Shown: positions 1-64,000 of the stretch, piece by piece
Numbering within the stretch: the stretch's first letter is position 1
How the letters are laid out: each line of letters begins with the position of its first letter
Virus record (IMG/VR): IMGVR_UViG_3300013383_000018
Length of the DNA stretch: 64,000 bases
Direction: 5' to 3' (one strand)
Origin: a virus
Lineage: Duplodnaviria; Heunggongvirae; Uroviricota; Caudoviricetes
Program-made: the position numbers and the translations under genes
The notes under the pieces: model-generated
What the model saw: only the letters and a program-made list of their open reading frames with translations
Told to the model about the DNA's origin: nothing
The model's database searches: none

Positions 1-219
1 GCGCCGGGTGTTCCGGCGGCGTCGCCCCGGCTTTCAGCTTCTAATCTGTGTATCAAAAGCATCAGCACCACGGAAGTGGTGCAAGATAAAACAACAACCA
101 CTGAGGCAATCGCTTCAGTGGTTTTTATGTCCACAACGGCTCCAACCTCCTCGTGGTGTGGGCGGATAGTCGCAAGACGAACTAATAGGGGTACATTTGA
201 AATCAAGGAGTACATACAC

Positions 220-618
220 ATGGCAAAAGTAACTATTACGGGTCGCGCGGTTGTTATCACTTCCGCAATGAAGCTTGAGGACATCAAGACCATCGAGAAG
301 TATCGTCCCAAGGAGCTTGTCCTGAAGGGCGGCGAGGATGGTAAGGAGCCCATCTTCGGCATTGGCACCACTAACGGCGCGGGCAACATCAACACTGTGG
401 GCGCATCTTTTGATGCTGAGACCCATAACGACGACAAGCTGGCGTGCATCACCCTGTTCCTCGACGGTGTTACCGGCGATGTGAAGGAGTGGGTCGCTGA
501 CCGCCTCGGCGCTGCCATCATCAACCTCAACAAGCTCGAAGAGAAGCTCCCCGCTGTCCTCGAAGAGATTGCGGCTGAGAAGGCAACCGTGATGAGCAAC
601 ATCACCGTCGCTCAGTAA
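220..618 (+). CDS. hypothetical protein (130 aa), first gene of a well-expressed operon
   Basis: ATG at 220 is 8 nt downstream of AAGGAG. The longer ORF from 76 has no RBS. A strong intrinsic terminator follows. Confidence 0.6.
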   Translation: MAKVTITGRAVVITSAMKLEDIKTIEKYRPKELVLKGGEDGKEPIFGIGTTNGAGNINTVGASFDAETHNDDKLACITLFLDGVTGDVKEWVADRLGAAIINLNKLEEKLPAVLEEIAAEKATVMSNITVAQ

Positions 619-631
619 GAGACACCGCAAC

Positions 632-660
632 GGGGCGGCATAGCCGCCCCACCATTTTTC
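632..660 (+). terminator. rho-independent terminator
   Basis: Hairpin GGGGCGGC-ATA-GCCGCCCC followed by a T run. Confidence 0.7.
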
Positions 661-693
661 AAGAATTAAAAACGAATAAAAGGAGAATACATA

Positions 694-921
694 ATGATTA
701 AGGTTACTGTCGGCAACAATGTCAAGCGTGAGGCTGTCATCATCGACGAGAACACCACCCTGCGTTCCTGCCTTGAGGCGAACGGTGTTGACTACACCCG
801 TGGTGTCATGCACCTCGACGGTTCTTCCCTGAACCCCGGCGACCTCGATAAGACCTTCCAGCAGTTCGGTATCACCGAGAAGTGCTTCCTGCTGAATGTC
901 GTCAAGGCGGATAACGCCTAA
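694..921 (+). CDS. small beta-grasp / ubiquitin-like (ThiS/MoaD-like) protein, 75 aa, no C-terminal GG
   Basis: RBS AAAAGGAG. Begins MIKVTV and has an LDGSSLNPGDLDKTFQQFGI segment that resembles the ubiquitin/MoaD fold pattern. C-terminus is KADNA. Confidence 0.45.
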   Translation: MIKVTVGNNVKREAVIIDENTTLRSCLEANGVDYTRGVMHLDGSSLNPGDLDKTFQQFGITEKCFLLNVVKADNA

Positions 922-932
922 GTTCCAACTTC

Positions 933-961
933 AGAGCCGCCCTTTATGGGCGGCTCTTTTC
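933..961 (+). terminator. rho-independent terminator
   Basis: Hairpin AGAGCCGCCC-TTTAT-GGGCGGCTCT followed by TTTT. Confidence 0.7.
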
Positions 962-978
962 ATGGGGAATTGGTGGAA

Positions 979-2568
979 ATGGAAGACACAACAGATTTAA
1001 GTCCTGTTGGCGGATGCCGTATCGGTTCAAGTCCGATATTCCCCACCAAGATAAAAATGAATAGAGGTGTTTCTGTGTTCAAGACAAGTATTGCATCGAC
1101 ACCGTTTACGTCGGAAGCAGCCAATAGTTATTTCCAGAACATTACCGGAGATTACTACGGTGGTGATTGTTCATTCCTTTCAACGCTTCGTGCACTGGTC
1201 GCACCTCGAATCAAAGAGGGCGAAAGTGTTTATCTGACTTTCGGTTCGTCAAATTACAATAGTAACGCTATCAATAGCGTTTCGGCGGAACGTGCGGTTG
1301 GTGCTATTTGTAGCAGATATCGAATGGATGACAGCGGCGTTCTTATGGTTCACAGCTTTAATGCTGACCAGAGCAGTAATCTGACCTGTATGCAGATTAT
1401 TGAGAAGAACTTCACGTCAGTGTACCCTGAATATCATCGGCTTGATAAAGTCAAAGCATTTTACCGTAAGTCATTCAACGTTGACTGTTACATCAACCCA
1501 GACAAGAAATCGGTAATCGTCTTCGTTGATAACCTCGATATCAAGAAGATGCATTACCTGCAGGTGTCTATCCTTGCATTTATGCCGTGGTATCTGAATC
1601 AGGATGACGGTTTGACAGAGGACGAACTTGCACTGATGCAATCTCTGCGTGAGACGAATTCTGCAAACTATGAGAAGTATATCTCAAAACTCGGCGAAGG
1701 ATACGATTTCAGAACAGCACGGATTCGTCAGTTGCTGGGTGATTTTGAAACCAGATACGAACGCATGGAATGCGATTCCGTCCGCAATGAAATTGTGTCG
1801 ATTGATGATGAAATCCAGCGGCTCAATGATGCCATCGGCGCGTATCTATCACGGCGCAATGACAAGTGCATCAAGCTGATGGGGCTTGAGCAGAGAATTG
1901 CCGAAGGCGGCGGAGACTCCGAAATCATGGAGTATTTCCTTTGTAACAACCGCCTTGTCCTTTCTCGGGTGAGCAATACAGATATGTATTTCTCGGTCAA
2001 AGATTATCTCGAATACTTTGATAGAGAGATGGCTGAACGGTCAATCAACAACAGGAATAGCTACATTTATCGACCGGACGGTGGTGCTGGTCACAATGCA
2101 GCAGCGTCAGAGAAGATGCAGAAGCTGATGCGAGAGATTTTTGTGAGCGAAAATCCGCGCCTGAGAATCCGTTTCTGCGCAGCGTATAGATTCGACCTGA
2201 ATGGTAGCGTTTCCCCGCAGACCGGCGACTTTTCTGATTACACATTCGACGGTTATATGCCCAATACACACATCGACCGGTTCCATTGTATGGGCAATTA
2301 CCTCAGAACTATCAATGAGCTGTTGAGACAGAGAAATTATATTGGAGCCCTTGAGCAGTGTATTGCATCCTGTAAGAGTCTGAACTTCGGTGACAGTGCA
2401 GTTATGGGCGAGTTTATGAAAACGATGTGGTCGAACGGTTCGGTCAGTCGTTGTATCGAATTGCCAGATGGTCGTGTTGTAAAGCCGAATGAGGCAATCA
2501 GATGGCTTGAAGAACAGGAGGCACAGAATGGGCAGGCGGAGGAGGCGCAAAATGAGCAGACCAATTAA
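979..2568 (+). CDS. large hypothetical protein (about 530 aa) with a coiled-coil segment; start uncertain (979 or 1057)
   Basis: Long ORF. ATG 946 lies inside the terminator hairpin. ATG 979 is preceded by GGTGG. No recognised motif. Confidence 0.5.
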   Translation: MEDTTDLSPVGGCRIGSSPIFPTKIKMNRGVSVFKTSIASTPFTSEAANSYFQNITGDYYGGDCSFLSTLRALVAPRIKEGESVYLTFGSSNYNSNAINSVSAERAVGAICSRYRMDDSGVLMVHSFNADQSSNLTCMQIIEKNFTSVYPEYHRLDKVKAFYRKSFNVDCYINPDKKSVIVFVDNLDIKKMHYLQVSILAFMPWYLNQDDGLTEDELALMQSLRETNSANYEKYISKLGEGYDFRTARIRQLLGDFETRYERMECDSVRNEIVSIDDEIQRLNDAIGAYLSRRNDKCIKLMGLEQRIAEGGGDSEIMEYFLCNNRLVLSRVSNTDMYFSVKDYLEYFDREMAERSINNRNSYIYRPDGGAGHNAAASEKMQKLMREIFVSENPRLRIRFCAAYRFDLNGSVSPQTGDFSDYTFDGYMPNTHIDRFHCMGNYLRTINELLRQRNYIGALEQCIASCKSLNFGDSAVMGEFMKTMWSNGSVSRCIELPDGRVVKPNEAIRWLEEQEAQNGQAEEAQNEQTN

Positions 2569-3484
2569 GTTAACGCAGGAACTCATTGACGAGTGTCGTC
2601 AGGATTTTGAGAAGGCTTTGTCTCTCACAAAGCTTTCGGACGGTAAGCTTTCTTTTACCAAAGCGTTTTCGTGCGGTGACAAAAAAGCGGTGGTCTACTT
2701 CAGCACAGAAGCATGGGCAAAGATGGTTATGCTCATCAAGGAGTTCGATAAAGAGGTGGCGTGGCATGGCGTTGCACGCCGAGTCGAAGACGAATCGCTC
2801 GACGAATATGTCATCGACGATATCGTTGTCTACCCGCAGGAAGTAACCGGTTCGACAGTCGAGATGGATACAGAGAAGTACGCTCTGTGGATTCAGGAAA
2901 ACATTGAAGATGAACGCTTCAATCACATCTATATGCAGGGGCACTCCCATGTAAATATGGGTACGTCGCCATCATCCGTTGACCTCAACCATCAGGAGGA
3001 AATTCTTGGGATGCTTGGTGATGACGACTTCTACATCTTTATGATTTGGAACAAGTCGCTTGCAAGTACAAACAAAATCTATGACCTCAAGAAGAATGTG
3101 ATGTTCGAAGATAAAGACATCACCGTCAAGATTGTCGGTCAGAACGAAGGTCTTGATGAGTTCATCAAGAACGCGAAGGATATGGTAAAGTCCAAGCCTT
3201 ATGTGTATGGCGGTCAGAACGGATACGGCGGTTACTACAATCAGGGGTACAGAGGCGCTCCGGCTGGCGCTCCGTACAATCCGCTTGCAGGCAAGACTGA
3301 CGATAAGAAGGACGAGAAAAAGGACGATAAAAAAGACAATTCATCTGGGAAGAAGAACAATGACGAGAAACCCAGAACCAGAATCGGTGCCGGTTGGCAT
3401 GGGCGAAATGCCTGCCAAGAAACGATGCAGGGCTGGGAGGATGAAGAGGACTACGACCCTTATACATACTTAGGAGGTAAGTAA
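2552..3484 (+). CDS. JAB/MPN (JAMM) metalloprotease, deubiquitinase-like, with disordered KD-rich C-terminal tail
   Basis: Exact JAMM motif HSHVNMGTSPSSVD (HxHx7Sx2D) with an upstream Glu. GGAGG RBS before ATG 2552. The long upstream extension is unlikely. Confidence 0.8.
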   Translation: MSRPIKLTQELIDECRQDFEKALSLTKLSDGKLSFTKAFSCGDKKAVVYFSTEAWAKMVMLIKEFDKEVAWHGVARRVEDESLDEYVIDDIVVYPQEVTGSTVEMDTEKYALWIQENIEDERFNHIYMQGHSHVNMGTSPSSVDLNHQEEILGMLGDDDFYIFMIWNKSLASTNKIYDLKKNVMFEDKDITVKIVGQNEGLDEFIKNAKDMVKSKPYVYGGQNGYGGYYNQGYRGAPAGAPYNPLAGKTDDKKDEKKDDKKDNSSGKKNNDEKPRTRIGAGWHGRNACQETMQGWEDEEDYDPYTYLGGK

Positions 3485-3485
3485 T

Positions 3486-4163
3486 ATGGCGATTGACCTG
3501 TCAAAGAGCTATGAATATTTTCAGCCTGAGAAGGTTGATTGCAGAATCCATATCGTCGGGTGTGGGTCTGTCGGTGCGACGATTGCGGAACTGTTGGTTC
3601 GCTTGGGTCTCACGAACATCGCACTGTGGGACATGGATACGGTAAGCCCGCACAATCTGGCAAATCAGATTTTCCGACAGCAGGACATCGGGCGCTCTAA
3701 GGTCGAGGCGCTGGCAGATATCCTTTTCGATATCAATCCTGATGTCAAGGGCAGTCTGAAACTGTACAAGGATGGGTGGAACGGGCAGCAGATGTCTGGC
3801 TATGTGTTCTTGTGCGTTGACAACATCGAGCTGAGAAAACAGATTGTCGAAAAACACTTCGACAATCCGTATGTAAAGGCGATGTTTGACTTCAGAACCT
3901 TGCTGGAGGCAGGTCAGCACTATGCTGCTGATTGGTCTGACTACAAGATGAAGAAAGACTTCCTCAATTCCATGAACTTTACGCACGATGAAGCGGCGGA
4001 AGAAACTCCCGTTTCAGCCTGCGGCATTACGCTTGGCGTTGTAACCACGGTCAGAGCGATTTGTGCTTTGGGAGTGAGTAACTTCGTCAAGTACATCAGG
4101 GGCAAGGGCTTAAACAAGCTGATTATCTGCGACGCATTCCAGCCGCTGCTGGATGCGTTTTAA
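3486..4163 (+). CDS. E1-like ubiquitin-activating enzyme (ThiF/MoeB family)
   Basis: Rossmann GxGxxG loop IVGCGSVGA. ATP-binding Asp (WDMDTVSPHNLANQ). LCVDNIELRKQIV matches the ThiF DCTDN motif. ACGITLGVVTT active-site region. Confidence 0.8.
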   Translation: MAIDLSKSYEYFQPEKVDCRIHIVGCGSVGATIAELLVRLGLTNIALWDMDTVSPHNLANQIFRQQDIGRSKVEALADILFDINPDVKGSLKLYKDGWNGQQMSGYVFLCVDNIELRKQIVEKHFDNPYVKAMFDFRTLLEAGQHYAADWSDYKMKKDFLNSMNFTHDEAAEETPVSACGITLGVVTTVRAICALGVSNFVKYIRGKGLNKLIICDAFQPLLDAF

Positions 4164-4193
4164 TTTTCAAAAAGAACGAAGGGAGGGTAAGGT

Positions 4194-5000
4194 ATGGACA
4201 CGACCGTTGGTGCCCTCAAAGTTGGTACACAACTTGTGATGGGCAAGTACGGTGTGGACAAAGACAGCCCGCACCCGATTGTTTGGTTGAAAGGTAATCC
4301 AAACTGTGATTTTATCACAGAAAAAGCTATCGACTACTTGTGCTTCGATGCGGCGGAAGAGGCTGGACATTATAGGTACGTTAATAATGCGAAATATCCA
4401 GTGTCCAATCTGTTTTCGTTCTTAAACAGTGACCAGATGATGTGGTATCACGCAATGCACGACAACGATGCTTCACCCGGTGCTTTTGCAAGACATAGCT
4501 ATGCTCGCTATGAAGACCACTATGGGTTCTTGTATTTCTTTGAAGACTATGAGGTTGCTTCTTTGGTCAGAAAAGAATATGCAGTCGGAGAAAGTCAAGT
4601 GTCATCGTTGATTCGCCTGCCATCAGTCGCAGACATTTTTAGTCTCCAAGATGGACGACGCTTTGACTTGTTCAAAAGGAAAGGCATCCGTCCGAATCCG
4701 ACAGCCGACTTGTTTGACCTAAAAGCTCGTTATGCAGGGCTCGATTCAGAACGTGGATTTGTGAGTTTCTGGCTGTTGGACGACGTTGAGACCGAAAGAG
4801 CAGCGATTGCCAACCGTTCCGGTATGTTAGACAGGCTGACAGCATCAAGCTGCGCTGGGGTAAGACCAGTGTGTACTTTGAGCTCTGACACAATTGTCGA
4901 ACAGCGAGGTGATGGCGCGTTTTCTATTAAACCCTTCGCATCTCAGAATGTCTTTACGGATGAAGAGCTATTTGAATTATTAGGCATGGCGCAGCCTTAA
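4194..5000 (+). CDS. hypothetical protein (268 aa), last gene of the Ubl/JAB/E1 operon
   Basis: RBS GGGAGGG. No recognised motif. Confidence 0.6.
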   Translation: MDTTVGALKVGTQLVMGKYGVDKDSPHPIVWLKGNPNCDFITEKAIDYLCFDAAEEAGHYRYVNNAKYPVSNLFSFLNSDQMMWYHAMHDNDASPGAFARHSYARYEDHYGFLYFFEDYEVASLVRKEYAVGESQVSSLIRLPSVADIFSLQDGRRFDLFKRKGIRPNPTADLFDLKARYAGLDSERGFVSFWLLDDVETERAAIANRSGMLDRLTASSCAGVRPVCTLSSDTIVEQRGDGAFSIKPFASQNVFTDEELFELLGMAQP

Positions 5001-5036
5001 TGCGCCACAGACTGTAACGGATTTTCTCGTAAGAGA

Positions 5037-5090
5037 GCTTTACGCCAAAGGCTAAAGTAACAAATTGTCGGAGAGGAAAACCCTCCGGGA
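5037..5090 (+). repeat. structured hairpin element copy 1 (GCTTTAcGCC-AAA-GGCTAAAGT plus GAAAAC hairpin)
   Basis: Member of a 4-copy family with compensatory stem changes. Lies 37 nt after the stop of the 268-aa gene. Confidence 0.55.
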
Positions 5091-5377
5091 GATGACGCGG
5101 CATCAGTGCGAGCAGCTCGGTAGCCCAGAAGCGACGGCAGCATGACACGGAACCAACCGAATGTCAAGCCCCCCTCGCCAAGACCCAATACAAGAACTGT
5201 ATGTACTAACACCAACCCATGTATTTTCAGGCGAAACGACTACTGAACAATAATTTCGCATCTCACATCCCGCAAGCATCATCTCTCACACTGACGACTC
5301 AGTCTTCAGACTCAAGGAATTCTGGAAGCAGCAGACATATGTAGGTTACAGTTAGTTATTGGACAAGGAGGTAAGAA

Positions 5378-6514
5378 ATGGTCTATATCACTGTTAGGCA
5401 GTCACCGATTTATCACCAGATGACACTGGAAGAGTACCTGTTTCAAAACTATCAGACGCCTCCAGTTGTCAATGCCAATATTGCAAACACAAGAACATAT
5501 GAGGTTGAAAGTGTTAGTGAACATTTTTCCAGCAAGATTGGTGTAGAAACCTTAATCGGAAAACTCGTTCGATTTAATAATGATACGGCAGAGCTTCGTG
5601 CAAAGGAACGGAGCGAGTTGTATGAGACTTTTTATATCCCCAAAAAATCTGGCGGTCTTCGCAGAATTGATGCGCCAAAGGCAGAACTGATGGATGCGCT
5701 GAGAAGACTCAAAACGATTTTCGAGGATGATTTCCATGCACTCTATCATACTGCTGCGTTTGCTTATGTAAAGAAGCGGAGTACAGTCGATGCGGTTAAG
5801 CGCCACCAAAAGAACAGCAGCAAATGGTTCGCAAAGCTTGACCTGCACGATTTCTTTGGCAGCACAACGCTGGACTATGCCATCTCAATGTTCTCGATGG
5901 TCTTTCCTTTTAGCGAGATTGTAAAAGAGCCGCAGGGTGAAGAAGCATTGCGGACGGCTATGTCATTAGCGTTCTTAAACGGTGGACTACCGCAGGGCAC
6001 TCCAATTTCACCGCTTATCACGAATGTGATGATGATTCCGGTTGATTTCAAGCTGTCGAATACGCTCCGCAACTTTGAAAAACAGAGCTTCATTTATACC
6101 AGATATGCAGATGATTTCATCATTTCATCCAAGTATGATTTTGATGTTCGTTCTGTTGAAGAGCTGGTAGTAAGTACATTGAGCAGCTTTGGTGCTCCGT
6201 TTACAATCAATGCAAGCAAGACTCGGTATGGTTCATCAGCGGGGCGCAACTGGAATCTTGGCGTTATGCTGAATAAGGACAACGAGATTACGGTCGGTCA
6301 TAAAAAGAAAAAGCAGTTCCAGTCGATGCTGTACAACTACATCACAGATAAGAACAATGGTGTTGCTTGGGAACGGAATGATGTACAGGTAATGTATGGT
6401 CTGCATAGCTATTATCGCATGGTCGAAAAGGAAACCATTGACGCAATTGTAGCTTACATTAACAAGAAAATGAATGTGGATGTAATCCGCATGATGAAGG
6501 ACGACTTGCGGTAA
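5378..6514 (+). CDS. reverse transcriptase (compact, retron/DRT/DGR-type; no endonuclease domain)
   Basis: RT motifs FYIPKKSGGLRRI (motifs 1-2), KLDLHDFFGS (A), GLPQGTPISPLITNV (B'), YTRYADDFIISS (YADD, C). RBS AAGGAGG. Confidence 0.9.
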   Translation: MVYITVRQSPIYHQMTLEEYLFQNYQTPPVVNANIANTRTYEVESVSEHFSSKIGVETLIGKLVRFNNDTAELRAKERSELYETFYIPKKSGGLRRIDAPKAELMDALRRLKTIFEDDFHALYHTAAFAYVKKRSTVDAVKRHQKNSSKWFAKLDLHDFFGSTTLDYAISMFSMVFPFSEIVKEPQGEEALRTAMSLAFLNGGLPQGTPISPLITNVMMIPVDFKLSNTLRNFEKQSFIYTRYADDFIISSKYDFDVRSVEELVVSTLSSFGAPFTINASKTRYGSSAGRNWNLGVMLNKDNEITVGHKKKKQFQSMLYNYITDKNNGVAWERNDVQVMYGLHSYYRMVEKETIDAIVAYINKKMNVDVIRMMKDDLR

Positions 6515-6562
6515 CGTCTATAAATAACCCGCAATCCTGTAATGCATAATTGCGAAAGCAAT

Positions 6563-6618
6563 GCTTATCGCCAAAGGCATAAGTAACAACTTGATGGGAG
6601 GGAAAACCTCCCCGGAGG
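6563..6618 (+). repeat. structured hairpin element copy 2 (GCTTATcGCC-AAA-GGCATAAGT plus GGGAGG-GAAAA-CCTCCC)
   Basis: About 55-nt paralogue of copy 1, including the second GAAAA-loop hairpin. Lies 48 nt after the RT stop. Confidence 0.55.
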
Positions 6619-6687
6619 CGCATTCACCTGCAGCCTCCAGACATCCCTCATCGCCGGAAGCCGTACAGCAACAGCCCGAAGCTGCCT

Positions 6688-6712
6688 GAATCCATTGTGG
6701 CACAATGGATTC
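6688..6712. promoter_or_regulatory. 25-bp perfect palindrome GAATCCATTGTG-g-CACAATGGATTC
   Basis: 12-bp perfect inverted repeat with a 1-nt spacer. A third half-site GAATCCATTGT lies at 6988-6998. Confidence 0.5.
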
Positions 6713-6843
6713 AAAGCGCCGGAGCAGGATACTGCACGCCAGCCACTGGGCACCGGAGCTCCTCCTCGTGAGGTGTTACCTCCATGTAGATTACAGGATA
6801 ATCAAATTATCATTTGCAGTGAATAACATTTCGTAAGGAATGT

Positions 6844-6865
6844 GCTTCACGCCAAAGGCTGAAGT
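6844..6865 (+). repeat. structured hairpin element copy 3 (GCTTCAcGCC-AAA-GGCTGAAGT)
   Basis: Same conserved loop and flank, compensatory stem pair. Confidence 0.5.
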
Positions 6866-7115
6866 ATCACTTTGCTGGACAGCACGATTCCCCGCCCGCA
6901 GCCTGCTGCGAAGGCGCCTAAGCTTGTTGTACAGCGCATTAAAACTATTCTGGATATCTCACCACCTTTATCTGATGAGCAACAGTTGAATCCATTGTCT
7001 CCCAATGATGCCATCATCGCCACTTGAGATTTGAACTCGCTTTCAGCTCATCCAAATCTCTTGGATACAGGAGATAAAAGAAGAGACCAGAACAGAATAT
7101 ACATATGGACTGCAG

Positions 7116-7814
7116 ATGAGAAAGGAACTAAGCATGATTTACGTCACAGGAGACACACACGCGAACATTGATATAGCCAAGCTTAATACAACAAGGTTCC
7201 CACAGCAAAAGGAATTGACGAAGAATGATTTCGTAATCATCTGCGGAGATTTTGGACTCTGCTGGGACGGTTCGCATCGAGAGATGTGGTGGCAAGACTG
7301 GCTGACGGCGAAAAACTTCACGACACTTTGGATTGATGGCAACCACGAGAACTTTGATATGCTCTACCAGTTCCCGTTAATTGACAAATTCGGCGGGAAG
7401 GTGCGCGAAATCGCTCCTGACATCTATCATCTGGACAGAGGGCAAGTGCTCACGATTGATGGAAAGAAAATCTTCTGCATGGGCGGTGCTCGTTCGGTTG
7501 ATAAAGAGTATCGTGTGGAACACATCTCATGGTGGAAAGAGGAAATGCCGTCCAGAGAAGAAATGGAACGCGCGATTGCAACGCTCGAACAAAATAATTG
7601 GTGCGTTGACTATGTGATTACACATTGTGCACCAAGGAGAATTCAGACTCTGCTCGCAAGCTGGTACGAGAATGACCCGATGGTCAGCTTTTTGGATAGG
7701 GTTTGCTCTGACCTCACATTCAAGCGATGGTTCTTCGGACATTATCATGTGGACAAGCAGGTCAATGAGCAATTTATTGCTCTGTATAATAAAGTAATCC
7801 CGATGGAGTGGTAA
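7116..7814 (+). CDS. calcineurin-like metallophosphoesterase
   Basis: Motifs VTGDTHA, ICGDFG, IDGNHE, GHYH. Start may be 7134 (MIYVTGD). Confidence 0.8.
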   Translation: MRKELSMIYVTGDTHANIDIAKLNTTRFPQQKELTKNDFVIICGDFGLCWDGSHREMWWQDWLTAKNFTTLWIDGNHENFDMLYQFPLIDKFGGKVREIAPDIYHLDRGQVLTIDGKKIFCMGGARSVDKEYRVEHISWWKEEMPSREEMERAIATLEQNNWCVDYVITHCAPRRIQTLLASWYENDPMVSFLDRVCSDLTFKRWFFGHYHVDKQVNEQFIALYNKVIPMEW

Positions 7815-7894
7815 GCCTAACGGTAAGGCAGCGGTTTGCTAAACCGTGAGTAATCCGAAAGGATGTGCAGGTTCAAGTCCTGTCCACTCCGCCA
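7805..7894 (+). tRNA. tRNA-Ser (anticodon GCU), type II with long variable arm, encoded CCA
   Basis: Acceptor GGAGTGG/CCACTCC, anticodon loop TTGCTAA, long variable arm, T-loop TTCAAGT. The 5' end overlaps the stop codon of the preceding CDS. Confidence 0.8.
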
Positions 7895-7970
7895 AGGGGT
7901 GTGGTGTAACGGCTAACACAGCGGTCTCCAAAACCGTCAGATGGTGGTTCGAATCCATTCACCCCTGCCA
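7895..7970 (+). tRNA. tRNA-Trp (anticodon CCA), encoded CCA
   Basis: Acceptor AGGGGTG/CACCCCT, anticodon loop CTCCAAA, T-loop TTCGAAT. Confidence 0.8.
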
Positions 7971-8156
7971 GTTGTTGGGTAGCTCCCAACTGATGTGAGC
8001 GATTATCGGCTTACCTCACAAAGAATGAAAATGCTCGCTGAAAACTGCGCTTGTCTTGATGCGTCAAGACCGGTTTGACCTGACGGAATAGGGGCTACGA
8101 CTTTTCGGAGCGTAGTTGCCGGTAGCGTGTGACAATCTAAGCGAGAAGCCGACCAT

Positions 8157-8233
8157 GCGGCGTTGGTGTTCAACGGTTAGCACTCCGGTCTTCCAAACCG
8201 GTGGTGCCAGTTCGAGTCTGGTACGCCGCTCCA
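8157..8233 (+). tRNA. tRNA-Gly (anticodon UCC), encoded CCA
   Basis: Acceptor GCGGCGT/ACGCCGC, anticodon loop CTTCCAA, T-loop TTCGAGT. Confidence 0.8.
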
Positions 8234-15938: not shown

Positions 15939-16685
15939 ATGCTGGCAAATCCGAAAAGAACAAAAGATGAAATCGTGCAGTGGATTCGAGAATACTTCGC
16001 TGCAAACGGCAATGATTGCTGCGCTGTCATCGGTATTTCCGGTGGCAAAGATAGCAGCGTAGTCGCAGCACTTTGCGTTGAAGCTCTTGGCGTAGAGCGG
16101 GTCATCGGCGTGCTGATGCCAAATGGTCGGCAGAAAGATATCGCAGACTCCAAGCTGCTGGTCGATACGCTTGGCATTGCAAGTGTCACAGTTGACATTG
16201 GCGGTGCATACAGCAAGATGGTTGATGTGGTCGGCAGAGTAATGCCGTCTGGAGTAAGTAATCAGGCAGCGGTCAATCTCCCTCCAAGGCTGCGTATGGC
16301 GACGCTCTATATGGTCGCTCAGTCTTTGGCTCGCGGAGGTCGCGTCGCAAACACCTGCAATCGCTCCGAGGATTATGTTGGATACTCCACAAAGTTCGGT
16401 GACAGCGCTGGTGACTTCAGCCCACTTGCAAACATCATGGTACATGAGGTTCGTCAGATTGGCTACGAACTCCCCATTCCCCGTGAGCTGGTAGACAAGA
16501 CTCCGTCGGATGGTCTTTGCGGTAAGACAGACGAGGACAATCTGGGCTTCACCTATACGCAGCTCGACAACTACATCATGCATGGTAGTAGTGGGGATGA
16601 AGACATCGACAAGGTAATTGCAAGGAAGCATATGCAGAACCTGCACAAGCTCAATCCGATGCCTGCCTACGGTTCACAGCCGTAA
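15939..16685 (+). CDS. nadE: NH3-dependent NAD+ synthetase
   Basis: PP-loop GISGGKDSS. GYSTKFGDSAGDFSPL and LGFTYTQLDNYIMHG align with E. coli NadE. Confidence 0.85.
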   Translation: MLANPKRTKDEIVQWIREYFAANGNDCCAVIGISGGKDSSVVAALCVEALGVERVIGVLMPNGRQKDIADSKLLVDTLGIASVTVDIGGAYSKMVDVVGRVMPSGVSNQAAVNLPPRLRMATLYMVAQSLARGGRVANTCNRSEDYVGYSTKFGDSAGDFSPLANIMVHEVRQIGYELPIPRELVDKTPSDGLCGKTDEDNLGFTYTQLDNYIMHGSSGDEDIDKVIARKHMQNLHKLNPMPAYGSQP

Positions 16686-16694
16686 GGTGATTGT

Positions 16695-17969
16695 ATGGAA
16701 GAGATAGCGATTGTTCGCTGTTTGCAGAGCGCAAGCGGCGCAATTAGTAAAATGCGGGTCTTACAAGCCTTCAAAGATGTTGAGAATTTCCGTAAGATTT
16801 TGTACTATGCTTTGAATCCAATGCTAACGTACAAGATTTCGGAACAAACACTGCGAACGCCTGTCGAGTACGACCCAACAATTACAATCACGATGACCGA
16901 CATCTTCGAAATCTGTGAGCTGCTATCAAAGCGAAAAGCATTGGATGCAGCAACCGTGTATCAAGTGCGAGTTTTCGTGCAGTGTTTGACTGACCCGGAA
17001 TCATCCGAGTTTTACATCGAACTTCTGTCAAAGACACTTCGGTTGGGTGTCACAGCGAAAACTGTGAACAAGGTTATCCCCGGATTGATTCCCGAATGGG
17101 AGGTTCAGCAAGCATATCCAATTGACAAATATCCAATCAAGGAAGGCACGGAGTTTTGGCTCACTCAAAAACTGAATGGTGTCAGGGCAACATACTACAA
17201 AGGGCAACTGTTCGCAAGAAGCGGAGTTCCCTACGAAGGGCTTGGACATATTCTGGACGCGCTCAAAATCGACGAGAACGATAGCTATGTTTTTGACGGA
17301 GAGCTTACCCTACGAGATAAAGGCGAACTGTCTGATAATGAGGCGTTCCGCAAGGCAACGGGCATTATCAACTCAGAAGACACTGATAAAACGGCAGTTT
17401 GCTACACCATCTTCGATGTGCTGACAACAGAAGAGTTCGATGGTGGTGTCAGCGAGGGCGGTTATGGGTATCGCAGGTCTTTCTTAGACCAGCTTCATCG
17501 TTTCATTCCGCAAGATGGTCGAGTCAACATCCTCCCTGTTCTGTACCACGGTAGTGACCAGACAAAAATCGACGAACTCTTAGAGCAAATGGTTCGGGAG
17601 GATAAAGAGGGGCTGATGGTCAACTTCGATGTCCCCTATAAGCGAAAGCGTCACAATGGAATCCTCAAAGTCAAACGCTTCTACACTATGGATTTGCGTA
17701 TCTTGCGTTGCGAAGAAGGAAGCGGTAGGCTTGCAGGAACGTTGGGCGCCTTTGTGCTTGATTATAAAGGCAACGAAGTGAATGTCGGGTCAGGGTTCTC
17801 CGACGAACAACGTGCAGCTTTTTGGGCGGCTAAAGATGAAATGCCCGGACGGTTGTGCGAGGTAAAATACAAGGAAATATCGTATGACAAGAACACCGGT
17901 GCTGAGAGTTTGCAGTTCCCGGTGTTTATTACTATCCGAACAGACAAAGACGAGGTCAGCTACGGCTGA
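16695..17969 (+). CDS. ATP-dependent polynucleotide ligase (probable DNA ligase)
   Basis: Nucleotidyltransferase motif I variant KLNGVR. Length and C-terminal OB-like region. Confidence 0.6.
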   Translation: MEEIAIVRCLQSASGAISKMRVLQAFKDVENFRKILYYALNPMLTYKISEQTLRTPVEYDPTITITMTDIFEICELLSKRKALDAATVYQVRVFVQCLTDPESSEFYIELLSKTLRLGVTAKTVNKVIPGLIPEWEVQQAYPIDKYPIKEGTEFWLTQKLNGVRATYYKGQLFARSGVPYEGLGHILDALKIDENDSYVFDGELTLRDKGELSDNEAFRKATGIINSEDTDKTAVCYTIFDVLTTEEFDGGVSEGGYGYRRSFLDQLHRFIPQDGRVNILPVLYHGSDQTKIDELLEQMVREDKEGLMVNFDVPYKRKRHNGILKVKRFYTMDLRILRCEEGSGRLAGTLGAFVLDYKGNEVNVGSGFSDEQRAAFWAAKDEMPGRLCEVKYKEISYDKNTGAESLQFPVFITIRTDKDEVSYG

Positions 17970-17983
17970 GAAAGGAGGATTGC

Positions 17984-18382
17984 GTGGGTAAAGTAAAAGC
18001 GGCACCACAGTTTTCAGAGTCTATCAGTAGTTTCTGTAAGCTGATGGAGAATGCGCAAAAGGACTATGCGTGGAACTATGATGAGGTGAACCGCATGGAT
18101 AGGCTCACGCAGGACTACCTTCACAAGCTGGAGCTTGACGGTCTTGATTACAAAGAGCGAGCCAAGGTTGCTACACAGCTTGCAAAGTGCCGTCAGGCAC
18201 GACGTGAATGTAAAGACACCGTGGAAATCCTTGAGCCGCTCGTCCAATTTCTTGAAAGCGACAAAGGCAAAAACCTTTTGAACCTTGTGCGTGAAGCGCT
18301 GGGTAAGACCAGAAAGGTCGAAGAGCGTATGGAAACCCGCACATACATACCAAGAGTCTTAGAGCAGGAGGCAACAACATGA
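17984..18382 (+). CDS. hypothetical coiled-coil protein; GTG start
   Basis: AAGGAGG is 5 nt before the GTG. Confidence 0.5.
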   Translation: MGKVKAAPQFSESISSFCKLMENAQKDYAWNYDEVNRMDRLTQDYLHKLELDGLDYKERAKVATQLAKCRQARRECKDTVEILEPLVQFLESDKGKNLLNLVREALGKTRKVEERMETRTYIPRVLEQEATT

Positions 18383-18555
18383 ACATCGTGTTCTGGCTCA
18401 TCGTAGTCATTGTGCTTGTGCTTATCTGGTTCTGTTTGAGTTTCGCCTTTAAGGGCGTCGGCGGAGTCGGGATGCGATTGTACAATGATGCGAAGAAAGA
18501 AATCTCCGAGGAAACGGAGAAAAAATCTGACGAAGAAAAGGAAGTAAAGGAATGA
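18379..18555 (+). CDS. small membrane protein (58 aa)
   Basis: Hydrophobic N-terminus. RBS GGAGG. Not in the ORF track (<60 aa). Confidence 0.4.
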   Translation: MNIVFWLIVVIVLVLIWFCLSFAFKGVGGVGMRLYNDAKKEISEETEKKSDEEKEVKE

Positions 18556-19442
18556 GAAAAGGTAAACTTGGCGCAATCTTGCTGGCACTTGTGCTGATTA
18601 TCGGCTTGGTTTGCTGCGTGGTGTGTCTTGAGAAGATTCCAGCAGGCTACGTCGGCGTTGTGTATAACATGAACGGCGGCGTCGATGGTGAAGTCTTGGA
18701 ACAGGGCTGGCATCTGGTTGCTCCGACCAAAAAGGTGACCAAGTATTCTATCGGTATTGAGCAGTCATATCTGACGGCTGAGGATAAGGGCGACTCGCCC
18801 AAGGATGAGAGTTTCAACATCCCTACCTCTGATGGTAAGACTGTCCGAGTGAATATTGAGTTCTCATATCGTTTTGATGAGACACGAGTCTCCGAAACCT
18901 TTGCAATGTTCAAAGGAAAATCTGGCGAGGCAATCAAGGATTCGTTTATTAAGCCCAAGGTTGTGGCGTGGACGCAGGAGGTTTCCGCAAACTATCCTGT
19001 TACTGACATCTTTGGCGATAAGCGTACTGAAATCAATGCCGAGTTGGATACCTATTTGCGTGAGAAGTTCGACCAGTATGGCATCATTATTGACACTGTA
19101 AACTTCACGGATATTTCAGTTGATGATGAAACGGCTGCAGCTATCCAGAAGAAAGTCACCGCTCAGCAGGAACTTGAGTTGGCGAATATTGAAAAGCAAA
19201 CCGCCAAGGTTCAAGCTGAGAAAGACAGAGAGGTCGCACAGATTAACGCAGAGAAAGCGGTCATTGAAGCCGAGGCAAAGGCTGAGGCAATGCGTATCGC
19301 TGCAGAAGCAGAAGCCGATGCAAACCGTAAGATTGCGGCATCACTTACTGACGAGCTGATTGAGAAAATCAAGTATGAGCAGTGGAATGGTGAGCTGCCT
19401 ACGGTCACCGGCTCAACGTCCATTGTCAGCATTGAACCGTAA
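18552..19442 (+). CDS. SPFH/band-7 (prohibitin/HflC-like) membrane protein
   Basis: N-terminal TM. PAGYVGVVYNMNGGV core. Alanine-rich coiled-coil C-terminus. Confidence 0.8.
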   Translation: MRKGKLGAILLALVLIIGLVCCVVCLEKIPAGYVGVVYNMNGGVDGEVLEQGWHLVAPTKKVTKYSIGIEQSYLTAEDKGDSPKDESFNIPTSDGKTVRVNIEFSYRFDETRVSETFAMFKGKSGEAIKDSFIKPKVVAWTQEVSANYPVTDIFGDKRTEINAELDTYLREKFDQYGIIIDTVNFTDISVDDETAAAIQKKVTAQQELELANIEKQTAKVQAEKDREVAQINAEKAVIEAEAKAEAMRIAAEAEADANRKIAASLTDELIEKIKYEQWNGELPTVTGSTSIVSIEP

Positions 19443-19654
19443 TGGAAGACTGGTGGGATAATTTAGAGAGCTGGGTCAAGGTTCTCATCTGTATCGTCGT
19501 CTCCATTATTTCGCTTGCGCTAATTGTTCTTACGATAATTATGCCAATCGTTTGGAGCCTCAAATTCCACACCCCAGCATATCTGCTTTTGTGGTGCATC
19601 CCCGCCGGTATTCCTATTGGCGTATCAGCTTATCAGGAGCTTTTTGATTTCTAA
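19442..19654 (+). CDS. small membrane protein
   Basis: Two TM helices. Confidence 0.5.
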   Translation: MEDWWDNLESWVKVLICIVVSIISLALIVLTIIMPIVWSLKFHTPAYLLLWCIPAGIPIGVSAYQELFDF

Positions 19655-19670
19655 ATAAGGAGGAGATTAT

Positions 19671-20165
19671 TTGACAGCCGCATTATATCTGGTCATTCTG
19701 TTTTTCGCTAAGGTGTTGGACAACACGCTCGGCACAGCCAAGACAATCTTGGTGCAGAGAAATCGTTGTGTCCTTGCCGGAGTCGCTCTCGGCTTGTCAA
19801 ATTTCATCTACCTTAGCATCACAAAAGATATCGTAACAAGCGACAGCAGCCTCGCCCTTGCAACTGTTTCCATTGCAAGTGGTGTTGGCTGCTGTTTAGC
19901 TGTCGCATTAAGCAACAGGTTTTCAAAAGATAAGACCTATGTGAACGTCATCATGTCAGATAATTTGGAAGCGATGCAAGAGTTTCGAGATTTTCTGGCG
20001 GCACATCATATCACAAATGTCGCTGCTGACAGCTACACTTTGGACTGGAGCAAGAAGTCCATCACCATTACTGCCTATGCAGAGACAAAAGCACAGAGCA
20101 AACTAATTGACGATTACATCGTAAATAGCTCATTGAAGTTCAAAAGAGTCATCAGTAAAAGCTAA
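19671..20165 (+). CDS. membrane protein; TTG start
   Basis: AGGAGG is 6 nt before the TTG. Hydrophobic N-terminal half. Confidence 0.5.
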   Translation: MTAALYLVILFFAKVLDNTLGTAKTILVQRNRCVLAGVALGLSNFIYLSITKDIVTSDSSLALATVSIASGVGCCLAVALSNRFSKDKTYVNVIMSDNLEAMQEFRDFLAAHHITNVAADSYTLDWSKKSITITAYAETKAQSKLIDDYIVNSSLKFKRVISKS

Positions 20166-20201
20166 AAACGATGGTTTTAATAATTCAAAGGAGGGTGTCC
20201 T

Positions 20202-21287
20202 ATGCGACATTTGGCAACAATCCGTGAGATTGCATCTCTCCACCCGATTGAAGGAGCCGACCGCATTGAAGTTGCGCAGGTCGATGGTTGGGAATGCGTG
20301 GTTCAGAAGGGCGAGTTCCATGTTGGAGAGCATATCGTTTACATTGAGGTCGATTCCATCGTCCCCGAACGTCCTGAGTTCGAGTTCCTGAGAGACAGAA
20401 AGTTCAGAGTTCGCACCATTAAGTTGCGTGGTCAGGTCAGTCAGGGCTTGGTTCTCCCGCTGTCAATCCTCCCGAATGGTACTCCTGCCATTTTGGGCGC
20501 CGATGTAACGGACGCTCTGGGTATTAAGAAGTATGACCCAGAAGCGCAGCAAGAAGCACAGCTCTTGACGAAACAGCCTCAGAAACCGCAGAGCGCAATC
20601 GCTCGTTTCCTGATGCGATTCAAGTGGTATCGCAAGCTGTTTATGAAGCCCAAGCGCAAGGGCGGATTCCCTGACTGGATTGCCAAGACGGACGAGACTC
20701 GCATTCAAAACCTTACGACGCTCTTTGAGATGGAGCGAAACAAGGGAACAAAGTTCTCTGTTACAGAGAAAGTTGACGGGCAGTCAGCGACGTATTACCT
20801 GCGCAAAGTCTCAAAGCGCAAGTATGAGTTCGGTGTTTGCAGCCGAAACATCTACCTTGGCACGCCCGACAACAGCTCCTACTGGACGATTGCACGTCAG
20901 CTCCACATTGAAGATGTGTTGAAGCACCTCATCGGTGATTATGAAACCATCGTTTTACAAGGTGAGATTTGCGGCAACCAGATTCAGGGCAATAAGTACC
21001 ATATCAGTGGGTACGACCTGTTTGCCTTCAACCTGATTTATCCAGACCACAAGTGTGGCACGGCAGAAATCAAGAAGCTGCTTGAGCCGTATGGAATTAA
21101 GACTGTCCCGATTGTTGAAGAGGGCAAGACTTTGCCTGAGACCATCGCTGAGCTGGTCGAGTATTCCAAGGGAAAATCAGTGGTTCGTAAGGAGCAAAAA
21201 CGAGAAGGCGTAGTTATGCGTAATGTCCAGAGCAACATCAGCTTCAAGGTCATCAACCCTGACTTCCTTCTCGCAGAAAAGGACTGA
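20202..21287 (+). CDS. RNA ligase (Rnl-type) with N-terminal tRNA-binding-like OB domain
   Basis: Motif I TEKVDGQS (KxDG). The N-terminal about 100 aa resemble the EMAP/Myf OB fold. Confidence 0.65.
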   Translation: MRHLATIREIASLHPIEGADRIEVAQVDGWECVVQKGEFHVGEHIVYIEVDSIVPERPEFEFLRDRKFRVRTIKLRGQVSQGLVLPLSILPNGTPAILGADVTDALGIKKYDPEAQQEAQLLTKQPQKPQSAIARFLMRFKWYRKLFMKPKRKGGFPDWIAKTDETRIQNLTTLFEMERNKGTKFSVTEKVDGQSATYYLRKVSKRKYEFGVCSRNIYLGTPDNSSYWTIARQLHIEDVLKHLIGDYETIVLQGEICGNQIQGNKYHISGYDLFAFNLIYPDHKCGTAEIKKLLEPYGIKTVPIVEEGKTLPETIAELVEYSKGKSVVRKEQKREGVVMRNVQSNISFKVINPDFLLAEKD

Positions 21288-21292
21288 TTTTT

Positions 21293-21772
21293 ATGAGCGG
21301 TAAATCAACAGACTTGACCAACAGAACGTTCGGGAAATTAAAAGTGGTCAAGCGAGCTGAGAACAGCAGCAGTGGTCAACCAAGGTGGCTGTGCGAATGC
21401 AGATGTGGCAAGACCTGTATCGTTGATGGGAGATTCCTCAAAAATGGTGCTGTAAAATCTTGCGGGTGTTTGCCGAGAGGTGTTCCGCAGGGTGAAATGC
21501 CAGAGCGAGCAATGGCACAACCATCGGTGAGTCTTGGTCGGCTGAGAAAAAGCAACGATGACCCTTGGCGCAATTTGGCGAATGCCATTGTTGCAGTCGC
21601 AGCAGATGATTATCGTTCAGCACTTCGTAATGAAGATGAGGGTTTGTTAAAAAGTCTGGAGAGGTTCTTCCATTCTGAATGGTACAGGATTTTGACAGAC
21701 GTAGACGCAGACAGGCTTCTCGGAATGTTGCGAAGAGAACAGAGCGGCTCATTACAAGCCGCTTACATATAA
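21293..21772 (+). CDS. hypothetical Cys-rich protein
   Basis: CECRCGKTC...CGC cluster. Confidence 0.5.
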   Translation: MSGKSTDLTNRTFGKLKVVKRAENSSSGQPRWLCECRCGKTCIVDGRFLKNGAVKSCGCLPRGVPQGEMPERAMAQPSVSLGRLRKSNDDPWRNLANAIVAVAADDYRSALRNEDEGLLKSLERFFHSEWYRILTDVDADRLLGMLRREQSGSLQAAYI

Positions 21773-21776
21773 ACGG

Positions 21777-21800
21777 AGCCGAGTTATTCGGCTCTTTTCT
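21777..21800 (+). terminator. rho-independent terminator
   Basis: GAGCCGA-GTTAT-TCGGCTC followed by TTTT. Confidence 0.7.
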
Positions 21801-21846
21801 TTGAGCAATCAAGTCCATGATTACTTGAAGAAAAGAATCGAAAGGA

Positions 21847-22209
21847 GTGGCACAAATGTTTAGAGTTCATAGAGATTTCAAGGGGTTGTTGAAGGCTGCG
21901 CAGGATGAATATGATTCCCTCGTTGAATTGAACGAGAGCCTGCGAAAGAAAGTTGCCGAATGGAATAAGGATGAAGAGATTCGAAAAGCGGTAGAACTGG
22001 CTGAGTATAATCGTACCCACTCCTTATGCAAGATGTCAGATAAGGAAATGAAGGCAGAAAGAGTTTTCAGGGATAGCCACTACAAGTCGTGTAAGAATGG
22101 CGGTAAGTATTTGTACGAGCTGACCGGAACAGGCATTGGAACGGCGATTACAATTAAGTGTCCTGTCTGCGGCGAAGAAAAGGACATTACTGACTACGAT
22201 TGCTGGTGA
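21847..22209 (+). CDS. hypothetical protein with C-terminal zinc-ribbon (CPVCG)
   Basis: RBS AAGGAG. Confidence 0.5.
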   Translation: MAQMFRVHRDFKGLLKAAQDEYDSLVELNESLRKKVAEWNKDEEIRKAVELAEYNRTHSLCKMSDKEMKAERVFRDSHYKSCKNGGKYLYELTGTGIGTAITIKCPVCGEEKDITDYDCW

Positions 22210-22219
22210 GGTGATGAAC

Positions 22220-22381
22220 ATGATTTTTCGTGTAATTCTGTTTGCGCTGGCAACAGCAGCAGTTATTGGTGGTCTTGCATATTGGTTGAAGTGTCTTTGC
22301 CTGTGCGACTATGAAAATGCTTGTGACTATTCACAGTGCGATAGCTGCCCGTTTCCTTGCGAGAGGCATAATTATGGGTAA
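22220..22381 (+). CDS. small Cys-rich membrane protein (53 aa)
   Basis: TM helix then CLCLCDYENACDYSQCDSCPFPC. Confidence 0.4.
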   Translation: MIFRVILFALATAAVIGGLAYWLKCLCLCDYENACDYSQCDSCPFPCERHNYG

Positions 22382-22581
22382 GGCGAAAAGAAAACCAAGA
22401 CCATCAGTGCCAGACTGGTTTTGGTGGGGACAGGACGGGTGCTGGTTCTGCAAACAAAGAAATAATTGCAATTAGTGTAAGGCGAACCGTGAATATGTAA
22501 AAGAGTTCGGAGAGAAGAAGCAAAAAGGAAGACACGCCAGCGCAAAGCGAGGGGCGCGGACGAAACCGCAATTGATGGAGG

Positions 22582-22893
22582 ATGATTATGGATTTGTGGA
22601 AGGGATATGAGCTTAGTAGGACATACGTCCCAGCGGCTTATTACACGATTACATCGATTAAGAGCAAGAATGGCAGGGCGAATCCGTTGCATGACGAGGC
22701 GCTTGGGCGAAAGGCATACGTTGTTTACTTAGAGGTCGGAGAGCGTGGCTTTATCAAGTATTTGCCCGAATATGACGACCGGTATCATTGCCTACATACA
22801 TCTACTGTTTTGGATTTTACTCCGTGGGAAAACGGCGAAGACACAATTACCATCCAAACAGCAAATACGGAGTATATCTTGACGAAGCAGTAA
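22582..22893 (+). CDS. hypothetical protein
   Basis: RBS GGAGG. Confidence 0.5.
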   Translation: MIMDLWKGYELSRTYVPAAYYTITSIKSKNGRANPLHDEALGRKAYVVYLEVGERGFIKYLPEYDDRYHCLHTSTVLDFTPWENGEDTITIQTANTEYILTKQ

Positions 22894-22917
22894 GACTTTT
22901 CAGCAGGAGGTCAATCA

Positions 22918-23411
22918 TGCTTGAGTTCTGTGGAAGAAAGTTCACTTGCGATGAATGCCCAATTTGTGAAGGCATTGAGCATAGGCTCAGGGCTGCAAGA
23001 GAAGGTGGCTACGAACCGCAGCTTGAATACTGCGGTTGCGATAAAGTCCAGACTGAGTTTTTTATCAGTGGTTATTGCAGTGATGCTTTTGAGGCGGACA
23101 AGCCGCAGCACAAACTGTGTGAACCGAGGAAAACTGGGAGAGCGTATCGGCGTAAGATGCGCAAGCAGAAGAAAGAAAAGCTGATGCGTATTATGACATA
23201 CGGATATAGGTCAGGTATCGGCTATACAGATTGGGGTTGGAAAGATGGCGTTTATCAGCCGGTCGGAAGTTACATCCAGTACCCCAAGAACTCAAACAGG
23301 CAGACGTTTTGGAAGACATATTCCAACAGGAAAATCAGACGCTATAAGGGCAACATTCGTAAGGGAAATTCGTACCGGAGACATTTCGATTATGCGTGGG
23401 AGGTTGACTAA
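22918..23411 (+). CDS. hypothetical basic protein with N-terminal CxxC pairs
   Basis: RBS GCAGGAGG before ATG 22918. Confidence 0.5.
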
Positions 23412-23851
23412 TGGAGAATAAAAATATGCGGAAGCTCAATGTAACCGTCCAGTGTATGGCTGTGTATAACAGCAGCATTATGGTTCCACGCGAACTGACG
23501 TTTGAAGAGGCAATCAAATATGCCAAAGAGCATATTGACGAGATTAACCTTGGCGAACTTGAGTACATTTCAGATAGCGATGAGCTCGATGAAGAGAACT
23601 GTGACTTCGACGAGGAGGAAGACATCGACTCTGATTGTAGGGTGCTTTATGAAACTGGTATTGAGGAGCCAGAAATCCTTGGCTCCGGGTCAACGTACAG
23701 CAATATTGTATATTCCCCGGATGAAGAGCGTGCTTTTGAAGAATTCCATCACTGTGGACGGAACTATCTGCACAGGATAACTTACCGTAAAAAGTCACCG
23801 TACACAACTACGGAGTGGTGGGACGAAGACCTGAAATGCTGGCGGAGCTAA
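23411..23851 (+). CDS. hypothetical acidic protein
   Basis: ORF only. Confidence 0.45.
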   Translation: MENKNMRKLNVTVQCMAVYNSSIMVPRELTFEEAIKYAKEHIDEINLGELEYISDSDELDEENCDFDEEEDIDSDCRVLYETGIEEPEILGSGSTYSNIVYSPDEERAFEEFHHCGRNYLHRITYRKKSPYTTTEWWDEDLKCWRS

Positions 23852-23857
23852 GCCGCT

Positions 23858-24073
23858 ATGGATATATTTTTTAAGAACGATGGTTCATACAGTCAATCAG
23901 CAGTGGGAATTCCAGTCCTTGTGGACTACACACCGGTTGGATTTGTACGAGAAGTTAATGCCGACATGGTAACGTGCTCCCTGTTCGATAAATTCATCGC
24001 GAAAGAGTGGTTGGCGCAGCATCTGACGACAAAAGAACCGGACATATGCTCTGTATATATCGATACGAAATGA
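23858..24073 (+). CDS. hypothetical protein
   Basis: ORF only. Confidence 0.4.
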   Translation: MDIFFKNDGSYSQSAVGIPVLVDYTPVGFVREVNADMVTCSLFDKFIAKEWLAQHLTTKEPDICSVYIDTK

Positions 24074-24086
24074 TGGAGGTAATTAC

Positions 24087-24500
24087 ATGGGAGTAAGTAT
24101 CAGCGAGTTTAGAGGCGAGTATTACTTTCTGAGTAACTTCTACTCGGCACCCGTTACCTATAACGGAATGTGTTTTGAGAATAACGAGGCGGCATTTCAA
24201 GCGGCTAAATGCCCAGAGCGCATGGCTGAGTTTTGCTGTCTGAATCCGTCAGAGGCAAAGAAGCTTGGGCGTAGGGTTAAGCTCCGTGGTGACTGGGAGG
24301 CGGTCAAAGATACCGTTATGTATGAGATTTGTAAGGCAAAGTTCTCACAGAATCCTGATTTGGCAGACAAGCTTGCTGCGACCAAGGGCGCCGAACTCAT
24401 TGAAGGCAATACTTGGGGCGACCGCATCTGGGGTGTCTGCGATGGCGTTGGAGAAAATCGCCTTGGTAAAATCCTTATGCGGGTCAGAGCAGAAATGTGA
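24087..24500 (+). CDS. NADAR (YbiA/DUF1768) domain protein, ADP-ribose processing
   Basis: Hallmark YFLSNFY motif and size. RBS GGAGG. Confidence 0.7.
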   Translation: MGVSISEFRGEYYFLSNFYSAPVTYNGMCFENNEAAFQAAKCPERMAEFCCLNPSEAKKLGRRVKLRGDWEAVKDTVMYEICKAKFSQNPDLADKLAATKGAELIEGNTWGDRIWGVCDGVGENRLGKILMRVRAEM

Positions 24501-24508
24501 TGTGACCT

Positions 24509-24724
24509 ATGAAAAGGGCTAACACTTATAAAGGAAAACTCGGCTGGCAGTCCGAGTTCAGCCACAGATATGCTTGCTGGGCGAACAACCACAATGGGTG
24601 GGCAAAGGCTAAAAAGTCCAATAAGCGGTTGGCTAAGCGCAGACTAAAAGATGAACTACGAAAAGAACTTGTTTATAGCATATCGGATAAACAAGTTGGG
24701 AATGAGCGGAAGGAGAATTTATGA
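24509..24724 (+). CDS. small basic protein
   Basis: ORF only. Confidence 0.4.
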   Translation: MKRANTYKGKLGWQSEFSHRYACWANNHNGWAKAKKSNKRLAKRRLKDELRKELVYSISDKQVGNERKENL

Positions 24725-24984
24725 AGAGAGAAGATTTTGTCTTCGACCATATGGATGACGAGTACGAAGACTATTGGTTCAAGGTTGTTGGCGACACAAA
24801 AGACGAGCTTACAAAGAAGTACATGGAAATGTGCATGGTTTCAGTGACCGAGGTTGTCTATTCCAATAAGGAGCAGGCTCTTGGCGTGAAGCGCCTCTTC
24901 CCATTTAACTACGATGTTATCATGCCAGATGATTCGGAGCTCAGGGATATGCTGGTATCTCTTGTGGCTGAGCAGAATTCTTGA
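24721..24984 (+). CDS. small acidic protein
   Basis: RBS AAGGAG. Confidence 0.45.
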   Translation: MKREDFVFDHMDDEYEDYWFKVVGDTKDELTKKYMEMCMVSVTEVVYSNKEQALGVKRLFPFNYDVIMPDDSELRDMLVSLVAEQNS

Positions 24985-25224
24985 TTTTTATGGGCGGTTT
25001 AATTGTTGCGCTCGTCATTATGGGTACCACAGCTCTACTAATGTGTGCCGTGTATAAGCATGACACTGGACGTAGCCTCCCCAAAGACTTGTTCCATGAC
25101 GTTTTTACGAAAGGCTGATTTTATGAAGCAATACAACAGCTATCTAATACCGGTATTCGCAATGGCGATTGCGACACTACTAATGTTTGTTTGCATCTTT
25201 AATCCTATGGGGTGGTGATTCAAC

Positions 25225-26004
25225 ATGGCGCAGTACAAAATTGGAATTACAGAGGCGGGAGACGCAGGCGTTGACCTGTCTTGGATAGAAAAATTGGACA
25301 GCGTCGATGCCGCTATTCTGGTTACGAAGTGTGTATCTCCAGACTTCTTCGATGCTGTTCTTGAGCATAGGGAGAAACTCGTTGTCCACGCTACAATCAC
25401 AGGATATGGGCACTCTGTTCTGGAGCCTAATGTGCCTACCCCATACGAGGAGTTTGCCGCAATTATGGAACTTGTCAAAGCCGGGTTCCCGATGGAGAAA
25501 GTCGTTATTCGTATTGACCCCATTATCCCAACAGAAAAAGGACTTTCAGTTGCGTACCGCACAATAATTTCCTTTATGGAAATGGGGTTTCAACGCTACA
25601 GAGTGAGCGTCATTGATATGTATCCACACGCAAGAAACCGGTTCAAAGAAGCTGGATTGCCACTACCTTATGGTGATAGTGGTTTTGCTCCGTCAAAAGC
25701 ACAGCTTTTGAAAGTAGACAATATGCTGCGGCAGGCAAAGCAGTTTTGGGAAGGGTTGAACAACGGTAAAATTCTCCGAATCGAGTCTTGTGCAGAGCCC
25801 GGTCTTGCGGAGCCTATTGCCTGCGGCTGCATTTCCGACTATGACCTCGGCTTACTTGGACTTTCCAAAGATACAGAAGCAAATGGTGTTGGCTATCAAC
25901 GCAATGGCTGTATGTGTTATGCGGGGAAAACAGAGTTATTAAAACACAAAGCAAGGTGCCCACACGGTTGCTTGTATTGTTATTGGAAGGATATGAAAGG
26001 TTAA
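25225..26004 (+). CDS. hypothetical protein with C-terminal Cys/His metal cluster
   Basis: CGC...CMCYAGK...CPHGCLYCY cluster. Confidence 0.55.
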   Translation: MAQYKIGITEAGDAGVDLSWIEKLDSVDAAILVTKCVSPDFFDAVLEHREKLVVHATITGYGHSVLEPNVPTPYEEFAAIMELVKAGFPMEKVVIRIDPIIPTEKGLSVAYRTIISFMEMGFQRYRVSVIDMYPHARNRFKEAGLPLPYGDSGFAPSKAQLLKVDNMLRQAKQFWEGLNNGKILRIESCAEPGLAEPIACGCISDYDLGLLGLSKDTEANGVGYQRNGCMCYAGKTELLKHKARCPHGCLYCYWKDMKG

Positions 26005-26008
26005 TTCG

Positions 26009-26215
26009 ATGACTAATTTCGAGGAAATTAAGAGGAAAATAGCCAATATGAATATCGATGAGCTGATAGAGTTTTGCGGCGGTGATAATTGCGGGAATGT
26101 GCTTTTCTCTTTTGTGAGCGATGGCGATTGTTGCGGGAACAATTGCAAGGTCAGCTATGATTGTGGAGGCTGTATTAAAAAGTTCTTGCAAAGAGAGACG
26201 AGGGTAGTCAGATGA
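26009..26215 (+). CDS. small Cys-rich protein
   Basis: ORF only. Confidence 0.4.
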   Translation: MTNFEEIKRKIANMNIDELIEFCGGDNCGNVLFSFVSDGDCCGNNCKVSYDCGGCIKKFLQRETRVVR

Positions 26216-26424
26216 AATGTCCATATTGTGAATCTGGGACAAATGATTTTGTTCCAATGAACCAAGCCGTTGAATACAGCGGCATTGAGATGGCTGTAAA
26301 CAGGCAGGGAATGTTGAGGGTAAGAGTGCTTGACGACGATGGCAGTTTCACGACTCAAGATATCATTGAGATACGCAACTGCCCACTGTGTGGGAAACGA
26401 TTTATGAAGGGTCGATGTGTATGA
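26212..26424 (+). CDS. small zinc-ribbon protein
   Basis: CPYCESG...CPLCGK. Confidence 0.45.
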   Translation: MKCPYCESGTNDFVPMNQAVEYSGIEMAVNRQGMLRVRVLDDDGSFTTQDIIEIRNCPLCGKRFMKGRCV

Positions 26425-26699
26425 GCGGCATCGTCCATTGCCCAAGATGTGGGCACCATATAAACATCCCTTCTGATGGAACTGTCGGGTACTGCCCGAT
26501 ATGCGATAAGGAGGTTACTGACATGGAGAAAAGAACAATTTGGGTAAAGCCATCCTGCTTTGCTCCAGAGTTTGAGATGGTTATTCCTGTCCCGACAGAC
26601 CGAGATGATGAGGAGTACATCGATGAACTGCTGGACGGAATTCTGAATAACGAGGTTCGCTACAATATCGAGTGGGATTTTGTAGACGGGCTAAGCTGA
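26421..26699 (+). CDS. small zinc-ribbon protein
   Basis: CPRCGHH...CPICDK. ATGA overlap with the upstream gene. Confidence 0.45.
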   Translation: MSGIVHCPRCGHHINIPSDGTVGYCPICDKEVTDMEKRTIWVKPSCFAPEFEMVIPVPTDRDDEEYIDELLDGILNNEVRYNIEWDFVDGLS

Positions 26700-26742
26700 C
26701 AATGGGAATATATGTGGTGGTGGAAGACAACCGATTGGAGGT

Positions 26743-26958
26743 GTGGTTGTGGCTGAGCGCAACGAACACAAGAGCGCGAAATACCAAGATGGTGACATTT
26801 ATTTGAATCCATGCTTCGGCGACCTGTGGGTTGTGGATGGCACATCGTTCATTAAAATCAATAACGGATATGCAATTGAGTTGGACGAGCCAGAAGGATT
26901 CATTAAAGTTGGACATATCGATGGAGTAATTAACAAGAGAAGTCAACCGACAAAGTGA
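26743..26958 (+). CDS. hypothetical small protein
   Basis: ORF only. Confidence 0.4.
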   Translation: MVVAERNEHKSAKYQDGDIYLNPCFGDLWVVDGTSFIKINNGYAIELDEPEGFIKVGHIDGVINKRSQPTK

Positions 26959-27218
26959 GGGTTCAAATGACAGTCAAGGACATTCTTCCGAGCCATCCAG
27001 TTGAAATCATGGTTAGAACCAACTATCCAGAAAGCCTTTTGCCGTATCTAAGCAGTGAGAGAATTGAACAGGGATTGCTTGTTGGTTATTGCTCTTGGGA
27101 CGGTGAGAATCTCATCCCTGCGGATGGTGATTACTATTCTGTGGATGAAGTTATTTCAAAATATGAGTATGAAGAGGACGGCAGTCTAACATACTGGACT
27201 GTCTCTGAATGGGTGTAG
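26955..27218 (+). CDS. hypothetical small protein
   Basis: ORF only. Confidence 0.4.
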   Translation: MRVQMTVKDILPSHPVEIMVRTNYPESLLPYLSSERIEQGLLVGYCSWDGENLIPADGDYYSVDEVISKYEYEEDGSLTYWTVSEWV

Positions 27219-27262
27219 ACGACCGCTTTGTAGATTTGCTGTTATACATATTTCCTTCAGCA

Positions 27263-27284
27263 GCTTTTCGCCAAAGGCAAAAGT
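27263..27284 (+). repeat. structured hairpin element copy 4 (GCTTTTcGCC-AAA-GGCAAAAGT)
   Basis: Same loop and flank, lying 44 nt after a stop codon. Followed by a 12-bp long-range pairing (27304-27315 with 27375-27386) that encloses a terminator. Confidence 0.5.
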
Positions 27285-27315
27285 AAGAATTCGGCACTAT
27301 GCTCGTAAACCAGAA

Positions 27316-27337
27316 GCCCGCTACGCGGGCGGTTTTT
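27316..27337 (+). terminator. rho-independent terminator
   Basis: GCCCGC-TAC-GCGGGC followed by GGTTTTT. Confidence 0.65.
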
Positions 27338-27466
27338 CCTTTTACTCACTCGCTTTGCAAGCAACGCTCGTGAGTTCTGGTTTACGACCAATGCTTATGC
27401 ACATCGGTTGAGGGAGTTAGAAAAACGACCGATGCGGAAAGCGGTTACAGTGAAGAGGTGGGATAA

Positions 27467-27679
27467 TTGTTATGTGATAAATGCTTACACAAAAAAGTGT
27501 GCAGGTTTGAAGTCCCAGATGAGGGGCAATGTGATGACTTTATTGACGAAGCCATCGTAGATAAATTCAACAGCATTGGATGCACATCATTTCGAATTAG
27601 CGCGGATTCCATAAAAGGAATACTCGACAGACAATTAGCCGAACCCCCGGCTACTCTTGGGCGAAGCAATGCAGGTTGA
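27467..27679 (+). CDS. small hypothetical protein
   Basis: ORF only. Confidence 0.35.
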   Translation: MLCDKCLHKKVCRFEVPDEGQCDDFIDEAIVDKFNSIGCTSFRISADSIKGILDRQLAEPPATLGRSNAG

Positions 27680-28178
27680 ACTTCACGACACATACGGCGT
27701 TCTTCGGATAAAGACAAGCGAGTTCTTATTCGATTTGGAGGACTTGCCGCTCATAAAGGGACGCGACAGTTGGTATTGCGACAAGGACGGTTACCTCGTC
27801 AGCAGTTACTTCTATAATGGTATTCGACGCTTTGTCCGATTCCACCGACTTGTGATGCACGCGAAACCCGGTCAATGTGTTGACCACATTAACAAAAACA
27901 AAGCGGATAACAGGAAGAAAAATTTGCGATGTTGCGAGCGTTCTGAGAACGACAGGAATCGCAGCCTGTATTCGTGCAATACATCCGGTGTCGCTGGCGT
28001 CTACTTCGACAAAGAACGTAAGAAGTGGGTTGCCAGCATTACTTATAACCATAAGAAGGTTTACTTGGGAAGATACGCGGTCAAGGAAGAAGCAATCTTG
28101 GCTCGGCTGACCAAGGAGGTCGAATTGTATAAAGAGTTCTCGCCGCAACGAGGGCTTTTGGAATCTCTAAATCTATAG
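27669..28178 (+). mobile_element. HNH homing endonuclease with AP2 DNA-binding domain
   Basis: HNH core VDHINKNKADNRKKNLR. AP2 domain SGVAGVYFDKERKKWVASITYNHKKVYLGRY. Confidence 0.75.
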
Positions 28179-28187
28179 GAGGCAAAC

Positions 28188-28496
28188 GTGAGGGTAATCT
28201 ACAAGTATCCATTGGAGATTACAGCAGAACAGGTAATCAATATCCCGATGCTGTACTTCGATGACCGCGTTGCAAGATGCAACGAACAAGTTCTTCATGT
28301 GGATGTTCAAGACATGATTCGACCTTGCCTTTGGTGCATGGTTGACACCGAAAACCAGACATACCCGATGAAGGTTGTGACAAAGATGACTGGCGAGGAA
28401 ATCCGAGAAGATGAGAAGAACAAACTGAAATATGTTGGTTCATATCTCATCGGCGGTGGCGATTTCGTGGGTCATGTGTTCGTATGTTACGAATAA
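28188..28496 (+). CDS. hypothetical protein; GTG start
   Basis: GGAGG is 5 nt before the GTG. Confidence 0.45.
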   Translation: MRVIYKYPLEITAEQVINIPMLYFDDRVARCNEQVLHVDVQDMIRPCLWCMVDTENQTYPMKVVTKMTGEEIREDEKNKLKYVGSYLIGGGDFVGHVFVCYE

Positions 28497-28524
28497 AACC
28501 TGAGTTTTATAAGGAGAAAATGCT

Positions 28525-28824
28525 ATGAAATATATGCTGATTGAAGTAATGGAGCGAGAAATCTCCGAGCCTGAGTATTTCGATACGCACGATGCAGCGC
28601 ACGATGAGATGTGCCGACGTGTCGCTGAGGTTTACGATATCTCTCCCGACGAAGTCAAAGAGTCCTACCTCGAAGGTGAAGACCTGAATGAGAACGCTGT
28701 GGTTCTTGAGGACATTGCATGGGCTGAACGGTATGGTAAGAACTTTGACTGGAAAATCTTCGCCATTGAGCGAGACGTTCCTGCACAGGTAACAGTTCCT
28801 CCTCTGTTCAATACTCTGAGATAA
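28525..28824 (+). CDS. hypothetical acidic protein
   Basis: RBS AAGGAG. Confidence 0.5.
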   Translation: MKYMLIEVMEREISEPEYFDTHDAAHDEMCRRVAEVYDISPDEVKESYLEGEDLNENAVVLEDIAWAERYGKNFDWKIFAIERDVPAQVTVPPLFNTLR

Positions 28825-28826
28825 CG

Positions 28827-28991
28827 ATGATGCGGTGGCGGAATAGGTAGACGCGCTGCCGGTGTTAACAAACACCCATAGAAACGGCAGTCAGGGCGGC
28901 GCAAGACATACTGCGCGGCGGTTGCAAACGTCAATCGTGTTGAAAGTGCACGACTAATGGTTGTGGGGTGCAAATCCCCACCCGCATCACG
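28827..28991 (+). ncRNA. 165-nt tRNA-Leu-like element with a large internal insertion (intron-like or attachment-site tRNA mimic)
   Basis: 7-bp acceptor GATGCGG/CCGCATC. The 5' part GGTGGCGGAATAGGTAGACGCGCTGCC is near-identical to the bacterial tRNA-Leu D-arm and anticodon-stem start. T-arm TGGGG-TGCAAAT-CCCCA. About 90 extra nt lie between the CTGCC/GGCAG stem and the T-arm. Confidence 0.45.
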
Positions 28992-29039
28992 ACAGGTCAC
29001 CCTAAGTTACAGATACATATTCGAAAGGGGTGACACAAG

Positions 29040-30122
29040 TTGGAAACAAATAAACAAAATGAGATACGCAATGCTTATGAGCATAGCGCACAAGTCCAGT
29101 GTATTCCCGCTTCGATTAAAAAGACTACTGAGCACAGCGAAGAAGACCCATTGGTGGTCGCGCCGTATTGCAGAGTCAGTACGGACAACAAAGACCAGCT
29201 CGCAAGCTACGAGCTGCAGTGCCAGTATTACAAAGAATATGTGTCGAAGCATCCGGGCTGGCGGCTTTATGACATCTACGCCGATGAAGGGATTTCCGGG
29301 ACTTCCGTAAAGAAACGCACGGACTTCTTACGGATGATTGATGATTGTAAAGCAGGCAAAATCAACATGATTATCGTGAAGAACATTGCAAGGTTCGCAC
29401 GAAATGTTGTTGACTGCGTTGCCACTGTGCGTATGCTCAAGGCACTGGACAAGCCGGTCGCTGTTTATTTTGAGGATATTGCAATCAATACCTTGACACA
29501 GACCGGCGAGCTTCTGATGGTCGTTATGGCTGCTATCGCACAAGGCGAGTCAGAAGCAAAGTCTGAGAGCGTGAAATGGGGATTCCAGAAAAGATTTGAG
29601 AAGGGGCTCCCAAAGCTCGCAGACCTCTATGGGTACACCAGAGATAAGAGGTCGCTGGAGATTTACGAGCCTGAAGCGAATGTTGTGCGGCTGATTTATC
29701 AAATGTTCTACGATGACAGAACGATTCCTGAAATCTGTTACATCTTAAACCAGCAAGGTATCCCGTCCCCACGAGGTGGTCAGTGGACATACTCTACGGT
29801 AAAGGCAATCTTGACAAATGAGAAATATTCCGGTGACGTTTTGATGCAGAAGACCGTTACCGTTGATATCTTTTCGCATCGCTCTATTCGGAACGACGGA
29901 CGTGCTAACCAGTTTTTTATCCAAGGTTATCACAAAGCAATTATTCCGAGAGAACTTTGGCTTGAAGTGCAACAGATTCTAAAGGGTGAAAATGTTGTTC
30001 CGGTTCCATCAGTTGATGAGGTGGCAGATTTGTCTGCATCTGATGTCCCTCGGATATTAGATGGCTTTTTTGTAATTAAACCTCGAAAGGATGGAAACAA
30101 TGAGTATCTTAGACAACTTTGA
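29040..30122 (+). CDS. serine recombinase (resolvase catalytic domain plus recombinase domain; no zinc ribbon); TTG start
   Basis: Catalytic YCRVSTDNKDQ. Recombinase-domain pattern GGQWTYSTVKAILTNEKYSG. Confidence 0.8.
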   Translation: METNKQNEIRNAYEHSAQVQCIPASIKKTTEHSEEDPLVVAPYCRVSTDNKDQLASYELQCQYYKEYVSKHPGWRLYDIYADEGISGTSVKKRTDFLRMIDDCKAGKINMIIVKNIARFARNVVDCVATVRMLKALDKPVAVYFEDIAINTLTQTGELLMVVMAAIAQGESEAKSESVKWGFQKRFEKGLPKLADLYGYTRDKRSLEIYEPEANVVRLIYQMFYDDRTIPEICYILNQQGIPSPRGGQWTYSTVKAILTNEKYSGDVLMQKTVTVDIFSHRSIRNDGRANQFFIQGYHKAIIPRELWLEVQQILKGENVVPVPSVDEVADLSASDVPRILDGFFVIKPRKDGNNEYLRQL

Positions 30123-30591
30123 TGTGGTTGGCGTCCCTCGTACATTCAGTATTGCAGAGGTTCGAATCCTAAAGAACCGCATCTCCTTTAACCTCGCAAC
30201 GGCTTCCGAGATTGGCTATCCGCCGTTTGTGCGGCTGTTTATCAGCAGAGACAAAACGCAGATTGCGTTGCAGCCTTGCGCCAAAGAAACACCGAACGCG
30301 ATGAAATTCTTTACTTCGGATTCTACGAAAGACGGAAAGCCAAAGAAAAGAATGATTCCGGTTGGAAATCGTGCGCTGACGGCACTTGTAAAAGCCGGTA
30401 TTGGTGTCGAGATGAATGTTCCGTTAAAGGCGCCGGGTGTTCGCTTTGCAGATGAAGGCGTCATCATCTTCGACCTCAAACAAGCAACTGACATGAACCA
30501 ACCAAATGCTTGCACAGAAACTGGTCTGTGCCTGATTCCCACTCCGGCATATCCATTTGTTGAAATGCCGTCTGGATACTTCGCATCATAA
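30091..30591 (+). CDS. hypothetical protein
   Basis: ORF only. Confidence 0.45.
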   Translation: METMSILDNFDVVGVPRTFSIAEVRILKNRISFNLATASEIGYPPFVRLFISRDKTQIALQPCAKETPNAMKFFTSDSTKDGKPKKRMIPVGNRALTALVKAGIGVEMNVPLKAPGVRFADEGVIIFDLKQATDMNQPNACTETGLCLIPTPAYPFVEMPSGYFAS

Positions 30592-30635
30592 TTGCAGGTG
30601 CCAAACCTGCATACATACTTTGGAGGTGAACCCAC

Positions 30636-31460
30636 TTGAGTAAGAAATACGATTCGCTCGGCGACAGAATGAAAGGTTACGAGAACATCGCTCGCAACTA
30701 TTTGACCCGTCGGATTCCAACCATTATCAGGGTGGACGGCAAGGCGTTTCATACATTTACAAGAGGTATGGAAAAGCCGTTTGACCGCATCTTGATGACA
30801 ACGATGCAAAATACAATGAAGTACCTGTGTGAAAATATTCAGGGCTGTGTCTTTGGATATACGCAGTCAGATGAAATCACATTGGTGCTTACAGACTATG
30901 CGACAATCACAACGGATGCATGGTTCGGATACAACATCCAAAAGATGTGCAGCGTTTCCGCTTCAATGGCTACGCTCGCTTTTTCAAATGCCTATGCTGC
31001 TGAGCTATGGAAGCACTTCCCCGAAGCGATGCGCAGCAGCGACAATGGCACAAATAAGTACATTGAAACTCTGGTCGCAAAGATGGGTACAGCCATGTTT
31101 GATGCCAGAGTTTTTTCTATTCCCAAAGACGAAGTTTGCAACTGCCTGATTTGGCGCCAGCAAGATGCGACCCGCAACAGTATTGAGGCAGTTGGGCAAG
31201 CGAACTTTAGCCAGAAGGAACTCCACGGTAAAAGCTGCAACGTAATTCAAGATATGCTTTGGCGGAACTGCGGAATCAACTGGAATGACTTCCCTGTTGA
31301 CTGTAAGCGTGGTTCGGCTTGTTACAAAACAAGAGTTAAAGAGACCGTCCCTGTTCTCAATAATACTGAAACGGTTGAGGTTTTCAGAAACCGTTGGGTT
31401 ATTGACCGAGAGCCTCCCATTTTCTCACAAGAAAGAGAGTATGTTGAAAAATGGATATGA
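30636..31460 (+). CDS. Thg1-like protein (tRNA-His guanylyltransferase / tRNA 5'-end repair polymerase); TTG start
   Basis: RVDGKAFHTF matches RLDGRNFHRF. GYTQSDEITLVL matches AYGQSDEYSFVF. FDARVFSIP...WRQQDATRNSI matches the Thg1 C-terminal motif. Confidence 0.75.
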   Translation: MSKKYDSLGDRMKGYENIARNYLTRRIPTIIRVDGKAFHTFTRGMEKPFDRILMTTMQNTMKYLCENIQGCVFGYTQSDEITLVLTDYATITTDAWFGYNIQKMCSVSASMATLAFSNAYAAELWKHFPEAMRSSDNGTNKYIETLVAKMGTAMFDARVFSIPKDEVCNCLIWRQQDATRNSIEAVGQANFSQKELHGKSCNVIQDMLWRNCGINWNDFPVDCKRGSACYKTRVKETVPVLNNTETVEVFRNRWVIDREPPIFSQEREYVEKWI

Positions 31461-31765
31461 CACCGGCTGAAGTTGCCACTTGTATTTGCGATATCTATGA
31501 GAAACTTGGACGTTTAGAGTGCCGTCTCGAAAATACACAAAGAGATTTAGGCACCGCAATAGAACGAAACAGGCAACACACAGAAGGACTCCTGAACCAG
31601 CAGACAGATGTCGAAAACAAAATCGATATAGCACTGACGACGGCTGTCCATGAATTGATTGAGTATCTACGATACCAAGACATCCAAGCTCTGGATGAGG
31701 AAGAGTTTTTGTTAAGGGTTCGTGAACTTATTCGTGTTGAGCAAGACGAACACCTTCCGTTCTAA
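31451..31765 (+). CDS. hypothetical coiled-coil protein
   Basis: ORF only. Confidence 0.45.
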   Translation: MDMTPAEVATCICDIYEKLGRLECRLENTQRDLGTAIERNRQHTEGLLNQQTDVENKIDIALTTAVHELIEYLRYQDIQALDEEEFLLRVRELIRVEQDEHLPF

Positions 31766-31776
31766 GGAGGAAAAAT

Positions 31777-32079
31777 ATGAGTTGCTATAAAGACGGTGGC
31801 TGTGGTATTTATGAGATGTATTCCTGCTATGAATGTCCAGCAAGCAAGCCGGAGTACCTTAAAAGAAAGTCGCACGAGCCGCAAAGATTACAGGCAATCG
31901 GAAGCCTGCACGACGTAGCCAAACAGATTCTGGACGAAGAAGTAGTCACTCTTCTTCGTCAATACGGAACAACGCTTGCGCCGGGGCGAATGGGAGATGA
32001 AAGTCGTGTTCCGAAGTGGCTGCTTGTTCTTGCGGCAGACAGAATCGAGGAGTTAAAAAATGCAGGAACAAAGCAATAA
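31777..32079 (+). CDS. hypothetical protein
   Basis: RBS AAGGAGG. Confidence 0.5.
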   Translation: MSCYKDGGCGIYEMYSCYECPASKPEYLKRKSHEPQRLQAIGSLHDVAKQILDEEVVTLLRQYGTTLAPGRMGDESRVPKWLLVLAADRIEELKNAGTKQ

Positions 32080-32650
32080 ACAGTTCTACATTTCAGATTG
32101 GCATTATGGTCATGCAAACGTGATTGCCTTTGATAACCGCCCATTCAAATCGCTTCTGGAGATGGACGAGGCGTTGGTTGACCGTTGGAACGCCGTGGTT
32201 TCTCCGGGTGACATCGTGTATGTTCTTGGAGATATGTTCTGGTGTAAGGCACAAGACGCTATCCCCATTTTACGTTCCTTAAAAGGACAGAAGTTCCTGA
32301 TTAAAGGTAACCATGACCGATGCAATGACAACAAGTTCTTACGGGAATTTGTTAAGGTCACAGAGTATCTTGAAGTGAAGGACAACGGACGAACGGTGAT
32401 TCTTTGCCACTATCCAATCCCATGCTTTAAGAATCACTTTTATGGTTCCTTCCACTTGTATGGGCACGTCCACAATTCTTTTGAATGGAACATGATGGAG
32501 CACGACAAGTATCTGATGGAGGAACTGTACACGACACCTTGCCAGATGTTTAATGTCGGAGCAATGATGCCGTGGATGGACTACACGCCTCGGACGCTTG
32601 ATGAAATCATTGCGGCAAATTCGCATAACGAGGCTGTTAGAAATAAATGA
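32060..32650 (+). CDS. calcineurin-like metallophosphoesterase (candidate RNA end-healing phosphatase)
   Basis: DWHYGH, GDMF, GNHD motifs. Confidence 0.75.
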   Translation: MQEQSNKQFYISDWHYGHANVIAFDNRPFKSLLEMDEALVDRWNAVVSPGDIVYVLGDMFWCKAQDAIPILRSLKGQKFLIKGNHDRCNDNKFLREFVKVTEYLEVKDNGRTVILCHYPIPCFKNHFYGSFHLYGHVHNSFEWNMMEHDKYLMEELYTTPCQMFNVGAMMPWMDYTPRTLDEIIAANSHNEAVRNK

Positions 32651-32747
32651 TGGCTTGAATCACTTGTGCCACAAGGCTTTGAAAGGCGCTTGATGAGTGG
32701 TATTAGTGCATCATATAAAACAAAAGGAGTGGTCACTTGTGATTTAC

Positions 32748-33911
32748 CTTGACAATGCCGCCACCACACAAATGGATGAACGGGTTCTTGAAGCAATGAT
32801 GCCGTACCTGACAACGGAATATGGTAATGCAGGAACCCTCTATAAGTTTGGACGAGCTGCGAATGAGGCTGTGCAGAAAGCCAGAGCGCAAGTGGCAGCT
32901 TTAATCAACGCAGAGCCAGAGCAAATCATTTTTACATCTGGTGGTAGTGAAGCAAACAATTTAGTCTTTCAGGGTTTGAAGGACTATCTGAAGAGTATCG
33001 GTAAGACACACATTTTGGTATCGGCGGTTGAGCACGATTCCGTCCTACGAGCCGCAGAATCGCTTATAAAAGACGGGTTTCATGTAGAGTATATTCCGGT
33101 ATCCAATGAGTGCAGGGTCTCTCCTGCTGTCATTGAGAACGCATTACGGGCAGATACGGGGCTTGTGTCTGTGATGTTTGCGAATAACGAAACAGGCGCA
33201 ATCAACCCAATCGAAGACATTGGAACGATTTGCATGAAGCGTGGGATTCTGTTCCACACAGATTGCGTGCAAGCTGCAGGGTGCTATCCTATTGATGTGG
33301 TGAAAATCGGTTGCGATTTTCTTTCGGTGTCATCACATAAGATTCATGGTTGTAAAGGCGTTGGAGCTTTGTACGCAAAGGATAAGTCCAAGCTTGCACC
33401 CATTGTTTATGGTGGTTCGGAGCAAGAGTTCGGACTGAGAGGTGGAACAGAAAATGTTGCTGGCATCGTAGGATTCGGAAAGGCTTGTGAGATTTCATCG
33501 AAGAGCTTGCACGAAGATACGGTGTGGGTTTCTACATTGAAACAGAGATTTTTCATGGCGCTGAATGAAGCGCTCAAAGATACGGGCGATGAAGGCTGCG
33601 TCCATGTAAATGGTATGTCGATTCTTACACCCGGAAAGACGATTAACTTGAGAATGGATGGCGTTGACGGCGAGACGCTCTTGCTCATGTTGGATGGTAA
33701 GGGAGTTTGTGTTTCTGCTGGGTCTGCGTGTAGAAGTCACGAAGCAGAACCAAGCCATGTTTTATCTGCGATGGGGCTGTCCAAAGATGAAGCTCGGGCA
33801 TCCATCAGAATTTCGTTCTCAAAGAAAAACACGGCTGATGAAGCCGTAAGAGCCGCACAGATTTTAGCTGGGTGTATTTCAACGCTCAGGGTGAGAGAAG
33901 AAAAGGAGTAA
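32748..33911 (+). CDS. iscS: cysteine desulfurase (IscS/NifS family); GTG start
   Basis: IYLDNAATT N-terminus. PLP-Lys motif SSHKIHGCKGVGALY. AAGGAG is 10 nt before GTG 32748. Confidence 0.8.
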   Translation, partial: LDNAATTQMDERVLEAMMPYLTTEYGNAGTLYKFGRAANEAVQKARAQVAALINAEPEQIIFTSGGSEANNLVFQGLKDYLKSIGKTHILVSAVEHDSVLRAAESLIKDGFHVEYIPVSNECRVSPAVIENALRADTGLVSVMFANNETGAINPIEDIGTICMKRGILFHTDCVQAAGCYPIDVVKIGCDFLSVSSHKIHGCKGVGALYAKDKSKLAPIVYGGSEQEFGLRGGTENVAGIVGFGKACEISSKSLHEDTVWVSTLKQRFFMALNEALKDTGDEGCVHVNGMSILTPGKTINLRMDGVDGETLLLMLDGKGVCVSAGSACRSHEAEPSHVLSAMGLSKDEARASIRISFSKKNTADEAVRAAQILAGCISTLRVREEKE

Positions 33912-33915
33912 GGTT

Positions 33916-34938
33916 ATGACGATTGAGCAAATCAAAGAGATGGTCAACGGTTCTGCTTATGATTTCCTTAGAACAAACGAGCACCTCGGAAGCAAGATTA
34001 TTTTTCTTACACTTGGTGGCAGTTATTCCTATGGAACAAATGTTGAAACATCCGATGTCGATGTGAGAGGATGTGCGTTGAACAGCGAATCTGATTTGCT
34101 TGGTCTGACAAGCTTCGAGCAGGTCGTTAATACACAAACGGATACGACAATCTACGCTTTCAATAAGCTGGTGAGCTTGCTTCTAAATTGTAACCCAAAT
34201 ACGATTGAAATGCTTGGGTGTAAGCCGGAGCACTATTTCTATATCTCAGACATTGGCAGAGAAATGATTGCCAACAGGAAGATGTTCCTGTCTAAGCGAG
34301 CAGTCCATTCTTTTGGAGGTTATGCGAATCAGCAGCTTCGGCGTTTGGAAAATGCTCTTGCGCGAGATAGGTTATCACAGGCAAGAAGAGAGGAGCATAT
34401 CCTCAACTCTATGAAAGGCGCCGTTAAATCATTTGAGAGTCGATACACGATTTTTGAAAACGGCAGCATTGTTCTCTATACAGATGAGAGCCCGCGAGAG
34501 GATTTAGACCGTGAGATTTTTGCAGATATCCAGCTTAAAAAGTATCCGGTCAGAGAGTTCAATAGTGTAATCAACGACCTGACGAATGTTATCGGGACGT
34601 ATGAGAAGCTCAATCACAGGAACCACAAGAAGGACGACGAGCATTTGAACAAACACGCGATGCATCTTATTCGTTTGTATCTTCTCTGCTTGGATATTCT
34701 GGAGAAAGAGGATATTGTCACATATCGTGGTGACGACCTGCCCCTTCTGATGAGTATCCGCAAAGGCGATTACCAACTGGAAGATGGGACGTACAGACCA
34801 GAGTTCTTTGAAATGGTTTCTGACTTTGAGAAACGACTCAATTACGCAAAGCAAAACACGAGCCTCCCAGAGACCCCGGATATGAAGAAAGTTGAGGAAT
34901 TCGTCGTGAGTGTAAACAGGAGGGCGATTGATGCATAA
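33916..34938 (+). CDS. Pol-beta-superfamily nucleotidyltransferase (class unresolved)
   Basis: GGSYSYGTNVETSDVDV (GS-x9-DxD). Confidence 0.6.
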   Translation: MTIEQIKEMVNGSAYDFLRTNEHLGSKIIFLTLGGSYSYGTNVETSDVDVRGCALNSESDLLGLTSFEQVVNTQTDTTIYAFNKLVSLLLNCNPNTIEMLGCKPEHYFYISDIGREMIANRKMFLSKRAVHSFGGYANQQLRRLENALARDRLSQARREEHILNSMKGAVKSFESRYTIFENGSIVLYTDESPREDLDREIFADIQLKKYPVREFNSVINDLTNVIGTYEKLNHRNHKKDDEHLNKHAMHLIRLYLLCLDILEKEDIVTYRGDDLPLLMSIRKGDYQLEDGTYRPEFFEMVSDFEKRLNYAKQNTSLPETPDMKKVEEFVVSVNRRAIDA

Positions 34939-36274
34939 GATTTCTATCCCTAAAGGTGCGCGAGCAGTTCTGCTGAATCTCCGATATGAAAACCATGAAG
35001 CATATGTGGTCGGCGGATGCGTCAGAGACAGTCTGCTTGGAAAAGAACCGAAAGACTGGGATATCTGCACCTCTGCTACACCGGACGAGGTTAAAGAACT
35101 AATGCATCGTCGTGGTACAAAGACAATCGACACTGGGCTGCAGCATGGAACAGTAACAGTTGACATGGATACTGCTGGAAAGTATGAAGTCACAACGTTT
35201 CGAATTGACGGAAGTTACACAGACGGGAGACATCCTGACTATGTGGAATTTACCGAGAGTATTTATAAGGACTTATCTCGCAGAGATTTCACCATCAACG
35301 CTATGGCGTACAACAGCGCTGGATTGATTGACCCGTTCCACGGGAGAGACGATTTACAAGCAGGAGTTATTCGTTGTGTCGGTAATCCTGATGAACGCTT
35401 TGAAGAAGATGCGCTTCGCATTATGCGAGCTCTGAGATTCGCAGCGACTTATGGTTTCTCTATCGAAGAACGGACAGCCGCTGCTATCCACAAGGACGCT
35501 TGGATGTTAAAACGCATTGCTGCGGAGCGAATCAATGGCGAGCTTTGTAAAATGTTGCTCGGTGACGGTATCTTAAATGTACTGTTGGATTTCGCTGATG
35601 TTATTGCAACGATTATTCCAGAAATGGAGCCTTGCATTGGTTTTGAACAGAACAACAAGTACCACCAATACACTGTGTACGAGCATATTGCACACGCTGT
35701 TGCAAACTATAGGGGCACTGATGTGTCCGTCAAGGTTGCTCTGCTGCTCCATGATATCGGGAAACCCCAATGCTATACCGAAGATGAAAATGGCGGGCAC
35801 TTCCACGGGCATGGAGTTCCAAGCCGCGATATTGCAGAACAAGTTTTGGATAGACTGCGGTTCGATAATAAGACAAAGCAAGAAGTTCTTGAGCTTGTGC
35901 TCTATCACGACACAATGATTGAACCAACGCCCCGCACAGTCCGCAAATGGCTGCACAAACTCGGTGAACACCGGTTTTCGCAGTTTTTGGATGTACGGAT
36001 GGCTGATATTCTTGCCCATGCAGAGGGCACTCAGGAGTCCAGAATCGAAAGATGTATCGCGCTCGGCTCTATCATGTCTGAGGTTTTGGAGGCTGAGCAG
36101 TGCTTTGCATTAAAAGACCTGCAAATCAATGGCAGAAATATTATGAGTCTCGGCGTTGAACAAGGAAAACGTGTTGGCGAAATCCTTAACAGCCTTTTAG
36201 ATGAAGTGATTTCAGGGGCTTTAGAAAACGAACACAGTGCTTTGATGCAGAGGGCGGTGGAGCTTCTTGGATGA
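34928..36274 (+). CDS. cca: CCA-adding tRNA nucleotidyltransferase with HD domain
   Basis: GGCVRDSLLGKEPKDWDI head-domain motif. RRDFTINAMAY. HD motif LLHDIGKP. Confidence 0.85.
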   Translation: MMHKISIPKGARAVLLNLRYENHEAYVVGGCVRDSLLGKEPKDWDICTSATPDEVKELMHRRGTKTIDTGLQHGTVTVDMDTAGKYEVTTFRIDGSYTDGRHPDYVEFTESIYKDLSRRDFTINAMAYNSAGLIDPFHGRDDLQAGVIRCVGNPDERFEEDALRIMRALRFAATYGFSIEERTAAAIHKDAWMLKRIAAERINGELCKMLLGDGILNVLLDFADVIATIIPEMEPCIGFEQNNKYHQYTVYEHIAHAVANYRGTDVSVKVALLLHDIGKPQCYTEDENGGHFHGHGVPSRDIAEQVLDRLRFDNKTKQEVLELVLYHDTMIEPTPRTVRKWLHKLGEHRFSQFLDVRMADILAHAEGTQESRIERCIALGSIMSEVLEAEQCFALKDLQINGRNIMSLGVEQGKRVGEILNSLLDEVISGALENEHSALMQRAVELLG

Positions 36275-36485
36275 ACTCAAATACCCCAAAGGCGAAAGAG
36301 TTTGGGTAGGATATTATAATGCTGAGCATGAGCTTTGCTTCATTCTTACCAGCAAAGAGAGCCGCGAGTTCTATTTTTTATATGAGCTTGTTGATGGTGA
36401 GTTTAAGAAGCTCGGGAAAGCAAGAACCCCAAAAGAACTTGAGGACAAGTTCGAGGTTTCAAAGAAGATGAGGTGTGCACAATGA
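36267..36485 (+). CDS. small hypothetical protein
   Basis: ORF only. Confidence 0.4.
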   Translation: MDELKYPKGERVWVGYYNAEHELCFILTSKESREFYFLYELVDGEFKKLGKARTPKELEDKFEVSKKMRCAQ

Positions 36486-37093
36486 TGTCTGATTTTGAGT
36501 ATGATTGCTGGCAGCGTAAGCGCCTTGCACAGCAAGCGAAGTACCGCAAGTGCGGGAGCAAGAGCAAGAAATGCTCAATGTCAACAGACCACATGACTCA
36601 GAAACAGTGGAAAGAAAGGAATGGGAAAGTTGTGACCGTTAACTTGAACCAACCAATTACATGGGATGAATTCAAAGCACTGACTACATCAATGCAAGAA
36701 GAGTACCTACGACATATGATGGAGAACTATGGCGCCAATGCAACGAGTTTTGCCGCCATGTTTGGGGTACAACCGCTTACGATTCGACGGCACATCCAGA
36801 TGAACAAGCTGAATATCAAGTTCCCAGTTGGTCACTCTATGAGTACAGCACAAAAGGATGCGTGGGATGAATTGCTGCACGGGAAAACATCTGATGAGGG
36901 TGTCGAAGTAGAAGCAGAAGATGTACCAGCTACCAAGTTGGACGAAGCAGCTTCCAAACAGAGTATGGATATGAAGCGCTTTTCACTATGCTTTAATGGA
37001 AGAATTGATGTCAGTATGATTGCAAATTCTTTAGTACATATCTTGGGCGACAATGCAGTTGGAGAGGTTGAAATTGTGTGTAATCTTGGTTGA
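36473..37093 (+). CDS. hypothetical protein with putative HTH (possible transcription regulator)
   Basis: ATSFAAMFGVQPLTIRRHI resembles a sigma region-4-like HTH. Confidence 0.45.
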   Translation: MCTMMSDFEYDCWQRKRLAQQAKYRKCGSKSKKCSMSTDHMTQKQWKERNGKVVTVNLNQPITWDEFKALTTSMQEEYLRHMMENYGANATSFAAMFGVQPLTIRRHIQMNKLNIKFPVGHSMSTAQKDAWDELLHGKTSDEGVEVEAEDVPATKLDEAASKQSMDMKRFSLCFNGRIDVSMIANSLVHILGDNAVGEVEIVCNLG

Positions 37094-37147
37094 TTTGCCT
37101 TGATAATCTGCATCTTTGTGATAGAATTGAATTAAAGGAGTGGTCAA

Positions 37148-37537
37148 ATGGATAACAGCTTTGACTTGAAGTTTATGTCTGATGAGGAACTGCAAAACGC
37201 AATGGACGAGTTCGTCAATAGCGTTAAGGATGATGTTTCAGCGGATGAAGAAAAGACAACGGTTTTGAATCCAATTAAGCTGCAGCAGATGCAGTTTGCT
37301 CATGCGGTACTAAAGTATATTACGCGGGATTCTGATGTTGAAATTTCCTATAAATTGAATACGCCGTTCAAAACGATGGGAAGCATCAGCGTTGAGGGAG
37401 AAGTGCTGGCTTTTGACAAACCAGAGTGGTTTGCGAGAGTGGCAGAGTTTGCAAACAACATGGAGGTTTATCCGTTGGTTAAGAACCGAGTTCGTTTGAC
37501 ATTTACATTCCACGGTCTCACGAAACCGATTGAATAA
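37148..37537 (+). CDS. hypothetical protein
   Basis: RBS AAAGGAG. Confidence 0.5.
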   Translation: MDNSFDLKFMSDEELQNAMDEFVNSVKDDVSADEEKTTVLNPIKLQQMQFAHAVLKYITRDSDVEISYKLNTPFKTMGSISVEGEVLAFDKPEWFARVAEFANNMEVYPLVKNRVRLTFTFHGLTKPIE

Positions 37538-37549
37538 GAGGAGGCTGGA

Positions 37550-37909
37550 ATGGAGTACACAACTTGCAAAGACTCTATTATGGAGTTAATTGACGATGGT
37601 TCTAAGGTCTTTGGAAACGACTATAAAATTTCCAAAGAGATGCTTTTGAAAATCGATGAGGTTTGCGACGGAGTAGACGAGCTGGTATCTGAAATTGAAT
37701 GCGAAAGTGTCCATGCAGATATCGAAGAGAAAACGAAGACACTTCGTATCGTCATCGTTTGTGACGAGCTTGAGCTTCACGGAGGAAGAACTAACGGGTT
37801 CTTCGACCTCATTACAAAACTGAACTCTTTTAGCTTTTCAAAGCATGGTCGGGAGTTCATCAAAATCGAGTTGAACATTTCGAATGTATGGGAGCGTATG
37901 AGTGAATGA
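37550..37909 (+). CDS. hypothetical protein
   Basis: RBS GAGGAGG. Confidence 0.5.
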   Translation: MEYTTCKDSIMELIDDGSKVFGNDYKISKEMLLKIDEVCDGVDELVSEIECESVHADIEEKTKTLRIVIVCDELELHGGRTNGFFDLITKLNSFSFSKHGREFIKIELNISNVWERMSE

Positions 37910-38132
37910 AAAAAGAAGAGGGCGGCTAAGAGACGCCTTGAAAATGTTAAGCAGTGCTGCATCCATTGTGGAAACAGTTTGCGACAGTGAGCAAGACTGT
38001 ATGGACAACTATCCTGAAAACTTGCAAGGAACAGAAAAGTTTGAGCGTATGGAAGACGCGGTTGATAGTCTCAGCGATGCGCTCGAAAAGATAGACGATG
38101 CGAAAGGACATATCCAGTCTGCATTAGGCTGA
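37902..38132 (+). CDS. small hypothetical protein
   Basis: ORF only. Confidence 0.4.
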   Translation: MNEKRRGRLRDALKMLSSAASIVETVCDSEQDCMDNYPENLQGTEKFERMEDAVDSLSDALEKIDDAKGHIQSALG

Positions 38133-38147
38133 TGTAGTGGTGGCTTT

Positions 38148-38735
38148 ATGGAACTTGTGATTGCTGTGATTCTTGGAGTTATCTTGCTCATTAAATTTGG
38201 GTCGGATAAATCCGCAGTGAAGAATACTCGGGATGAGTATGACAAGAAGCAGCAGAAGATTTCTGAGTGGAAAAGTGTAGTGACAGACTGTAGCCTTGAG
38301 CAGCGGTTGAAAAACTATATCCAGAACCCAGAAAACAAAGAACAGGTTTCTAAAGAAGTCGCTCCTGTATATGAGAGCATCTTTTCTGGTAAGCAGCTTA
38401 GTGAGTTGTTTCCAAGAGAGCGTTGGTGTAAACCAAAAGCAGGATGGTCACCAGAATATCACGAGCAAGTTCAGAAAGAAATGTGCATGAAGAACTCGGA
38501 GAATGCACTCAGGATTATGATGGCAAAGCGCGGTAAGATTTTGGACTATGATGCAGATAGAAGCGCGTCTTATAGTCCGAGCGTAATGTCGAGTGGTATT
38601 TCTGCCGATTCTCCATTAACGGCATATGTTCTTATCTGGTGTGCAAAAGCTGTAGAAGAGCACGGCGTGCCAAACAAATTTGTTGTTCCTTCAATCGGGA
38701 AATATGGAGCAGGCAATATTCATTGGGAATTATAA
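38148..38735 (+). CDS. hypothetical membrane-anchored protein
   Basis: N-terminal TM helix. Confidence 0.5.
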   Translation: MELVIAVILGVILLIKFGSDKSAVKNTRDEYDKKQQKISEWKSVVTDCSLEQRLKNYIQNPENKEQVSKEVAPVYESIFSGKQLSELFPRERWCKPKAGWSPEYHEQVQKEMCMKNSENALRIMMAKRGKILDYDADRSASYSPSVMSSGISADSPLTAYVLIWCAKAVEEHGVPNKFVVPSIGKYGAGNIHWEL

Positions 38736-38736
38736 A

Positions 38737-38762
38737 AGTAGGGCTTACGCCCTACTTTTTCA
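38737..38762. terminator. bidirectional rho-independent terminator between convergent genes
   Basis: AGTAGGGC-TTAC-GCCCTACT with a T run on the + strand and an A run on the other side. Confidence 0.7.
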
Positions 38763-39563
38763 GTCCTCAAACAAATAATCTGGAAGGTCAATTTTTTCTT
38801 TCAACAGTACCTTGCCGCAGGCTTTTACAGAGCGTCCACTATCCGCCGAGACGAAGATGTTCGTATGGCGCAGCTCTGGGTTTGCAGAAACCAAAACCAG
38901 ATTGTTATTATCGTCAAGATAGTATTGCTTGCAATACATTGCACCGTCAACACAGAAGATGCCGACATCTCCAATTGTGAGCTCGGCGTCTTTTTCTACA
39001 TACACCATGTCACCATCATGGATGTAGGGATACATACTATTGCCTTGGATATCAACGGCGTAATCTGCTTCTTCTGGCACGGAGCTATCCACAAGAATCA
39101 TCTCGAAGTCAACCCCGTCGAGAGGTACGGAGCTACCGGCAGCAGAGGGAGTGGTATAGCGAGGAATGTAGCGCTCGCTCTTAACCTGCTGCAAATCGAT
39201 GACTTTTGGAATAACACGAGGCTTCTTCGTGGCATCAACCCTTTCCTTCTCAAGTGCGCAGATTGCATCAACTGCTCTTTGCCCATAGTTGTCAAGACTT
39301 TGATAGCTGGACAGAAGCTTTCTTTCGGAAGAAGTAAGAACCAAAGTGTAGTTGGGTGCATTGTTTAAGTGGAAATCGAGCAAGGTGTCCATCGATATGT
39401 TGAGAACACGCCCGAGAGAAAGCAATGCATCCATTGCGGGTTTCTTGGTGTTGCGTTCCCAAGCACGAATTGTAACGGTGGAAACACCTACTGCATCCCC
39501 AAGATTTTGCTGAGTGAGGTTCCGTTCTACACGAAGGCTCTTCAGCCTCTGTCCGAAGTCCAT
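38760..39563 (-). CDS. phage CI/LexA-type repressor (N-terminal HTH plus S24 peptidase)
   Basis: HTH LTQQNLGDAVGVSTVTI. S24 catalytic GNSM and a downstream Lys. GGAGG is 8 nt before ATG 39563. Confidence 0.8.
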   Translation of the reverse strand: MDFGQRLKSLRVERNLTQQNLGDAVGVSTVTIRAWERNTKKPAMDALLSLGRVLNISMDTLLDFHLNNAPNYTLVLTSSERKLLSSYQSLDNYGQRAVDAICALEKERVDATKKPRVIPKVIDLQQVKSERYIPRYTTPSAAGSSVPLDGVDFEMILVDSSVPEEADYAVDIQGNSMYPYIHDGDMVYVEKDAELTIGDVGIFCVDGAMYCKQYYLDDNNNLVLVSANPELRHTNIFVSADSGRSVKACGKVLLKEKIDLPDYLFED

Positions 39564-39640
39564 GTTAAAGTCCTCCAAAAAATAAGCTCAAGTTTTGATG
39601 TTGACAGACCACTGTGTTTGTGGTAGCATAAAAACCGCAA

Positions 39641-39681
39641 CAACTGTTTCTACTGACAGCTTAACATAAACAACTGTTTCT
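39641..39681. promoter_or_regulatory. operator-like direct repeats CAACTGTTTCT x2 in the repressor divergent region
   Basis: 11-nt identical repeats at 39641 and 39671. Adjacent 9-bp hairpin GGTAGCTCG/CGAGCTACC. Confidence 0.5.
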
Positions 39682-39876
39682 GTCAATGGTAAAAAGGTAG
39701 CTCGCCAGTATAGACGAGCTACCACGAAACGCACACTGCCATGAATACCAACATAACAACAGCGTGCAGCGACCCGTGCTTGACAGGTCGAAGTCATCAC
39801 TGACACCACTCAGCAATGACTCGCTTGTAGTATAACACGGGATTTCTCGTAAATCAATGGAGGTTTTTACTACAGG

Positions 39877-40200
39877 ATGAAGAAGATAGTCTCAGTCAAG
39901 GAACTTAAAGAGTATTGTGAAAACCATAAGCCTCAGCAGATTTCCTTTTACACAGAGAACCAGAGTTGGTATTGCGTTTCAGACCCATGCAAATTCAAGT
40001 TGTCATTCCCGATTATGTTGATATACGAGAACCCAAACCTGATTTGCTTAAAATCTGGAGCAAATACCTTATGTTTTGACCGAGTACGTTGTGTCGAGAT
40101 TGACACTGAAATGACTGTGATTGGAACTGTTTTCACAGTCTTTTGCGGAGGTAGAAACGACAAAGAACAAGAAATCACCTATACCCTGTTAGCCGGTTAA
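39877..40200 (+). CDS. hypothetical protein (first lytic-direction gene; Cro role not supported)
   Basis: RBS GGAGG. Confidence 0.5.
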   Translation: MKKIVSVKELKEYCENHKPQQISFYTENQSWYCVSDPCKFKLSFPIMLIYENPNLICLKSGANTLCFDRVRCVEIDTEMTVIGTVFTVFCGGRNDKEQEITYTLLAG

Positions 40201-40230
40201 ATATTTTTTGATGTTGTCTATATAATTAAC

Positions 40231-40737
40231 TTGACTCTGCCATATTGGGCGTGCTATACTCCAACCATCAACATAATTGTATTTAAGGGGTTTAGCATAT
40301 TGGGTTTTCAGAGTAACAAAGAGCGGGTTCCGCAGATTGGCGAAGTGTATCTGATGAAGTTTGGCGGCAGCGGCAGTGAGCAAAGCGGCTGGCGCCCGGG
40401 TGTTGTCTTCCAGAATAACGTGGGGAACGCACATAGTCCTAACATCATCGCCCTCCCGCTTACAAGTTCCCTCAAAAAGACGAATCAGCCTACGCACGTC
40501 ATCGTCAAAGCAGCAGACAGCGGTCTTCGCAGAGACAGTATGGTTCTTTGCGAGAACCCAGAGCGTATGTCCAAGGAGCGTCTTGGACAGTACATCACTA
40601 CGTTGTCCGAGGAATACATGAAGCAGGTTGCAGAAGCAAACCTGCTGGCGACAGGCGCAATCGCCTATCTGGACATCGAAGCGCTGCTTGCTGTATGGAA
40701 GAAAGCCGCAGCCCTAAACGCTGTTGTACCAGCATAA
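40231..40737 (+). CDS. MazF/PemK-like endoribonuclease toxin domain protein; start uncertain
   Basis: GSEQSGWRPGVVFQNN...NIIALPLTSS...PTHV matches the MazF/PemK core. Confidence 0.6.
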   Translation: MTLPYWACYTPTINIIVFKGFSILGFQSNKERVPQIGEVYLMKFGGSGSEQSGWRPGVVFQNNVGNAHSPNIIALPLTSSLKKTNQPTHVIVKAADSGLRRDSMVLCENPERMSKERLGQYITTLSEEYMKQVAEANLLATGAIAYLDIEALLAVWKKAAALNAVVPA

Positions 40738-40765
40738 CGCTACATACTAAAGTGGGAGGCTCGCT

Positions 40766-41716
40766 ATGTACAATGCGGAGTTAAAATCAAGATTCGTTAA
40801 AGACTACACCAAGAGTATCAACACAGCCAACGTTGCAACAACAGTGTTTGAGGCGTTTGAACCATATGAAGTCTCGTGGAATGCAGACTTATGCACTAAG
40901 AGCAAAGAAGAACTCCAACCGGCTATTGACGAGATACTCGCGTTACGCGCCAGAAGCCAGTGGATGTCACTCACAATTTTGAAGGAATATGTGAAGTGGT
41001 GTATTACTATGAAGGTGCCAAATGCTTGCGATGGGATGCTCGGCATTGAGACGGCAGGTCTGTCCAAAGTTAAGCGTCAAATGATTTCAAGCCCACTCCA
41101 CCTCCAGCGTGTTCTGGATGAAGTTTTTGATAAAGAGAGCGAAGAGACAATTGATGTTATCTATCGATGCTACTATTGGATGGCTTTTGGTGGTATCAAG
41201 GAAGACGATACGCTTCTTGTGAAAGCATCTGATATCGACTTCGCCAACATGGAGATTGCCTATAAGGATACACACATTCCGCTTTATCGTGAAGCATTAC
41301 CTGCATTCCATAAAGCAGCAGAGCTCAATAGCTTCCGCTATAAGAATCCCAATTACTCCCGAACGATTATACGGGATAGAGTTCCGGGCGACACATTGAT
41401 GCGTGGTATTCGTGCGGTAACAAAAACCGCAACACTTCGTTCAATTCTGTCTAAGAAATCGGCGCAGGCTATTGAAGAAGGGCTCACCCAGCAACAACTT
41501 AGCTTCTACCGGGTGTGGATGTCTGGATTGTTTTACAGAATGTACGATAGAGAACGAGCTGGCATTCCAATAGACTTCTCGGAAGCAGCAACTAACTTCG
41601 TATCCGACCGAACCTATGTGCTCAATGGAAGAATTAAGCTGGAGCACAAGCAGAATCGCATAGAGCGAGATTACATGGAAGACTACCAGCGTTGGAAGTT
41701 GGCGTTTTCAATCTAA
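40766..41716 (+). CDS. hypothetical protein (316 aa)
   Basis: RBS GGGAGG. Confidence 0.5.
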   Translation: MYNAELKSRFVKDYTKSINTANVATTVFEAFEPYEVSWNADLCTKSKEELQPAIDEILALRARSQWMSLTILKEYVKWCITMKVPNACDGMLGIETAGLSKVKRQMISSPLHLQRVLDEVFDKESEETIDVIYRCYYWMAFGGIKEDDTLLVKASDIDFANMEIAYKDTHIPLYREALPAFHKAAELNSFRYKNPNYSRTIIRDRVPGDTLMRGIRAVTKTATLRSILSKKSAQAIEEGLTQQQLSFYRVWMSGLFYRMYDRERAGIPIDFSEAATNFVSDRTYVLNGRIKLEHKQNRIERDYMEDYQRWKLAFSI

Positions 41717-41835
41717 CGTAGCGAATGAAGGGATTCCCACTGAGGTGGGTTTCTCTTTTACATATATCAACATAATTAAATAACATACATTGCCGAATGG
41801 CTTAGGTATAAATCTGGAAAGAAAGGAGAGAGTAT

Positions 41836-42111
41836 ATGGCTTTCAAGAAAACAAAGCAAGAGGCATTGGATTTGCTGCAGGAAAAGGAAAAGCGTCTGGC
41901 TGAACTGACAGAAGAGTCTGCATATGCGGTTCAGATGGTTCAGAACACCATTGATAATCTGCAGGCAGTCAACAGCGACATCCAGACTACGATGGACGAA
42001 ATCGATACATATATGCAGCGGTTGAATGATACTCGCAGCAGCCTCAGTACCACTCACGACAAGAACGAAAAAATCATGCAGAACTTCGCCAAGCTGTTGT
42101 GCGTTGATTAA
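41836..42111 (+). CDS. hypothetical coiled-coil protein
   Basis: RBS AAGGAGAG. Confidence 0.5.
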   Translation: MAFKKTKQEALDLLQEKEKRLAELTEESAYAVQMVQNTIDNLQAVNSDIQTTMDEIDTYMQRLNDTRSSLSTTHDKNEKIMQNFAKLLCVD

Positions 42112-42123
42112 GGAGGAAATTCA

Positions 42124-42702
42124 TTGAGCGAATTAAAGGAAAGATTCCTCGCGGTCTACAAAGAGACAGTTACACGAGCTGGTTCAGATTCGTTACTGGA
42201 CTGGCTCGAACATTCTGATTTCTTCGTGGCACCTGCTTCAACAAAGTATCACGGATGCTATGAGGGTGGGCTTTTGCAACACTCCCTCAATGTCTATGAT
42301 TGTTTGAAAATTGGAATCGAAGCAGCCGGATTACAAGGTGCCTACAGTGAGGAGACAATTGCAATCGTCTCTTTGATGCACGACCTTTGTAAAGTCAACT
42401 ACTACAAAAAGGGCTTTCGGAATGTCAAGGACGAAGAGACTGGACAGTGGTATAAGAAAGAGGTTTATGAGGTTGATGAGAAGTTCCCTTGCGGAGAACA
42501 CGCGGATAAGTCTATCATCATCCTTCAGAACTTCATTCGTCTTGAACCAGAAGAAATCTTGGCGATTCGTGCTCATATGGGCGGTTGGGACACCGCAGTA
42601 AAGGGCGGCAACGCTTTCATTGGTAAGATTTTTGAGCGCAGCAAACTGGCGCTCATGCTGCATCTTGCCGACATGGGCGCAACATATTTAATGGAGGGAT
42701 GA
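42124..42702 (+). CDS. HD-domain phosphohydrolase; TTG start
   Basis: H...HD motif (QHSLNV, LMHDLCK). AAGGAGG before the TTG. Confidence 0.65.
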   Translation: MSELKERFLAVYKETVTRAGSDSLLDWLEHSDFFVAPASTKYHGCYEGGLLQHSLNVYDCLKIGIEAAGLQGAYSEETIAIVSLMHDLCKVNYYKKGFRNVKDEETGQWYKKEVYEVDEKFPCGEHADKSIIILQNFIRLEPEEILAIRAHMGGWDTAVKGGNAFIGKIFERSKLALMLHLADMGATYLMEG

Positions 42703-42703
42703 A

Positions 42704-43399
42704 ATGGCAGAACAGATGAACATTTATCAGAAACTTGCCAGAATCAGAAAGCAAGTGGAGGTCATCCAGAAGAACAAGAGTGGCTACGGTTACAAGTATG
42801 TTTCCGAGGATGAGATTCTCGCAAAAATCTCAGTGTTTATGGACAAATATGGTCTGTCCCTGATTCCCAACATCAAGCAGGGCAGCACAATTGTGTCCCC
42901 ATATACATACAAGAAAACCAAAACCACTGGCAAGGGTGACATCTACGAGGAGAACAACAACGAGGTTTTGGTTAGCGCGGATATGACATGGTCTTGGGTT
43001 GACAACGACAACCCGGAAGAGCGTATCGACGTTGAATGGGCGCTTGTTGGTCAACAGGGTGATGCTTCTCAGGCATTCGGCTCTGGTCTGACGTATTCGA
43101 ATCGCTATTTCCTGCTCAAGTTCTTCAATATTGCTACACCCGATGCAGACCCCGATGCATTCCGTAGCAAACAGAGAGCGGCGGAAACGGCAGAAGATAA
43201 AATGATTGCCGAGCAAATCATTCAGAGTTTTGATGAGACGCTGAAAGCGTATCTCAATGCGAATAAGGATAAGACAGACGATGTTAAGAAGTTTGTGTCC
43301 AAATACGCAAAGGGCGGCAATTACTTTGCAATTACGGAATCCGTGTTGGCAGGAAAACTTCTGTCGGATTTCAAGGAAACGTTTAAGATTGAGGAGTGA
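42704..43399 (+). CDS. erf: ERF-family single-strand annealing protein
   Basis: N-terminal pattern IYQKLARIRKQV...GYGYKYVSEDEIL typical of ERF. Confidence 0.6.
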   Translation: MAEQMNIYQKLARIRKQVEVIQKNKSGYGYKYVSEDEILAKISVFMDKYGLSLIPNIKQGSTIVSPYTYKKTKTTGKGDIYEENNNEVLVSADMTWSWVDNDNPEERIDVEWALVGQQGDASQAFGSGLTYSNRYFLLKFFNIATPDADPDAFRSKQRAAETAEDKMIAEQIIQSFDETLKAYLNANKDKTDDVKKFVSKYAKGGNYFAITESVLAGKLLSDFKETFKIEE

Positions 43400-43408
43400 T
43401 ACACTATG

Positions 43409-43739
43409 GGTTTTCGTACAGGCGCCTATGCAAAGGTTTGGGAAGTGACTCCCATGAAAGAACAAGCAAACCAACGAGTATGAGCAAGACTTTTCTGGCT
43501 TTGTCCTTGCCATTGGGACGGCGGCGGCAAAGAAAGCTGCTTGTCTGAAAGAGGGCGAGCGCATTAAGCTCGGAGACGTTGATGTCACAACGAAGTATGA
43601 CAAGGAGAAAAAGGTGACGTACACCAACTTCAAGATGTTCTCCTTTGAAGTTGAGGGCGATGAGAGTGGCTCTCAAACCACAGACCCTCAGCCTACGGTT
43701 GATGATGGCGAAATTGATGACAGCCGGTTGCCATTCTAA
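43409..43739 (+). CDS. ssb: SSB-like protein interrupted by a frameshift (N-terminal part 43409-43486, C-terminal part 43458-43739)
   Basis: The C-terminal frame ends with the acidic SSB tail DDGEIDDSRLPF and an OB-like segment. The N-terminal fragment starts with ATG after an RBS. Neither frame is complete alone. Confidence 0.45.
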
Positions 43740-43750
43740 GGTAATCGCCT

Positions 43751-44536
43751 ATGGGAGAAGTAAACTACGCACCACTCATTGATGACATGGTGTGGAGCTA
43801 CTCACGAATAAAGGCTTTTGAAGACTGCCCTTATAGGTGGTACTTGAAGTACATAAAGAAGTTTCATGGTAAGGATATGTTCTTTTCGAGCTATGGAACT
43901 TTCATGCACAAGCTTATTGAGTTATACCACAAAGGTGAAAAGACACCAAGACAGCTTGTTGATATGTACTTGCAAGACTTCAAAACTGAAGTTGTGGGGC
44001 GTGCTCCAAACAGAAAGGTGTTCAGTAGTTACTTTACTGGCGGCTTGCAATATCTTAAAACACTTCAGCCATTCCCGTATGACGTGGTTGGTGTTGAAAA
44101 GAAAGTTGACTTCGTGGTAAACGGCATTCCGTTTGTTGGATACATAGACTTCCTCGGAAGAAAAGATGATGACCTATATGTCGTAGATAATAAGTCGAGG
44201 ATTTTGAAACCACGGAGCAGCAGAGCGAAACCAACAAAGGCTGATGAAGAGTTAGATGCTTATTTAAGGCAGCTTTATATTTACTCTGCAGCAGTTGAAG
44301 AAGAGTATGGCAAAACGCCAAAGAGTCTTTGCTTCAATTGCTTTAGAGACAAGCTGTTTATCATAGAGCCATTTAAGGAGCAGGCATACGCTGAATCTAA
44401 AGAATGGCTTGCAAAGAGCATTGGGAAGATTCGTGAGGAATCAGATTTCAAACCATCAGTAGAGTTTTTCAAATGCACGCATCTGTGTGAGATGCAGGAT
44501 ATGTGTGAGTATTACGAGCTGATGAGAAAGAGGTGA
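43751..44536 (+). CDS. PD-(D/E)xK nuclease of the Cas4/RecB family with C-terminal Cys cluster
   Basis: YSRIKAFEDCPYRWY, DFLGRKDDDLYVVDNKS (D..ExK). Terminal C-x4-C-x5-C. Confidence 0.65.
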   Translation: MGEVNYAPLIDDMVWSYSRIKAFEDCPYRWYLKYIKKFHGKDMFFSSYGTFMHKLIELYHKGEKTPRQLVDMYLQDFKTEVVGRAPNRKVFSSYFTGGLQYLKTLQPFPYDVVGVEKKVDFVVNGIPFVGYIDFLGRKDDDLYVVDNKSRILKPRSSRAKPTKADEELDAYLRQLYIYSAAVEEEYGKTPKSLCFNCFRDKLFIIEPFKEQAYAESKEWLAKSIGKIREESDFKPSVEFFKCTHLCEMQDMCEYYELMRKR

Positions 44537-44560
44537 TGAATTATTAGAGCAAGTGAAGAC

Positions 44561-45874
44561 ATGGCAAGGGTTGAGAGTGAGGCTGGTATTATCGCTACGC
44601 TGATTCATCACCCTGAGTTCTCGTATTATTCAGAGCAACTGTTGCCGAACCATTTCACCAACGAGGAGAACCGCTATATCTATCAAGCGATTTGTTCTCT
44701 CGCACGAGATGGGATTACGACGATTGACCCGTATAACATTATCCAAGCGCTGTCTGCTAAGGAAGCAACAAGGCGTTTTGCGGATGAGCTCAGTATCGAC
44801 CAGCTTTATACATTGATGGACAACAGCGACAGCATTGCTCGAAATACTGTTGAGGAGTACAAACTGCTCGTCAACAATGTTATGGACGCAGCTTTTAGGC
44901 GGGACACTTTTCAACAACTCAAAGAGTGCCAGAAGCTTTGTACTCAGCCATCCGAAGAAAACATCGAACAGAAAATCTACAAGATGTTGGATGACGTGAT
45001 GATGGAGTTCTCGGCAACGAATGAAGTCCCACCGTACAAAGATGTCGTGGATAAATGCTGGGAAGAAATTAAAGGAAGGCAAGGTGCTGGATACGCAGGC
45101 ATTCCCTTTAAGTTCCCTGCATTGAACGATTATGCGACCATTGAGCGTGGAGAACTATTCATCTTTGGCGCAGAACAAAAGCAAGGCAAGAGCATGATGC
45201 TTTTGAATTGTGCAGTTGACTTGCTGAAGCAGGATTACGCAGTCCTCTATCTGGATAGTGAGCTAAACACGCGACTGTTTACATCAAGAATCTTGGCACA
45301 CCTATCTGGTATCGAGTACAAACGATTGACATCTGGCAATTACAGCGACGAAGAGGAAAAGCGTATTCTGGACGCAAAGGAATGGTTAAAAACGCGCAAG
45401 TTCACCCATATCTATATTCCAATGTTTGACCAACAGAGCATTTTTACGGCTGTAAACAAGGTTAAGCATACGCAGGGACTTGATGTTCTTATTGTTGATT
45501 ACTTCAAGGGCAAAGGCGAGGGCGATGCGTTTGACAGCTACCAAGAGCTTGGCAGATTTGTAGATATGGTGAAGAACCAGATTTGCGGTGAGATGAATAT
45601 TGCTGGTATTGGTGCCGCTCAAGCAACAATTACCGGTAAGCTTGCCGATAGTGCAAAGATTGCTCGTAACGCCTCAACAATTGCGATGATTTCCGATAAA
45701 ACCCCAGAGGAAATCGAAGCCGATGGTGCCGAGTGTGGCAACAAGAAACTCCGCGTAACTGTAAACCGCAATGGTATGCAGATGACGCAGGACGAATACA
45801 TAGATTTGCTGTTCGATGGGAATCACATCCTCTATGAGCAGGCAAAACAGCATATTCCGCAGACACCTTTTTAA
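44561..45874 (+). CDS. dnaB: replicative DNA helicase (DnaB family)
   Basis: Walker A FGAEQKQGKSMM. DnaB-like N-terminal domain. Walker B VLIVDY. Confidence 0.8.
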   Translation: MARVESEAGIIATLIHHPEFSYYSEQLLPNHFTNEENRYIYQAICSLARDGITTIDPYNIIQALSAKEATRRFADELSIDQLYTLMDNSDSIARNTVEEYKLLVNNVMDAAFRRDTFQQLKECQKLCTQPSEENIEQKIYKMLDDVMMEFSATNEVPPYKDVVDKCWEEIKGRQGAGYAGIPFKFPALNDYATIERGELFIFGAEQKQGKSMMLLNCAVDLLKQDYAVLYLDSELNTRLFTSRILAHLSGIEYKRLTSGNYSDEEEKRILDAKEWLKTRKFTHIYIPMFDQQSIFTAVNKVKHTQGLDVLIVDYFKGKGEGDAFDSYQELGRFVDMVKNQICGEMNIAGIGAAQATITGKLADSAKIARNASTIAMISDKTPEEIEADGAECGNKKLRVTVNRNGMQMTQDEYIDLLFDGNHILYEQAKQHIPQTPF

Positions 45875-45910
45875 CCAGTCAACATAATTAAATAAAATAC
45901 GGAAGGAGGA

Positions 45911-46897
45911 GTGTGGGTGGAGCTATCTGAGCTGATTGAATCAGTCGATATCCTTGAATACATCTCGCAATATACAGAGTTCACAGAAAAGAACGGAGAA
46001 TATTGGGCGTTGTCACCATTCAAAGATGAGAAAACCCCATCCTTCTCCGTTCGCAAGGAGACAAACTCATTCTACGACTTTTCATCGGGCATCGGCGGTA
46101 ACGTACTGACATTCATTCGGTATTACGACAATTGTGGTTATGCCGAAGCTATCGAAAAACTGAAGAATTACAGCGGAGTCGATGGCAATGTGATTGCCAG
46201 AAAAAAATTAGCGACAGTTGAGGTCGCCAAGAGGTTTATGCCGCCGAAAAAAGTGCAGAAGCAGTCAAAATCAACTGTGCTTCCAGACGATTATATGGAG
46301 CGGTACGAAAAAAGACCGGACAAGTTAGCCGTTTGGGAGCGCGAGGGCATATCCAAAGACTCACTCGACAAGTTTGATGTGTACTATGACAGCTTTTCGG
46401 ATAGATTGGTTTATCCAATACGGAATCCAGATGGAAAAATCGTAAATGTAGGCGGTAGAACGCTTGACCCGGCATGGAAAGAAAAGGGCTTGCGCAAATA
46501 CACCTACTTTATGGCATGGGGTGAGCTGAAAACTATCTATGGGCTTGCAGAAAACATGGAGGACATCAAGAAAAAAGGTGAAATTATCCTTTTTGAGGGA
46601 TGTAAGTCAGTTTTACTCGCAGATACATATGGGGTACACAACACAGGTGCGATTTTGACATCGCATCTTAATCCGAATCAGATGAAACTGCTGGTGTCCC
46701 TTGGGTGCAGGGTGGTTTTTGCCCTTGACAAGGACGTTTGCATCAGGGATGACCACAATATCAAGCGGTTGAAGCAGTTTGTAAACGTTGAATACATTTG
46801 GGACAAGGAAGATTTGCTTGGCGATAAGGACAGCCCTGTCGATAGAGGTCAAGACACTTGGAAAAAACTCTACGACGGGAGGCTGTCATGGCGATGA
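45911..46897 (+). CDS. dnaG: DNA primase (DnaG-like, TOPRIM)
   Basis: Degenerate primase zinc-finger region SPFKDEKTPSFSV. TOPRIM ILFEGCKSV...ALDKD. Confidence 0.7.
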   Translation: MWVELSELIESVDILEYISQYTEFTEKNGEYWALSPFKDEKTPSFSVRKETNSFYDFSSGIGGNVLTFIRYYDNCGYAEAIEKLKNYSGVDGNVIARKKLATVEVAKRFMPPKKVQKQSKSTVLPDDYMERYEKRPDKLAVWEREGISKDSLDKFDVYYDSFSDRLVYPIRNPDGKIVNVGGRTLDPAWKEKGLRKYTYFMAWGELKTIYGLAENMEDIKKKGEIILFEGCKSVLLADTYGVHNTGAILTSHLNPNQMKLLVSLGCRVVFALDKDVCIRDDHNIKRLKQFVNVEYIWDKEDLLGDKDSPVDRGQDTWKKLYDGRLSWR

Positions 46898-49800
46898 GCA
46901 ATCAATATACCCTATACCACTTGCATAGTGACCTTTCAAACGGCGTTACCAACATTGACTCCGTTACAAAGTACGGTGAATACATAGAGCGTGCCAAAGA
47001 GTGCAGCATGAAAGCAATGGCGTTTACGGAGCATGGCTCTGTTTTTGAGTGGTGGCACAAGAAAAGTGCTATCGAAGCTGCTGGGATGAAGTACATTCAC
47101 GGCATTGAAGCGTATCTTACGCTTAACCTCGACGAAAAAATCAGAGACAACTACCACTGTGTCTTGCTTGCGAAGAACTACGATGGGTTCTTAGAGCTCA
47201 ACAGCCTTGTGTCTAAGAGTTTCTGTAGAACCGACAACCATTTTTATTACGTTCCACGAATCACGTTCAACGAACTGTTTGCGACATCTGACAACATTAT
47301 CATCACTACGGCTTGCGTCGGTGGCGTTCTCGGAAAAGGTGACGAACAGGTTCAGCAGTATTATCTGGATTTCCTTGAACGAAATAGGCATCGCTGCTTT
47401 TTAGAGGTCGGTCACCACATGGACGAGAAGCAGGTCAACTACAACGAAAAACTGCTGTTGCTTAGCAAGAGTACCGGCGTCCCTTTGATTGCAGGAACTG
47501 ATACACACGTCCTCAATGCAGAACATGAAAAAGGCAGAAGCATCTTACAGGCGTCCAAAAATATTACGTTTGATGGCGAGGAGCGTTGGGACTTAAAGTT
47601 TAAGACTTACGACGAGTTGGTCGCTGCATATAGAGAGCAAGGGTCGCTTCCAGAAGCAGAGTATATGCAAGCTATTGAAAACACCAACGTGATGGCAGAT
47701 ATGGTCGAGCCGTTTGAATTGGACAGAGGGACGAAGTACCCACATATCTATTCTGAACCAGAGAAGACGTTCCGCGACAAGATTCAGACAGCGGTTGAGA
47801 ACCATCCATATGCGCTCAAGCATCACACAAAGGAAGAGCTACAGAAAACCATCGATGAAGAGTTCGATGTTTATAAGGCAACGAAGTCAATTGACTTTAT
47901 GCTGCTCCAAACTTACTTGCGTGAGTGGGAAAAACAAAACGGTATCCAGTGTGGTTATGGTCGTGGTTCAGTTTCCGGTAGCATGATTGCGTATCTCTTG
48001 GGGATTACGCAGATGGACAGTATGCGGTATGGCTTGAACTTCTTCCGCTTTATGAATCCGTCCCGTGTTACAAACGCCGATATTGATACGGACTATTCGG
48101 GCAAGGACAGAGAAACAATTAAGCGGTTCCTGCTTAAAGATAAGATGAATCTGCCGAGCATTCGTTCGGCAGAAATTATTACCTTTAACACCATCGCACT
48201 CAAAGGTGCAATCCGCGATGTTTGTCGCGCTCTCTATAAAGACCGTGCAGACATGAACTACCTTCAAGTGGCAAACCACATCTGCAAGGAAGTGGAGCTC
48301 CATGAGAATACTATCCGAAAGAAGTATCCAGAGGTCTTCAAGTATGTAGACATCGTTAATGGAACAATCGTCTCCATCGGTACACACCCGAGTGGAGTCC
48401 TTATCAGTGACCTGCCTATTGACCAAACAGTTGGTCTGTGCAGTATCTCTACATCCGAGTATCCGGTATCCATGATTAACATGAAAGAGCTGGATGACTT
48501 GATGTACGTCAAGCTTGATATCCTTGGCTTGGACAATATTGGTGTTATCAACGATACTTGTAAAATGCTTGGGATTGAGCGCTTGACGCCAGACAACACT
48601 GATATGGAAGACATGAATGTGTGGAGAAGTATCCGAGACGATACGACGCTTATCTTCCAATGGGAGTCTGACAGCGCACAGCATTATCTAAAGCAGTTCA
48701 TGTCTGATGCCACGCTCGATATTGCTCGGTCAAAGATTCCAAATTTCTCAATGCTGAAGTGGATGTCGTTTGGTAACGGTTTACTCAGACCTGCGTGTGC
48801 CAGCTTCCGTGACAGTGTGGCTAAGGGCGAGTTTTACGATAACGGTTTTGATGCGCTGAATGAGTTTCTTGCTCCAGAGGCAGGACGAATCGCAATGCAG
48901 GAAACCATCATGCAGTTCTTGGTTAAGTTCTGTGGTTACTCAAGCGCGGAATCAGACAACGTCCGCCGAGCGATTGCCAAGAAAAAGGGAACAGAAAAGC
49001 TCTTGCCAGAAATTGAAGAACGTTTTGTGGCTTACTGCTCAAAGGCATACAAGATGAGCACAGAGCGTTGTGAGGAAGTTATCAAGCCGTTCTTGCAAAT
49101 TATTCTGGATGCATCAGCGTATGGCTTCTCATGGAATCACTCAGATGCTTACTCATCCATCGGCTATATCTGCGGCTATCTGCGTTACTATTACCCGTTG
49201 GAGTTCTTAACAGCGGCGTTGAATATCTTCGGCGACAATATGGACAAGACTGCTGATATTACAAGTTATGCCCATAAGGTCGGTATTCGAGTGACGTTGC
49301 CTAAATGGGGATTGTCCAGAGGTGAATACTTCTTCGACAGAGAGAAGAAAATCATCGCCAAGGGTCTCACGTCAATTAAGTATATGAGCGCTGGTCTTGC
49401 CGATGAATTGTATGACCTTGCAGCGAAAAACAAGTATTCCTGTTTTATGGATTTGCTGAAAGACCTCGATGAAAAAACGAGTATTAACTCAAGGCAGCTT
49501 GACATTCTGATTAAGCTGGACTTCTTCTCCGATTTCGGCAACCAGCGTGAGTTGCTTCGGATGGTTGACCTGTTCTTCAATACCTTTAAGAGAGGTCAGG
49601 CAAAGCAAATCAAAAAGTCTGAGGTCGATGGAACGCCACTCGAAGAAATCGTGAAGCGATACGCGGTCGGTGTTACAAAGTCTGGCGGCGAAGCTAAGAG
49701 CTATACACTTCTTGATGTGATGTCGATTTTGCGTGGCGCAGAAGATGCAGTGAAAGCAGTTGGTATGGATGACCTCAGCGATATTATCAAAGTCCGTAAC

Positions 49801-50085
49801 TTCTATGATGTGATGGGTTATATCGGATATGTGTCTGGCAATGAAGCAGACAGACGCAAGCTATACATAACAGACATGAAGCCACTGGTTCGGAGAAGAG
49901 ACGGTGAGCAATTTGCTTACAGCGTCTTCACGAAATCAATCGGTAGCGGTAAAGAAAGTAGATTCACGTTATTCAACCGTGAGTTTAAGAAAGAGCCAAT
50001 TAAGGTCGGTGACATTATTTACTGCAAGGGCTACCAGCGCGATGGTGAGTATTTCAAGCTGACAGCGTATGACAAGGTTCTGTAA
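46888..50085 (+). CDS. dnaE: DNA polymerase III alpha subunit-like (DnaE family, N-terminal PHP domain)
   Basis: PHP motifs YTLYHLHSDLSNG and FTEHGS. 1065 aa. GGGAGG before ATG 46888. Confidence 0.8.
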   Translation: MAMSNQYTLYHLHSDLSNGVTNIDSVTKYGEYIERAKECSMKAMAFTEHGSVFEWWHKKSAIEAAGMKYIHGIEAYLTLNLDEKIRDNYHCVLLAKNYDGFLELNSLVSKSFCRTDNHFYYVPRITFNELFATSDNIIITTACVGGVLGKGDEQVQQYYLDFLERNRHRCFLEVGHHMDEKQVNYNEKLLLLSKSTGVPLIAGTDTHVLNAEHEKGRSILQASKNITFDGEERWDLKFKTYDELVAAYREQGSLPEAEYMQAIENTNVMADMVEPFELDRGTKYPHIYSEPEKTFRDKIQTAVENHPYALKHHTKEELQKTIDEEFDVYKATKSIDFMLLQTYLREWEKQNGIQCGYGRGSVSGSMIAYLLGITQMDSMRYGLNFFRFMNPSRVTNADIDTDYSGKDRETIKRFLLKDKMNLPSIRSAEIITFNTIALKGAIRDVCRALYKDRADMNYLQVANHICKEVELHENTIRKKYPEVFKYVDIVNGTIVSIGTHPSGVLISDLPIDQTVGLCSISTSEYPVSMINMKELDDLMYVKLDILGLDNIGVINDTCKMLGIERLTPDNTDMEDMNVWRSIRDDTTLIFQWESDSAQHYLKQFMSDATLDIARSKIPNFSMLKWMSFGNGLLRPACASFRDSVAKGEFYDNGFDALNEFLAPEAGRIAMQETIMQFLVKFCGYSSAESDNVRRAIAKKKGTEKLLPEIEERFVAYCSKAYKMSTERCEEVIKPFLQIILDASAYGFSWNHSDAYSSIGYICGYLRYYYPLEFLTAALNIFGDNMDKTADITSYAHKVGIRVTLPKWGLSRGEYFFDREKKIIAKGLTSIKYMSAGLADELYDLAAKNKYSCFMDLLKDLDEKTSINSRQLDILIKLDFFSDFGNQRELLRMVDLFFNTFKRGQAKQIKKSEVDGTPLEEIVKRYAVGVTKSGGEAKSYTLLDVMSILRGAEDAVKAVGMDDLSDIIKVRNFYDVMGYIGYVSGNEADRRKLYITDMKPLVRRRDGEQFAYSVFTKSIGSGKESRFTLFNREFKKEPIKVGDIIYCKGYQRDGEYFKLTAYDKVL

Positions 50086-50099
50086 TTGGAGGTGGGAAC

Positions 50100-50552
50100 A
50101 TGGAAGTATTAACCGGAGATACATTTGCAGAAGCCCTTTTGTTCTGCTCTCAGCAAGAGAATGTTTCGGTGTGTGTCGTACTTGATAATATGCGTAACAC
50201 TAAAGAGCTGGTTGAGACTCTTTGGAGGGAGATAGAACTGGGGAATCTTCCGGGATGGGTAATGCAAAGAGGATTTGATGTAACCTCCTTCTCTAACACA
50301 TATTCCATTCTAAACACGAAGAAATCATCCGTTCTGTATTTCATTACTGCATATGACACGCAGGAGTTCAAGGGGCGCACATTCAATCGCATCCTATATC
50401 TAAGCGACCTGAACGCGGTCATCCTGTCTGAGATTGAACGCTGTGAACAGCCATTGCGGTTTACCGATGGAACATATGGCGGCGAGGAACTGGACAACTT
50501 CCTCAGCGGTTTCAAAATCAAACCTGCTGCTTCGGCAGTGAGGGTGATATAA
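50100..50552 (+). CDS. hypothetical protein
   Basis: RBS GGAGGTGGG. Confidence 0.5.
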   Translation: MEVLTGDTFAEALLFCSQQENVSVCVVLDNMRNTKELVETLWREIELGNLPGWVMQRGFDVTSFSNTYSILNTKKSSVLYFITAYDTQEFKGRTFNRILYLSDLNAVILSEIERCEQPLRFTDGTYGGEELDNFLSGFKIKPAASAVRVI

Positions 50553-50579
50553 AACACAGATTTTATAAGTGCATGGGAG

Positions 50580-50795
50580 GTGCAAAACTTGTCAGACAAA
50601 CGTGTCTGCAATTATTGCGGCAAGGAGCTCGACCTCTTTGACCTGCAGGAAGATTTCTCTATACATAGACAACATATCGGGTACGGGAGTATCCATGACG
50701 GAGATGGTGTTGATTTACAACTTTGCTGTGACTGCTTCGACAAGATTGTAAGCGAGTGCAACGTGTCTCCGATTGAGGAGGTCGATGACGAGTGA
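50580..50795 (+). CDS. small zinc-ribbon protein; TTG start
   Basis: CNYCGK...CCDCFDK. GGAGGTG before the TTG. Confidence 0.45.
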   Translation: MQNLSDKRVCNYCGKELDLFDLQEDFSIHRQHIGYGSIHDGDGVDLQLCCDCFDKIVSECNVSPIEEVDDE

Positions 50796-51598
50796 CAAGA
50801 GCAGAGTTCAACAATGCTTTGGAGGAAGCCCTTCAGAAGGCGGCGCGAGCACAAGCTTATACGGGCGGGAGATATGAAATTACGTTGATTGTAACGCGAG
50901 ACGTTTATAGATTCCTCTCTGAGCACACGGGTGTCACGTTTGATGTTCGCAATACTGACCACGGTATTTATCGTGGATACAGAATTGGCATTGTTAACGA
51001 GCAGGGGTACAGCGATATTCTCGAACCGGCTATGCTCGGAATGGAGTATTACAACGGCATGGAAGTAAATGACATTATCGTTGTCGGAGATGAGAACAGA
51101 CTGTTCCAGCTTGAGAGCAGAGAACCGATTTGCTTCCGGGATATGGGGTTAACCGTCAGTTTTGAGAATGGCGCAAGAGCAACAGCTAATGCAACCGTAA
51201 CGAATACCGTTGCTAATGCCATCAATGAGACAAATGCAGCGGGGACAGTAACTGCTGCGGCGGTTAATGCCGCACGTCCAGTAGAAATGAACTATAGAGA
51301 TGGGCGGTTGTTTGTCGATGGTGTTCCGATTGACCTCCCGCTTGGAGAACTTGCAATGGAAGACCTCGTAGGAGTAACGACACCGCAGCTTGATTGGAAC
51401 GCCACTGGTCGTGCGACAGTTGGTTGGTTCGGTGCTGTTCCGGTCGCTGCTACTGAACCCACACGACCTGTGCGAGCGCAGAGAGCGGCACGTTCGAGAG
51501 TACCACTGGTAGAAGAACCGCTGAATCCCGGCGATACAAAAATGCTGGACGATTTTCTCGGTGGCTTTACCATTAAGGAAACTCTCCAGCACGCATAA
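50792..51598 (+). CDS. hypothetical protein; GTG start
   Basis: ORF. Start overlaps the upstream stop. Confidence 0.5.
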   Translation: MTRAEFNNALEEALQKAARAQAYTGGRYEITLIVTRDVYRFLSEHTGVTFDVRNTDHGIYRGYRIGIVNEQGYSDILEPAMLGMEYYNGMEVNDIIVVGDENRLFQLESREPICFRDMGLTVSFENGARATANATVTNTVANAINETNAAGTVTAAAVNAARPVEMNYRDGRLFVDGVPIDLPLGELAMEDLVGVTTPQLDWNATGRATVGWFGAVPVAATEPTRPVRAQRAARSRVPLVEEPLNPGDTKMLDDFLGGFTIKETLQHA

Positions 51599-51688
51599 GA
51601 AAAGTAAGAGGCTAAACATACTATGTGGAAGAGCCCAGAGTAAAACACTCTGGAGCTCTTTTTTCGTAGGCAGTAGAGAGGTAGAACA

Positions 51689-52426
51689 ATGCGAAAAATT
51701 TTCACTATCTTCTTGCTGGTATCTATGATGTGCGTTTCAATCTGCGGATGCAGTAGCGCATCTGCCAGACAAGAAACGCTGTTGACCATTGAGGAGAAAA
51801 CGGAAGTCGATGCGTTGGAAACCGCTATCACAGCGACAGACGCAAACCAGACAATTGAGGAGCCAGAAGAGGAGGCAGTGCGCCACACGGAGGGAGTAGA
51901 CGGCTTCTCTGATGATATTGATTATCTCAGCATAATGAAGCAGAGTTGCTTAAACGGTGATTATGAAGCGGGCGTGATTGCAGAGAAAGCCAGAAACAAG
52001 AAAATCGATGTGCTCGGCTTAAACGTAACAAAGGTCTTCTTTGAAGATTTGCTTGAGCTATCAAAGATTATCACGGCAGAATGTGGCGACAAGCGTTTGC
52101 CCTTTGAGTGGAAGTTGGCTGTTGGCGAGGTGGTTATCAACAGAGCCAACTCACCAGAGTTCCCAGACACAATCAAAGAAGTCATTCACGCAGAGGGGCA
52201 ATATGCTAACGCGAATACAGACTATTTCAAAAACCTGACTCCGTTTGAACCCTGCGTTGAAGCAGCAGCTCGCCTTTTAAGTGGCGAACGTGTTTTGAAT
52301 GAACCGTCAGTCGTGTTCCAGTCTGGTGGTGTACAAGGTAGCGGCGTTTATCTTGAACTGTACAGCAGCTATTACGGCTATACCTATTTGTGTTATAGCA
52401 GTTACCCAGAACTTTACGGAGGTTAA
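51689..52426 (+). CDS. lipoprotein with SleB/CwlJ-type cell-wall hydrolase (Hydrolase_2) domain
   Basis: Lipobox ICGC after a signal peptide. LAVGEVVINRANSPEFPDTIKEVIHAEGQY matches the Hydrolase_2 core. Confidence 0.65.
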   Translation: MRKIFTIFLLVSMMCVSICGCSSASARQETLLTIEEKTEVDALETAITATDANQTIEEPEEEAVRHTEGVDGFSDDIDYLSIMKQSCLNGDYEAGVIAEKARNKKIDVLGLNVTKVFFEDLLELSKIITAECGDKRLPFEWKLAVGEVVINRANSPEFPDTIKEVIHAEGQYANANTDYFKNLTPFEPCVEAAARLLSGERVLNEPSVVFQSGGVQGSGVYLELYSSYYGYTYLCYSSYPELYGG

Positions 52427-52433
52427 GTAACGA

Positions 52434-53108
52434 ATGGGAAGAGTAATTGTTCAAGATTATACATACAAAAAGCCAATCACGATGATTGGCGTAGAGGCTG
52501 GTATCTGCTGGGGAGCGAATACCAGTAATGATGAGAAGAATTATCTCAGAGGCATTGACTGTCTTGAGAGTGGACATGGGAGAACATTTGAGTTCCCTGA
52601 TGTGTATTTGACTCTTGAGGGGTATTCGGCACGGGTTATCCGTGAATGGTACACCCATATTGGCGGTCTGCCCACACGCCTTCAGGCAAGTACGCGATAT
52701 ATCGACTACGAACATGGTTTTGGATATGTTACGCCGCCAAGCATCGAAGGCAATCCAGAAGCGAAAAAGGTCTATGAAGATTTGATGGGACATATCAAAT
52801 CATACTTAGAGAGTCTTGACACTATTGGTGTTCCCCGTGAGGACTCAGCATTAGGACTTCCACTTGGCATGGAAACGAAAATTGTGTGTAAGCACAATAT
52901 GCGCAACCTGATGGATATGTCGCATCAGAGAATGTGCAATCGAGCCTACCATGAATACAGGGGGCTATTCAACGATGTATGCGATGCTTTGGGAAACTAC
53001 TCGGAGGAATGGAAGTACATCGTAGACCACTATTTCATGCCAAAATGCAAGCTCATGGGTTTTTGCTCAGAGAAAAAGACCTGCGGTATGATGCCGCGCA
53101 AACAATGA
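52434..53108 (+). CDS. divergent ThyX-like flavin-dependent thymidylate synthase (tentative)
   Basis: LQASTRYIDY resembles the ThyX QESQRY motif. RVIREWYTHIGG lies at the position of the RHR motif. Divergent. Confidence 0.4.
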   Translation: MGRVIVQDYTYKKPITMIGVEAGICWGANTSNDEKNYLRGIDCLESGHGRTFEFPDVYLTLEGYSARVIREWYTHIGGLPTRLQASTRYIDYEHGFGYVTPPSIEGNPEAKKVYEDLMGHIKSYLESLDTIGVPREDSALGLPLGMETKIVCKHNMRNLMDMSHQRMCNRAYHEYRGLFNDVCDALGNYSEEWKYIVDHYFMPKCKLMGFCSEKKTCGMMPRKQ

Positions 53109-53138
53109 ATGGGGCGCTTACAGTTGCCGTTGTGATTC

Positions 53139-53615
53139 TTGCGGCTGTATTGCTATTCGGCAATGACGACAACCGACCAAGACCTGCTTAAATCTGGAGG
53201 TCTTATGAAAAGCAAGATACTGAACCCCAAACGTATGAAACAACTCATCGATTTCAAAGGGCTGGAACTTGATAACGGAATATACCCTACAGATATTGAT
53301 GGGCTAATTGAGTATCACGACTCAGAATACATACTCCTCGAAGTAAAACACAAGGATGCAAGAGTACCATACGGGCAACGACTTGCTATCCAAAGAATGG
53401 TCGATGACTTTACAAAGGCTGGTAAGAAGGCAGTTGCAATTGTTTGTGAGCACAAAGTAGATGATACAGACAAGCCTGTGGTTGCAGCATTTTGCAAGGT
53501 CAGAGAGCTGTATTACGGCGGTGAACACAAATGGCGACCGCCAGATTCGCCAATGAATGTTCGGCAAGCCATAGATAAATTCCGAAAGTATGCGAAGCAA
53601 CACAAAGGAGGTTGA
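53139..53615 (+). CDS. hypothetical protein with PD-(D/E)xK / VRR-NUC-like motif; start probably 53205
   Basis: DIDGLIEYHDSEYILLEVKHK (D...E.K). Confidence 0.45.
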   Translation: MRLYCYSAMTTTDQDLLKSGGLMKSKILNPKRMKQLIDFKGLELDNGIYPTDIDGLIEYHDSEYILLEVKHKDARVPYGQRLAIQRMVDDFTKAGKKAVAIVCEHKVDDTDKPVVAAFCKVRELYYGGEHKWRPPDSPMNVRQAIDKFRKYAKQHKGG

Positions 53616-53618
53616 CAG

Positions 53619-54176
53619 GTGAAAGTTATTACGATTTCTGGTAAAGCCCAAAACGGGAAAGACACCACTGCTGGATTGCTTAAAGCAGCTTTAGAAGCAG
53701 ACGGATATAAAGTCTTGATTACCCATTACGCAGACCTGCTCAAATATATTTGCAAACAGTTCTTTGGATGGGACGGACAGAAAGATGATGCTGGTCGGCA
53801 TATTCTTCAATATGTCGGGACGGACATCATTCGGCAGAAGTGCCCTGACTATTGGGTTGGGTTTGTCACATCGATTTTGGAGTTATTCCCAAATGAGTGG
53901 GACTATGTGCTGATTCCTGATTGCAGATTCCCAAATGAGATTGATTATCTCAAAGAGGCTGGATTGGACACAGTTAATTTGCGTGTTGTCAGAAAGGACT
54001 TCAAGAGCCCTCTTACCCCAGAACAGCAAGCGCACCCTTCTGAGACAGCGCTTGACGATGTTGAGCCAGATTATTACATAACGAATAATGGGTCACTGAC
54101 TGACCTGAAAAGAAACGTCATCGATTGGCTGGTCGAATACCTTGGCTCTCATCAGATGACGATTGATGAGCTATAA
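53619..54176 (+). CDS. P-loop deoxynucleoside monophosphate kinase-like; GTG start
   Basis: Walker A ISGKAQNGKDT. AAAGGAGG before the GTG. Confidence 0.6.
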   Translation: MKVITISGKAQNGKDTTAGLLKAALEADGYKVLITHYADLLKYICKQFFGWDGQKDDAGRHILQYVGTDIIRQKCPDYWVGFVTSILELFPNEWDYVLIPDCRFPNEIDYLKEAGLDTVNLRVVRKDFKSPLTPEQQAHPSETALDDVEPDYYITNNGSLTDLKRNVIDWLVEYLGSHQMTIDEL

Positions 54177-54185
54177 GGAGGTTAA

Positions 54186-54971
54186 ATGAAGCATCTGACA
54201 ATCTTGGTTGATATGGATGACACGATTGAGTCGCTGGCAAGTGCTTGGGTTGATTACCTGAACACCCGCCACGGGACGACTACAAAGCTGACAGACATCA
54301 CCAGTTGGGATATTTCTAAGGCGTTCCCGACACTCACGAATGAACAGGTGTACGCACCACTGTTCGAGGATGATTTCTGGGATTGGGTTAAACCAATTGA
54401 TGGTGCATCAGAGGTTTTGCAAAAGCTTATTGCAGACGGGCATAAGGTTTTGATTGTAACCACATCGAACTACCATACGCTCGCATCAAAAATGGAGCGG
54501 GTATTATTCAAATACTTCCCGTTCCTAACATGGAACGATGTCATTATCACTTCCCACAAACAGCTTGTGAATGGTGATATCCTCATCGATGATGGCATCC
54601 ACAATCTTGAGGGTGGGAACTATTTCAAAATCCTTATGACTGCGCATCACAATAAAAAATATGATGCAGAAGCAAATGGGATGCTCCGTGTGGGAACGTG
54701 GGCTGAGGTCTATTCAGCGATTACGGCTCTTGCAGAGGAAGATGACCTTAAAGGTTGGGAGGAGGTGCCAATGGAAATTACTTTGTACTCAACAGGATGT
54801 CCAAAGTGCAAGGTTTTGAAAAAGAAACTGGAAGAAAAGGGTATCAAGTACACAGAGAACAATTCTGTGGATGAGATGCTGTCACTTGGAATCAGTCAGG
54901 TGCCCGTTCTTAGTGTGAACAATGAATTGCTTGACTTCTCGACAGCAAATAACTGGGTGAACCAACAATAA
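54186..54971 (+). CDS. HAD-family 5'(3')-deoxyribonucleotidase fused to C-terminal glutaredoxin (NrdH-like)
   Basis: HAD motif I VDMDDTI. C-terminal CPKC redox motif in a Grx-sized domain. Confidence 0.7.
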   Translation: MKHLTILVDMDDTIESLASAWVDYLNTRHGTTTKLTDITSWDISKAFPTLTNEQVYAPLFEDDFWDWVKPIDGASEVLQKLIADGHKVLIVTTSNYHTLASKMERVLFKYFPFLTWNDVIITSHKQLVNGDILIDDGIHNLEGGNYFKILMTAHHNKKYDAEANGMLRVGTWAEVYSAITALAEEDDLKGWEEVPMEITLYSTGCPKCKVLKKKLEEKGIKYTENNSVDEMLSLGISQVPVLSVNNELLDFSTANNWVNQQ

Positions 54972-54989
54972 GCGAAGGGAGATTAAGCA

Positions 54990-56906
54990 ATGAACATTCC
55001 ACTCAAAATGAACAGGGACTTTGAAAAGGCTATGACCACCCTCAATGAGCGTTATGGCGAAGATTTCGAGTACCTGAACGGTTTCCACGAGACGCAACTG
55101 AACTTTTCTGATTTCATCGATGGCTTCATTGACAAGAATGTCGCCGACGTAACCATCGATGCCAATGCAAACGCATCCAACAAGGATATTCGCAGTCTTT
55201 TGAATGAAAAGGGCAAGTCTCACGATAAGCTGTTCGCTTTCAACAAGATTTTCTATGAGATGAAGAAGCGCTACAACCTGAAAACAGCCCGTGAATGGCT
55301 TGAAACAGAGTATAACGGCGGCTTCTATCTGCATGATGCGTCTACTTCTACATACCTGCCATACTGCTACGCTTATGACCTGACCAGACTGGCAACCGAG
55401 GGGCTGTTTTTCCTCAAAAACTATAACAATCAGGCTCCGAAACATCTCACAACGTTCATGGATGACGTAATTGAGTATATCAGCTATATGAGCAACCGCA
55501 GTTCCGGCGCCGTAGGCATCCCCAACGTCCTTATCTGGACGTATTACTTCTGGAAAAAGGACTGTGAGAGCGGTCACTTCATTAAGAACCCCGAATACTA
55601 CATCAAGCAGTGCTTCCAGAAGTTTATCTACCGTCTGAACCAGCCGTTTATGCGCATCGACCAGACTGCTTTTGTTAATGTGTCAATTTTTGACCGTAAT
55701 TACATTGAAGCGCTGTTCGGCGGCGTGCAGTATCCTGATGGAACATATGTGATTGACTGCGTTGAAGAGCTGATTGAGCATCAAAAGCTCTTTATGGAGG
55801 TCGTTTCGCAAATCAGAAGCGAGAATATGTTTACATTCCCAGTGCTGACATACAGCTTGCTTTACCGCGATGGCAAATTTGTCGATGAAGAGTTCGCAAG
55901 ATGGTGCTCCGACCACAATGTGACGTGGAATGACAGCAATTTCTTCATCAGCGGCGATGTGAACACGTTGAGTAACTGCTGCCGCCTGCTGTCCGATACT
56001 TCAAAACTCAATGCATTCATCAATTCGATTGGCGGTACGGCGCTCTCCATCGGTTCTGTAAAGGTCAACACAATTAACCTCATGCGGATTGCGCTGGAAA
56101 CTGAGTGCGACGAGAAAAAGTATCTTGCTCTGCTTAAAAAGCGTGCATTGCTGTGCTGTAAGACGCTTGATACTGTCCGCCATATTATCCAGAGAAACGT
56201 TGAAAAAGGGTTGCTCCCCAACTATCAGGATGGCGCGGTCGAGATGGACAAGCAATACTGCACAATGGGTATCCTTGGTCTGTATGAAGTCATTGAGGCG
56301 TTTGGTTACACCAAGACGGATGAGTTCGGGTACATCAGCTACACTGATGAAGGCATCGCTTTTGCAAGCAAAATCTTTGAGGTATTGAATGAGGTCAAGG
56401 ACAACTTCACTGATGCCTACTCTTTTAACATCGAGAGTGTTCCTGCAGAGCGTGCGGCAGTTATCCTGTGCCAGAAAGATAACGTTCTGTACGACCACAA
56501 TGATAAGTTCATCTACTCGAACCAGTGGATTCCGCTGTCCGCGAAATGCACCATTCAGGAAAAGCTTCGTCTCAGCTCAATCCTTGATGAGAAGTGTTCT
56601 GGCGGCAGTATCGCGCACATCAACTTGGAATCCAACTTCCCCAACACAGAAACAGCGTGGAAGATGCTGAACAAGATTGCTCAGGCTGGCGTGATTTACT
56701 TTGCGTTCAACACCCGTATCAATGAGTGCAAGAACCATCACGGCTTTGTTGGCACTGACCATTGCCCAGTATGCGGTGAACCTGTCTTCGACACATACCA
56801 GCGCATTGTTGGGTATCTCGTCCCATCAAGGGCTTACTCCAAAGACCGTTTCCGTGAGTTCAACACAAGACAGTGGTACAGCTATGCGGAGGCTATGAGC
56901 GAATGA
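54990..56906 (+). CDS. nrdD: anaerobic ribonucleoside-triphosphate reductase (class III)
   Basis: C-terminal zinc site CPVCGE. Glycyl-radical motif RIVGY. Size. Confidence 0.8.
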   Translation: MNIPLKMNRDFEKAMTTLNERYGEDFEYLNGFHETQLNFSDFIDGFIDKNVADVTIDANANASNKDIRSLLNEKGKSHDKLFAFNKIFYEMKKRYNLKTAREWLETEYNGGFYLHDASTSTYLPYCYAYDLTRLATEGLFFLKNYNNQAPKHLTTFMDDVIEYISYMSNRSSGAVGIPNVLIWTYYFWKKDCESGHFIKNPEYYIKQCFQKFIYRLNQPFMRIDQTAFVNVSIFDRNYIEALFGGVQYPDGTYVIDCVEELIEHQKLFMEVVSQIRSENMFTFPVLTYSLLYRDGKFVDEEFARWCSDHNVTWNDSNFFISGDVNTLSNCCRLLSDTSKLNAFINSIGGTALSIGSVKVNTINLMRIALETECDEKKYLALLKKRALLCCKTLDTVRHIIQRNVEKGLLPNYQDGAVEMDKQYCTMGILGLYEVIEAFGYTKTDEFGYISYTDEGIAFASKIFEVLNEVKDNFTDAYSFNIESVPAERAAVILCQKDNVLYDHNDKFIYSNQWIPLSAKCTIQEKLRLSSILDEKCSGGSIAHINLESNFPNTETAWKMLNKIAQAGVIYFAFNTRINECKNHHGFVGTDHCPVCGEPVFDTYQRIVGYLVPSRAYSKDRFREFNTRQWYSYAEAMSE

Positions 56907-57391
56907 GAGTAAAGACAATCGTGGATGAAGACTTCACCAATTATAAAAAGCCAGCGATGTTTATTGGAACAATTTCTTGTTGTGGTAAGTGCTGTATCGA
57001 AGCAGGCATCCCGTTGTCGGTCTGTCAAAATGATGGGTGGCGTGCAAGCGCCCCCATCAGCATTGACGACGAGCAACTGTGCATCCGGTATCTGAACAAT
57101 CCGCTTACGGAATCAATCGTGTTTGGTGGGCTTGAACCGCTTGAACAATTTGATGAGCTGTGTTCGTTCCTTGAGGTTCTTCGCGGGCAATTCCAGTGTA
57201 AAGATGACGTTGTCATTTATACGGGTTACTACTTTGAAGAAGTCCCTGAATGGATTCAACGGCTTGCTACTTATGGGAATGTGGTTGTGAAGTTCGGACG
57301 ATACATCCCAAACCAAAAGCACATATTCGATGAAGTGCTTGGCGTCGAACTCGCTTCTGACAATCAATACGCAGAAAGGTTCGGCAGTTAA
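56903..57391 (+). CDS. nrdG: NrdG-like activating protein with non-canonical Cys motif (tentative)
   Basis: Position after nrdD with ATGA overlap. FGGLEPL resembles the activase motif. Cys cluster SCCGKCC is not the canonical CxxxCxxC. Confidence 0.45.
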   Translation: MRVKTIVDEDFTNYKKPAMFIGTISCCGKCCIEAGIPLSVCQNDGWRASAPISIDDEQLCIRYLNNPLTESIVFGGLEPLEQFDELCSFLEVLRGQFQCKDDVVIYTGYYFEEVPEWIQRLATYGNVVVKFGRYIPNQKHIFDEVLGVELASDNQYAERFGS

Positions 57392-57411
57392 ACATATTGG
57401 AGAAGACATCA

Positions 57412-57594
57412 ATGAAAATCAACATCAATCCAGACAAAGAGTTCGTTAACGATATGCGTAAAGCATTGAAAGACAATAATGGCTTCTGCCCATGCTCCCT
57501 CGAAAAGAACGAGGATACAAAGTGTATGTGCAAGGAGTTCAGAGAGATGGCAAGTGGAACCTGCCACTGCGGTCTCTACACAAAAACGGAATAA
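57412..57594 (+). CDS. small CPC...CMC...CHC redox-type protein (ferredoxin-thioredoxin-reductase-like motif)
   Basis: CPC, CMC, CHC triplets in 60 aa. RBS GGAGAAG. Confidence 0.45.
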   Translation: MKININPDKEFVNDMRKALKDNNGFCPCSLEKNEDTKCMCKEFREMASGTCHCGLYTKTE

Positions 57595-57608
57595 AGAGAG
57601 GATTAACT

Positions 57609-57902
57609 ATGATGACAGCCATGAACAAACTGACGACCACCTACGAGACCACAAGAGAGTTCGATGAGAAAGGCAATGTGACCCACGAGATTCATACGGA
57701 GACGAGAGAAGAACCCGATTGCGCCGGTTACACGGTTACTACTTCCACCACGAGCGACGAAGACATCGCTGAAATGCTTGACGGGCTGATTGAGCTTCAG
57801 GAGCCGACGCCCTCACTTCTGGACATTATTGCCGGTGCTGCCGGTATTGCGTCCATCATCGCTTCCGCCTGCCTGATTGCAAAGACAATCAAGCACAAAT
57901 AA
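57609..57902 (+). CDS. hypothetical protein with C-terminal TM anchor
   Basis: RBS AGAGAGG. Hydrophobic C-terminus. Confidence 0.45.
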   Translation: MMTAMNKLTTTYETTREFDEKGNVTHEIHTETREEPDCAGYTVTTSTTSDEDIAEMLDGLIELQEPTPSLLDIIAGAAGIASIIASACLIAKTIKHK

Positions 57903-57911
57903 GGAGGGCGT

Positions 57912-58097
57912 ATGATTAAACGCACAATCAAAGAAACTGTCCGCGAGTACGATGCAGACGGAAAAGTCGTGAGAGAAACGGTCACTGAAACGACCGAGGA
58001 TGACGACACCGTGTACTTTCCACCATTCCAAACCTACCAAGAAACGGTTAAGCCTTGGTGGGGTGAGCCATCTTGTACTTGCAAAACAAATAGCTAA
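57912..58097 (+). CDS. small hypothetical protein
   Basis: RBS AAGGAGGG. Confidence 0.4.
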   Translation: MIKRTIKETVREYDADGKVVRETVTETTEDDDTVYFPPFQTYQETVKPWWGEPSCTCKTNS

Positions 58098-58107
58098 GGA
58101 GGACACA

Positions 58108-58644
58108 ATGCAGAGAGTTGGAGAATTTGAAAAGGTCAGCTTTGAACAATTCCGTGACGCGATGAAAGATGAATTTTATAGGGGGCAGGAGTTGCCCCCT
58201 GCCATCGAAGATGACCTCAGAAAGATGTGGGAGGAAATTGCACTCCCCAGCAGAGCAACGACTGGCTCTGCCGGTTATGACTTTAAGGCGCCATTCACCT
58301 TTGAGATGCGCCCCGGCGAGACAATGAAGATTCCCACCGGCATCAGAGTGAAGATTGACGAGGGCTGGTGGCTCGGTTGCCTGCCGCGTAGTGGTCTGGG
58401 CTTCAAGTTCCGTATGCAGTTTGACAATACGATGGGCGTTATCGACAGCGACTATTACTTCTCTGATAACGAGGGGCACATTTTCGCCAAGATTACGAAC
58501 GACAGCAAGAGCCAGAAGATTGTACACGTTGAAGCCGGTAATGGCTTTATGCAGGCAATCTTTATTCCGTATGGGATTACATACTCCGATGACGCAACCG
58601 GCGTCAGAAACGGCGGTATGGGCTCTACGGACGGCAAAGCGTAA
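58108..58644 (+). CDS. dut: dUTP diphosphatase
   Basis: dUTPase motifs ATTGSAGYDF, RSGLG, GVIDSDY, RNGGMGSTD. AAGGAGG before ATG 58108. Confidence 0.85.
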   Translation: MQRVGEFEKVSFEQFRDAMKDEFYRGQELPPAIEDDLRKMWEEIALPSRATTGSAGYDFKAPFTFEMRPGETMKIPTGIRVKIDEGWWLGCLPRSGLGFKFRMQFDNTMGVIDSDYYFSDNEGHIFAKITNDSKSQKIVHVEAGNGFMQAIFIPYGITYSDDATGVRNGGMGSTDGKA

Positions 58645-58657
58645 GAGGAAACACACA

Positions 58658-58829
58658 TGAAAGACTCATCTTCAAAAGGTCTTGGATTGTGCGATGTACT
58701 CGCCGTGGTCTTTGTCGTCCTGAAGCTGATTGGCGTAATTGACTGGAGCTGGTGGTGGGTGCTTGCACCTGTCTGGATTCCAGTCATTATCGTAATCATC
58801 GCCTACATAGTAATCAGCATCATCGATTA
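58658..58829 (+). CDS. small hydrophobic membrane protein (57 aa)
   Basis: Two TM helices. Not in the ORF track. A terminator follows. Confidence 0.4.
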
Positions 58830-58868
58830 GGTTCCACAATTACCGAAACGGTAGACACGGGGCTGGCT

Positions 58869-58901
58869 TCATTGCCAGCCCTTTCTTTTTTTACATACGC
58901 G
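58869..58901 (+). terminator. rho-independent terminator
   Basis: GGCTGGC-TTCATT-GCCAGCC followed by a T run. Confidence 0.7.
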
Positions 58902-58932
58902 CAGCTCACAGGGAGGTGAAAACATTAGTATC

Positions 58933-59127
58933 ATGCAAATCCCATTCTGGGAGAGGTACACACTGACAATTCAGGAGGCATCGCAATACTTCCGTATCGG
59001 AGAAACTAAGCTGCGTAAAATTGTCAGCGAAAACAAAGACGCTGATTTTGTCCTTTGGAATGGCACACGCCCACAGATTAAACGTACAAAATTCGAGCGA
59101 TTTGTTGACCAACTCAACCTTATATGA
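58933..59127 (+). CDS. xis: excisionase / Xis-like small DNA-binding protein
   Basis: 64 aa. [24 protein letters not shown]-like. Immediately upstream of the integrase. Confidence 0.55.
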
Positions 59128-59208
59128 CATCTAACTTGAAAGTGAATCCAAACTATGGTATATTGAAAACGCCATGTTGATATTCATTTTCAGACAAAAG
59201 GAGTAGCC

Positions 59209-60477
59209 ATGCCTGAAAAAAGGAAAGACAACAAAGGCAGAATTCTGAGAGAAGGAGAAGTACAAAGAAACGACGGGAAGTATATGTACCGCTATACTGA
59301 CGCTGGTGGAATACGCCGAGCGATTTATAGTTGGAGGCTTGTGGAGTCAGACAAGGCACCCGATGGCAAGCGCAGTACAGAGCCACTGAGGACTCAGATA
59401 AAGCGTATCCAAAGGGATATGGATGATGGCATCAGTTCCTATACGGCGTACAAGATGACGTTGAACAGTTTCTACGATGCCTATATCGAGACCAAGTATG
59501 AGCTCAAAGCATCAACAAGAACCAACTACAAGTATATGTACAGGAAATATGTTCGTGACGAGATAGGCACGAAGAATATTGCCGACATCAAGTATAGCGA
59601 CATCAAGCGGTTCTACATCCACCTCATTAAAGACATTGGTTTTAAGCCGAACAGTATGGAGACGATTCACACAATCCTCCATCCGGTTTTTAATGTAGCG
59701 GTGAGGGACGGACTCATCAGAATGAATCCGACTGATGGCGTAATGGCTGAAATCAAGAAGAGCCACAACTGGGAGAAACCCAAACGCCATGCACTGACAG
59801 AGCCGCAGCAGGACAGGTTCCTTGATTTTGTGTCCAGCTCAAAAACGTACAAGCATTGGATGCCGCTGTTTACGGTCATGCTTGGGACAGGCGCACGCAT
59901 AGGAGAAATCCTCGGATTGAGATGGGAAGATTGCGATTTCACGCAGAATATTATTGACATTAACCATAATTTGATATATCGTCAACAAGAAAGCGGGAAG
60001 ATGGAGCTCCACATCACTACTCCGAAGACACGGGCTGGCACGCGAATCATTCCAATGTTTTCTGACGTGCGAGCAGCTTTACTCCAGATTCGATTGAAAC
60101 ATATGGAGGAAGGCTTCAACGAGTGCGAGGTTGATGGATACACGAACTTCATTTTTAAGAACCGGTTCGGAGAGATGCTAAATCCACACGTCATCAATAG
60201 AGCGCTTGAGAGAATTATTCGTGACTGCAATGCCGAGGAAACAGAGCGTGCAGAACAAGAACACCGAGAACCAGTTTTACTTCCACACTTCAGCGCACAC
60301 AATCTCAGACACACATTCTGTACTCGCCTTTGCGAGAACGAAACAAACCTAAAGGTAATCCAAGAGATTATGGGGCATCGAAACATCGAGACAACGATGG
60401 ATGTCTACAACGAAGCGACCAAGGAAAAGAAGATGTCCAGCTTCGCAAATCTTGAAGGAAAAATCAGAGTGTCCTAA
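59209..60477 (+). CDS. int: tyrosine site-specific integrase
   Basis: C-terminal catalytic region HNLRHTF...GHRNIETTMDVY. Arm-binding N-terminal domain. Confidence 0.85.
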   Translation: MPEKRKDNKGRILREGEVQRNDGKYMYRYTDAGGIRRAIYSWRLVESDKAPDGKRSTEPLRTQIKRIQRDMDDGISSYTAYKMTLNSFYDAYIETKYELKASTRTNYKYMYRKYVRDEIGTKNIADIKYSDIKRFYIHLIKDIGFKPNSMETIHTILHPVFNVAVRDGLIRMNPTDGVMAEIKKSHNWEKPKRHALTEPQQDRFLDFVSSSKTYKHWMPLFTVMLGTGARIGEILGLRWEDCDFTQNIIDINHNLIYRQQESGKMELHITTPKTRAGTRIIPMFSDVRAALLQIRLKHMEEGFNECEVDGYTNFIFKNRFGEMLNPHVINRALERIIRDCNAEETERAEQEHREPVLLPHFSAHNLRHTFCTRLCENETNLKVIQEIMGHRNIETTMDVYNEATKEKKMSSFANLEGKIRVS

Positions 60478-60479
60478 GC

Positions 60480-60780
60480 TGGGTTTGACACCAGTTTTGA
60501 CACCAATTGACCGAAAAGTTATAAGAATTTATGAGAACTTACGTTATTATAAAAGTCCTCAAAACGTTGTGGCACAAGGGTTATAAGAACTTATGAGAAG
60601 TTATGATGATACCGGGATAATATTCCCCACAATGAAGCCGCAGAGCTAAGAAAGCGTTGTGGCACAACGGTTACAGGTGATGCAGCCTCTGGTTTGACAC
60701 CACTTTTACACCAATTCACTTTGAATTCAACATGGCTACTAAGGAGTGCCCCGTCTTTGACGGGGTGCTTTCTTTAGCCA
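60480..60780. repeat. att-like region with three families of direct repeats (candidate integrase arm and core sites)
   Basis: TGGTTTGACACCAgTTTTgACACCAATT at 60481 and 60690. GTTATAAGAAtTTATGAGAA at two positions. AAaCGTTGTGGCACAAgGGTTA at two positions. Terminator GTGCCCCGTC-TTTG-ACGGGGTGC at 60750-60775. Confidence 0.55.
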
Positions 60781-60892
60781 TCATACATATATCAGCATAA
60801 AAAATAAGGGCAGGTTTGGGAAATCAAAATCCCATTTCTGCCCTTTTCTTTTTGGCAAAATCTGTCCCGAAAAATATAAAGTATTCGTGACA

Positions 60893-60935
60893 ACGCGCAA
60901 AAAAAAGAGAGCACACTCCAAAAGGGTGGCTCTCA
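60893..60935 (-). terminator. rho-independent terminator downstream of toxN
   Basis: GAGAGC...GCTCTC hairpin followed by a T8 run on the - strand. Confidence 0.6.
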
Positions 60936-60954
60936 CATTGTTTTTTCAAGGCAA

Positions 60955-61500
60955 CTATTTGATTGTTTCTGGTTCTGCCATGTCAACTGCTCCATCATCT
61001 TTCACTTCAACACTTTGTTGCAGTTCATCCAGTAAATGGCGTTTAATCGAGGTGATGTGCTGTCTGAAACTATCATTCTTTGAATTCTCAACAGCAAGAA
61101 TACGGAATAGCTTTCGCTCTAACTCCTGTATGAGGTTAGGGTTCTTGATAATAAAGTGATTGCCATCGCCGCCAACATGAATAGAATCTATGTACTTGTC
61201 AGTAATCGGGATAGCATCGCTTATAAAAAAGATAGACTGTGTGGTGGTTCGTCCAATATGGTAGTAGCAAGAGCGTATATCCCTCTCTGGTAAATTCAGA
61301 TAGAAATTTAAGCGCTTTTGCTGTCCGGCATCTCGATGGTTTAGTTTGCCCATCGGAATCGCCCAATACAAACTGTCGGATTCACTTGACTTCAACAGGC
61401 ACACAATCGGTCTATGTTTTGAGTCCATCCACTCTCCACCGATTTCCTTAACAAGGCGACCATAGTCGCTGGTTGCATAATATAACCCACGCTCAATCAT
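60955..61500 (-). CDS. toxN: ToxN/AbiQ-family type III toxin (endoribonuclease)
   Basis: GLYYATSDYGRLVKEI...RPIVCLLKSSESDSLYWAIPMGK parallels the ToxN N-terminal core. Preceded by tandem repeats and a terminator. Confidence 0.7.
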   Translation of the reverse strand: MIERGLYYATSDYGRLVKEIGGEWMDSKHRPIVCLLKSSESDSLYWAIPMGKLNHRDAGQQKRLNFYLNLPERDIRSCYYHIGRTTTQSIFFISDAIPITDKYIDSIHVGGDGNHFIIKNPNLIQELERKLFRILAVENSKNDSFRQHITSIKRHLLDELQQSVEVKDDGAVDMAEPETIK

Positions 61501-61525
61501 TTCAATCTCTCTTTACATTAAGAAA

Positions 61526-61543
61526 GCCCCAGAACACTGGGGC
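61526..61543 (-). terminator. rho-independent terminator between antitoxin repeats and toxN
   Basis: GCCCCAG-tgtt-CTGGGGC followed by TTT, read on the - strand. Confidence 0.6.
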
Positions 61544-61550
61544 TTTCTTG

Positions 61551-61676
61551 CAATGTTTCTTTGCCGCACATTGTGAAGCGTTTTTGCATAAGCGATGTTT
61601 CTTTGCCGCACACCGCGAAGCGTCCTTGCATAAACAATGTTTCTTTGCCGCACATTGTGAAGCGTTTTTGACGAAA
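61551..61676 (-). ncRNA. toxI: type III antitoxin RNA: three tandem 42-nt direct repeats (ToxI-like)
   Basis: Repeat units start at 61551, 61593 and 61635 and share TGTTTCTTTGCCGCACAttGtGAAGCGTttTTGcATAA. Located between the promoter and the terminator upstream of toxN. Confidence 0.75.
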
Positions 61677-61696
61677 GTATCTATACTTTCATCTTT

Positions 61697-61725
61697 ATTA
61701 TATGTCTAATCTCCGGCTTTGTCAA
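61697..61725 (-). promoter_or_regulatory. sigma70 consensus promoter TTGACA-17-TATAAT driving toxI-toxN
   Basis: - strand TTGACA (61725-61720), 17-nt spacer, TATAAT (61702-61697). Lies 20 nt upstream of the first repeat. Confidence 0.7.
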
Positions 61726-62159
61726 CAGGAGATTCAACCCAAATTTTGCAATAGAGCGTGTAGCACCACAATGATATCCAAGCATGGGACAAGTTCCATA
61801 ACAGAAAGAAGTGAGCCGTCTGCTGCAACAGAACGGCTCACGGTTGTTTGAGGTTTTGCCTCATCATGTGACGTTTGTATGTTTGTGGCAACCGTCTGGG
61901 TTTCCACCGCAGGGGCGCTTGTTGGTAGCAGGCGCTCCTTGTGTTATTATTATAGACTCTATCATCGGCATTTGTCAAATGAATTTTCTGTTAGCGTTTT
62001 CTTTCGGATTTCTCCTACGTCAGCCTGTGGAAATCGCATAACCCTCGGTCAAGCTCCACAAGTGTACGGATGCTGACCCCATCACTTGCTTCAACGCTGC
62101 GGCGGACAGTCCTGCTGCCGTTTTCAAGAATATTTACACCCACAAAATATTCTCAGATG

Positions 62160-62585
62160 TTATTTTCCAAATGCGATGATTGCTCCGATAATACCCGACA
62201 CAAGCAAGGTACAAATGCAAGTGATGATTGCGACCTTGACGCTGTTCACGTTCTTTGCAATCTGCTTGTACGGTTGATTCTCTGTCTCAGTAACCTTCTC
62301 AGACAGCTTACGCTCGGTTTCCTGCCACGCTTTTGCCTGTGCATCTACCTTGCGATTGGTGTCGTCCACCTTGCCTTCGATGTTACTGACACGCTGTGCA
62401 ATGAGCTCGACGGAAGTAGCGATTTTGTAGATAGCCTTCTGCTCGCTCTGGATTTCCTTCAGCTCACTTTCCAAGTTGTCAATTCTGTGCGTATTGGACT
62501 TGCATCGCTGCTCAGTCTCAATCAGCATGACGGTCTCTTGCTCAGTCATAAGAGAAACCTCCTCTGTTTTATTTGCTCCCTTCAT
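62160..62585 (-). CDS. XhlA-like coiled-coil protein with C-terminal TM (lysis-associated)
   Basis: Coiled-coil plus one C-terminal TM helix. Located in the lysis cassette. Confidence 0.45.
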   Translation of the reverse strand: MKGANKTEEVSLMTEQETVMLIETEQRCKSNTHRIDNLESELKEIQSEQKAIYKIATSVELIAQRVSNIEGKVDDTNRKVDAQAKAWQETERKLSEKVTETENQPYKQIAKNVNSVKVAIITCICTLLVSGIIGAIIAFGK

Positions 62586-62934
62586 TCGGTTCGACTATGG
62601 AGGCAATAGCAGAGTTCTGTTTCAACACGTCTTTCATCTCGCTCAGGGCATCATCAACGTATTTACTGAAGGTTTCAAATGACAGGACTTTCGCCAGCCA
62701 CGGGAAACGCTCGCAGAACTTGTCATAGACGGAAGACAGCTTCAGCTTGCCGGTGCCTGAGCCAAATTCCTTTTCGGCACCGAGAACAGCCTGCAACAGC
62801 CAACCGCGAATCTGCTCGTACTTCTTGTCGGTGGACAGGTTGTGCCAACGCAGAACAGCCATCACGCCGCCGACGATAAACACAATGCCTGTGACAATTA
62901 CATACCAGTTCTCCACAATAAATTCCATATGCAA
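62569..62934 (-). CDS. putative holin / lysis membrane protein (single N-terminal TM)
   Basis: N-terminal TM helix. Position in the lysis cassette. Confidence 0.4.
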   Translation of the reverse strand: MHMEFIVENWYVIVTGIVFIVGGVMAVLRWHNLSTDKKYEQIRGWLLQAVLGAEKEFGSGTGKLKLSSVYDKFCERFPWLAKVLSFETFSKYVDDALSEMKDVLKQNSAIASIVEPNEGSK

Positions 62935-62984
62935 ACTCCTTTCTCAAAGGTTGTGAGGCGGATTTTCAGGTGCCGCCCATCACC

Positions 62985-63332
62985 TTAGATTGCTGGACTC
63001 TCCCAGCTTGGGTCTTCGACGAAGCCTTTTGCCTTTGCGCTTTCGAATGTGATACCACCAGCAGAATGGTCAGATTTACACAGGTTCAAATAAAATGCGC
63101 ATACCACGCCATGTGCCGACCACGGCAATCCAACCATTGCCCCAATCCACGGCAGCGCTCCGGTATAGTTCCGCTTTACACAATAGAACGCTAAAAGTAA
63201 CCCACCGACTGTAACAATCCACAGAAGGGCGCGGATATCGTCAATCAGCTTTTTTGAAAAAGCGTCCTGTTTGCTTGTGCGTTTTCTCCTTCGCCTTGCT
63301 TGCTGTCTGCTGCCGCTGTATGTAGCCATCAC
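62985..63332 (-). CDS. holin (multi-TM, TcdE/phage-holin-4-like)
   Basis: Charged N-terminus, hydrophobic helices, immediately downstream of the endolysin. Confidence 0.5.
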   Translation of the reverse strand: MMATYSGSRQQARRRRKRTSKQDAFSKKLIDDIRALLWIVTVGGLLLAFYCVKRNYTGALPWIGAMVGLPWSAHGVVCAFYLNLCKSDHSAGGITFESAKAKGFVEDPSWESPAI

Positions 63333-64000
63333 GCTTTACCCATCAGTTTTGCAAAACGATAGAACAAAGCAGCAGCCTGTTCACGGGTAAGCTGGTCAGC
63401 CCAAGCGTAGTTGGGTTCGCCATTCACCTCGGTGCCAGTGCCGTTAATGAGACCGTTGGAGATAGCCCACTCACGAGCTTCCTTGCTCCAAGTGCCGCAG
63501 TCATTGTCCTGCAGCTCCGCACGGTACTCCTTCATCAGTTCCTTGAATGTATCCAGAGTCATATCTTCATCCTCCTCTTTGCCGTCGCTGATTCTCTTCT
63601 TGAACTCTTCCCACTGCTTGTCGCCGCTCGTCTTGTAATAGACGTTCGTGTCGGCGCAGCACCACGGTCTCGGGCAAAGTTTTCCGGTCACATCGTAGTG
63701 ACGGATGACGTGGTCGGCAGGAATGTTGTACTGAGCCATCAGCTTCTTTGTCAGCCATACAAGGTTGTCCACAACCTTCGGCTCGAAATACCAGTCGGTA
63801 TCGGATGCACTGACGCTCTTGCGATTGATTTTTGAGGGGCGTGCCTCAATACCGATGGAGTTGGAATTACGGCACTCAGGGTGCTTGTACTTGTTCGCAC
63901 CACAGTGCCAAGCAATGTCCTTATCGCGGACACAGCGATAGATAGTATCGCCCTCGTCAAGCGCATAATGGGCAGACGCTTGAATCCCCGGTGTCTTGAA
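63329..64000 (-). CDS. N-acetylmuramoyl-L-alanine amidase endolysin (amidase_2/PGRP) plus C-terminal binding domain; N-terminus beyond window
   Basis: The frame continues upstream of the internal GTG. It reads HYALDEGDTIYRCVRDKDIAWHCGANKYKHPECRNSNSIGIE and VIRHYDVTGKLCP, both typical of amidase_2. Confidence 0.8.
   Translation of the reverse strand, partial: FKTPGIQASAHYALDEGDTIYRCVRDKDIAWHCGANKYKHPECRNSNSIGIEARPSKINRKSVSASDTDWYFEPKVVDNLVWLTKKLMAQYNIPADHVIRHYDVTGKLCPRPWCCADTNVYYKTSGDKQWEEFKKRISDGKEEDEDMTLDTFKELMKEYRAELQDNDCGTWSKEAREWAISNGLINGTGTEVNGEPNYAWADQLTREQAAALFYRFAKLMGKA

What the first reader, a model, noticed from the sequence alone, without database searches (positions are those of the whole stretch)
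694..5000. Phage-encoded ubiquitin-like / JAB deubiquitinase / E1 cassette in a strongly expressed operon
**Seen in sequence:**
- The operon is 220-5000.
- It has two intrinsic terminators after its first two small genes.
- It has strong RBSs throughout.
- A 75-aa protein has a ubiquitin/MoaD-like pattern and no GG end.
- The next ORF has an exact JAMM motif, HSHVNMGTSPSSVD, and a disordered KD-rich tail ending LGGK.
- The ORF after that is a ThiF/MoeB-type E1 with the GCGSVGA Rossmann loop and the DCTDN-like motif.
- A 530-aa protein and a 268-aa protein of unknown function are co-transcribed.

**Established knowledge:**
- E1 plus JAB plus Ubl triads define bacterial ubiquitin-like conjugation systems: the Bil-type anti-phage systems and CBASS Cap2/Cap3.
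- They also define sulfur-carrier systems: CysO/MoeZ/Mec and TtuB/TtuC.

**Inference:**
- A phage encoding its own E1 and JAB could do one of three things:
  - conjugate a Ubl to a phage or host target;
  - reverse host Ubl conjugation as a counter-defence, for example against CBASS or Bil;
  - run a sulfur relay for tRNA thiolation.
- The tRNA-thiolation option is attractive because this phage also carries IscS, many tRNAs and tRNA repair enzymes.

No E2 is evident.
Basis: partly seen in the sequence, partly recalled or inferred. Interest (0 to 1): 0.8.

Follow-up and report, generated by a model that had tools for sequence, protein, structure and literature searches.

The report
Phage ubiquitin-like tagging cassette with retron
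A gut phage carries what looks like a complete ubiquitin-like protein-tagging kit (tag, activating enzyme, probable carrier enzyme, trimming protease), inherited together with a retron-type reverse transcriptase and its RNA, a combination I found described nowhere.

Summary
- The 75-aa protein is predicted with good confidence to be a ubiquitin/SUMO-like beta-grasp.
- The next-but-one ORF has an intact JAMM site.
- The 225-aa ORF is a minimal ThiF/E1 domain.

Three corrections change the picture.
1. The "530-aa" ORF swallows a tRNA-Leu gene. The real protein (497-503 aa) has a C-terminal UBC/RWD-like domain. Its only near-invariant residues across 56 homologues are His405, Cys411 and Gly413. 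It is the probable missing E2.
2. The 75-aa Ubl ends K-x-D-(N/G)-A, followed in relatives by 0-4 variable residues, by another Ubl copy, or by a fused copy of the upstream 132-aa protein. These are ubiquitin-style precursors that imply JAB processing.
3. The block p132-Ubl-E2-JAB-E1 is followed by a structured ncRNA and a retron-type reverse transcriptase in 50 of 55 informative genome loci. Flanking genes differ between loci, and the RT has co-diverged with the cassette (r about 0.8).

Sulfur transfer is disfavoured. No tested definition of Bil, Bub, CBASS or PRTRC is met. Targets and biological role are unknown. My best reading is a phage-borne Ubl conjugation cascade coupled to a retron. 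I rate it a new variant of known kinds, of high interest.

The parts
220..618 (+). p132: 132-aa protein with no detectable family. It is the obligate partner of the Ubl and a candidate substrate or co-factor.
   Evidence: It is always adjacent to p75. In other phages it is fused in frame after p75, with junction ...KADNA|A... Copy numbers are 1:1 even when duplicated. No Pfam, NCBIfam, PHROG, PADLOC or PDB match was found.
632..650 (+). Intrinsic-terminator-like hairpin after p132.
   Evidence: -18.5 kcal/mol, z -4.4.
694..921 (+). p75: ubiquitin-like beta-grasp protein, with conserved C-terminus K-A-D-(N/G)-A.
   Evidence: AF2 pLDDT is 88.5 with a bbabb(a)b topology. Foldseek top hits are SUMO, Ub, NEDD8 and BilA. 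The profile against PDB gives ubiquilin UBL and SAMP2 as top hits. Precursor-like tails, tandem copies and fusions are seen in relatives.
933..957 (+). Second terminator-like hairpin, after p75.
   Evidence: -25.1 kcal/mol, z -6.6.
964..1048 (+). tRNA-Leu(UAA), lying inside the mechanically called 540-aa ORF.
   Evidence: ARAGORN; Rfam tRNA at 47 bits.
1075..2568 (+). p503 (497 aa from GTG 1075, or 503 aa from ATG 1057): N-terminal domain, long helix, and a C-terminal UBC/RWD-like domain. It is the probable E2. The active-site motif PNTHIDRFHCMG lies at 2260-2295 (His405 at 2269-2271, Cys411 at 2287-2289).
2552..3484 (+). JAB/JAMM metalloprotease (310 aa). Glu68 is at 2753-2755 and H-S-H-x7-S-x2-D at 2942-2983. 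The C-terminal third is a variable low-complexity tail.
   Evidence: The profile against PDB hits only Rpn11, E 0.0036, with the motif aligned. PADLOC JAB scores E 0.004. Catalytic residues are at least 97% conserved.
3486..4163 (+). Minimal single-domain E1-like adenylating enzyme (225 aa). GxGxxG is at 3558-3575 and the crossover-loop Cys179 at 4020-4022. The canonical NxxRQ motif is NLANQ here.
   Evidence: Pfam ThiF 6e-24. PDB matches: Uba1 4e-17, UBA5 3e-15, MoeB 6e-14. Conservation is given.
4194..5000 (+). p268: optional accessory gene (weak DUF6273 match; PHROG 'Hoc-like').
   Evidence: It is present in only a subset of related cassettes.
5009..5355 (+). Structured ncRNA copy 1, retron msr/msd-like. 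A closing stem pairs ACUGUAAC (5011-5018) with GUUACAGU (5345-5352). It has an invariant G5019, two covarying 5' hairpins and a variable long hairpin.
5378..6514 (+). Retron-type reverse transcriptase (378 aa, YADD intact).
   Evidence: PADLOC RT_II-A 5e-46. NCBIfam retron St85 scores 175.6 bits, below its 235 cut-off. It lies next to the cassette in 50 of 55 loci and has co-diverged with it.
6535..6609 (+). 5' module of ncRNA copy 2; the unit runs to about 6815.
   Evidence: CM R1 at 84 bits; alignment.
6812..6890 (+). 5' module of ncRNA copy 3; the unit runs to about 7110.
   Evidence: CM R1 at 68 bits; alignment.

Best explanation
The region encodes a self-contained, phage-borne ubiquitin-like protein-conjugation cascade. 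It is genetically coupled to a retron-type reverse transcriptase and its ncRNA.

**Proposed mechanism**
1. p75 is the modifier. It is made in excess, from a strong RBS and between its own terminators, as a capped precursor ending ...D-(N/G)-A.
2. The JAMM protease trims the cap. In other phages it trims 1-4 extra residues, the next Ubl repeat, or the fused p132. It can probably also reverse conjugates.
3. The minimal E1 adenylates the exposed C-terminus and takes it onto Cys179.
4. The Ubl passes to Cys411 of the UBC-like C-terminal domain of p503.
5. The large N-terminal domain of p503 is the likely target-recognition part. It delivers the Ubl to protein targets.
6. p132 is always present 1:1 with the Ubl. 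It is the most likely partner or principal substrate.
7. The ncRNA/RT unit that follows the E1 is part of the same inherited module. It most likely supplies a retron-style msDNA-RT complex that senses or gates the cascade.

**Shown here**
- Folds, motifs and residue conservation.
- Precursor architectures.
- Synteny and co-divergence.

**Inferred**
- Every enzymatic step.
- The exact cleavage site.
- The targets.
- Any RT-Ubl cross-talk.
- The biological role. The phage is temperate, and the role could be inter-virus or host conflict, or control of its own cycle.
For: **Ubl fold**
- AF2 pLDDT is 88.5, and all top Foldseek PDB hits are SUMO, Ub, NEDD8 or BilA.
- The sequence profile against PDB puts ubiquilin UBL, SAMP2 and PF1061 on top.

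**Precursor logic**
- Of 53 stand-alone copies, 27 end KADNA and 15 end KADGA. 24 stop at the Ala and the rest carry 1-4 variable residues.
- Tandem di-Ubls and Ubl-p132 fusions occur.
- E. aridi BilA likewise carries a Gly97-Ala98 cap that is removed by its JAB (PMC10557695).

**JAB**
- The intact E...HSH...S..D motif is at least 97% conserved.
- Rpn11 is the only PDB family hit.

**E1**
- It is ThiF-fold, and Uba1, UBA6 and UBA5 are the best PDB matches.
- GxGxxG, Asp49, Lys72, Asp112 and Cys179 are conserved.

**E2**
- The gene order Ubl-E2-JAB-E1 equals BilA-D and BubAB-CD (PMC11601596).

**Module**
- The same order is found in 44 of 45 complete genome loci, at E1 identities down to 42%.
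- Flanks of four distant loci share nothing with the 64-kb window.
- The loci fall into 14 flank-context groups.

**RT coupling**
- The RT lies within 3.5 kb of the E1 in 50 of 55 loci. In L092 it sits between JAB and E1.
- The ncRNA sits directly after the E1 even where the RT is displaced or missing from the locus (L101, L099, L107).
- RT distances track cassette distances as well as cassette genes track each other: r 0.81-0.85, and 0 of 999 Mantel permutations reached the observed value.

**Related E1-Ubl-E2 sets elsewhere**
- Obscuribacterales chromosomes carry a poly-Ubl ending ...RGN.
- Cultured Xanthomonas/Erwinia jumbo phages carry a Ubl ending ASGG.
Against: - No biochemical step is tested.
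- E2 status also rests on two weak pairwise hhalign scores.
- Whole-protein Foldseek, the HMM against PDB, Pfam, and direct hhalign of the p503 C-domain against E2s found nothing.
- The Ubl lacks the near-universal C-terminal Gly in most copies.
- The E1 lacks the canonical Arg of NxxRQ (it has Asn60), so adenylation could be impaired or unusual.
- RT linkage could be co-inheritance within one phage lineage rather than function. 30 of 45 loci fall into one single-linkage context group.
- The distant bacterial and jumbo-phage relatives have no RT.
- p132 has no recognisable fold or conserved Lys, so its role is a guess.
Confidence: 0.6

Rival explanations
1. There are two independent neighbours. 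The Ubl cascade is real, but the retron-type RT/ncRNA is merely a linked gene set inherited with it in one phage lineage, with no functional connection.
For: - 30 of 45 loci share some flanking genes, by single linkage.
- The distant bacterial and jumbo-phage E1-Ubl-E2 sets work without an RT.
- The RT is displaced by 6-7 kb in L101 and L146 and is missing within 7-9 kb in L099 and L107.
Against: - The block persists at E1 identities down to 42% and p503 mean pairwise identity of about 24%, while local flanks change.
- In L092 the RT lies between JAB and E1.
- The ncRNA stays glued to the E1 3' end even when the RT has moved.
- Co-divergence with the RT (r 0.81-0.85) equals that among the cascade genes themselves.
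Confidence: 0.25
2. It is a sulfur-carrier system. p75 is a ThiS/MoaD/TtuB-like carrier, thiocarboxylated by the E1 for tRNA or cofactor thiolation, and the JAB matures it.
For: - E1 + beta-grasp + JAB triads do this in the CysO/MoeZ/Mec and QbsE systems (established knowledge; PMC1779556).
- The window holds a class-V aminotransferase at 32697-33911, together with many tRNA and tRNA-repair genes.
Against: - There is no Gly-Gly end.
- The E1 has no rhodanese domain and no CxxC zinc site.
- All thiamine, molybdopterin and MoeZ NCBIfam scores are far below their cut-offs: 72 against 159, 47 against 377, 33 against 647.
- No ThiG, MoaE, TtuA, MnmA or CysM-like partner is found in any of about 100 cassettes.
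- The aminotransferase is 28 kb away and was not seen next to the cassette in the distant loci compared (L038, L046, L049, L078).
- The E2-like Cys enzyme, the p132 fusions and the RT would be left unexplained.
Confidence: 0.06
3. It is a counter-defence module that works by deconjugation or decoy. The JAB strips host Bil or CBASS-type conjugates, or the phage Ubl/E1 competes with host systems, and the cassette is not a productive conjugation cascade.
For: - The JAB has weak similarity to CBASS Cap3-type JAB (E 0.004), and the E1 N-terminus resembles Cap2.
- The cassette sits among early and auxiliary genes of a phage.
Against: - A lone protease would suffice for deconjugation.
- Instead the Ubl, E1 Cys, E2-like Cys and precursor architectures are all conserved over deep divergence.
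- The Ubl precursors point to a cognate substrate for the JAB.
Confidence: 0.1
4. It performs processing or chaperoning only, or an MccB-like C-terminal chemistry. In the first version the Ubl is a cleavable folding or assembly chaperone for p132, as in lambda TAPI/gpK. In the second, the E1 modifies the C-terminal Asn (succinimide or nucleotidylation, as MccB does on MccA) and nothing is transferred to other proteins. In either case p503 is not an E2.
For: - Ubl-p132 fusions exist, and stoichiometry is 1:1.
- The conserved Asn at or near the C-terminus is also present in the bacterial relatives, which end ...RGN.
- The E1 lacks the canonical Arg.
- Sequence evidence for an E2 is weak.
Against: - 15 of 53 copies have Gly in place of the Asn, and the jumbo-phage relative ends GG. 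The Asn side chain is therefore dispensable.
- Cys179 in the E1 crossover loop is conserved, and the His/Cys/Gly triad in a UBC/RWD-like fold is near-invariant.
- In the window p132 and p75 are separate genes, so no chaperone fusion is needed.
Confidence: 0.1

Closest known systems
BilABCD (bacterial ISG15-like) ubiquitination systems, types I and II
   Same: - The gene order is the same: Ubl-E2-JAB-E1.
- The JAB pre-processes the Ubl; E. aridi BilA has a Gly-Ala cap.
- The E1 and E2 are Cys-based.
- There is no E3.
   Different: - The E1 here is a single 225-aa adenylation domain, not IAD-AAD-CYS.
- The Ubl ends D-(N/G)-A rather than Gly.
- The E2 is about 500 aa, with a large N-domain and a coiled coil.
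- There is an extra obligate partner, p132.
- The system is encoded by a phage.
- It is linked to a retron RT and ncRNA.
Bub (6E/DUF6527) pathways
   Same: - The Ubl is made as a fusion precursor that the JAB cleaves.
- The E1 is a minimal homodimeric-type domain.
- Multi-beta-grasp Ubls occur.
   Different: - Bub works through Ser/Tyr oxyesters and lacks catalytic Cys. Here Cys is conserved in both enzymes.
- There are no Ubl-E2 or JAB-E1 fusions here.
- There is no DUF6527 protease.
Type II CBASS Cap2/Cap3
   Same: The E1 N-terminal half scores against Cap2 models (3.7e-17), and the JAB scores weakly against the Cap3-type JAB model (0.004).
   Different: - There is no E2-E1 fusion.
- The neighbourhood has no CD-NTase or effector.
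- A dedicated Ubl is present.
Retrons (the RT is most similar to type II-A / St85-like)
   Same: - The RT carries retron-type HMM similarity.
- An adjacent structured ncRNA is closed by inverted repeats, with an invariant G after the 5' arm.
- Accessory genes sit next to it.
   Different: - The score is below the curated St85 cut-off.
- Several ncRNA copies occur per locus.
- The neighbours are a five-gene Ubl cascade, not a known effector class.
- The module is conserved within phage genomes.
- msDNA production is untested.
Eukaryotic ubiquitin precursors (polyubiquitin, Ub-ribosomal-protein fusions)
   Same: Head-to-tail Ubl repeats, Ubl fused in frame to an unrelated small protein, and short C-terminal caps all require protease maturation (established knowledge).
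   Different: The sequence families are unrelated, the C-terminal motif differs, and the processing enzyme is a JAMM protease.
ThiS/ThiF, MoaD/MoeB, CysO/MoeZ/Mec and TtuB/TtuC sulfur carriers
   Same: They combine a beta-grasp protein, a ThiF-fold E1 and sometimes a JAB.
   Different: There is no GG end, no sulfurtransferase or target enzyme, and scores below the family cut-offs. An E2-like component is also present.
Uncharacterised relatives found here: Obscuribacterales chromosomal clusters and Xanthomonas/Erwinia jumbo-phage cassettes
   Same: - They share the same E1 clade, with HN(I/L)xNQ and the crossover Cys.
- An E2-like protein with a P-H-(V/I/M)-...-G-x-x-C-L-G motif is adjacent.
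- Adjacent Ubl(s) are present.
   Different: - The bacterial sets add a second E2-like paralogue, a ClpB-like AAA+ protein and a radical SAM enzyme, and have no RT.
- The jumbo-phage sets have a GG-ended Ubl and a Cys-rich tail on the E2-like protein, and have no JAB and no RT.

Membership tests
BilABCD | [quoted passage not shown] | tested here: not met
   The E1 is 225 aa with one ThiF domain covering residues 18-208. The candidate Cys lies in the crossover loop itself.
BilABCD | Ubl whose reactive C-terminal residue is Gly, exposed by the JAB | tested here: inconclusive
   The motif is D-(N/G)-A: Asn in 27 and Gly in 15 of 53 copies. The cleavage site is unknown.
BilABCD | UBC-fold E2 with a catalytic Cys and a nearby His | tested here: inconclusive
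BilABCD | JAB/JAMM peptidase with an intact active site | tested here: met
Bub (6E) | Ser/Tyr oxyester chemistry (no catalytic Cys), Ubl-E2 and JAB-E1 fusions, and the DUF6527 protease | tested here: not met
   Cys179 and Cys411 are conserved, the genes are separate, and no DUF6527 hit was found.
Type II CBASS (Cap2/Cap3) | E2-E1 fusion Cap2 with an adjacent CD-NTase and effector | tested here: not met
   Only residues 18-88 of the E1 match the Cap2 models. No CD-NTase or effector appears in the Pfam or PADLOC scans of the neighbours.
Sulfur-carrier systems (ThiF/MoeB/MoeZ/TtuC with ThiS/MoaD/CysO/TtuB) | Carrier ending Gly-Gly, an E1 reaching the family cut-off, and an adjacent sulfur-acceptor enzyme | tested here: not met
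   No partner enzymes are present in the cassettes.
PRTRC (ParB-related, ThiF-related cassette) | PRTRC ThiF and proteins A-F reaching the NCBIfam cut-offs | tested here: not met
   PRTRC_ThiF scores 32.5 bits against a cut-off of 144.75. The other proteins give no hits.
Retron | RT of the retron clade | tested here: inconclusive
   The best PADLOC model is RT_II-A at 5e-46. NCBIfam St85 scores 175.6 bits against a 235 cut-off.
Retron | Adjacent ncRNA closed by inverted repeats (a1/a2), with a conserved branching G and an msd hairpin | tested here: met
   A 9-bp closing stem is kept in 7 of 7 phages. An invariant G follows the 5' arm. The 5' hairpins covary, and the MFE structure has a long internal hairpin.
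Retron | Production of branched msDNA | not testable with these tools
   This needs expression and gel or sequencing analysis.

The most novel reading that the evidence does not exclude
This is a new type of retron whose effector arm is a complete ubiquitin-like conjugation cascade, carried by temperate phages of gut Clostridia. The RT-msDNA complex senses or gates, and the cascade then tags proteins with a phage 'ubiquitin' that uses an Asn/Gly-Ala C-terminus and is supplied as ubiquitin-style fusion precursors with p132. It would be both the first full Ubl system assigned to bacterial viruses and the first link between reverse transcription and protein tagging.
Probability: 0.35. Interest if true: 0.9.

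Novelty: new variant of a known kind. Interest (0 to 1): 0.8.

Why it matters
**What is new**
- Bacterial ubiquitination-like pathways (CBASS Cap2/3, Bil, Bub) are so far known as host defences.
- Here an apparently complete cascade sits in phage genomes and is widespread.
  - The Ubl has 498 representative clusters at 50% identity.
  - About 100 cassettes were recovered, mostly on 100-130 kb contigs binned with gut Clostridia.

**Open questions it makes testable**
- How far can E1 chemistry depart from a C-terminal Gly and from the canonical Arg?
- How do E3-less E2s choose their targets?
- Did ubiquitin-style precursor fusions arise independently?
- Can retron-type RT/ncRNA modules be wired to protein tagging?

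**Practical consequences**
- Hundreds of "hypothetical" proteins and "thiamine biosynthesis" annotations in phage genomes could be re-annotated.
- The work defines an ncRNA family that is absent from Rfam.

Tried and rejected
**Searches that found nothing**
- Megablast of 1-8000 against INPHARED phages gave no match.
- Pfam, NCBIfam, PHROGs and PADLOC gave nothing usable for p132, p75 and p503. The only hit was a weak phrog_10 'major head protein' match for p503 (E 5e-4). I rejected it because the window holds replication and tRNA-repair genes and the fold is not capsid-like.
- Whole-protein Foldseek of p503 against PDB gave only noise.
- The p503 profile against PDB sequences gave nothing.
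- The bacterial E2-like profile against PDB and Pfam gave nothing.
- Direct hhalign of the p503 C-domain against three human E2s gave nothing. Only the two-step route through the bacterial homologue gave signal.
- The p132 and p75 profiles show no relation to each other, so p132 is not detectably a second Ubl.
- A diversity-generating retroelement (DGR) reading of p268 + RT was rejected. No template/variable repeat pair was found, and the RT scores as retron-type.
- PRTRC membership was rejected on scores.
- The search for related loci with the diverse Ubl alignment failed because no conserved stretch was available.
- Several distant Ubl representatives lie on contigs too short to show context.

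**A resource limit**

Full report
**1. What is in the sequence**

On the + strand the region reads as follows.
- p132 at 220-618, then a terminator hairpin at 632-650.
- p75 at 694-921, then a terminator hairpin at 933-957.
- tRNA-Leu(UAA) at 964-1048.
- p503 at 1057/1075-2568.
- A 310-aa JAB at 2552-3484.
- A 225-aa E1 at 3486-4163.
- p268 at 4194-5000.
- A 377-nt non-coding stretch.
- A 378-aa reverse transcriptase at 5378-6514.
- About 600 nt of non-coding sequence.
- A metallophosphoesterase, then a run of eight tRNA genes.

Further points.
- Every gene has a strong Shine-Dalgarno sequence.
- The mechanically called 540-aa ORF runs through the tRNA gene. Homologues start at the equivalent of GTG 1075, which has its own RBS.
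- The rest of the window is a replication, nucleotide and tRNA-repair region. It holds RtcB, NAMPT, DNA and RNA ligases, a CCA-adding enzyme, Thg1, DnaB, a primase, a DNA polymerase, NrdD and two integrases.
- No near-identical phage is in GenBank/INPHARED.
- IMG/VR holds 36 related contigs of 50-133 kb with the same gene order.

**2.

*p75.*
- With a 91-sequence alignment, AlphaFold2 gives pLDDT 88.5. The topology is beta-beta-alpha-beta-beta-(short alpha)-beta with a flexible tail.
- The 50 best Foldseek PDB hits are almost all ubiquitin-family modifiers or UBL domains: SUMO, ubiquitin, NEDD8, UBX-like and other UBL domains, and the bacterial Ubl BilA (TM 0.54-0.72 among those hits).
- A sequence profile of the family against PDB puts ubiquilin UBL, SAMP2 and the ThiS/MoaD-like PF1061 on top, weakly (E 0.04-0.2).

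*JAB.*
- Glu68, His131, Ser132, His133, Ser141 and Asp144 are at least 97% conserved in 57 homologues.
- The family profile hits only Rpn11 in PDB (E 0.0036), with the JAMM motif aligned.
- The C-terminal third is a variable low-complexity tail, and its LGGK end is not conserved.

*E1.*
- It is a ThiF fold (Pfam 6e-24).
- It is not a member of the thiamine, molybdopterin, MoeZ, TcdA, SAMP-E1 or PRTRC families. All curated cut-offs are missed by a wide margin.
- The best PDB matches are the active adenylation domains of Uba1, UBA6 and UBA5.
- GxGxxG, Asp49, Lys72, Asp112 and the crossover-loop Cys179 (PVSAC) are conserved.
- There is no CxxC zinc site.
- The canonical Asn-x-x-Arg-Gln motif is Asn-x-x-Asn-Gln throughout the clade. 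This is a real departure, and its consequence is unknown.

**3. The missing E2**

*Fold evidence.*
- p503 models at pLDDT 89.6 as an N-terminal alpha/beta domain, a 54-residue helix and a C-terminal alpha/beta domain. The element order of the C-domain is alpha, 4 beta, loop, 3-4 alpha, which is the UBC/RWD order (my reading).

*Conservation evidence.*
- Across 56 homologues with mean pairwise identity about 24%, only three residues are at least 97% conserved: His405, Cys411 and Gly413, in P-N-T-H-I-D-x-x-x-C-M-G.

*Bridging homologues.*
- Distant chromosomal relatives in Obscuribacterales carry the motif as M-N-A-P-H-V-D-A-E-G-K-A-C-L-G-N. A paralogue reads A-P-Y-V-Y-G-D-G-R-I-C-P-D-E-I-L. By eye this is very close to the Ubc13 motif H-P-N-V-D-K-L-G-R-I-C-L-D-I-L (my knowledge).
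- hhalign links the p503 C-domain to the bacterial domain at P 2.5e-5.
- hhalign links the bacterial domain to an alignment of UBE2D2, UBE2N and UBE2I at P 2e-4, placing the Cys on the catalytic Cys.

*Negative results.*
- Direct sequence searches and whole-protein Foldseek were negative.
- I rate the E2 assignment at about 75%.

**4. The Ubl is made as ubiquitin-style precursors and is tied to p132**

- The exhaustive representative search finds 498 clusters.
- Many members are about 205 aa: p75 followed in frame by a p132 homologue lacking its Met, with junction ...KADNA|A-x-I-x-I-x-G.
- Others are tandem di-Ubls.
- One phage locus (L049) reads p132 | p75-p132 | p75-p132 | p75, followed by p503-JAB-E1-RT. 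Others duplicate the p132-p75 pair.
- Among 53 stand-alone copies the C-terminus is KADNA (27), KADGA (15) or close variants. 24 stop at the Ala and the rest add 1-4 unconserved residues.
- One variant ends KADGG-LK.
- The bacterial relatives have three head-to-tail repeats, each ending ...RPVRGN. The jumbo-phage relative ends ASGG.
- Aligning these by eye suggests that residue 74 (Asn or Gly) may be the reactive end and Ala75 a cap. This would match E. aridi BilA, where Gly97-Ala98 is trimmed by its JAB (PMC10557695). Alternatively Ala75 itself is the reactive end. This is inference.
- Either way the architecture demands a C-terminal processing protease. That explains the JAB and argues for a modifier rather than a cofactor carrier.
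- p132 has no detectable family, and no relation to p75 was detected.

**5. The cassette is a module, and the retron-type RT/ncRNA belongs to it genetically**

*Synteny.*
- A scan of one genome per species with an E1 alignment returned 80 loci.
- HMM mapping shows p132-p75-p503-JAB-E1-(p268)-RT in essentially every locus with E1 identity of 42% or more. 44 of 45 complete loci are in the canonical order.
- The RT lies within 3.5 kb of the E1 in 50 of 55 informative loci. It lies 6-7 kb away in two, between JAB and E1 in one (L092), and is not seen within 7-9 kb in two.
- Most loci are on contigs binned with Clostridia (Oscillospiraceae, Acutalibacteraceae, Ruminococcus, Lachnospiraceae, Christensenellaceae).

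*Context and co-divergence.*
- Flanks of four distant loci share nothing with the 64-kb window.
- The 45 loci fall into 14 flank-context groups, although 30 are linked by single linkage.
- Pairwise distances of the RT correlate with those of the E1, JAB, p503 and p132 (r 0.81-0.85) and p75 (r 0.72). Correlations among the cascade genes themselves are 0.72-0.88. For E1 against RT, 0 of 999 Mantel permutations reached the observed value.

*The RT.*
- It has an intact YADD motif and scores best against retron RT models (PADLOC RT_II-A 5e-46). It falls below the curated St85 cut-off.

*The ncRNA.*
- The non-coding DNA on both sides of the RT holds three paralogous copies of a structured element.
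- Each copy has a 5' arm (ACUGUAAC), then an invariant G, then two hairpins with compensatory changes. The second hairpin carries the invariant loop CGCCAAAGGC.
- A variable region of about 250 nt follows and folds as a long hairpin. A conserved 3' arm (GUUACAGU) then pairs with the 5' arm.
- This is the layout of a retron msr-msd RNA (my knowledge). Rfam has no match at gathering thresholds.
- A covariance model of the 5' module finds 59 copies, all on the cassette strand.
  - They typically lie directly after the E1 stop and around the RT.
  - This holds in loci where the RT is displaced (L101) or absent from the fetched stretch (L099, L107).
  - None occur in the bacterial or jumbo-phage relatives.

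**6. Interpretation**

The best-supported reading is a phage-borne Ubl conjugation cascade.
- The JAB matures the Ubl.
- The E1 activates it through Cys179.
- The E2-like p503 carries it on Cys411.
- p132 is the partner or likely substrate.
- The terminators after p132 and p75 plausibly set high modifier and low enzyme levels.

The retron-type unit is part of the same inherited module, but whether it cooperates mechanistically is unproven. The biological role is open. A temperate phage could use the module against competing phages or host factors, much as Bil tags phage structural proteins (as summarised in PMC11601596). It could also use it to control its own cycle.

The other options rank lower.
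- The sulfur-relay option is weak. There is no GG end, no partner enzymes, and family cut-offs are not met. The class-V aminotransferase at 32697-33911 is 28 kb away.
- A pure deconjugation role does not explain the conserved Ubl, E1 Cys and E2-like Cys.

**7. Comparison with known systems, and novelty**

- In gene order and logic the cassette works like Bil.
- In its minimal E1 and fusion precursors it works like Bub.
- It fails tested defining features of Bil (the E1 architecture), Bub (oxyester chemistry, fusions, DUF6527), CBASS (the Cap2 fusion, a CD-NTase), PRTRC and the sulfur-carrier families (see the membership table).
The held library is incomplete, so prior description elsewhere cannot be excluded.
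- I class it as a new variant of known kinds. If the RT coupling is functional, it would amount to a new class of retron.

**8. Limits**

- All functions are inferred from sequence, predicted structure and context.
- The JAB, E1, p132 and p268 were not modelled.
- The E2 call rests on modest scores.
- Many genome loci are MAG contigs whose taxonomic bins may be wrong; some are labelled Prevotella, Alistipes or 'archaeon'.
- The linkage statistics do not fully remove shared ancestry.

Noticed in passing
window 964-1048 (+): A tRNA-Leu(UAA) gene sits between the Ubl gene and p503, inside the mechanically called 540-aa ORF. It is separate from the eight-tRNA array at 7805-9168.
   Followed up: partly
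window 5009-5355, 6535-~6815, 6812-~7110 and 27237-27309 (+): This is a structured ncRNA family that Rfam does not match. It has closing inverted repeats, an invariant G, two covarying hairpins with the loop CGCCAAAGGC, and a variable long hairpin. Three copies flank the RT. A fourth, weaker copy (35.6 bits, E 1.3e-4) lies 20 kb away.
   Followed up: partly
L152 3657-13046 and L158 3335-12334 (Obscuribacterales/Melainabacteria chromosomes; also L148-L161): This is a distant bacterial relative of the cassette. It holds a poly-Ubl with repeats ending ...RPVRGN, a 630-680-aa E2-like protein plus a 303-aa E2-like paralogue, a 386-aa JAB and an E1 with HNIANQ. A ClpB/ClpC-like AAA+ ATPase and a radical SAM enzyme follow, and there is no RT. 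It hints at a Ubl-unfoldase pathway.
   Followed up: partly
L162 2778-6654 (Xanthomonas phage PhiXhv-12, PV764601.1; also Ep026, Ep032, PhiXhv-15 and PhiXhv-16): Cultured 227-kb jumbo phages carry a related E1 (27% identity, HNLPNQ), annotated as 'thiamine biosynthesis protein'. Next to it are a 140-aa protein ending ...AKASGG and an 892-aa protein with IHPHM...GSLCLG and a Cys-rich tail. No JAB or RT was found.
   Followed up: partly
window 61550-61669 (-) and 61989-62099 (-): Rfam matches to Fusobacteriales-1 RNA (91 bits) and drum RNA (90 bits) lie on the minus strand. GC skew turns negative after about 60 kb, just past a Tn916-type tyrosine integrase at 59209-60477. This may be a phage end, an attachment region or a different element.
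   Followed up: no
window 12581-36274: There is a dense tRNA/RNA-repair and NAD-salvage set. It holds RtcB (12581-13786), NAMPT (13995-15485), a PRTase-like protein (11749-12561), a DNA ligase (16695-17969) and an RNA ligase (20202-21287). It also holds a Thg1-like protein (30636-31460), a class-V aminotransferase (32697-33911), RlaP (33916-34938) and a CCA-adding enzyme (34928-36274). A serine integrase sits in the middle at 29040-30122.
   Followed up: no
L002 2834-3493 (just upstream of the window start) and window 4194-5000: The 219-aa protein encoded just before p132 in the parent contig resembles p268 by eye. Both end with a G-V-(A/R)-P motif and look DUF6273-like. The cassette may therefore be bracketed by paralogues of an unknown family.
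   Followed up: no
L049 8317-10654; L099 713-2209; L101 4010-5504: Some phages amplify the modifier genes. L049 reads p132 | p75-p132 | p75-p132 | p75. L099 and L101 read p132-p75-p132-p75. The 1:1 ratio is always kept.
   Followed up: partly

Follow-up and report, generated by a model that had tools for sequence, protein, structure and literature searches.

Known retrons protect bacteria against phages and combine one reverse transcriptase (RT), one non-coding RNA (ncRNA) and one effector. Among the described systems, those closest to the locus reported here include retrons of types I-A and II-A, such as Ec78, Ec83 and St85/Sen2 (PMC7736814). No Ubl/E1/JAB partner is recorded for any of the 13 described retron types, and stand-alone (msr-msd)-RT cassettes exist in retron RT clades 2 and 11 (PMC7736814). 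UG27 is itself phage-borne, occurring in phages of Bacteroidota and Bacillota with variable arrays of ncRNAs that are diverse in sequence and conserved in structure; extra units can occupy neighbouring intergenic regions, and the cDNAs measure 50–100 nt (bioRxiv 10.64898/2026.09.22.753630; PMC9226505). UG27 units are ~135–167 nt long with the pattern AUCN7UANAG ... UUYA, an sORF and a bORF, both of unknown fold, are needed for cDNA synthesis, no complementarity to phage genomes was found, and a role has not been established (bioRxiv 10.64898/2026.09.22.753630; PMC9226505). BilABCD, finally, is a ubiquitin-like conjugation defence system (bioRxiv 10.1101/2023.09.04.556158). Our literature searches returned no report of a Bil system with an RT, and none of a phage retron that has more than one ncRNA or a Ubl/E1/JAB partner.

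The locus analysed here lies in a 64-kb stretch of phage DNA, hereafter the window. It shares with bacterial retrons the assigned RT lineage and a putative ncRNA that is closed by a1/a2, bears a conserved G beside a2, conserved msr stem-loops and a variable msd, and immediately precedes the RT in the same orientation. Unlike bacterial retrons, it has multiple units per RT, three beside the gene and two at a distance, each within a family range of 226–371 nt and lacking a single long msd hairpin; its RT comes without a known effector, with degenerate motifs and with an N-terminal extension of ~75 aa; and it is carried by large gut-Clostridia phages, not by a bacterial defence island. An RT and ncRNA without an effector gene are also what the clade 2 and 11 cassettes offer, but those are bacterial and a multi-unit layout is not mentioned for them; such a multi-template layout is not described for retrons. 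The nearest functional analogue is UG27, likewise a phage RT with a variable set of structure-conserved, sequence-diverse templates, some of them intergenic, although the locus does not conform to the published features of UG27.

The reverse transcriptase and its lineage

A preliminary description, made from the letters of the DNA, had reported a 378-aa RT ORF with a YADD active site and without a maturase or endonuclease domain. This ORF was confirmed (Table 1). Pfam recognised RVT_1 alone (residues 87–286, E 9.7e-20), with neither a maturase nor an endonuclease domain; the active site reads TRYADDFIIS, motif 4 (QGTPISP) is of the kind seen in retrons and group II introns, and the N-terminal extension is family-specific, with no fused effector domain. 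The top 25 PADLOC matches were all retron RT models, led by RT_II-A (5.3e-46, full-length coverage) and including I-A (3e-39) as well as XIII and III-A (both ~1e-38). In NCBIfam, retron_St85_RT (1.3e-51) scored far above group II RT (4.8e-24) and Drt2 (6.5e-11). With 175.6 bits, the RT stays under the curated St85 cut-off of 235 bits, which points to a separate family inside the retron lineage and not to a member of the St85 family. The best sequence matches in the PDB were all retron RTs (Ec83, Ec78, Ec67, Kva2 and Ec86). An AF2 model of the protein (pLDDT 65), submitted to Foldseek, gave retron RTs as the top 13 hits (E 2.5e-13 to 2e-10), whereas the E-values of group II, DRT9 and DRT2 structures were ~10^4-fold poorer (~10^4–10^5-fold for DRT2/DRT9, at 1e-8). 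By these profile and model-based structure matches, the RT belongs to the retron lineage.

Retron RTs are recognised by NAxxH in region X and VTG in region Y, of which the H and the G are most conserved (PMC7736814). In our family alignment (A2), the corresponding residues H143 and G295 are invariant, and the motifs around them read DAVKRH and NWNLG, that is, they are degenerate. The active site is similarly maintained, with Y243, D245 and D246 invariant and A244 present in at least 90% of sequences.

Repeated ncRNA units around and beyond the gene

The 2.1 kb around the RT had been described as free of other credible ORFs, and indeed contains just short ORFs that lack conservation in related loci. 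What it does contain are direct repeats, at 5037–5091, 6563–6617 (76% identical) and 6844–6898 (69%), which reproduce the previously noted paralogous elements 5' and 3' of the RT and their third copy at 6844. The conserved core of the repeats is a hairpin, GCTTyACGCCAAAGGCtrAAGT, followed by the linker AACAAnTTG. Calling the downstream copies stray hairpins proved too modest: the downstream arm holds two further whole units with a2/a1 of their own, so that, as read from covariance-model (CM) matches, repeats and folds, the two arms of the RT are three complete retron-type ncRNA units, U1–U3, all on the RT strand (Table 1). Other details of the preliminary description needed adjustment. The conserved hairpin had been paired with a second, GAAAA-loop hairpin; the first stands, but the GAAAA loop occurs in U1 and U2, is absent from U3 and is not conserved in other phages, and we therefore rejected it as a conserved element in favour of a feature specific to this window. 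A 25-bp palindrome placed at 6688–6712 was recovered as 6687–6713 (13 + 1 + 13 nt, 100% complementary). The upstream arm does have the 8-nt inverted repeat at its ends, although at 5011–5018 / 5345–5352 instead of 5009 / 5353; a lone 8-mer repeat of this kind could arise by chance, and this one covaries across phages.

Table 1 Features of the locus, with coordinates in the window
Feature	Coordinates	Strand	Details
Bil-like cassette (Ubl / E2-like / JAB / E1)	694..4163	+	tie to RT suggested by synteny
Ubl	694-921	+	single domain; without a profile match
tRNA-Leu	964-1048	+	within the cassette
E2/RWD-like protein (p503)	1057-2568	+	
JAB	~2552-3484	+	weak match
ThiF-type E1	3486-4163	+	clear match
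DUF6273 protein	4194-5000	+	between cassette and RT arm
U1 (msr-msd type, 344 nt)	5010..5353	+	CM R1 64.8 bits, E 3.6e-10; a2 5010-5018; predicted branching G 5019; P1 5025-5036; P2 5037-5058; linker AACAAATTG 5059-5067; variable template region ~5068-5338; ATGTAG 5339-5344; a1 5345-5353
Retron-family RT	5378..6514	+	378 aa; YADD active site; ORF call, profile and structure matches
U2 (266 nt)	6534..6799	+	CM 57.2 bits; alignment A3; a2 6534-6543; G 6544; P1 6549-6562; P2 6563-6584; linker 6585-6593; template region with conserved mid hairpin/palindrome 6687-6713; TAG 6787-6789; a1 6790-6799
U3 (310 nt)	6810..7119	+	CM 56.4 bits; alignment A4; a2 6810-6820; G 6821; P1 6826-6843; P2 6844-6865; linker 6866-6874; mid hairpin 6993-7007; TGG (in place of TAG) 7106-7108; a1 7109-7119
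B1 (226 nt)	10247..10472	+	partial CM match 10298-10329; exact motif searches; alignment A5; a2 GACCGCTTT 10247-10255; G 10256; large-loop P1; P2-like hairpin ~10298-10322; linker AAGGATTTG; a1 AAAGCGGTC 10464-10472
B2 (226 nt)	27221..27446	+	partial CM 24.7 bits, E 0.011, filters off; motif searches; a2 GACCGCTTT 27221-27229; G 27230; P2 GCTTTTCGCCAAAGGCAAAAGT 27263-27284; linker AAGAATTCG; a1 27438-27446

From 5' to 3', the units share the order a2, an invariant G, two covarying hairpins (P1 and P2), AACAAnTTG, a fast-evolving template, ATGTAG and a1. The MFE fold of U1 closes on a2/a1 (z -2.6), and in the CM search a unit upstream of the RT was found in every locus for which upstream sequence is available. 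In U2, a2/a1 form a perfect 10-bp inverted repeat (ATCCTGTAAT/ATTACAGGAT; fold z -6.1), the sequence of which differs in the U2 orthologues of other phages. U3 has 11 a2/a1 pairs including one G-U (TCATTTGCAGT/ACTGCAGATGA; fold z -3.3), and its end adjoins the ribosome-binding site of the next gene. Scanning both arms for promoters and terminators yielded nothing beyond the shuffled expectation. A permissive Rfam search of 4500–9500 (E ≤ 1) returned tRNAs and two weak chance matches, both off the arms; at gathering thresholds, no Rfam family fell on any unit in the whole window, and a blastn search with the region found no match among 50,697 phage records.

The G directly 3' of a2 is invariant in the alignment of 24 units (A1, column G15) and in all 53 units listed. 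At least eight perfect pairs abut this G in 46 of the 53 units (87%; ~25 phages), compared with 1.6% of 2120 random anchors; a1 partners were chosen as the best complement, which inflates the pairing counts and leaves the contrast with the random-anchor control unaffected. Nearly all of the 65 modules searched have a perfect a1 partner of 6–13 bp located 250–370 nt downstream. The a2/a1 sequences vary between units and between phages, i.e. they covary, as in ATTGTAAC/GTTACAAT, CATGTAAT/ATTACATG, TATGCAAT/ATTGCATA and ACCGTAAT/ATTACGGT. Compensatory changes were also seen at 7/9 pairs of P2, and P1 formed in each of 30 individual folds with differing sequences. Across 45 loci, the CM search identified 43 with one unit before the RT and one to three after it, every one on the + strand, and the CM also detected units in further loci. 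Seven loci with ordinary bacterial retron RTs yielded no unit; among the loci searched, the conserved module occurs only beside RTs of the present family.

The median unit measures 298 nt, template regions are A+C-rich (58%), and in 50 of 51 units a G precedes a1. One long, simple msd hairpin was considered and dropped, as individual folds do not support it; the msd part is predicted to fold instead into the conserved mid hairpin (6687–6713 in U2, 6993–7007 in U3) and local hairpins with compensatory changes. Among close relatives, with RTs 94–100% identical, the msr is 99–100% conserved in U1 and in the downstream units alike, whereas template regions reach just 70–88%. Complementarity between the templates and the rest of the window is of chance size, plus one 16-mer at 55722–55737.

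Two additional candidate units, B1 and B2, lie at a distance from the RT, and their ncRNA homology suggests that they are members of the same system. The P1 of B1 covaries (alignment A5), and B1 occupies the same place in 26 related loci. B2 has a 25-nt blastn match (92%) to the P2 of U1. Each of the two ends directly beside the ribosome-binding site of the following gene.

The neighbouring Ubl cassette, distribution and hosts

As had been noted before, the RT adjoins a Ubl/E1/JAB operon and is followed by a tRNA cluster. The assigned gene order of the cassette (Ubl, E2-like, JAB, E1) is that of BilABCD. It differs from BilABCD in being phage-encoded, in a 75-aa Ubl that ends in VVKADNA and not in Gly, in a 503-aa E2-like protein with extra domains and a coiled coil, and in a minimal 225-aa ThiF E1. 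Synteny of cassette and RT is kept down to 39% RT identity, with the RT almost always after the cassette, and this would tie the two together; the genes downstream of the RT are variable among loci. PADLOC found no retron effectors among the RT neighbours. Locus L219 was briefly taken for an E1 cassette without an RT, a reading we rejected: an ncRNA unit at its far end indicates that the RT probably lies just past the fetched DNA.

The RT family comprises 442 clusters at 50% identity (E ≤ 1e-30), and some close protein clusters have more than 1,000 member sequences each, from gut metagenomes. Relatives with at least 39% identity were found only on Clostridia-linked phage contigs; contigs of the family are roughly 60–220 kb and come from the gut, and Acutalibacter or a different member of the Oscillospiraceae is suggested as a host. 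The related loci (60 + 80) derive from IMG/VR viral contigs, in agreement with the earlier view that the element is phage-borne. The protein p540 had a single PHROG match to a major capsid protein (E 5e-4); we rejected this assignment because only 1 of 24 homologues shares that match and neither Pfam nor PDB sequences give a match. Two faecal 'Bacteriophage sp.' entries, H4 and H5, were rejected as UG27 RTs and are in fact fused retron-like RTs (566 and 739 aa, YADD).

Interpretation and alternative explanations

Of the classes originally left open, a retron-like msr/msd unit is the one that the data favour: retron models are the best RT matches, and a covarying a2/a1 stem stands beside an invariant G. 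We consider it likely that the locus is a phage-borne, stand-alone retron-type retroelement in which one RT is served by several cognate msr-msd units. Some features count against a retron class: NAxxH has degenerated to (D)AVKRH and VTG to NLG, unit lengths exceed those of usual retron ncRNAs, the template is A+C-rich and does not form one long msd hairpin, known retron effectors are missing, and the NCBIfam score is under the cut-off. In this multi-unit retron, the units would be co-transcribed with the RT, each folding on its own a2/a1 stem, and the P1-P2-linker module would be bound by the RT. The 2'-OH of the invariant G would then serve as primer, with template copying beginning at the G that precedes a1, which is G5344 in U1, G6789 in U2 and G7108 in U3, and proceeding toward the msr, possibly to a stop at the mid hairpin. 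Several different branched RNA–DNA molecules (msDNAs) per infected cell would most likely result. The msDNAs, their branching and the stop sites are predictions.

A system of UG27 type, or one working exactly like it with no priming from the branching G, would account for units that are several, sequence-diverse and partly dispersed and that have a conserved mid hairpin; UG27 RTs also match the retron-type CDD domain. We nevertheless regard this as quite unlikely. By its published description, UG27 is of the class 2 UG/Abi lineage and not of the retron lineage, and the present RT matches retron models and structures far better than class 2 UG relatives such as Drt2, DRT2 and DRT9. YADD is nearly invariant here, compared with YSDD in UG27; the ~300-nt a2-G...a1 units are about twice as long as the ~150-nt UG27 units, and AUCN7UANAG occurs in 2 of 51. 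The sORF and bORF have no counterpart, as the RT is not accompanied by a pair of unknown accessory ORFs and the arms hold no conserved ORF, while the conserved neighbours include a recognisable ThiF E1 that descriptions of UG27 do not mention. The a2-G...a1 geometry is the priming signature of retrons. Alternatively, U1 might be the only working template, the other copies being decaying duplicates or RT-binding or regulatory RNAs (e.g. leaders) that are not reverse transcribed. Canonical retrons do have one msr-msd upstream of the RT, a multi-unit case was not found in the literature, and this reading could draw on the ends of U3, B1 and B2 beside ribosome-binding sites, on TGG instead of TAG before a1 in U3 and on the partial CM matches of the B units. 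Yet the downstream units retain all priming elements (a2/a1 of 8–13 bp, G, P1, P2, linker and xAG before a1), with unit-specific covariation over RT identities of 55–100%, and their msr parts are as conserved as that of U1 among close relatives. Decay would erase a2/a1 first, and we judge a single working template to be improbable.

Diversity-generating retroelements (DGRs) are common in gut phages, and a small RT near the gene of a DUF6273/Hoc-like protein, flanked by direct repeats, invites the idea that the repeats are template and variable regions (TR and VR). The RTs of DGRs have (I/L)GxxxSQ as motif 4, in place of the QGTPISP seen here, and the best profile matches are to retron models. 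The repeats are non-coding structured modules and not a TR/VR pair ending a gene, their differences are not adenine-specific, and no arm segment recurs as a longer repeat on either strand of the 64 kb; blastn-short of U1–U3 against the window returned short msr modules and chance 9–16-mers only. With no TR/VR pair in the window, a DGR can be virtually dismissed. Very little also speaks for a group II intron, or for a defence RT of the DRT2/DRT9 kind, with arms that are a ribozyme or a template RNA, despite structured sequence on either side of the RT and weak profile similarity to group II RT and Drt2. The group II match (1e-24 vs 1e-51 for the retron model) comes with no maturase or endonuclease domain, and at E ≤ 1 no Rfam family, introns included, falls on the arms, which resolve into repeated a2-G...a1 units and do not fold into domains I–VI. 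The RT, too, clusters with neither family. As for DRT2, the profile E-value is only 6.5e-11, and DRT2/DRT9 structures trail retron RTs by the margin given above.

The role of a multi-template retron is the weakest step of our explanation. The msDNAs may help the phage in its conflicts with the defences of the host or with rival phages, where they could act as decoys or binders whose specificity would be set by the fast-evolving template region, and they may act together with the Ubl / E2-like / JAB / E1 cassette. We offer as a speculative and rather doubtful extension that retron and Ubl cassette form one phage-encoded conflict system. Its small, fast-evolving msDNA library, encoded by the three units that adjoin the RT and by others scattered over the genome, would supply programmable molecules for recognition or as decoys. 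In such a system, msDNAs might titrate nucleic-acid sensors of the host or toxins of retron type; they might instead guide Ubl conjugation or be subject to it. It would be the retron-lineage counterpart of the UG27 cDNA-hairpin arrays, and two unrelated gut-phage RT lineages would have converged on multi-template cDNA libraries.

The present family is the opposite of known retrons on three counts, as it is phage-carried, lacks a known effector and has one RT for three to five templates, and the template parts of its units evolve much faster than the RT. Should the msDNAs be produced, the locus would be the first retron with multiple templates and a natural case of multiplexed ssDNA production, which is relevant to tools for genome editing with retrons. 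Alongside UG27, it would also be the second independent case of gut phages making sets of small cDNAs, and the purpose of phage cDNAs would become testable in the well-understood framework of retron biochemistry, with the constant Bil-like cassette neighbourhood as a concrete partner to examine.

A stand-alone reverse transcriptase of retron type

The preliminary description had proposed a stand-alone reverse transcriptase (RT) between arms lacking any credible ORF, with paralogous direct copies and a palindrome in them. RVT_1 is the only Pfam domain in the 378-aa RT ORF, the arms (5001–5377 and ~6515–7115) hold only short, unconserved ORFs, and a repeat search returned the direct copies at 5037–5091, 6563–6617 and 6844–6898 and the palindrome at 6687–6713. 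Given this agreement of ORF, Pfam and repeat-search results, the description was right overall, with coordinates a few bases out; the GAAAA-loop hairpin that it described was not kept in comparisons of the units and was rejected as a conserved element.

In a PADLOC search, the best 25 matches of the RT were retron RT models with end-to-end model coverage (II-A, 5.3e-46; I-A, 3e-39; XIII, 2.6e-38; III-A, 3.5e-38). The NCBIfam model retron_St85_RT matched with an E value of 1.3e-51 (175.6 bits, below its 235-bit cut-off), and other NCBIfam RT models gave 4.8e-24 (group II intron RT), 6.5e-11 (Drt2) and 1.6e-7 (Drt3a). The closest solved-structure sequences are those of retrons Ec83, Ec78, Ec67, Kva2 and Ec86, and a Foldseek search with an AlphaFold2 model of moderate confidence (pLDDT 65.5) ranked only retron RTs in the top 13 (E 2.5e-13 to 2e-10), followed by group II RT (3e-9), DRT9 (1e-8) and DRT2 (3e-8). 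Two residues of the retron motif regions are invariant in the family alignment, H in region X and G in region Y; the family reads ...DAVKRH for the canonical NAxxH and NWNLG for VTG (motifs as defined in PMC7736814). Together, the profile, solved-structure, Foldseek and motif results make the RT a distinct family inside or adjoining the retron lineage.

Among 8000 scored candidates, 5514 are relatives of the RT at E ≤ 1e-10, and the family comprises 442 clusters at 50% identity (E ≤ 1e-30), nearly all of 375–465 aa. Members at least 39% identical lie on IMG/VR viral contigs of ~60–135 kb or on phage-like contigs assigned to bins of Oscillospiraceae, Lachnospiraceae, Christensenellaceae and other Clostridia; ordinary bacterial retron RTs come next, at ≤ 33% identity. 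Acutalibacter muris is the named source of a homologue of a gene neighbouring the RT. Residues 1–75 (window 5378–5600) form an N-terminal extension kept family-wide (MxYxTxxQ...TxT...) and without a match in the profile search; for residues 1–52, AlphaFold2 gives no predicted structure (pLDDT < 50). Three related loci (L053, L054 and L055) have RT ORFs of 456 aa with an insertion of ~78 aa in the N-terminal part, and the same two-stretch match is seen in several cluster representatives of 450–465 aa. The window contains this one RT gene only.

Retron-type ncRNA units with hypervariable parts

For 23 phages with RTs 56–100% identical to the window RT, we aligned the arm upstream of the RT. The 5′ ...CTGTAAY-G and 3′ ATGTAG-RTTACAG ends are conserved and covary across phages, as in the pairs ATTGTAAC/GTTACAAT, CATGTAAT/ATTACATG, TATGCAAT/ATTGCATA, ACCGTAAT/ATTACGGT and CGTATT/AATACG. 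The invariant G is followed in order by a short spacer, a hairpin (P1) that is variable in sequence and paired in all individual folds, a second hairpin (P2) with compensatory changes in 7 of 9 pairs, and the single-stranded linker AACAAnTTG. Since two downstream copies begin with the same module as the upstream unit U1 and both carry a terminal repeat of their own (a2 at the 5′ end, a1 at the 3′ end), the window holds three complete retron-type ncRNA units around the RT, which together fill both of its arms. Single-sequence folds close on the a2/a1 stems (z −2.6 for U1, −6.1 for U2 and −3.3 for U3).

Features of the RT locus and of the dispersed units in the window
Feature	Position	Strand	Details
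Ubl-p503-JAB-E1 cassette	694-4163		upstream of RT
tRNA-Leu(TAA)	964-1048		between Ubl gene and p503
DUF6273 protein gene	4194-5000		follows the cassette, upstream of RT
U1	5010-5353	+	a2 GACTGTAAC; G 5019; a1 GTTACAGTT
RT ORF	5378-6514	+	378 aa; active site YADD
U2	6534-6799	+	a2 ATCCTGTAAT; G 6544; a1 ATTACAGGAT
Mid hairpin CATTG-N5-CAATG	6687-6713, 6993-7007		conserved
U3	6810-7119	+	a2 TCATTTGCAGT; G 6821; a1 ACTGCAGATGA
Metallophosphoesterase gene	7134-7814		directly after U3
Eight tRNA genes	7805-9168		Ser, Trp, Gly, Gln, Thr, Ser, Thr, Pro; after metallophosphoesterase gene
B1	10247-10472	+	226 nt; intergenic; 3.7 kb downstream of RT
B2	27221-27446	+	226 nt; intergenic; 20.7 kb downstream of RT

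A covariance model built from the 5′ module was run on 45 loci. In 43 of them it found a single unit before the RT and one to three units after it, always on the RT strand. More distant loci gave further units (for example, four in L066 and three each in L189, L201, L206 and L213), and seven loci with ordinary bacterial retron RTs gave no match. In nearly all of 65 modules searched, the bases that adjoin the G have a perfect 6–13 bp complement 250–370 nt downstream; its sequence varies between units and between phages. At least 8 perfect pairs were present in 87% of 53 units; for 2120 anchor positions drawn at random from these loci, the figure was 1.6%. Of 51 units, 50 carry G as the last base before a1, and in 30 the last three bases before it are TAG. 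These elements, namely a closing stem with an invariant G on its 3′ side, conserved recognition hairpins and a conserved start site beside a1, are together those from which a retron msr-msd RNA is built.

An exhaustive covariance-model search of the window yielded five units only, namely U1–U3 and the dispersed B1 and B2. The latter share the plan of the RT-flanking units (a2 GACCGCTTT, G, P1, P2, linker, variable part, a1 AAAGCGGTC), with covarying P1 stems (CTACA/TGTAG, GCTG/CAGC and CCGCAC/GTGCGG), the linker AAGnATTnG and ATGCGG between variable part and a1; P2 of B2 is GCTTTTCGCCAAAGGCAAAAGT. B1 has a conserved counterpart at the corresponding position of 26 related loci. Directly after both B1 and B2 lies the ribosome-binding site of the next gene.

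The template region, 170–290 nt from the linker to ATGTAG, has an A+C content of 58% (window, 50%) and is unalignable between phages with RTs less than 80% identical. In close relatives, RT genes are 94–100% and msr modules 99–100% identical at the nucleotide level, template regions only 70–88%. In the related locus L004, the RT gene is 100% identical to that of the window and the U1 template region just 84%, which points to cassette exchange or to very rapid evolution at this site. The changes between the two U1 templates cluster in the central part. Within the region, the hairpin CATTG-N5-CAATG (at ~0.6 of unit length) and the last ~30 nt are conserved, and local hairpins show compensatory changes; individual folds of the units contained no single long msd hairpin. 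No template complementarity to the rest of the 64-kb window was found. A 16-nt exact match links 6725–6740 in the U2 template to 55722–55737 (−) inside ORF 54990–56906 (blastn-short E 0.003), possibly by chance.

A conserved ubiquitin-type cassette

The gene order Ubl (75 aa), p503, JAB, ThiF-type E1, an optional DUF6273 protein, ncRNA and RT is found in nearly all loci, and the cassette-RT order is kept even where RTs are 39–49% and p503 proteins only 21–25% identical. Among 80 loci retrieved through E1 similarity it recurs in 78; of the other two, one is truncated and one has an ncRNA unit at its far end. The cassette is conserved beside the RT in ~140 related loci, with insertions of up to 2.8 kb in the E1-to-ncRNA gap. 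p503 has an E2/RWD-like domain, with BilB as its best structural match, and Ubl, E2-like, JAB, E1 is the gene order of the bacterial defence system BilABCD (bioRxiv 10.1101/2023.09.04.556158); unlike BilABCD, the cassette is phage-encoded, and its Ubl has the conserved end VVKADNA rather than Gly. Judged by gene order, the RT-cassette neighbourhood may reflect function or only phage synteny.

Because the tRNA-Leu(TAA) gene overlaps the 5′ end of the mechanical ORF 946–2568, p503 most likely starts at ~1057; homologues of the ORF's protein align only from residue 33–44 on. In two related loci (L217 and L209), the Ubl ORFs (205–206 aa) are in-frame fusions: directly behind ...VVKADNAA follows a homologue of ORF 76–618, which in the window is a separate gene upstream of Ubl. 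These fusions suggest a Ubl-substrate or precursor relationship, in which the JAB protease may carry out processing.

Genes downstream of the RT vary among loci. Two Rfam matches exceed the gathering score, Fusobacteriales-1 RNA at 61550–61669 (−; 91 bits) and drum RNA at 61989–62099 (−; 90 bits). The two lie next to each other on the minus strand, in a phage that apparently infects Clostridia.

Relation to known systems and predicted role

Readings as a DGR, a group II intron or DRT2/9 were rejected on the Pfam, Rfam, NCBIfam, window blastn-short and Foldseek results. Functionally, the closest parallel is with UG27, a class 2 UG/Abi RT found in gut phages (PMC9226505). UG27 systems carry variable arrays of ~150-nt ncRNAs that are copied into 50–100-nt cDNA hairpins; they need two accessory proteins and have no known role (bioRxiv 10.64898/2026.09.22.753630, September 2026 preprint). 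However, the window RT belongs to another lineage and has a YADD active site instead of YSDD, its units differ in size and motifs (AUCN7UANAG occurs in only 2 of 51 units of the window family), and its neighbour genes are different. By this comparison of descriptions rather than sequences, the system therefore works like UG27 in outline and is not a member. The retron classification by Mestre et al. (2020; PMC7736814) includes stand-alone (msr-msd)-RT cassettes; a word search of that paper returned no mention of tandem or duplicated ncRNAs, and a Ubl/E1/JAB partner is absent from the effector types seen in its classification table. No publication describing phage retrons with more than one ncRNA turned up in full-text literature searches. 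The feature is real: a phage-borne, effector-less retron family with several template RNAs per RT, hypervariable template parts and a constant link to a Bil-like ubiquitin-type cassette.

A scan for promoters and terminators between the RT and the units found no signals. Following established retron biochemistry, each unit would fold on its own a2/a1 stem, and the RT would bind its P1-P2-linker module, prime on the 2′-OH of the invariant G and copy the template in the direction of the msr, starting at the G just before a1, so that three to five units would yield three to five different msDNAs per phage. The anatomy of the system is well supported; its products and biological role are predictions. 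We speculate that the msDNAs act in phage-host or phage-phage conflict, with specificity set by the hypervariable template part, and that they may work together with the Ubl cassette.

Follow-up and report, generated by a model that had tools for sequence, protein, structure and literature searches.

A recurrent hairpin in a gut phage as the candidate reverse transcriptase handle of several retron-like template RNAs

Results

A retron-type reverse transcriptase in a large gut phage

The stretch analyzed here in full (the window) is 64 000 nt of a Caudoviricetes phage, IMG/VR record IMGVR_UViG_3300013383_000018. It encodes a retron-type reverse transcriptase (RT) of 378 aa at 5378-6514 on the + strand, with the active site YADD and the Pfam domain RVT_1. 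The setting is a gut phage with a large genome; the largest ORF in the window (1075 aa) is a DNA polymerase, and genes of RNA biology are present (tRNAs, RtcB, RNA ligase and CCA-adding enzyme). Three proteins are conserved next to the RT. One, of 540 aa, has no assigned function; the others, a JAB protease and an E1-like enzyme, are encoded just upstream of the RT and constantly linked to it. No known retron effector was found near the RT.

By sequence tests the RT belongs to the retron lineage, with scores below the NCBIfam cutoffs. Its best NCBIfam match was retron_St85_RT (1.3e-51, below the curated family cutoff), PADLOC placed it with retron RT_II-A and RT_I-A (5.3e-46), and the best PDB matches were the RTs of retrons Ec83 and Ec78 (8.6e-20). 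Retron models align over its full length, at 1e-46 to 1e-51, whereas the Drt2 model aligns to the palm only, at 6.5e-11; group II intron and DRT models match far more weakly than retron models. Two retron signatures are lacking: in alignment with the Ec83 RT, NAXXH reads AVKRH (NAKIH in Ec83) and VTG reads NLG, so that H and G alone are retained. RTs of this clade are 378-410 aa long, and the closest RT cluster has 1532 member sequences.

Five copies of the hairpin

Exact matches to the pattern GCTTNNCGCCAAAGGCNNAAGT were found in the whole window at 5037, 6563, 6844 and 27263, each on the + strand. Allowing up to two mismatches added none in the window, and 100 dinucleotide shuffles yielded none, for a chance expectation of 0. 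We term the hairpin P2. Its lower stem is 6 bp long and is separated by a 1-nt bulge from an upper stem of 3 bp, which a triloop caps. An initial annotation had reported these four copies, and its positions, its pairing of the variable stem letters (TA/TA, AT/AT, CA/TG, TT/AA) and its distances from upstream stop codons (5000 to 5037, 6514 to 6563, 27218 to 27263) all hold; the flank AGTAA that it gave to every copy is present at three, copy 3 reading AGTAT. The covariance-model search that it had proposed gave matches in related phages and showed that the four-member family, real as far as it went, had overlooked a fifth, diverged member in the window, TCTTCT-C-GCT-TAA-AGC-AGAAGA at 10298-10319 (27.8 bits, E 3e-5), found again by a second covariance model. 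A candidate sixth copy at 18498-18534 (E 0.28) was rejected, lying inside a small ORF. A repeat search of the window placed copies 1-3 within a longer repeat of 55 nt. The initial annotation had named as a refuting outcome that the copies be parts of a larger duplicated segment devoid of structural conservation; structure is conserved here (below).

The hairpin is one module of a longer unit

P2 is not a stand-alone 22-nt hairpin but the second stem-loop of a unit of 226-344 nt, a predicted RNA with a fixed layout and a long-range closing helix, and there are five such units in the window. The order is a1, G, a variable hairpin (P1), P2, a structured interior, G and a2; a1 and a2 form the closing helix of 9 bp, with one G directly 3' of a1 and the other directly 5' of a2.

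Unit 1 (5010..5353, + strand) lies directly upstream of the RT. It comprises a1 (5010-5018), G 5019, P1 (5025-5036, TCTC-GTAA-GAGA), P2 (5037-5058), the conserved flank AACAAATTGTCGG (5059-5071), a variable core from 5072 to ~5323, G 5344 and a2 (5345-5353). In its fold a1 pairs with a2, and RNAalifold, run on seven unit 1 orthologues with no structure as input, recovered a1/a2, P1 and P2 alike. In the window 24 nt separate the end of the unit from the RT start codon; in orthologues a2 ends 15-25 nt 5' of that codon, and the unit abuts the RT ribosome-binding site.

Units 2 and 3 lie 3' of the RT gene, also on the + strand, and both have folds closed by a1/a2. Unit 2 (6535..6798, fold z-score -5.8) has a1 at 6535-6543, G 6544, P1 at 6549-6562 (ATTGC-GAAA-GCAAT), P2 at 6563-6584, G 6789 and a2 at 6790-6798. 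The corresponding parts of unit 3 (6812..7117, fold z-score -4.7) are a1 6812-6820, G 6821, P1 6826-6843, P2 6844-6865, G 7108 and a2 7109-7117; its a2 extends into the start codon (ATG at 7116) of the following ORF.

The other two units, again on the + strand, lie farther downstream of the RT, unit 5 by 3.7 kb and unit 4 by 20.7 kb. The concentration of three copies around the RT that had been noted earlier is thus true of units 1-3 but covers only part of the family, since two of the five units are far off. Unit 5 (10247..10472, fold z-score -9.0) is matched by the covariance models and consists of a1 (10247-10255), G 10256, P1 (10264-10296), P2 (10298-10319), a long interior stem-loop, a 3' hairpin, G 10463 and a2 (10464-10472); its P2 is kept in nine IMG/VR contigs at equal spacing from the RT. 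Unit 4 (27221..27446, fold z-score -4.6) has a1 at 27221-27229, G 27230, P1 at 27238-27261, P2 at 27263-27284, G 27437 and a2 at 27438-27446. Its long stem pairs 27304-27315 with 27376-27387, which confirms the 12-bp pairing previously seen after copy 4; the terminator said to be enclosed there fares less well, in that a G+C hairpin followed by GGTTTTTCC is indeed flagged as terminator-like by a scan, but in relatives the T-run does not adjoin the stem. The a1/a2 arms of units 4 and 5 are identical.

In every unit P1 and P2 suit the msr part. The interiors differ: units 4 and 5 have clear long stems, while units 1-3 have, in place of one long msd stem, several shorter hairpins over 180-265 nt. 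A T-poor interior is found in units 1 and 2 only. The units have no stop-free reading frame in common on either strand, and we therefore rejected a hidden gene like that of DRT2. A search of the window for targets of the unit interiors gave short matches only; one, a 16-nt complementarity to an nrdD-like gene, may be due to chance.

Compensatory changes maintain the helices

Across 44 distinct sequences, in an alignment fitted to the covariance model, P2 positions are 98.7% paired (33-52% in slid controls), with double-sided changes in 8 of the 9 pairs. For a1/a2 we aligned 24 units, units 2 and 3 among them, anchoring them by hand on the two Gs; pairing is 96.3% (27-49% in slid controls), double-sided changes occur in 9 of 9 pairs, and compensatory cells number 67, compared with 17.6 in shuffles. 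The opposing Gs are present in all 24 units of this alignment, for which they served as anchors. Relatives of unit 4 illustrate the covariation of the arms, GGTTGCCCT occurring with AGGGCAACC and AGTCGCCTT with AAGGCGACT. The shape of P2 is retained with different letters even in relatives with 41-64% RT identity (e.g. GCACTC-A-GGT-TAA-ACC-GAGTGT), and the P1 stem beside it averages 5.75 bp over 64 units, against 3.83 bp in shuffles. The proposal that selection acts on structure is thereby upheld in both helices, and homologues beyond the original four copies do covary. The earlier choice between RNA and single-stranded DNA can be narrowed: the closing G·U pair of P2 is conserved, and with the other G·U pairs it indicates folding on the + strand. 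As that strand is the one transcribed, the folded molecule is likely RNA.

Copies from one genome differ in the apical part of P2 at 1.9 of 10 nt, and those from different genomes at 4.6 (permutation p < 2e-4); this within-genome likeness fits a binding partner shared by the copies and specific to the genome. Gene conversion could be the cause of this likeness instead of RT specificity. The 5' scaffolds of units are 96-100% identical where four-fold sites of the RT differ by ~20%, and are under purifying selection. The cores, by comparison, differ sharply among near-identical phages.

The hairpin accompanies one RT clade

The P2 model matched 21 of 26 loci of the RT clade, giving 44 matches, every one on the same strand as the RT and at a stereotyped position. 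In 55 generic retron loci it gave a single marginal match (E 0.99), on the opposite strand. Four of the five clade loci with no match have RTs of 37-46% identity, and the fifth is truncated. This co-occurrence supports the link between hairpin and RT that had been suspected from the window. The loci examined all belong to a single broad lineage of phages.

Rfam gave no relevant match at gathering score in the whole window, nor up to E 5 over 4950-7150 and 27150-27700; at that same threshold and over the same two regions, Y RNA (YrlA), group II introns, ribozymes and other Rfam families were rejected. A diversity-generating retroelement was likewise rejected: the window has no template/variable repeat pair, the RT is of retron type rather than DGR type, and the cores change with no adenine bias.

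Discussion

We propose, with a probability of roughly 0.6, that the P2 copies are the conserved second stem-loop of retron-like msr-msd RNAs, and that this stem-loop would be the handle by which the RT binds several templates. The comparison with retrons is one of sequence and layout. Retron ncRNAs are marked by end repeats that hybridize, a pair of Gs facing each other, an msr of one to three hairpins and an msd that forms a long stem-loop (Mestre 2020, PMC7736814). The system described here resembles them in an RT of the retron lineage, closest to type I-A Ec83 and Ec78 and the St85 family, in a candidate ncRNA directly upstream of the RT, in hybridizing a1/a2 with two Gs opposite each other at the inner end, in short hairpins 3' of a1, and in the long interior stem-loops of units 4 and 5. 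It departs from them in the lack of NAXXH and VTG, in the long multi-hairpin interiors of units 1-3, and in its place in a large phage genome where a JAB protease and an E1-like enzyme stand upstream and no known effector is nearby. The retrons described so far pair a single RT with a single template RNA beside it, and have been studied as bacterial defenses, whereas here there are five units per RT, two of them kilobases away. If P2 is the stem-loop of five retron-template-like RNAs, then a single RT of the phage probably works with several templates, not the usual one. The literature that we searched held no report of retrons with several ncRNAs, of dispersed extra units or of this RT clade.

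The proposed mechanism is as follows. Pairing of the unit ends, a1 with a2, would set the G 3' of a1 opposite the G 5' of a2; P1 and P2 would take the role of msr, and the structured interior that of msd and template. The single phage RT would bind P2, presumably by recognizing the bulge, the upper stem and the triloop, so that unit 1 would be served in cis and units 2-5 in trans. The RT would probably prime from the G 3' of a1 and copy parts of the interior into a short cDNA, and several different RT-DNAs would result. The products might, as one possibility, be decoys that counter host defenses. Among the functions first suggested for the hairpin, the best fit is an RT recognition site, binding of P2 being predicted; nothing we found points to antitermination, processing or RNA stability, or to a recombinase site. 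The coat-protein operators of phages MS2 and PP7 are short stems that are interrupted by one bulged nucleotide and end in a small apical loop. P2 is like them in being a short bulged stem whose shape is kept while its stem letters are free; there is no sequence relation and the partner here is presumed to be the RT, so the likeness is an analogy. A fuller proposal, which we consider rather unlikely as a whole, is that a retron-derived RT uses at least five dispersed templates through the shared handle, that their cores are actively diversified by cassette exchange or RT copy-back, that the RT works together with the JAB and E1-like proteins, and that the cDNAs act as decoys against host defenses.

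An unlikely alternative is that the units are structured small RNAs acting as RNA only, whether regulators, scaffolds or decoys, that P2 binds some other protein of phage or host, and that adjacency to the RT is mere synteny. The remoteness of units 5 and 4, the richness of the phage in RNA biology, and the restriction of the loci to a single phage lineage, where common gene order could give the appearance of a functional link, would all suit it. It does not account for the abutment of unit 1 on the RT ribosome-binding site in orthologues, for a succession (closing helix, opposing Gs, then two hairpins) that is the retron layout, or for the changing of the P2 apical part together with the RT lineage.

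It is distinctly unlikely that the units are a branch of a UG27-type system, whose ncRNA arrays are their closest parallel. UG27 is a class 2 UG/Abi RT of 380-450 aa with the active site YSDD and two accessory proteins that lack domains (sORF and bORF); it occurs in gut phages of Bacteroidota and Bacillota with variable arrays of units, alike in structure and diverse in sequence, that yield cDNAs of 50-100 nt, the units being tandem, 135-167 nt long and marked by the motifs AUCN7UANAG and UUYA (Mestre 2022, PMC9226505; Minerva preprint 10.64898/2026.09.22.753630). Comparing features as published rather than sequences, we see in both cases a gut-phage RT of similar length with several units that share a scaffold, differ in interior sequence and vary in number and position. 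The features particular to the UG27 RT and its units (class 2 RT with YSDD, tandem units of 135-167 nt, motifs) are not seen here. Our RT has YADD and is matched along its whole length by retron models, with Drt2 confined to the palm; our units span 226-344 nt and are in part dispersed; AUCN7UANAG shows no enrichment (5 occurrences, 6.4 expected, only one inside a unit); and neighbors of the RT have recognizable E1 and JAB domains, where the accessory proteins of UG27 have none.

We think it very improbable that the hairpins are transcription signals, be they hairpin promoters as in phage N4, terminators, attenuators or processing sites. The copies are intergenic, on the coding strand and 37-48 nt 3' of a stop codon, and unit 4 does contain the terminator-like hairpin; the distance from the stop codon, though, arises because a1 and P1 lie ahead of P2. 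No T-run follows P2, no sigma-70-like promoter adjoins any unit on the + strand and the window encodes no giant virion RNA polymerase, so N4-type promoters, terminators and sigma-70 promoters were rejected for want of supporting signals. A 22-nt signal would also leave the covarying helix that closes 226-344 nt unexplained, and termination within unit 4, if it took place, would leave the transcript without a2. Scarcely plausible is a functionless dispersed repeat spread by duplication or a small mobile element, since the arms shared by units 4 and 5 and the 55-nt repeat around copies 1-3 are outweighed by 5' scaffolds far more conserved than neutral sites and by compensatory pairing that persists down to 41% RT identity.

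On our preferred reading, in which P2 is the RT-binding handle of retron-like templates, three to five RNAs appear to be cognate to a retron-type RT of a widespread gut-phage lineage; all carry the same hairpin, and some lie kilobases from the RT. If P2 is indeed the handle, it would be a compact and portable recognition module for reverse transcription in trans, of relevance to retron engineering. Together with the UG27 arrays it would mean, if true, that phages evolved multi-template reverse transcription more than once; and the variable cores and the constant linkage of the RT to E1-like and JAB genes both bear on what phage-made cDNAs are for.

Hairpin copies in the window

The initial annotation described four exact hairpin copies with co-varying stem positions. 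Matches to GCTTNNCGCCAAAGGCNNAAGT occur at 5037, 6563, 6844 and 27263 only, all on the + strand, with none in dinucleotide shuffles of the window. Both the co-varying pairs and the spacing from upstream stop codons agree with that annotation; the AGTAA 3' flank said to be common to all is AGTAT in copy 3. A repeat search showed that copies 1–3 are alike beyond the hairpin (55-nt repeat family D2). The covariance-model search proposed at that stage, run with the hairpin and its flanks, found a further copy at 10298–10319 (TCTTCT-C-GCT-TAA-AGC-AGAAGA; 27.8 bits, E 3e-5), which was also recovered by a second model, based on 45 diverse relatives. Its shape is that of the other copies and its letters are different; it is present in nine related contigs at equal spacing from the reverse transcriptase (RT) gene. 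We confirm that this hairpin family, termed P2 (6-bp lower stem, 1-nt bulge, 3-bp upper stem, triloop), has five members in the window, not four.

P2 as a module of a larger folded unit

Folding each copy with its surroundings gave a common layout, a1-G-P1-P2-flank-interior-G-a2, so that P2 is not a free-standing element but one module of a larger folded RNA. The unit ends are joined by a 9-bp helix (a1/a2), with a G directly 3' of a1 and another directly 5' of a2. P1 is a hairpin of variable sequence, its loop often GNRA, that abuts P2; a short conserved flank (AACAAnTTG or AAGRATTYG) follows P2, and then a structured interior of 120–265 nt. All five units are on the + strand: unit 1 at 5010–5353 (fold z-score −1.6), unit 2 at 6535–6798 (−5.8), unit 3 at 6812–7117 (−4.7), unit 5 at 10247–10472 (−9.0) and unit 4 at 27221–27446 (−4.6). 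Each unit begins right after the upstream gene and has a1 and P1 ahead of P2, which explains the distances from stop codons to P2.

Units 2 and 3 have a common GAATCCATTG element (6687–6714 and 6986–6998), which folds into a perfect 12-bp hairpin within the interior of unit 2. The a2 arm of unit 3 (7109–7118) overlaps the ATG of a metallophosphatase ORF at 7116, so unit folding could hide this start codon. The interior of unit 2 (6725–6740) has a 16-nt exact match to the opposite strand of an NrdD-like gene (55722–55737; in-window E-value 0.002); unit 2 RNA could pair with the NrdD-like mRNA, or the match may be chance.

Relatives and covariation

An exact-pattern scan of IMG/VR yielded 134 hairpin instances at 85 loci, with conserved context on both sides of the hairpin; in every instance except one the variable positions are paired, by six Watson-Crick and two wobble combinations. 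The human faecal phage record MT835544.1, whose RT is 41% identical, has a unit of the same layout upstream of its RT: a1 AAAAAATTGTGAT pairs with a2 ATCACGATTTTTT, P1 is TTGCT/AGCAA, P2 is GCACTC-A-GGT-TAA-ACC-GAGTGT, and the flank after P2 is GACGAATTGTC. A second P2 lies ~920 nt 3' of that RT.

Genome contigs of bacteria and archaea, scanned with an RT alignment, gave two groups of loci. The first comprises 25 loci (L087–L111; RT identity 37–75%) on contigs binned mainly as Clostridia and in a few cases as Bacteroidales; adding MT835544.1 (L086) gives our RT-clade set (n = 26). The second comprises 55 loci with generic retron RTs (identity ≤31%). The hairpin model matches 21 of the 26 RT-clade loci, with all 44 matches on the RT strand, 250–310 nt before the RT start, just past its stop, or further downstream. 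The 55 generic loci returned a single marginal match, on the opposite strand (E 0.99).

The structural selection argued from four copies persists across these homologues. In the 44-sequence RT-clade alignment P2 is 98.7% paired, with double-sided changes in eight of nine pairs and 62 compensatory cells versus 14.5 in shuffles; slid controls are 33–52% paired. Fitting the alignment to the model favours pairing, and the raw sequences agree. The closing G·U of P2 is retained in 37/44 sequences. Read from the opposite strand, G·U pairs turn into C·A mismatches, which assigns the fold to the + (transcribed) strand. For a1/a2, nine bases were aligned by hand either side of the two Gs in 24 units: 96.3% are paired, with compensatory change in all nine pairs (67 cells versus 17.6 in shuffles; slid controls 27–49% paired). 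RNAalifold on seven unit-1 orthologues recovered a1/a2, P1 and P2 without hand anchoring. The P1 stem beside P2 averages 5.75 bp (64 units) versus 3.83 bp in shuffles.

Some relatives have an extra unit between E1-like and Hoc-like genes (L206 at 3915, L208 at 5705); unit number and position therefore vary among lineages.

The reverse transcriptase and neighbouring genes

ORF 5378–6514 (+) has an RVT_1 domain with active site YADD. Its best matches are retron St85 in NCBIfam (1.3e-51), retron RT_II-A in PADLOC (5.3e-46) and the retron Ec83 RT in PDB (8.6e-20); group II intron and DRT enzymes match far more weakly. Since it scores under the curated cutoffs of specific retron families and, aligned with Ec83, has AVKRH in place of NAXXH and NLG in place of VTG, it is best called retron-like.

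Directly upstream (1075–4163) is a three-gene cluster (ORFs about 1075–2568, 2489–3484 and 3486–4163), found in every RT-clade locus whose sequence covers that region. It encodes a 540-aa protein ('IPNPHIxRYxCLG', in which H and C are invariant), a JAB/JAMM metalloprotease (E89, H152-x-H154-x7-S162-xx-D165; weak match to Rpn11) and a 225-aa ThiF/E1-like enzyme. When ThiF was the starting point of two IMG/VR searches, the RT was present in 41/42 and then 52/54 further loci; two of the three loci without it end at a contig edge. In L110 a gap of 19 nt separates the E1-like gene from the RT gene. The cluster and RT could form a functional module or share gene order only.

A tRNA match at 964–1045 (+) overlaps the listed start of ORF 946–2568, whose real start is therefore probably further downstream. 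Nine more tRNA matches cluster at 7805–9165 (+), after the metallophosphatase gene that follows unit 3. Two Rfam gathering-score matches, Fusobacteriales-1 RNA (three 42-nt repeats) and drum RNA, lie close together at 61550–61669 (−) and 61989–62099 (−). The regions 12581–21287 and 29040–56906 encode a large RNA-repair and nucleotide-metabolism set (RtcB, NAMPT, DNA ligase, RNA ligase, CCA-adding enzyme, NrdD, DnaB and a 1075-aa DNA polymerase). The gene for a serine recombinase (29040–30122) lies 1.6 kb past unit 4.

Conserved scaffold, variable core

Among phages with RT genes ~20% different from that of the window at four-fold sites, unit 5' scaffolds are 96–100% identical and the interiors 67–89% identical, with length kept. 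The related locus L168 differs from the window at 4 of 1134 RT-gene bases but at 44 positions of unit 1, all within 5072–5280 (the unit 1 core is 5072–5323); the changes are mostly transitions, without adenine bias or change of length. Neutral drift cannot account for 44 core changes against 4 in the RT gene; the contrast calls for either recombination of cores or local hypermutation. The interiors of units 2 and 3 likewise vary sharply between near-identical phages.

Link between the units and the RT

First, unit 1 orthologues end 15–25 nt ahead of the RT start codon, and this placement just before the RT gene is the retron arrangement. Second, retron ncRNAs feature hybridising end repeats, two opposing Gs, one to three msr hairpins and a long msd stem-loop (Mestre 2020, PMC7736814); the units here have the first three, and units 4 and 5 also the fourth. 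Third, the apical part of P2 (bulge, upper stem and loop) shows 1.9 differences per 10 nt within a genome versus 4.6 between genomes (permutation p < 2e-4). Because the unit types predate the genome splits, this likeness suggests that the P2 copies have changed in concert with a shared, genome-specific reader; gene conversion is an alternative cause of the similarity within genomes. The RT is the likely partner of P2.

In the searchable literature we did not find several such units described with one retron-like RT. The nearest published parallel is UG27, in which phage RTs accompany arrays of ncRNA units that resemble one another in structure, vary in sequence and template short cDNA hairpins (PMC9226505; 10.64898/2026.09.22.753630). 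As described, UG27 differs in its YSDD (YADD here) and its 135–167 nt units (226–344 nt here) with an AUCN7UANAG motif, which is not enriched here (5 found, 6.4 expected, one of them in a unit). UG27 also has accessory proteins that lack known domains; the conserved neighbours of the RT here are the 540-aa protein, the JAB protease and the E1-like enzyme.

Of the canonical terminator noted after copy 4, the hairpin is present, within the long interior stem, but the T-run is not adjacent in relatives; an efficient terminator there would cost the unit its a2. For P2 itself a terminator is rejected, with no T-run following it. A diversity-generating retroelement (DGR) is rejected, as the window has no template/variable repeat pair and core changes have no adenine bias, as are a DRT2-like hidden gene (no stop-free frame common to the units on either strand) and a promoter (no sigma-70-like promoter beside any unit on the + strand). 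Rfam gave no relevant match at gathering score window-wide, nor at E ≤5 over 4950–7150 and 27150–27700.

The suggested connection to the retroelement is supported by RT-clade co-occurrence and the position of unit 1: P2 is the conserved stem-loop of a retron-like RNA family tied to a retron-derived phage RT. The best-supported reading of these sequence comparisons is that P2 would act as a putative recognition handle for the RT, and that the units would be reverse transcribed.

What the first reader, a model, noticed from the sequence alone, without database searches (positions are those of the whole stretch)
28827..30122. 165-nt tRNA-Leu-like element with internal insertion immediately upstream of a zinc-ribbon-less serine recombinase
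**Seen in sequence:**
- The acceptor stem is a perfect 7 bp.
- The 5' portion almost matches the bacterial tRNA-Leu D-arm (GGTGGCGGAATaGGTAGACGCGCT).
- A CTGCC/GGCAG stem encloses a 25-nt loop that itself forms a GGTGT-TAACAA-ACACC hairpin.
- About 70 extra nt lie before a T-arm-like TGGGG-TGCAAAT-CCCCA.
- A 360-aa serine recombinase gene (TTG start) begins 49 nt downstream.

**Inference:**
- The element could be an intron- or insertion-containing tRNA.
- It could be a tRNA-derived attachment-site copy for the serine recombinase.
- It could be a novel tRNA-like ncRNA.
- The serine recombinase lacks the usual C-terminal zinc ribbon and coiled-coil of large serine integrases.
- Its role may therefore be inversion or resolution rather than integration.
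Basis: seen in the sequence. Interest (0 to 1): 0.6.

Follow-up and report, generated by a model that had tools for sequence, protein, structure and literature searches.

The report
Anticodon-less tRNA-Leu mimic of phages
The "odd tRNA-Leu" is real, and it belongs to a large, apparently undescribed family of phage RNAs that keep the top half of tRNA-Leu but replace the anticodon region with variable inserts; the neighbouring recombinase is unrelated to it.

Summary
It is not a tRNA by ARAGORN or Rfam, not an intron-containing tRNA, and not an att site.

It belongs to a family of at least 198 distinct sequences (52-300 nt). These occur in phages and probable prophages, almost all of Bacillota. 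Cultured examples include Bacillus phi3T, Enterococcus phiFL2A and EFDG1-like phages, Listeria B054 and Leuconostoc Ln-9, and the element is unannotated in all of them.

The shared frame is:
- a 7-bp acceptor stem;
- U8-G9;
- a tRNA-Leu D-arm;
- U48;
- a 6-bp T-stem with loop UGCAAAU (G at position 55);
- the acceptor 3' strand, a variable discriminator and no encoded CCA.

The anticodon and variable arms are replaced by unrelated inserts of about 0-250 nt. Covariation is decisive: 95% of cells pair against 71% when shuffled, and 0 of 500 shuffles reach the observed score.

Members lie on the same strand as nearby tRNAs. They often sit between a late-activator gene and the terminase genes. In this window the element precedes a tRNA repair and maturation gene cluster.

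The most likely reading is a processed, non-decoding tRNA mimic. Its function is inferred, not shown. The adjacency to the recombinase is incidental.

The parts
28829..28835 (+). Acceptor stem, 5' strand (GATGCGG).
   Evidence: Pairs perfectly with 28982-28988. All 7 pairs covary across the family.
28836..28854 (+). U8-G9 and a tRNA-Leu-type D-arm (GCG/CGC stem, loop GAATAGGTAGA with G18 G19).
   Evidence: Near-invariant in members found through the T-arm alone. The identical 19-mer occurs in genuine tRNA-Leu(UAA) genes.
28856..28890 (+). First hairpin of the variable middle: CTGCC/GGCAG stem with a 25-nt loop that holds GGTGT-TAACAA-ACACC. It occupies the place of the anticodon arm but is not one.
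   Evidence: Close relatives change C-G to U-G in the stem and vary the loops.
28891..28961 (+). Rest of the variable middle (three small hairpins). It is lineage-specific and is replaced by an unrelated 62-nt insert in sister phages L016, L020 and L028.
28962..28981 (+). U48-equivalent (T28962) followed by the T-arm: 6-bp stem GTGGGG/CCCCAC and T-loop TGCAAAT (G at position 55).
   Evidence: The T-loop is TGCAAAT in 47 of the 55 one-spacer members found through the D-arm alone. The T-stem covaries, including the sixth G:C pair. The U before the stem is present in 93 of 94 members.
28982..28989 (+). Acceptor stem 3' strand (CCGCATC) and discriminator A28989. No CCA is encoded (next bases are CGA).
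   Evidence: In the family the helix stops at 7 bp, and the discriminator is A 49%, U 32%, C 10%, G 9%.
29040..30122 (+). Serine recombinase, 360 aa, TTG start. It has the catalytic Resolvase domain and the Recombinase domain, with no zinc ribbon or coiled-coil. It is a neighbour, not part of the RNA.
   Evidence: Pfam, PHROGs, homologues of 350-360 aa down to 45% identity, and alignment to residues 62-309 only of the 545-aa SPbeta integrase YokA.
30091..30591 (+). A 166-aa ORF that overlaps the recombinase stop. A partner ORF of 162-166 aa follows the recombinase in three of the four distant homologue loci; in the fourth it is second downstream, after a 211-aa ORF. No family match.
26712..26727 (+). 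Remnant (TATGTGGTGGTGGAA) of a second tRNA-like element. Sister phages have an intact 116-nt copy here.
30636..36274 (+). Downstream tRNA repair and maturation gene cluster (context). It holds a Thg1-like protein, two small ORFs, a metallophosphoesterase, a class-V aminotransferase, an RlaP nucleotidyltransferase, and a CCA-adding enzyme with an HD domain.

Best explanation
The element is a gene for a non-decoding tRNA mimic. It belongs to a large phage-borne family derived from tRNA-Leu.

**Shown**
- The RNA keeps everything that builds the upper half and elbow of tRNA-Leu: a 7-bp acceptor stem, U8, A14, A15 with U48, G18 G19, the D-stem, and a T-loop with U54, A58 and C56.
- It has lost the anticodon and variable arms. 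Unrelated, lineage-specific inserts of 0 to about 250 nt take their place.
- Three family-specific changes set it apart from tRNAs: G55 in the T-loop, a sixth T-stem base pair (7+6 = 13 stacked pairs instead of 12), and a free discriminator with no encoded CCA.
- It lies on the coding strand inside operons and tRNA clusters.

**Inferred**
- It is co-transcribed with its neighbours.
- It is cut out like a tRNA by host RNase P and RNase Z.
- It is given CCA by a CCA-adding enzyme; this phage encodes one 6 kb downstream.
- It accumulates as a stable L-shaped RNA that cannot read codons.
- It acts as a competitor or decoy for a factor that recognises tRNA by elbow plus acceptor end. That factor could be LeuRS or a host tRNA-targeting toxin or defence enzyme.
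- The middle is an optional add-on.

I put about 0.9 on 'structured tRNA-like RNA family member' and about 0.35-0.4 on the decoy or competitor function.
For: **Not a tRNA**
- ARAGORN and Rfam do not call it a tRNA.
- ARAGORN calls only 2 of 198 family members.

**A real family**
- A scan with the T-arm word recovered unrelated phages that carry the same D-arm and perfect 7-bp acceptor stems of different sequence.
- A scan with the D-arm word split cleanly into two groups. One is genuine tRNA-Leu(UAA): 82-86 nt, TTCGANT loop, no spacer, A73. The other is 55 tRNA-like elements of 76-252 nt with TGCAAAT-type loops and one extra nucleotide.

**Covariation on members chosen without any pairing criterion**
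- 95.1% of cells pair, against 71.0% when shuffled and 36-43% when slid.
- 241 double-change cells, against 69.
- 0 of 500 shuffles reach the observed score.
- 46 distinct acceptor strands.

**tRNA-like boundaries and ends**
- The helix ends at 7 bp (pair 1 forms in 84%; -1:73 in 57%; -2:74 in 48%).
- The base after the discriminator is U in 50% of members.
- No CCA is encoded.

**The frame stands without the middle**
- phiFL2A has a 52-nt version and L156 a 76-nt version.
- The middles fall into about 150 unrelated clusters.

**Genomic context**
- 166 of 171 nearby tRNAs are on the same strand, and 53 of 198 members have a tRNA within 500 nt.
- In 54 of 140 cases the upstream same-strand ORF ends less than 20 nt before the element; here the gap is 4 nt.
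- The window has a tRNA repair and maturation cluster downstream.

**Published precedent**
- E. coli tRNA-Leu lacking the anticodon and variable arms is still leucylated. This depends on A73 and on the D/T-loop tertiary pairs (PMC9976931, read).
Against: - No expression or processing data are available for any member.
- Closely related phages have lost most of the element (13 L001-type loci, plus L021 and L002). The window itself has lost its second copy. The RNA is therefore dispensable at least in some settings.
- G18:U55 matters for leucylation in E. coli, and only 49% of members have A73. Charging by LeuRS is therefore doubtful for many members.
- A 13-bp stack may shift or weaken measurement by RNase P and the CCA-adding enzyme.
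- No protein gene is consistently linked with the family. The commonest neighbours are late activators and terminase genes, which do not point to a decoy role.
- Some inserts are large and internally conserved, so the middle is not always a passenger.
Confidence: 0.5

Rival explanations
1. Cis-acting processing signal ('tRNA punctuation'). The tRNA-shaped fold exists mainly so that RNase P and RNase Z cut the polycistronic transcript at this point. That would set the 5' end and stability of the downstream mRNA (late operon, or here the recombinase and tRNA-repair genes). The excised RNA would be a by-product.
For: - The element is packed tightly into operons. The upstream stop codon is 4 nt away here, and less than 20 nt away in 39% of members.
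- A recurrent position is between a late activator gene and terS/terL, and after yonO/yonN homologues in phi3T.
- The middle is irrelevant to RNase P and RNase Z, which fits its free variation.
- No promoter-like or terminator-like site flanks the element in the window.
Against: - The near-invariance of the whole D-arm, of U48 and of G55, and the fixed extra base pair, exceed what RNase P or RNase Z need. Ordinary tRNAs, present in the same clusters, would serve equally well.
- Many members sit inside tRNA arrays, where no extra cut site is needed.
- Large, structured, conserved inserts are unexplained.
Confidence: 0.2
2. Natural tRNA scaffold. The conserved frame only provides processing and stability. 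The active part is the hypervariable middle, acting as a protein-binding aptamer, sponge or trans-acting sRNA that evolves fast in an arms race.
For: - The window and L016 share flanks and acceptor stem but carry unrelated middles. L040 shares the L016-type middle on a different acceptor stem, with compensatory changes.
- Some middles carry conserved motifs and covarying hairpins.
- Most members are 100-160 nt long.
Against: - Members with almost no middle exist (52, 58, 61 and 76 nt).
- There is no excess complementarity of the middles to the 300-nt flanks (median z about 0).
- No motif is shared between middle types.
Confidence: 0.15
3. Decaying tRNA-Leu pseudogene with junk insertions and no function.
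For: - Deletion variants are common among near-identical phages.
- tRNA finders reject it.
Against: - Compensatory covariation in both helices across dozens of unrelated phages.
- The same non-tRNA features (G55, sixth T-stem pair) recur in at least 190 sequences.
- The element persists in 28-kb lytic phage genomes.
Confidence: 0.04
4. Recombination (att or res-like) site for the adjacent serine recombinase, derived from a tRNA gene.
For: - The element ends 50 nt upstream of the recombinase gene.
- Two independent deletions (L001-type and L021) share a right-hand end near 28983.
Against: - The stems covary instead of matching a host tRNA.
- The family is overwhelmingly found without recombinases.
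- Recombinase homologues lack the element.
- No second copy or inverted repeat of the site or its flank exists in the window.
- A similar deletion hit the second element, which has no recombinase beside it.
Confidence: 0.04
5. Functional tRNA-Leu with an intron or insertion that is spliced to a normal tRNA.
For: - The D-arm is identical to that of tRNA-Leu.
- The window copy has A73.
Against: - No anticodon loop can be found.
- No Rfam family, intron models included, matches at E <= 10 beyond two chance-level hits.
- Inserts are too small and too diverse to be self-splicing introns.
- The G55 T-loop and 13-bp stack would remain after any splicing.
- Minimal members have nothing left to decode with.
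Confidence: 0.02

Closest known systems
Bacterial and phage tRNA-Leu (class II tRNA), in particular the laboratory 'minimalist tRNA-Leu' lacking anticodon and variable arms (Larkin et al. 2002, as summarised in PMC9976931).
   Same: - The 19-nt U8-D-arm segment is identical to that of phage tRNA-Leu(UAA) genes.
- It shares the 7-bp acceptor stem, A14, A15 with U48, G18 G19, U54, A58 and C56.
- Like the minimalist constructs, it is acceptor plus D-arm plus T-arm only.
   Different: - G55 instead of U55.
- A 6-bp T-stem, giving 13 stacked pairs.
- The discriminator is not fixed as A.
- There is no anticodon arm and no regular variable arm.
- It fails the tRNA models.
tmRNA (tRNA-like domain plus a large insert).
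   Same: The architecture is shared: 5' acceptor strand, reduced or retained D region, a large non-tRNA insert, a T-arm, then the 3' acceptor strand.
   Different: - There is no tag reading frame.
- G3:U70 is not conserved.
- ARAGORN and Rfam tmRNA models do not match.
- The inserts are unrelated to one another.
Bacterial Y RNAs (YrlA) with a tRNA-like domain (PMC4201824).
   Same: - Non-decoding RNAs that mimic the D-arm, T-arm and acceptor of tRNA.
- Some are cut by RNase P and receive CCA.
- They occur in phages and beside RNA-repair genes.
   Different: - YrlA is encoded next to Ro60/Rsr, and its ends lie in the Ro-binding stem (a permuted topology).
- Its T-loop carries pseudouridine 55.
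- Here the ends are in the acceptor stem, position 55 is G, and no TROVE gene was seen among the neighbours tested.
Small tRNA-like phage RNAs known from classical work (own knowledge, not checked here): T4 species 1 and 2 RNAs in the tRNA cluster, phi80 M3 RNA, and P1/P7 C4 and P4 CI RNAs matured by RNase P.
   Same: They are phage-encoded stable RNAs, co-transcribed with or shaped like tRNAs and matured by tRNA-processing enzymes.
   Different: - There is no sequence relationship.
- C4 and CI act by antisense pairing to neighbouring mRNA, and that was tested here and not found.
Large serine recombinases (phiC31, Bxb1, SPbeta SprA/YokA), for the neighbouring gene.
   Same: The catalytic Resolvase domain and the Recombinase domain are present.
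   Different: The protein ends after the Recombinase domain. It has no zinc ribbon or coiled-coil. In three of four distant homologue loci a 162-166-aa ORF of unknown family follows directly; in the fourth it is second downstream.

Membership tests
Canonical tRNA (Rfam RF00005; ARAGORN) | Scores above threshold with tRNA covariance or heuristic models. | tested here: not met
   There is no hit at the gathering threshold, nor at E <= 10, for 28700-29150. ARAGORN finds 9 other tRNAs in the window but not this element. Only 2 of 198 family members are called. The 76-nt member scores 26 bits against a gathering score of 29.
Canonical tRNA (Rfam RF00005; ARAGORN) | Anticodon arm with a 5-bp stem and a 7-nt loop. 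| tested here: not met
   The stem at that position encloses a 25-nt loop. Relatives have unrelated sequence there, or none.
Canonical tRNA (Rfam RF00005; ARAGORN) | 7-bp acceptor stem plus 5-bp T-stem, with T-loop U54-U55-C56. | tested here: not met
   The acceptor stem has 7 bp, but the T-stem has 6 bp and the loop is UGCAAAU. Both features are family-wide.
Phage tRNA-Leu-derived tRNA-like family defined here | 7-bp acceptor stem, U8-G9, and a GCGGAAUAGGUAGACGC-type D-arm. | tested here: met
   Window 28829-28854. Family consensus.
Phage tRNA-Leu-derived tRNA-like family defined here | A-U-G, then a stem, the loop UGCAAAU, the return strand and a closing C (6-bp T-stem), directly followed by the acceptor 3' strand. 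| tested here: met
   Window 28962-28988. Covariation.
tmRNA | tRNA-Ala-like ends with G3:U70, a tag-peptide frame and pseudoknots. | tested here: not met
   Pair 3:70 is U-A here. ARAGORN and Rfam tmRNA models find nothing.
tRNA interrupted by a self-splicing intron | A match to any curated intron model (group I or group II) inside the insert. | tested here: not met
   The Rfam scan of 28700-29150 at E <= 10 returned only two chance-level hits, blv_FSE and Tymo_tRNA-like. The insert is about 105 nt.
YrlA / bacterial Y RNA | Encoded beside a Ro60 (TROVE) gene, with the RNA ends in the Ro-binding stem. | tested here: not met
   The neighbouring proteins scanned with Pfam or PHROGs between 25.2 and 36.3 kb contain no TROVE domain. 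The topology is unpermuted.
Large serine integrase (the neighbouring gene) | Resolvase catalytic domain plus Recombinase domain. | tested here: met
   PF00239 at 1.1e-28 and PF07508 at 7.7e-25.
Large serine integrase (the neighbouring gene) | C-terminal zinc ribbon domain with an embedded coiled-coil. | tested here: not met
   There is no PF13408 hit. The protein aligns only to residues 62-309 of the 545-aa YokA. Homologues are 350-360 aa.
attP or res site of the adjacent recombinase | The site co-occurs with the recombinase in relatives and has a partner site. | tested here: not met
   Homologues at 51-70% identity lack the element. No partner repeat was found.
Leucine-accepting RNA (LeuRS substrate) | A73, A15:U48, G18 G19, U54:A58, G19:C56 and G18:U55 (E. 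coli rules, PMC9976931). | tested here: inconclusive
   The window copy has all of these except U55, which is G. Across the family A73 is present in only 49%. Charging cannot be tested with these tools.

The most novel reading that the evidence does not exclude
These RNAs may be natural counterparts of the laboratory 'minimalist tRNA-Leu'. On this reading, phages of Bacillota make anticodon-less tRNA-Leu mimics that engage LeuRS, or another reader of the tRNA elbow and acceptor end such as an acceptor-end-modifying toxin, without entering translation. The G55 change and the extra T-stem pair would keep them out of the ribosome, EF-Tu and TruB pathways. The hypervariable inserts would be displayed modules that evolve in an arms race. 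That would make this a new class of phage counter-defence or host-takeover RNA, present in model phages such as phi3T.
Probability: 0.15. Interest if true: 0.85.

Novelty: new variant of a known kind. Interest (0 to 1): 0.7.

Why it matters
tRNA mimicry by non-coding RNAs is already known from tmRNA, Y RNAs and plant-virus 3' ends. A family of this kind, present in hundreds of phages of Firmicutes, appears to be absent from Rfam 15, from every phage record I inspected, and from the literature I could search.

It occurs in genetically tractable and therapy-relevant phages: Bacillus phi3T, Listeria and Enterococcus phages, and dairy Leuconostoc and Lactobacillus phages. Its function can therefore be tested directly.

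It also has practical consequences:
- It explains unannotated gaps, and some spurious small ORFs, upstream of terminase genes.
- It gives annotators a new feature to call.
- It offers a natural example of a tRNA scaffold that tolerates inserts of 0 to about 250 nt.

For this window, it shows that the striking tRNA-plus-recombinase pairing is a coincidence of neighbourhood.

Tried and rejected
- **Rfam:** scans at the gathering and E-value thresholds on the window element and on six other members. No family covers the element. A weak rli62-like hit lies beside the L062 element, not on it.
- **Exact 27-mer of the window copy in viral contigs:** no match, because relatives differ by one base.
- **C4-like cis-antisense model:** best ungapped complementarity of each middle to 300 nt upstream and downstream, compared with shuffles, for 155 members. 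The median z is about 0, so the model is rejected as a general mechanism. A first attempt with RNAduplex timed out.
- **Kissing-loop dimerisation through the palindrome UGCA in the loop:** rejected. The recurring variant UGCGAAU breaks the palindrome yet fits the T-loop rule of a purine at position 57.
- **Recombination-site repeats near the recombinase:** only chance-level short repeats were found.
- **Link between recombinase homologues and the RNA:** none.
- **Literature:** six full-text searches, including the sequence words themselves, found no description. The 224-motif paper and the 10,006 viral csRNA paper do not describe it in their main text, and the supplements are not held.
- **Covariance model of the whole element:** not built, because the middle varies from 0 to about 250 nt. 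Regular-expression detectors and a frame-only alignment were used instead.
Full report
**1. The observation.**
  - GATGCGG (28829-28835) pairs perfectly with CCGCATC (28982-28988).
  - U8-G9 is followed by GCGGAATAGGTAGACGC (28838-28854), a tRNA-Leu D-arm.
  - CTGCC/GGCAG (28856-28860 and 28886-28890) encloses a 25-nt loop that holds GGTGT-TAACAA-ACACC.
  - A further 71 nt (28891-28961) follow.
  - The T-arm-like hairpin has loop TGCAAAT. Its stem is really 6 bp: GTGGGG (28963-28968) with CCCCAC (28976-28981).
  - The discriminator is A28989, and no CCA is encoded.
- The TTG-initiated 360-aa ORF starts at 29040. It has Resolvase and Recombinase domains only.
- On its own the element folds only modestly better than shuffles (z = -2.0).
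- ARAGORN finds nine other tRNAs in the window but not this element.
- Rfam finds nothing here, either at the gathering scores or at E <= 10.

**2. Close relatives show turnover.**
- Thirty-three IMG/VR phage contigs encode a 98-99% identical recombinase. The sequence upstream of it is polymorphic.
  - About 15 contigs carry the full 161-nt element, with a few substitutions that keep pairing (C-G to U-G, U-A to U-G).
  - Thirteen L001-type contigs have lost the middle and the T-arm.
  - L021 and L002 carry other deletions.
  - L016, L020 and L028 have the same flanks, acceptor stem, D-arm and T-arm, but an unrelated and shorter middle (116 nt in total).
- Sister phages also hold a second, 116-nt element 2.2 kb upstream. 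In the window only its first 15 nt survive, at 26712-26727.

**3. A large family.**
- A scan of viral contigs for the T-arm word GTGGGGTGCAAATCC returned many unrelated phages. In these, the word is preceded at 30-190 nt by TG-GCGGAATAGGTAGACGC. The whole is flanked by a perfect 7-bp helix whose sequence differs from phage to phage.
- The reciprocal scan used the D-arm word TGGCGGAATAGGTAGACGC. Its hits split into two clean classes.
  - Genuine tRNA-Leu(UAA): 82-86 nt, T-loop TTCGANT, T-stem directly abutting the acceptor stem, and A73.
  - Fifty-five tRNA-like elements of 76-252 nt. Their T-loop is TGCAAAT (47 cases) or a one-base variant. The T-stems covary, and one extra nucleotide, nearly always C, lies before the acceptor 3' strand.
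- A relaxed detector run over all loci held found 198 distinct members of 52-300 nt.

**4. Covariation.**
- Members for this test were chosen only by the D-arm 19-mer and the presence of TGCRAAT within 320 nt. No pairing criterion was applied.
- Acceptor pairs formed in 57-64 of 65 sequences, against 27-38 in partner-shuffled controls for the six variable pairs. There were 46 different acceptor strands.
- The tool count on the 62-frame alignment A1 gave these results:
  - 95.1% of cells paired, against 71.0% when shuffled and 36-43% when the partner was slid by 1-3 columns.
  - 241 double-change cells, against 69.
  - A covariation score of 0.629, against 0.163.
  - 0 of 500 shuffles reached the observed value.
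- The outermost T-stem pair is G:C in 51 sequences, A:U in 3 and C:G in 2. The T-stem therefore has 6 bp, and the coaxial acceptor/T stack has 13 bp rather than 12.
- The helix stops where a tRNA acceptor stem stops. Pair 2 forms in 94% and pair 1 in 84%, but -1:73 in only 57% and -2:74 in 48%.
- The discriminator is A 49%, U 32%, C 10% and G 9%. The base after it is U in 50% of members. CCA is never encoded.

**5. Anatomy compared with tRNA-Leu.**
- Retained and nearly invariant: G7:C66, U8, G9, the GCG/CGC D-stem, A14, A15, G18 G19, a U immediately before the T-stem (the U48 position, 93 of 94), and U54, C56 and A58 of the T-loop.
- Changed:
  - G at position 55.
  - An added G:C pair at the base of the T-stem.
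  - A free discriminator.
  - Complete loss of constraint on the anticodon and variable region.
- The middle falls into about 150 mutually unrelated sequence clusters.
- The middle can be essentially absent. phiFL2A has a 52-nt version, GTCACTG-TG-GTGGAATATAGAC-CATG-CAAGGTGCAAATCCTTG-C-CAGTGAC-A. L156 has a 76-nt version.
- Some middles are elaborate. They can contain an internal canonical T-arm-like GGGTTCGATTCCC and covarying hairpins.
- The same middle type can sit on different acceptor stems (L040 and L016), with compensatory changes.

**6. Genomic setting.**
- The elements lie on the same strand as their neighbours.
- 53 of 198 have a canonical tRNA within 500 nt, and 166 of 171 nearby tRNAs are co-oriented.
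- The commonest neighbouring proteins are phage late transcriptional activators upstream (phrog_36 and phrog_248; 31 of 198) and terminase subunits downstream.
  - phiFL2A has the order ArpU, the element, a tRNA, then terminase large subunit (TerL).
  - phi3T has it after the yonO and yonN homologues.
  - Leuconostoc Ln-9 has it between the HNH gene and the genome end.
- In 39% of cases the upstream same-strand ORF ends less than 20 nt before the element. In the window the stop codon is 4 nt away, and no promoter-like or terminator-like site flanks the element. Co-transcription is therefore the simplest reading.
- In the window the element heads a block of genes: the recombinase, a 166-aa ORF, a Thg1-like protein, two small ORFs, a metallophosphoesterase, a class-V aminotransferase, an RlaP nucleotidyltransferase, and a CCA-adding enzyme with an HD domain.

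**7. Distribution.**
- BLAST of a minimal member against 50,697 phage records finds the two frame halves in Leuconostoc, Enterococcus, Listeria, Bacillus, Lactobacillus, Weissella, Brochothrix and Paenibacillus phages.
- The feature under the match is 'none' or a small hypothetical ORF.
- A genome scan hits almost only Bacillota, plus a few Saccharibacteria and others. I did not verify that these sites are prophages.

**8. The recombinase.**
- The 350-360-aa architecture of Resolvase plus Recombinase is conserved down to about 45% identity on long contigs.
- The protein aligns only to residues 62-309 of the 545-aa SPbeta integrase YokA. The lack of a zinc ribbon and coiled-coil is therefore native, not a truncation.
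- A 162-166-aa partner ORF of unknown family follows it directly in three of the four distant homologue loci. In the fourth, a 166-aa ORF comes second, after a 211-aa ORF.
- Homologues at 51-70% identity sit in quite different neighbourhoods and have no element of this family upstream.
- No repeat of the element's flank, and no convincing inverted repeat, exists nearby.
- The adjacency is therefore specific to this phage lineage. It looks like an insertion of the two-gene cassette between the RNA gene and the tRNA-repair genes.

**9. How it most likely works.**
- Shown: a conserved, covarying, tRNA-Leu-derived upper half (elbow plus acceptor stem), without an anticodon, encoded in sense orientation inside operons and tRNA clusters.
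- Inferred:
  - It is co-transcribed with its neighbours.
  - It is released by RNase P at the 5' side and by RNase Z at the 3' side. The absence of CCA and the frequent U after the discriminator fit what I recall as the substrate preference of Bacillus RNase Z (own knowledge, not checked here).
  - It receives CCA.
  - It persists as a stable L-shaped RNA that cannot decode.
- The features that are kept are those used by factors that read tRNA by elbow and acceptor end. They coincide with the leucine identity set of E. coli: A15:U48, G18 G19, U54:A58, G19:C56 and A73. Constructs lacking the anticodon and variable arms remain LeuRS substrates (PMC9976931).
- G55 and the 13-bp stack are the kind of changes that would keep such an RNA out of normal tRNA traffic.
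- I therefore favour a non-decoding mimic that competes for, or decoys, a tRNA-binding factor. That factor could be LeuRS or a host tRNA-targeting enzyme. The tRNA-repair genes beside it in this phage fit a conflict over tRNA. This step is inference.
- Points against the decoy reading:
  - A73 is present in only half of the members.
  - U55 is lost.
  - The element is dispensable in sister phages.
  - No conserved partner gene has been found.

**10. Rivals.**
- A pure processing signal for the polycistronic or late mRNA fits the positions. It does not explain the extreme conservation of the D-arm, G55 and the extra pair, given that ordinary tRNAs lie in the same clusters.
- A scaffold for active inserts fits the cassette-like middles. 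It does not fit the 52-76-nt members or the lack of complementarity to neighbouring sequence.
- The pseudogene, att-site and intron-containing-tRNA readings are contradicted.

**11. Novelty and limits.**
- I found no Rfam family, no annotation in any phage record inspected, and no paper in six full-text searches. The library does not hold every journal, so an earlier description cannot be excluded.
- No expression data were available.
- Members were detected with patterns anchored on the D-arm or the T-loop, so divergent relatives are under-counted.
- The genome-scan loci were not checked for prophage context.

Noticed in passing
window 61550-61669 (-) and 61989-62099 (-): There are full-length Rfam matches to Fusobacteriales-1 RNA (91 bits) and drum RNA (90 bits), two orphan structured RNAs of unknown function, about 320 nt apart on the minus strand of this phage.
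   Followed up: no
window 964-1048 and 7805-9168 (+): The window holds nine canonical tRNA genes: Leu-UAA alone, and an array of Ser, Trp, Gly, Gln, Thr, Ser, Thr and Pro. The phage therefore carries a genuine tRNA-Leu(UAA) as well as the mimic.
   Followed up: partly
window 26712-26727 (+); intact copy at L003 1593-1708: This is the remnant of a second family member (TATGTGGTGGTGGAA). Sister phages have an intact 116-nt element with acceptor TATGTGG/CCACATT. Presence or absence of both elements varies among phages that are 95-98% identical.
   Followed up: yes
window 30636-36274 (+): This is a tRNA repair and maturation gene block. It contains a Thg1-like 3'-5' nucleotidyltransferase, a metallophosphoesterase, a class-V aminotransferase (cysteine desulfurase-like), an RlaP 'RNA repair pathway' nucleotidyltransferase, and a CCA-adding enzyme with an HD domain.
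   Followed up: partly
window 29040-30591 (+); L384-L390: The zinc-ribbon-less recombinase is followed directly by a 162-166-aa ORF of unknown family in three of the four distant homologue loci looked at. In L389 and L390 a 211-aa ORF intervenes. The pair sits in unrelated neighbourhoods (NADAR, Fic/Phd, a tyrosine integrase, a GmrSD/methylase island), as if it were a mobile two-gene cassette.
   Followed up: partly
L385/L386 2880-2975; L387/L388 about 2820-2930: Other long-range helices lie upstream of distant recombinase homologues. One is GCGGTGCGG...CCGCACCGC, enclosing a tRNA-Tyr/Ser-like CCCGAGAGCG segment. Another is a 12-bp stem, GTTTTCAGACTG...CAGTCTGAAAAC. They may be different structured RNAs in the same position.
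   Followed up: no
L383 2602-2754 (phi3T_57); L381 2519-2653 (Listeria B054 gp75): Small 'hypothetical protein' ORFs annotated in public records begin inside the T-arm of the tRNA-like element. They are probably mis-calls.
   Followed up: no
L383 3859-3924 (+), Bacillus phage phi3T: There is an Rfam DUF3800-VIII RNA match (44.7 bits, above the gathering score) 1.2 kb downstream of the phi3T tRNA-like element.
   Followed up: no
L062 4054-4186 (-): A weak full-length match to Listeria sRNA rli62 (29.8 bits against a gathering score of 83) lies between a tRNA-Arg and the tRNA-like element of that phage.
   Followed up: no
window 27657-28178 (+) and 25225-26004 (+): An HNH-AP2 homing-endonuclease-like ORF and a DUF1848 protein lie just upstream of the element's operon. 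A strong terminator-like hairpin at 27316-27332 precedes them.
   Followed up: no
L124 about 659-1258: Two family members lie in tandem a few nucleotides apart, so arrays of these elements exist.
   Followed up: no
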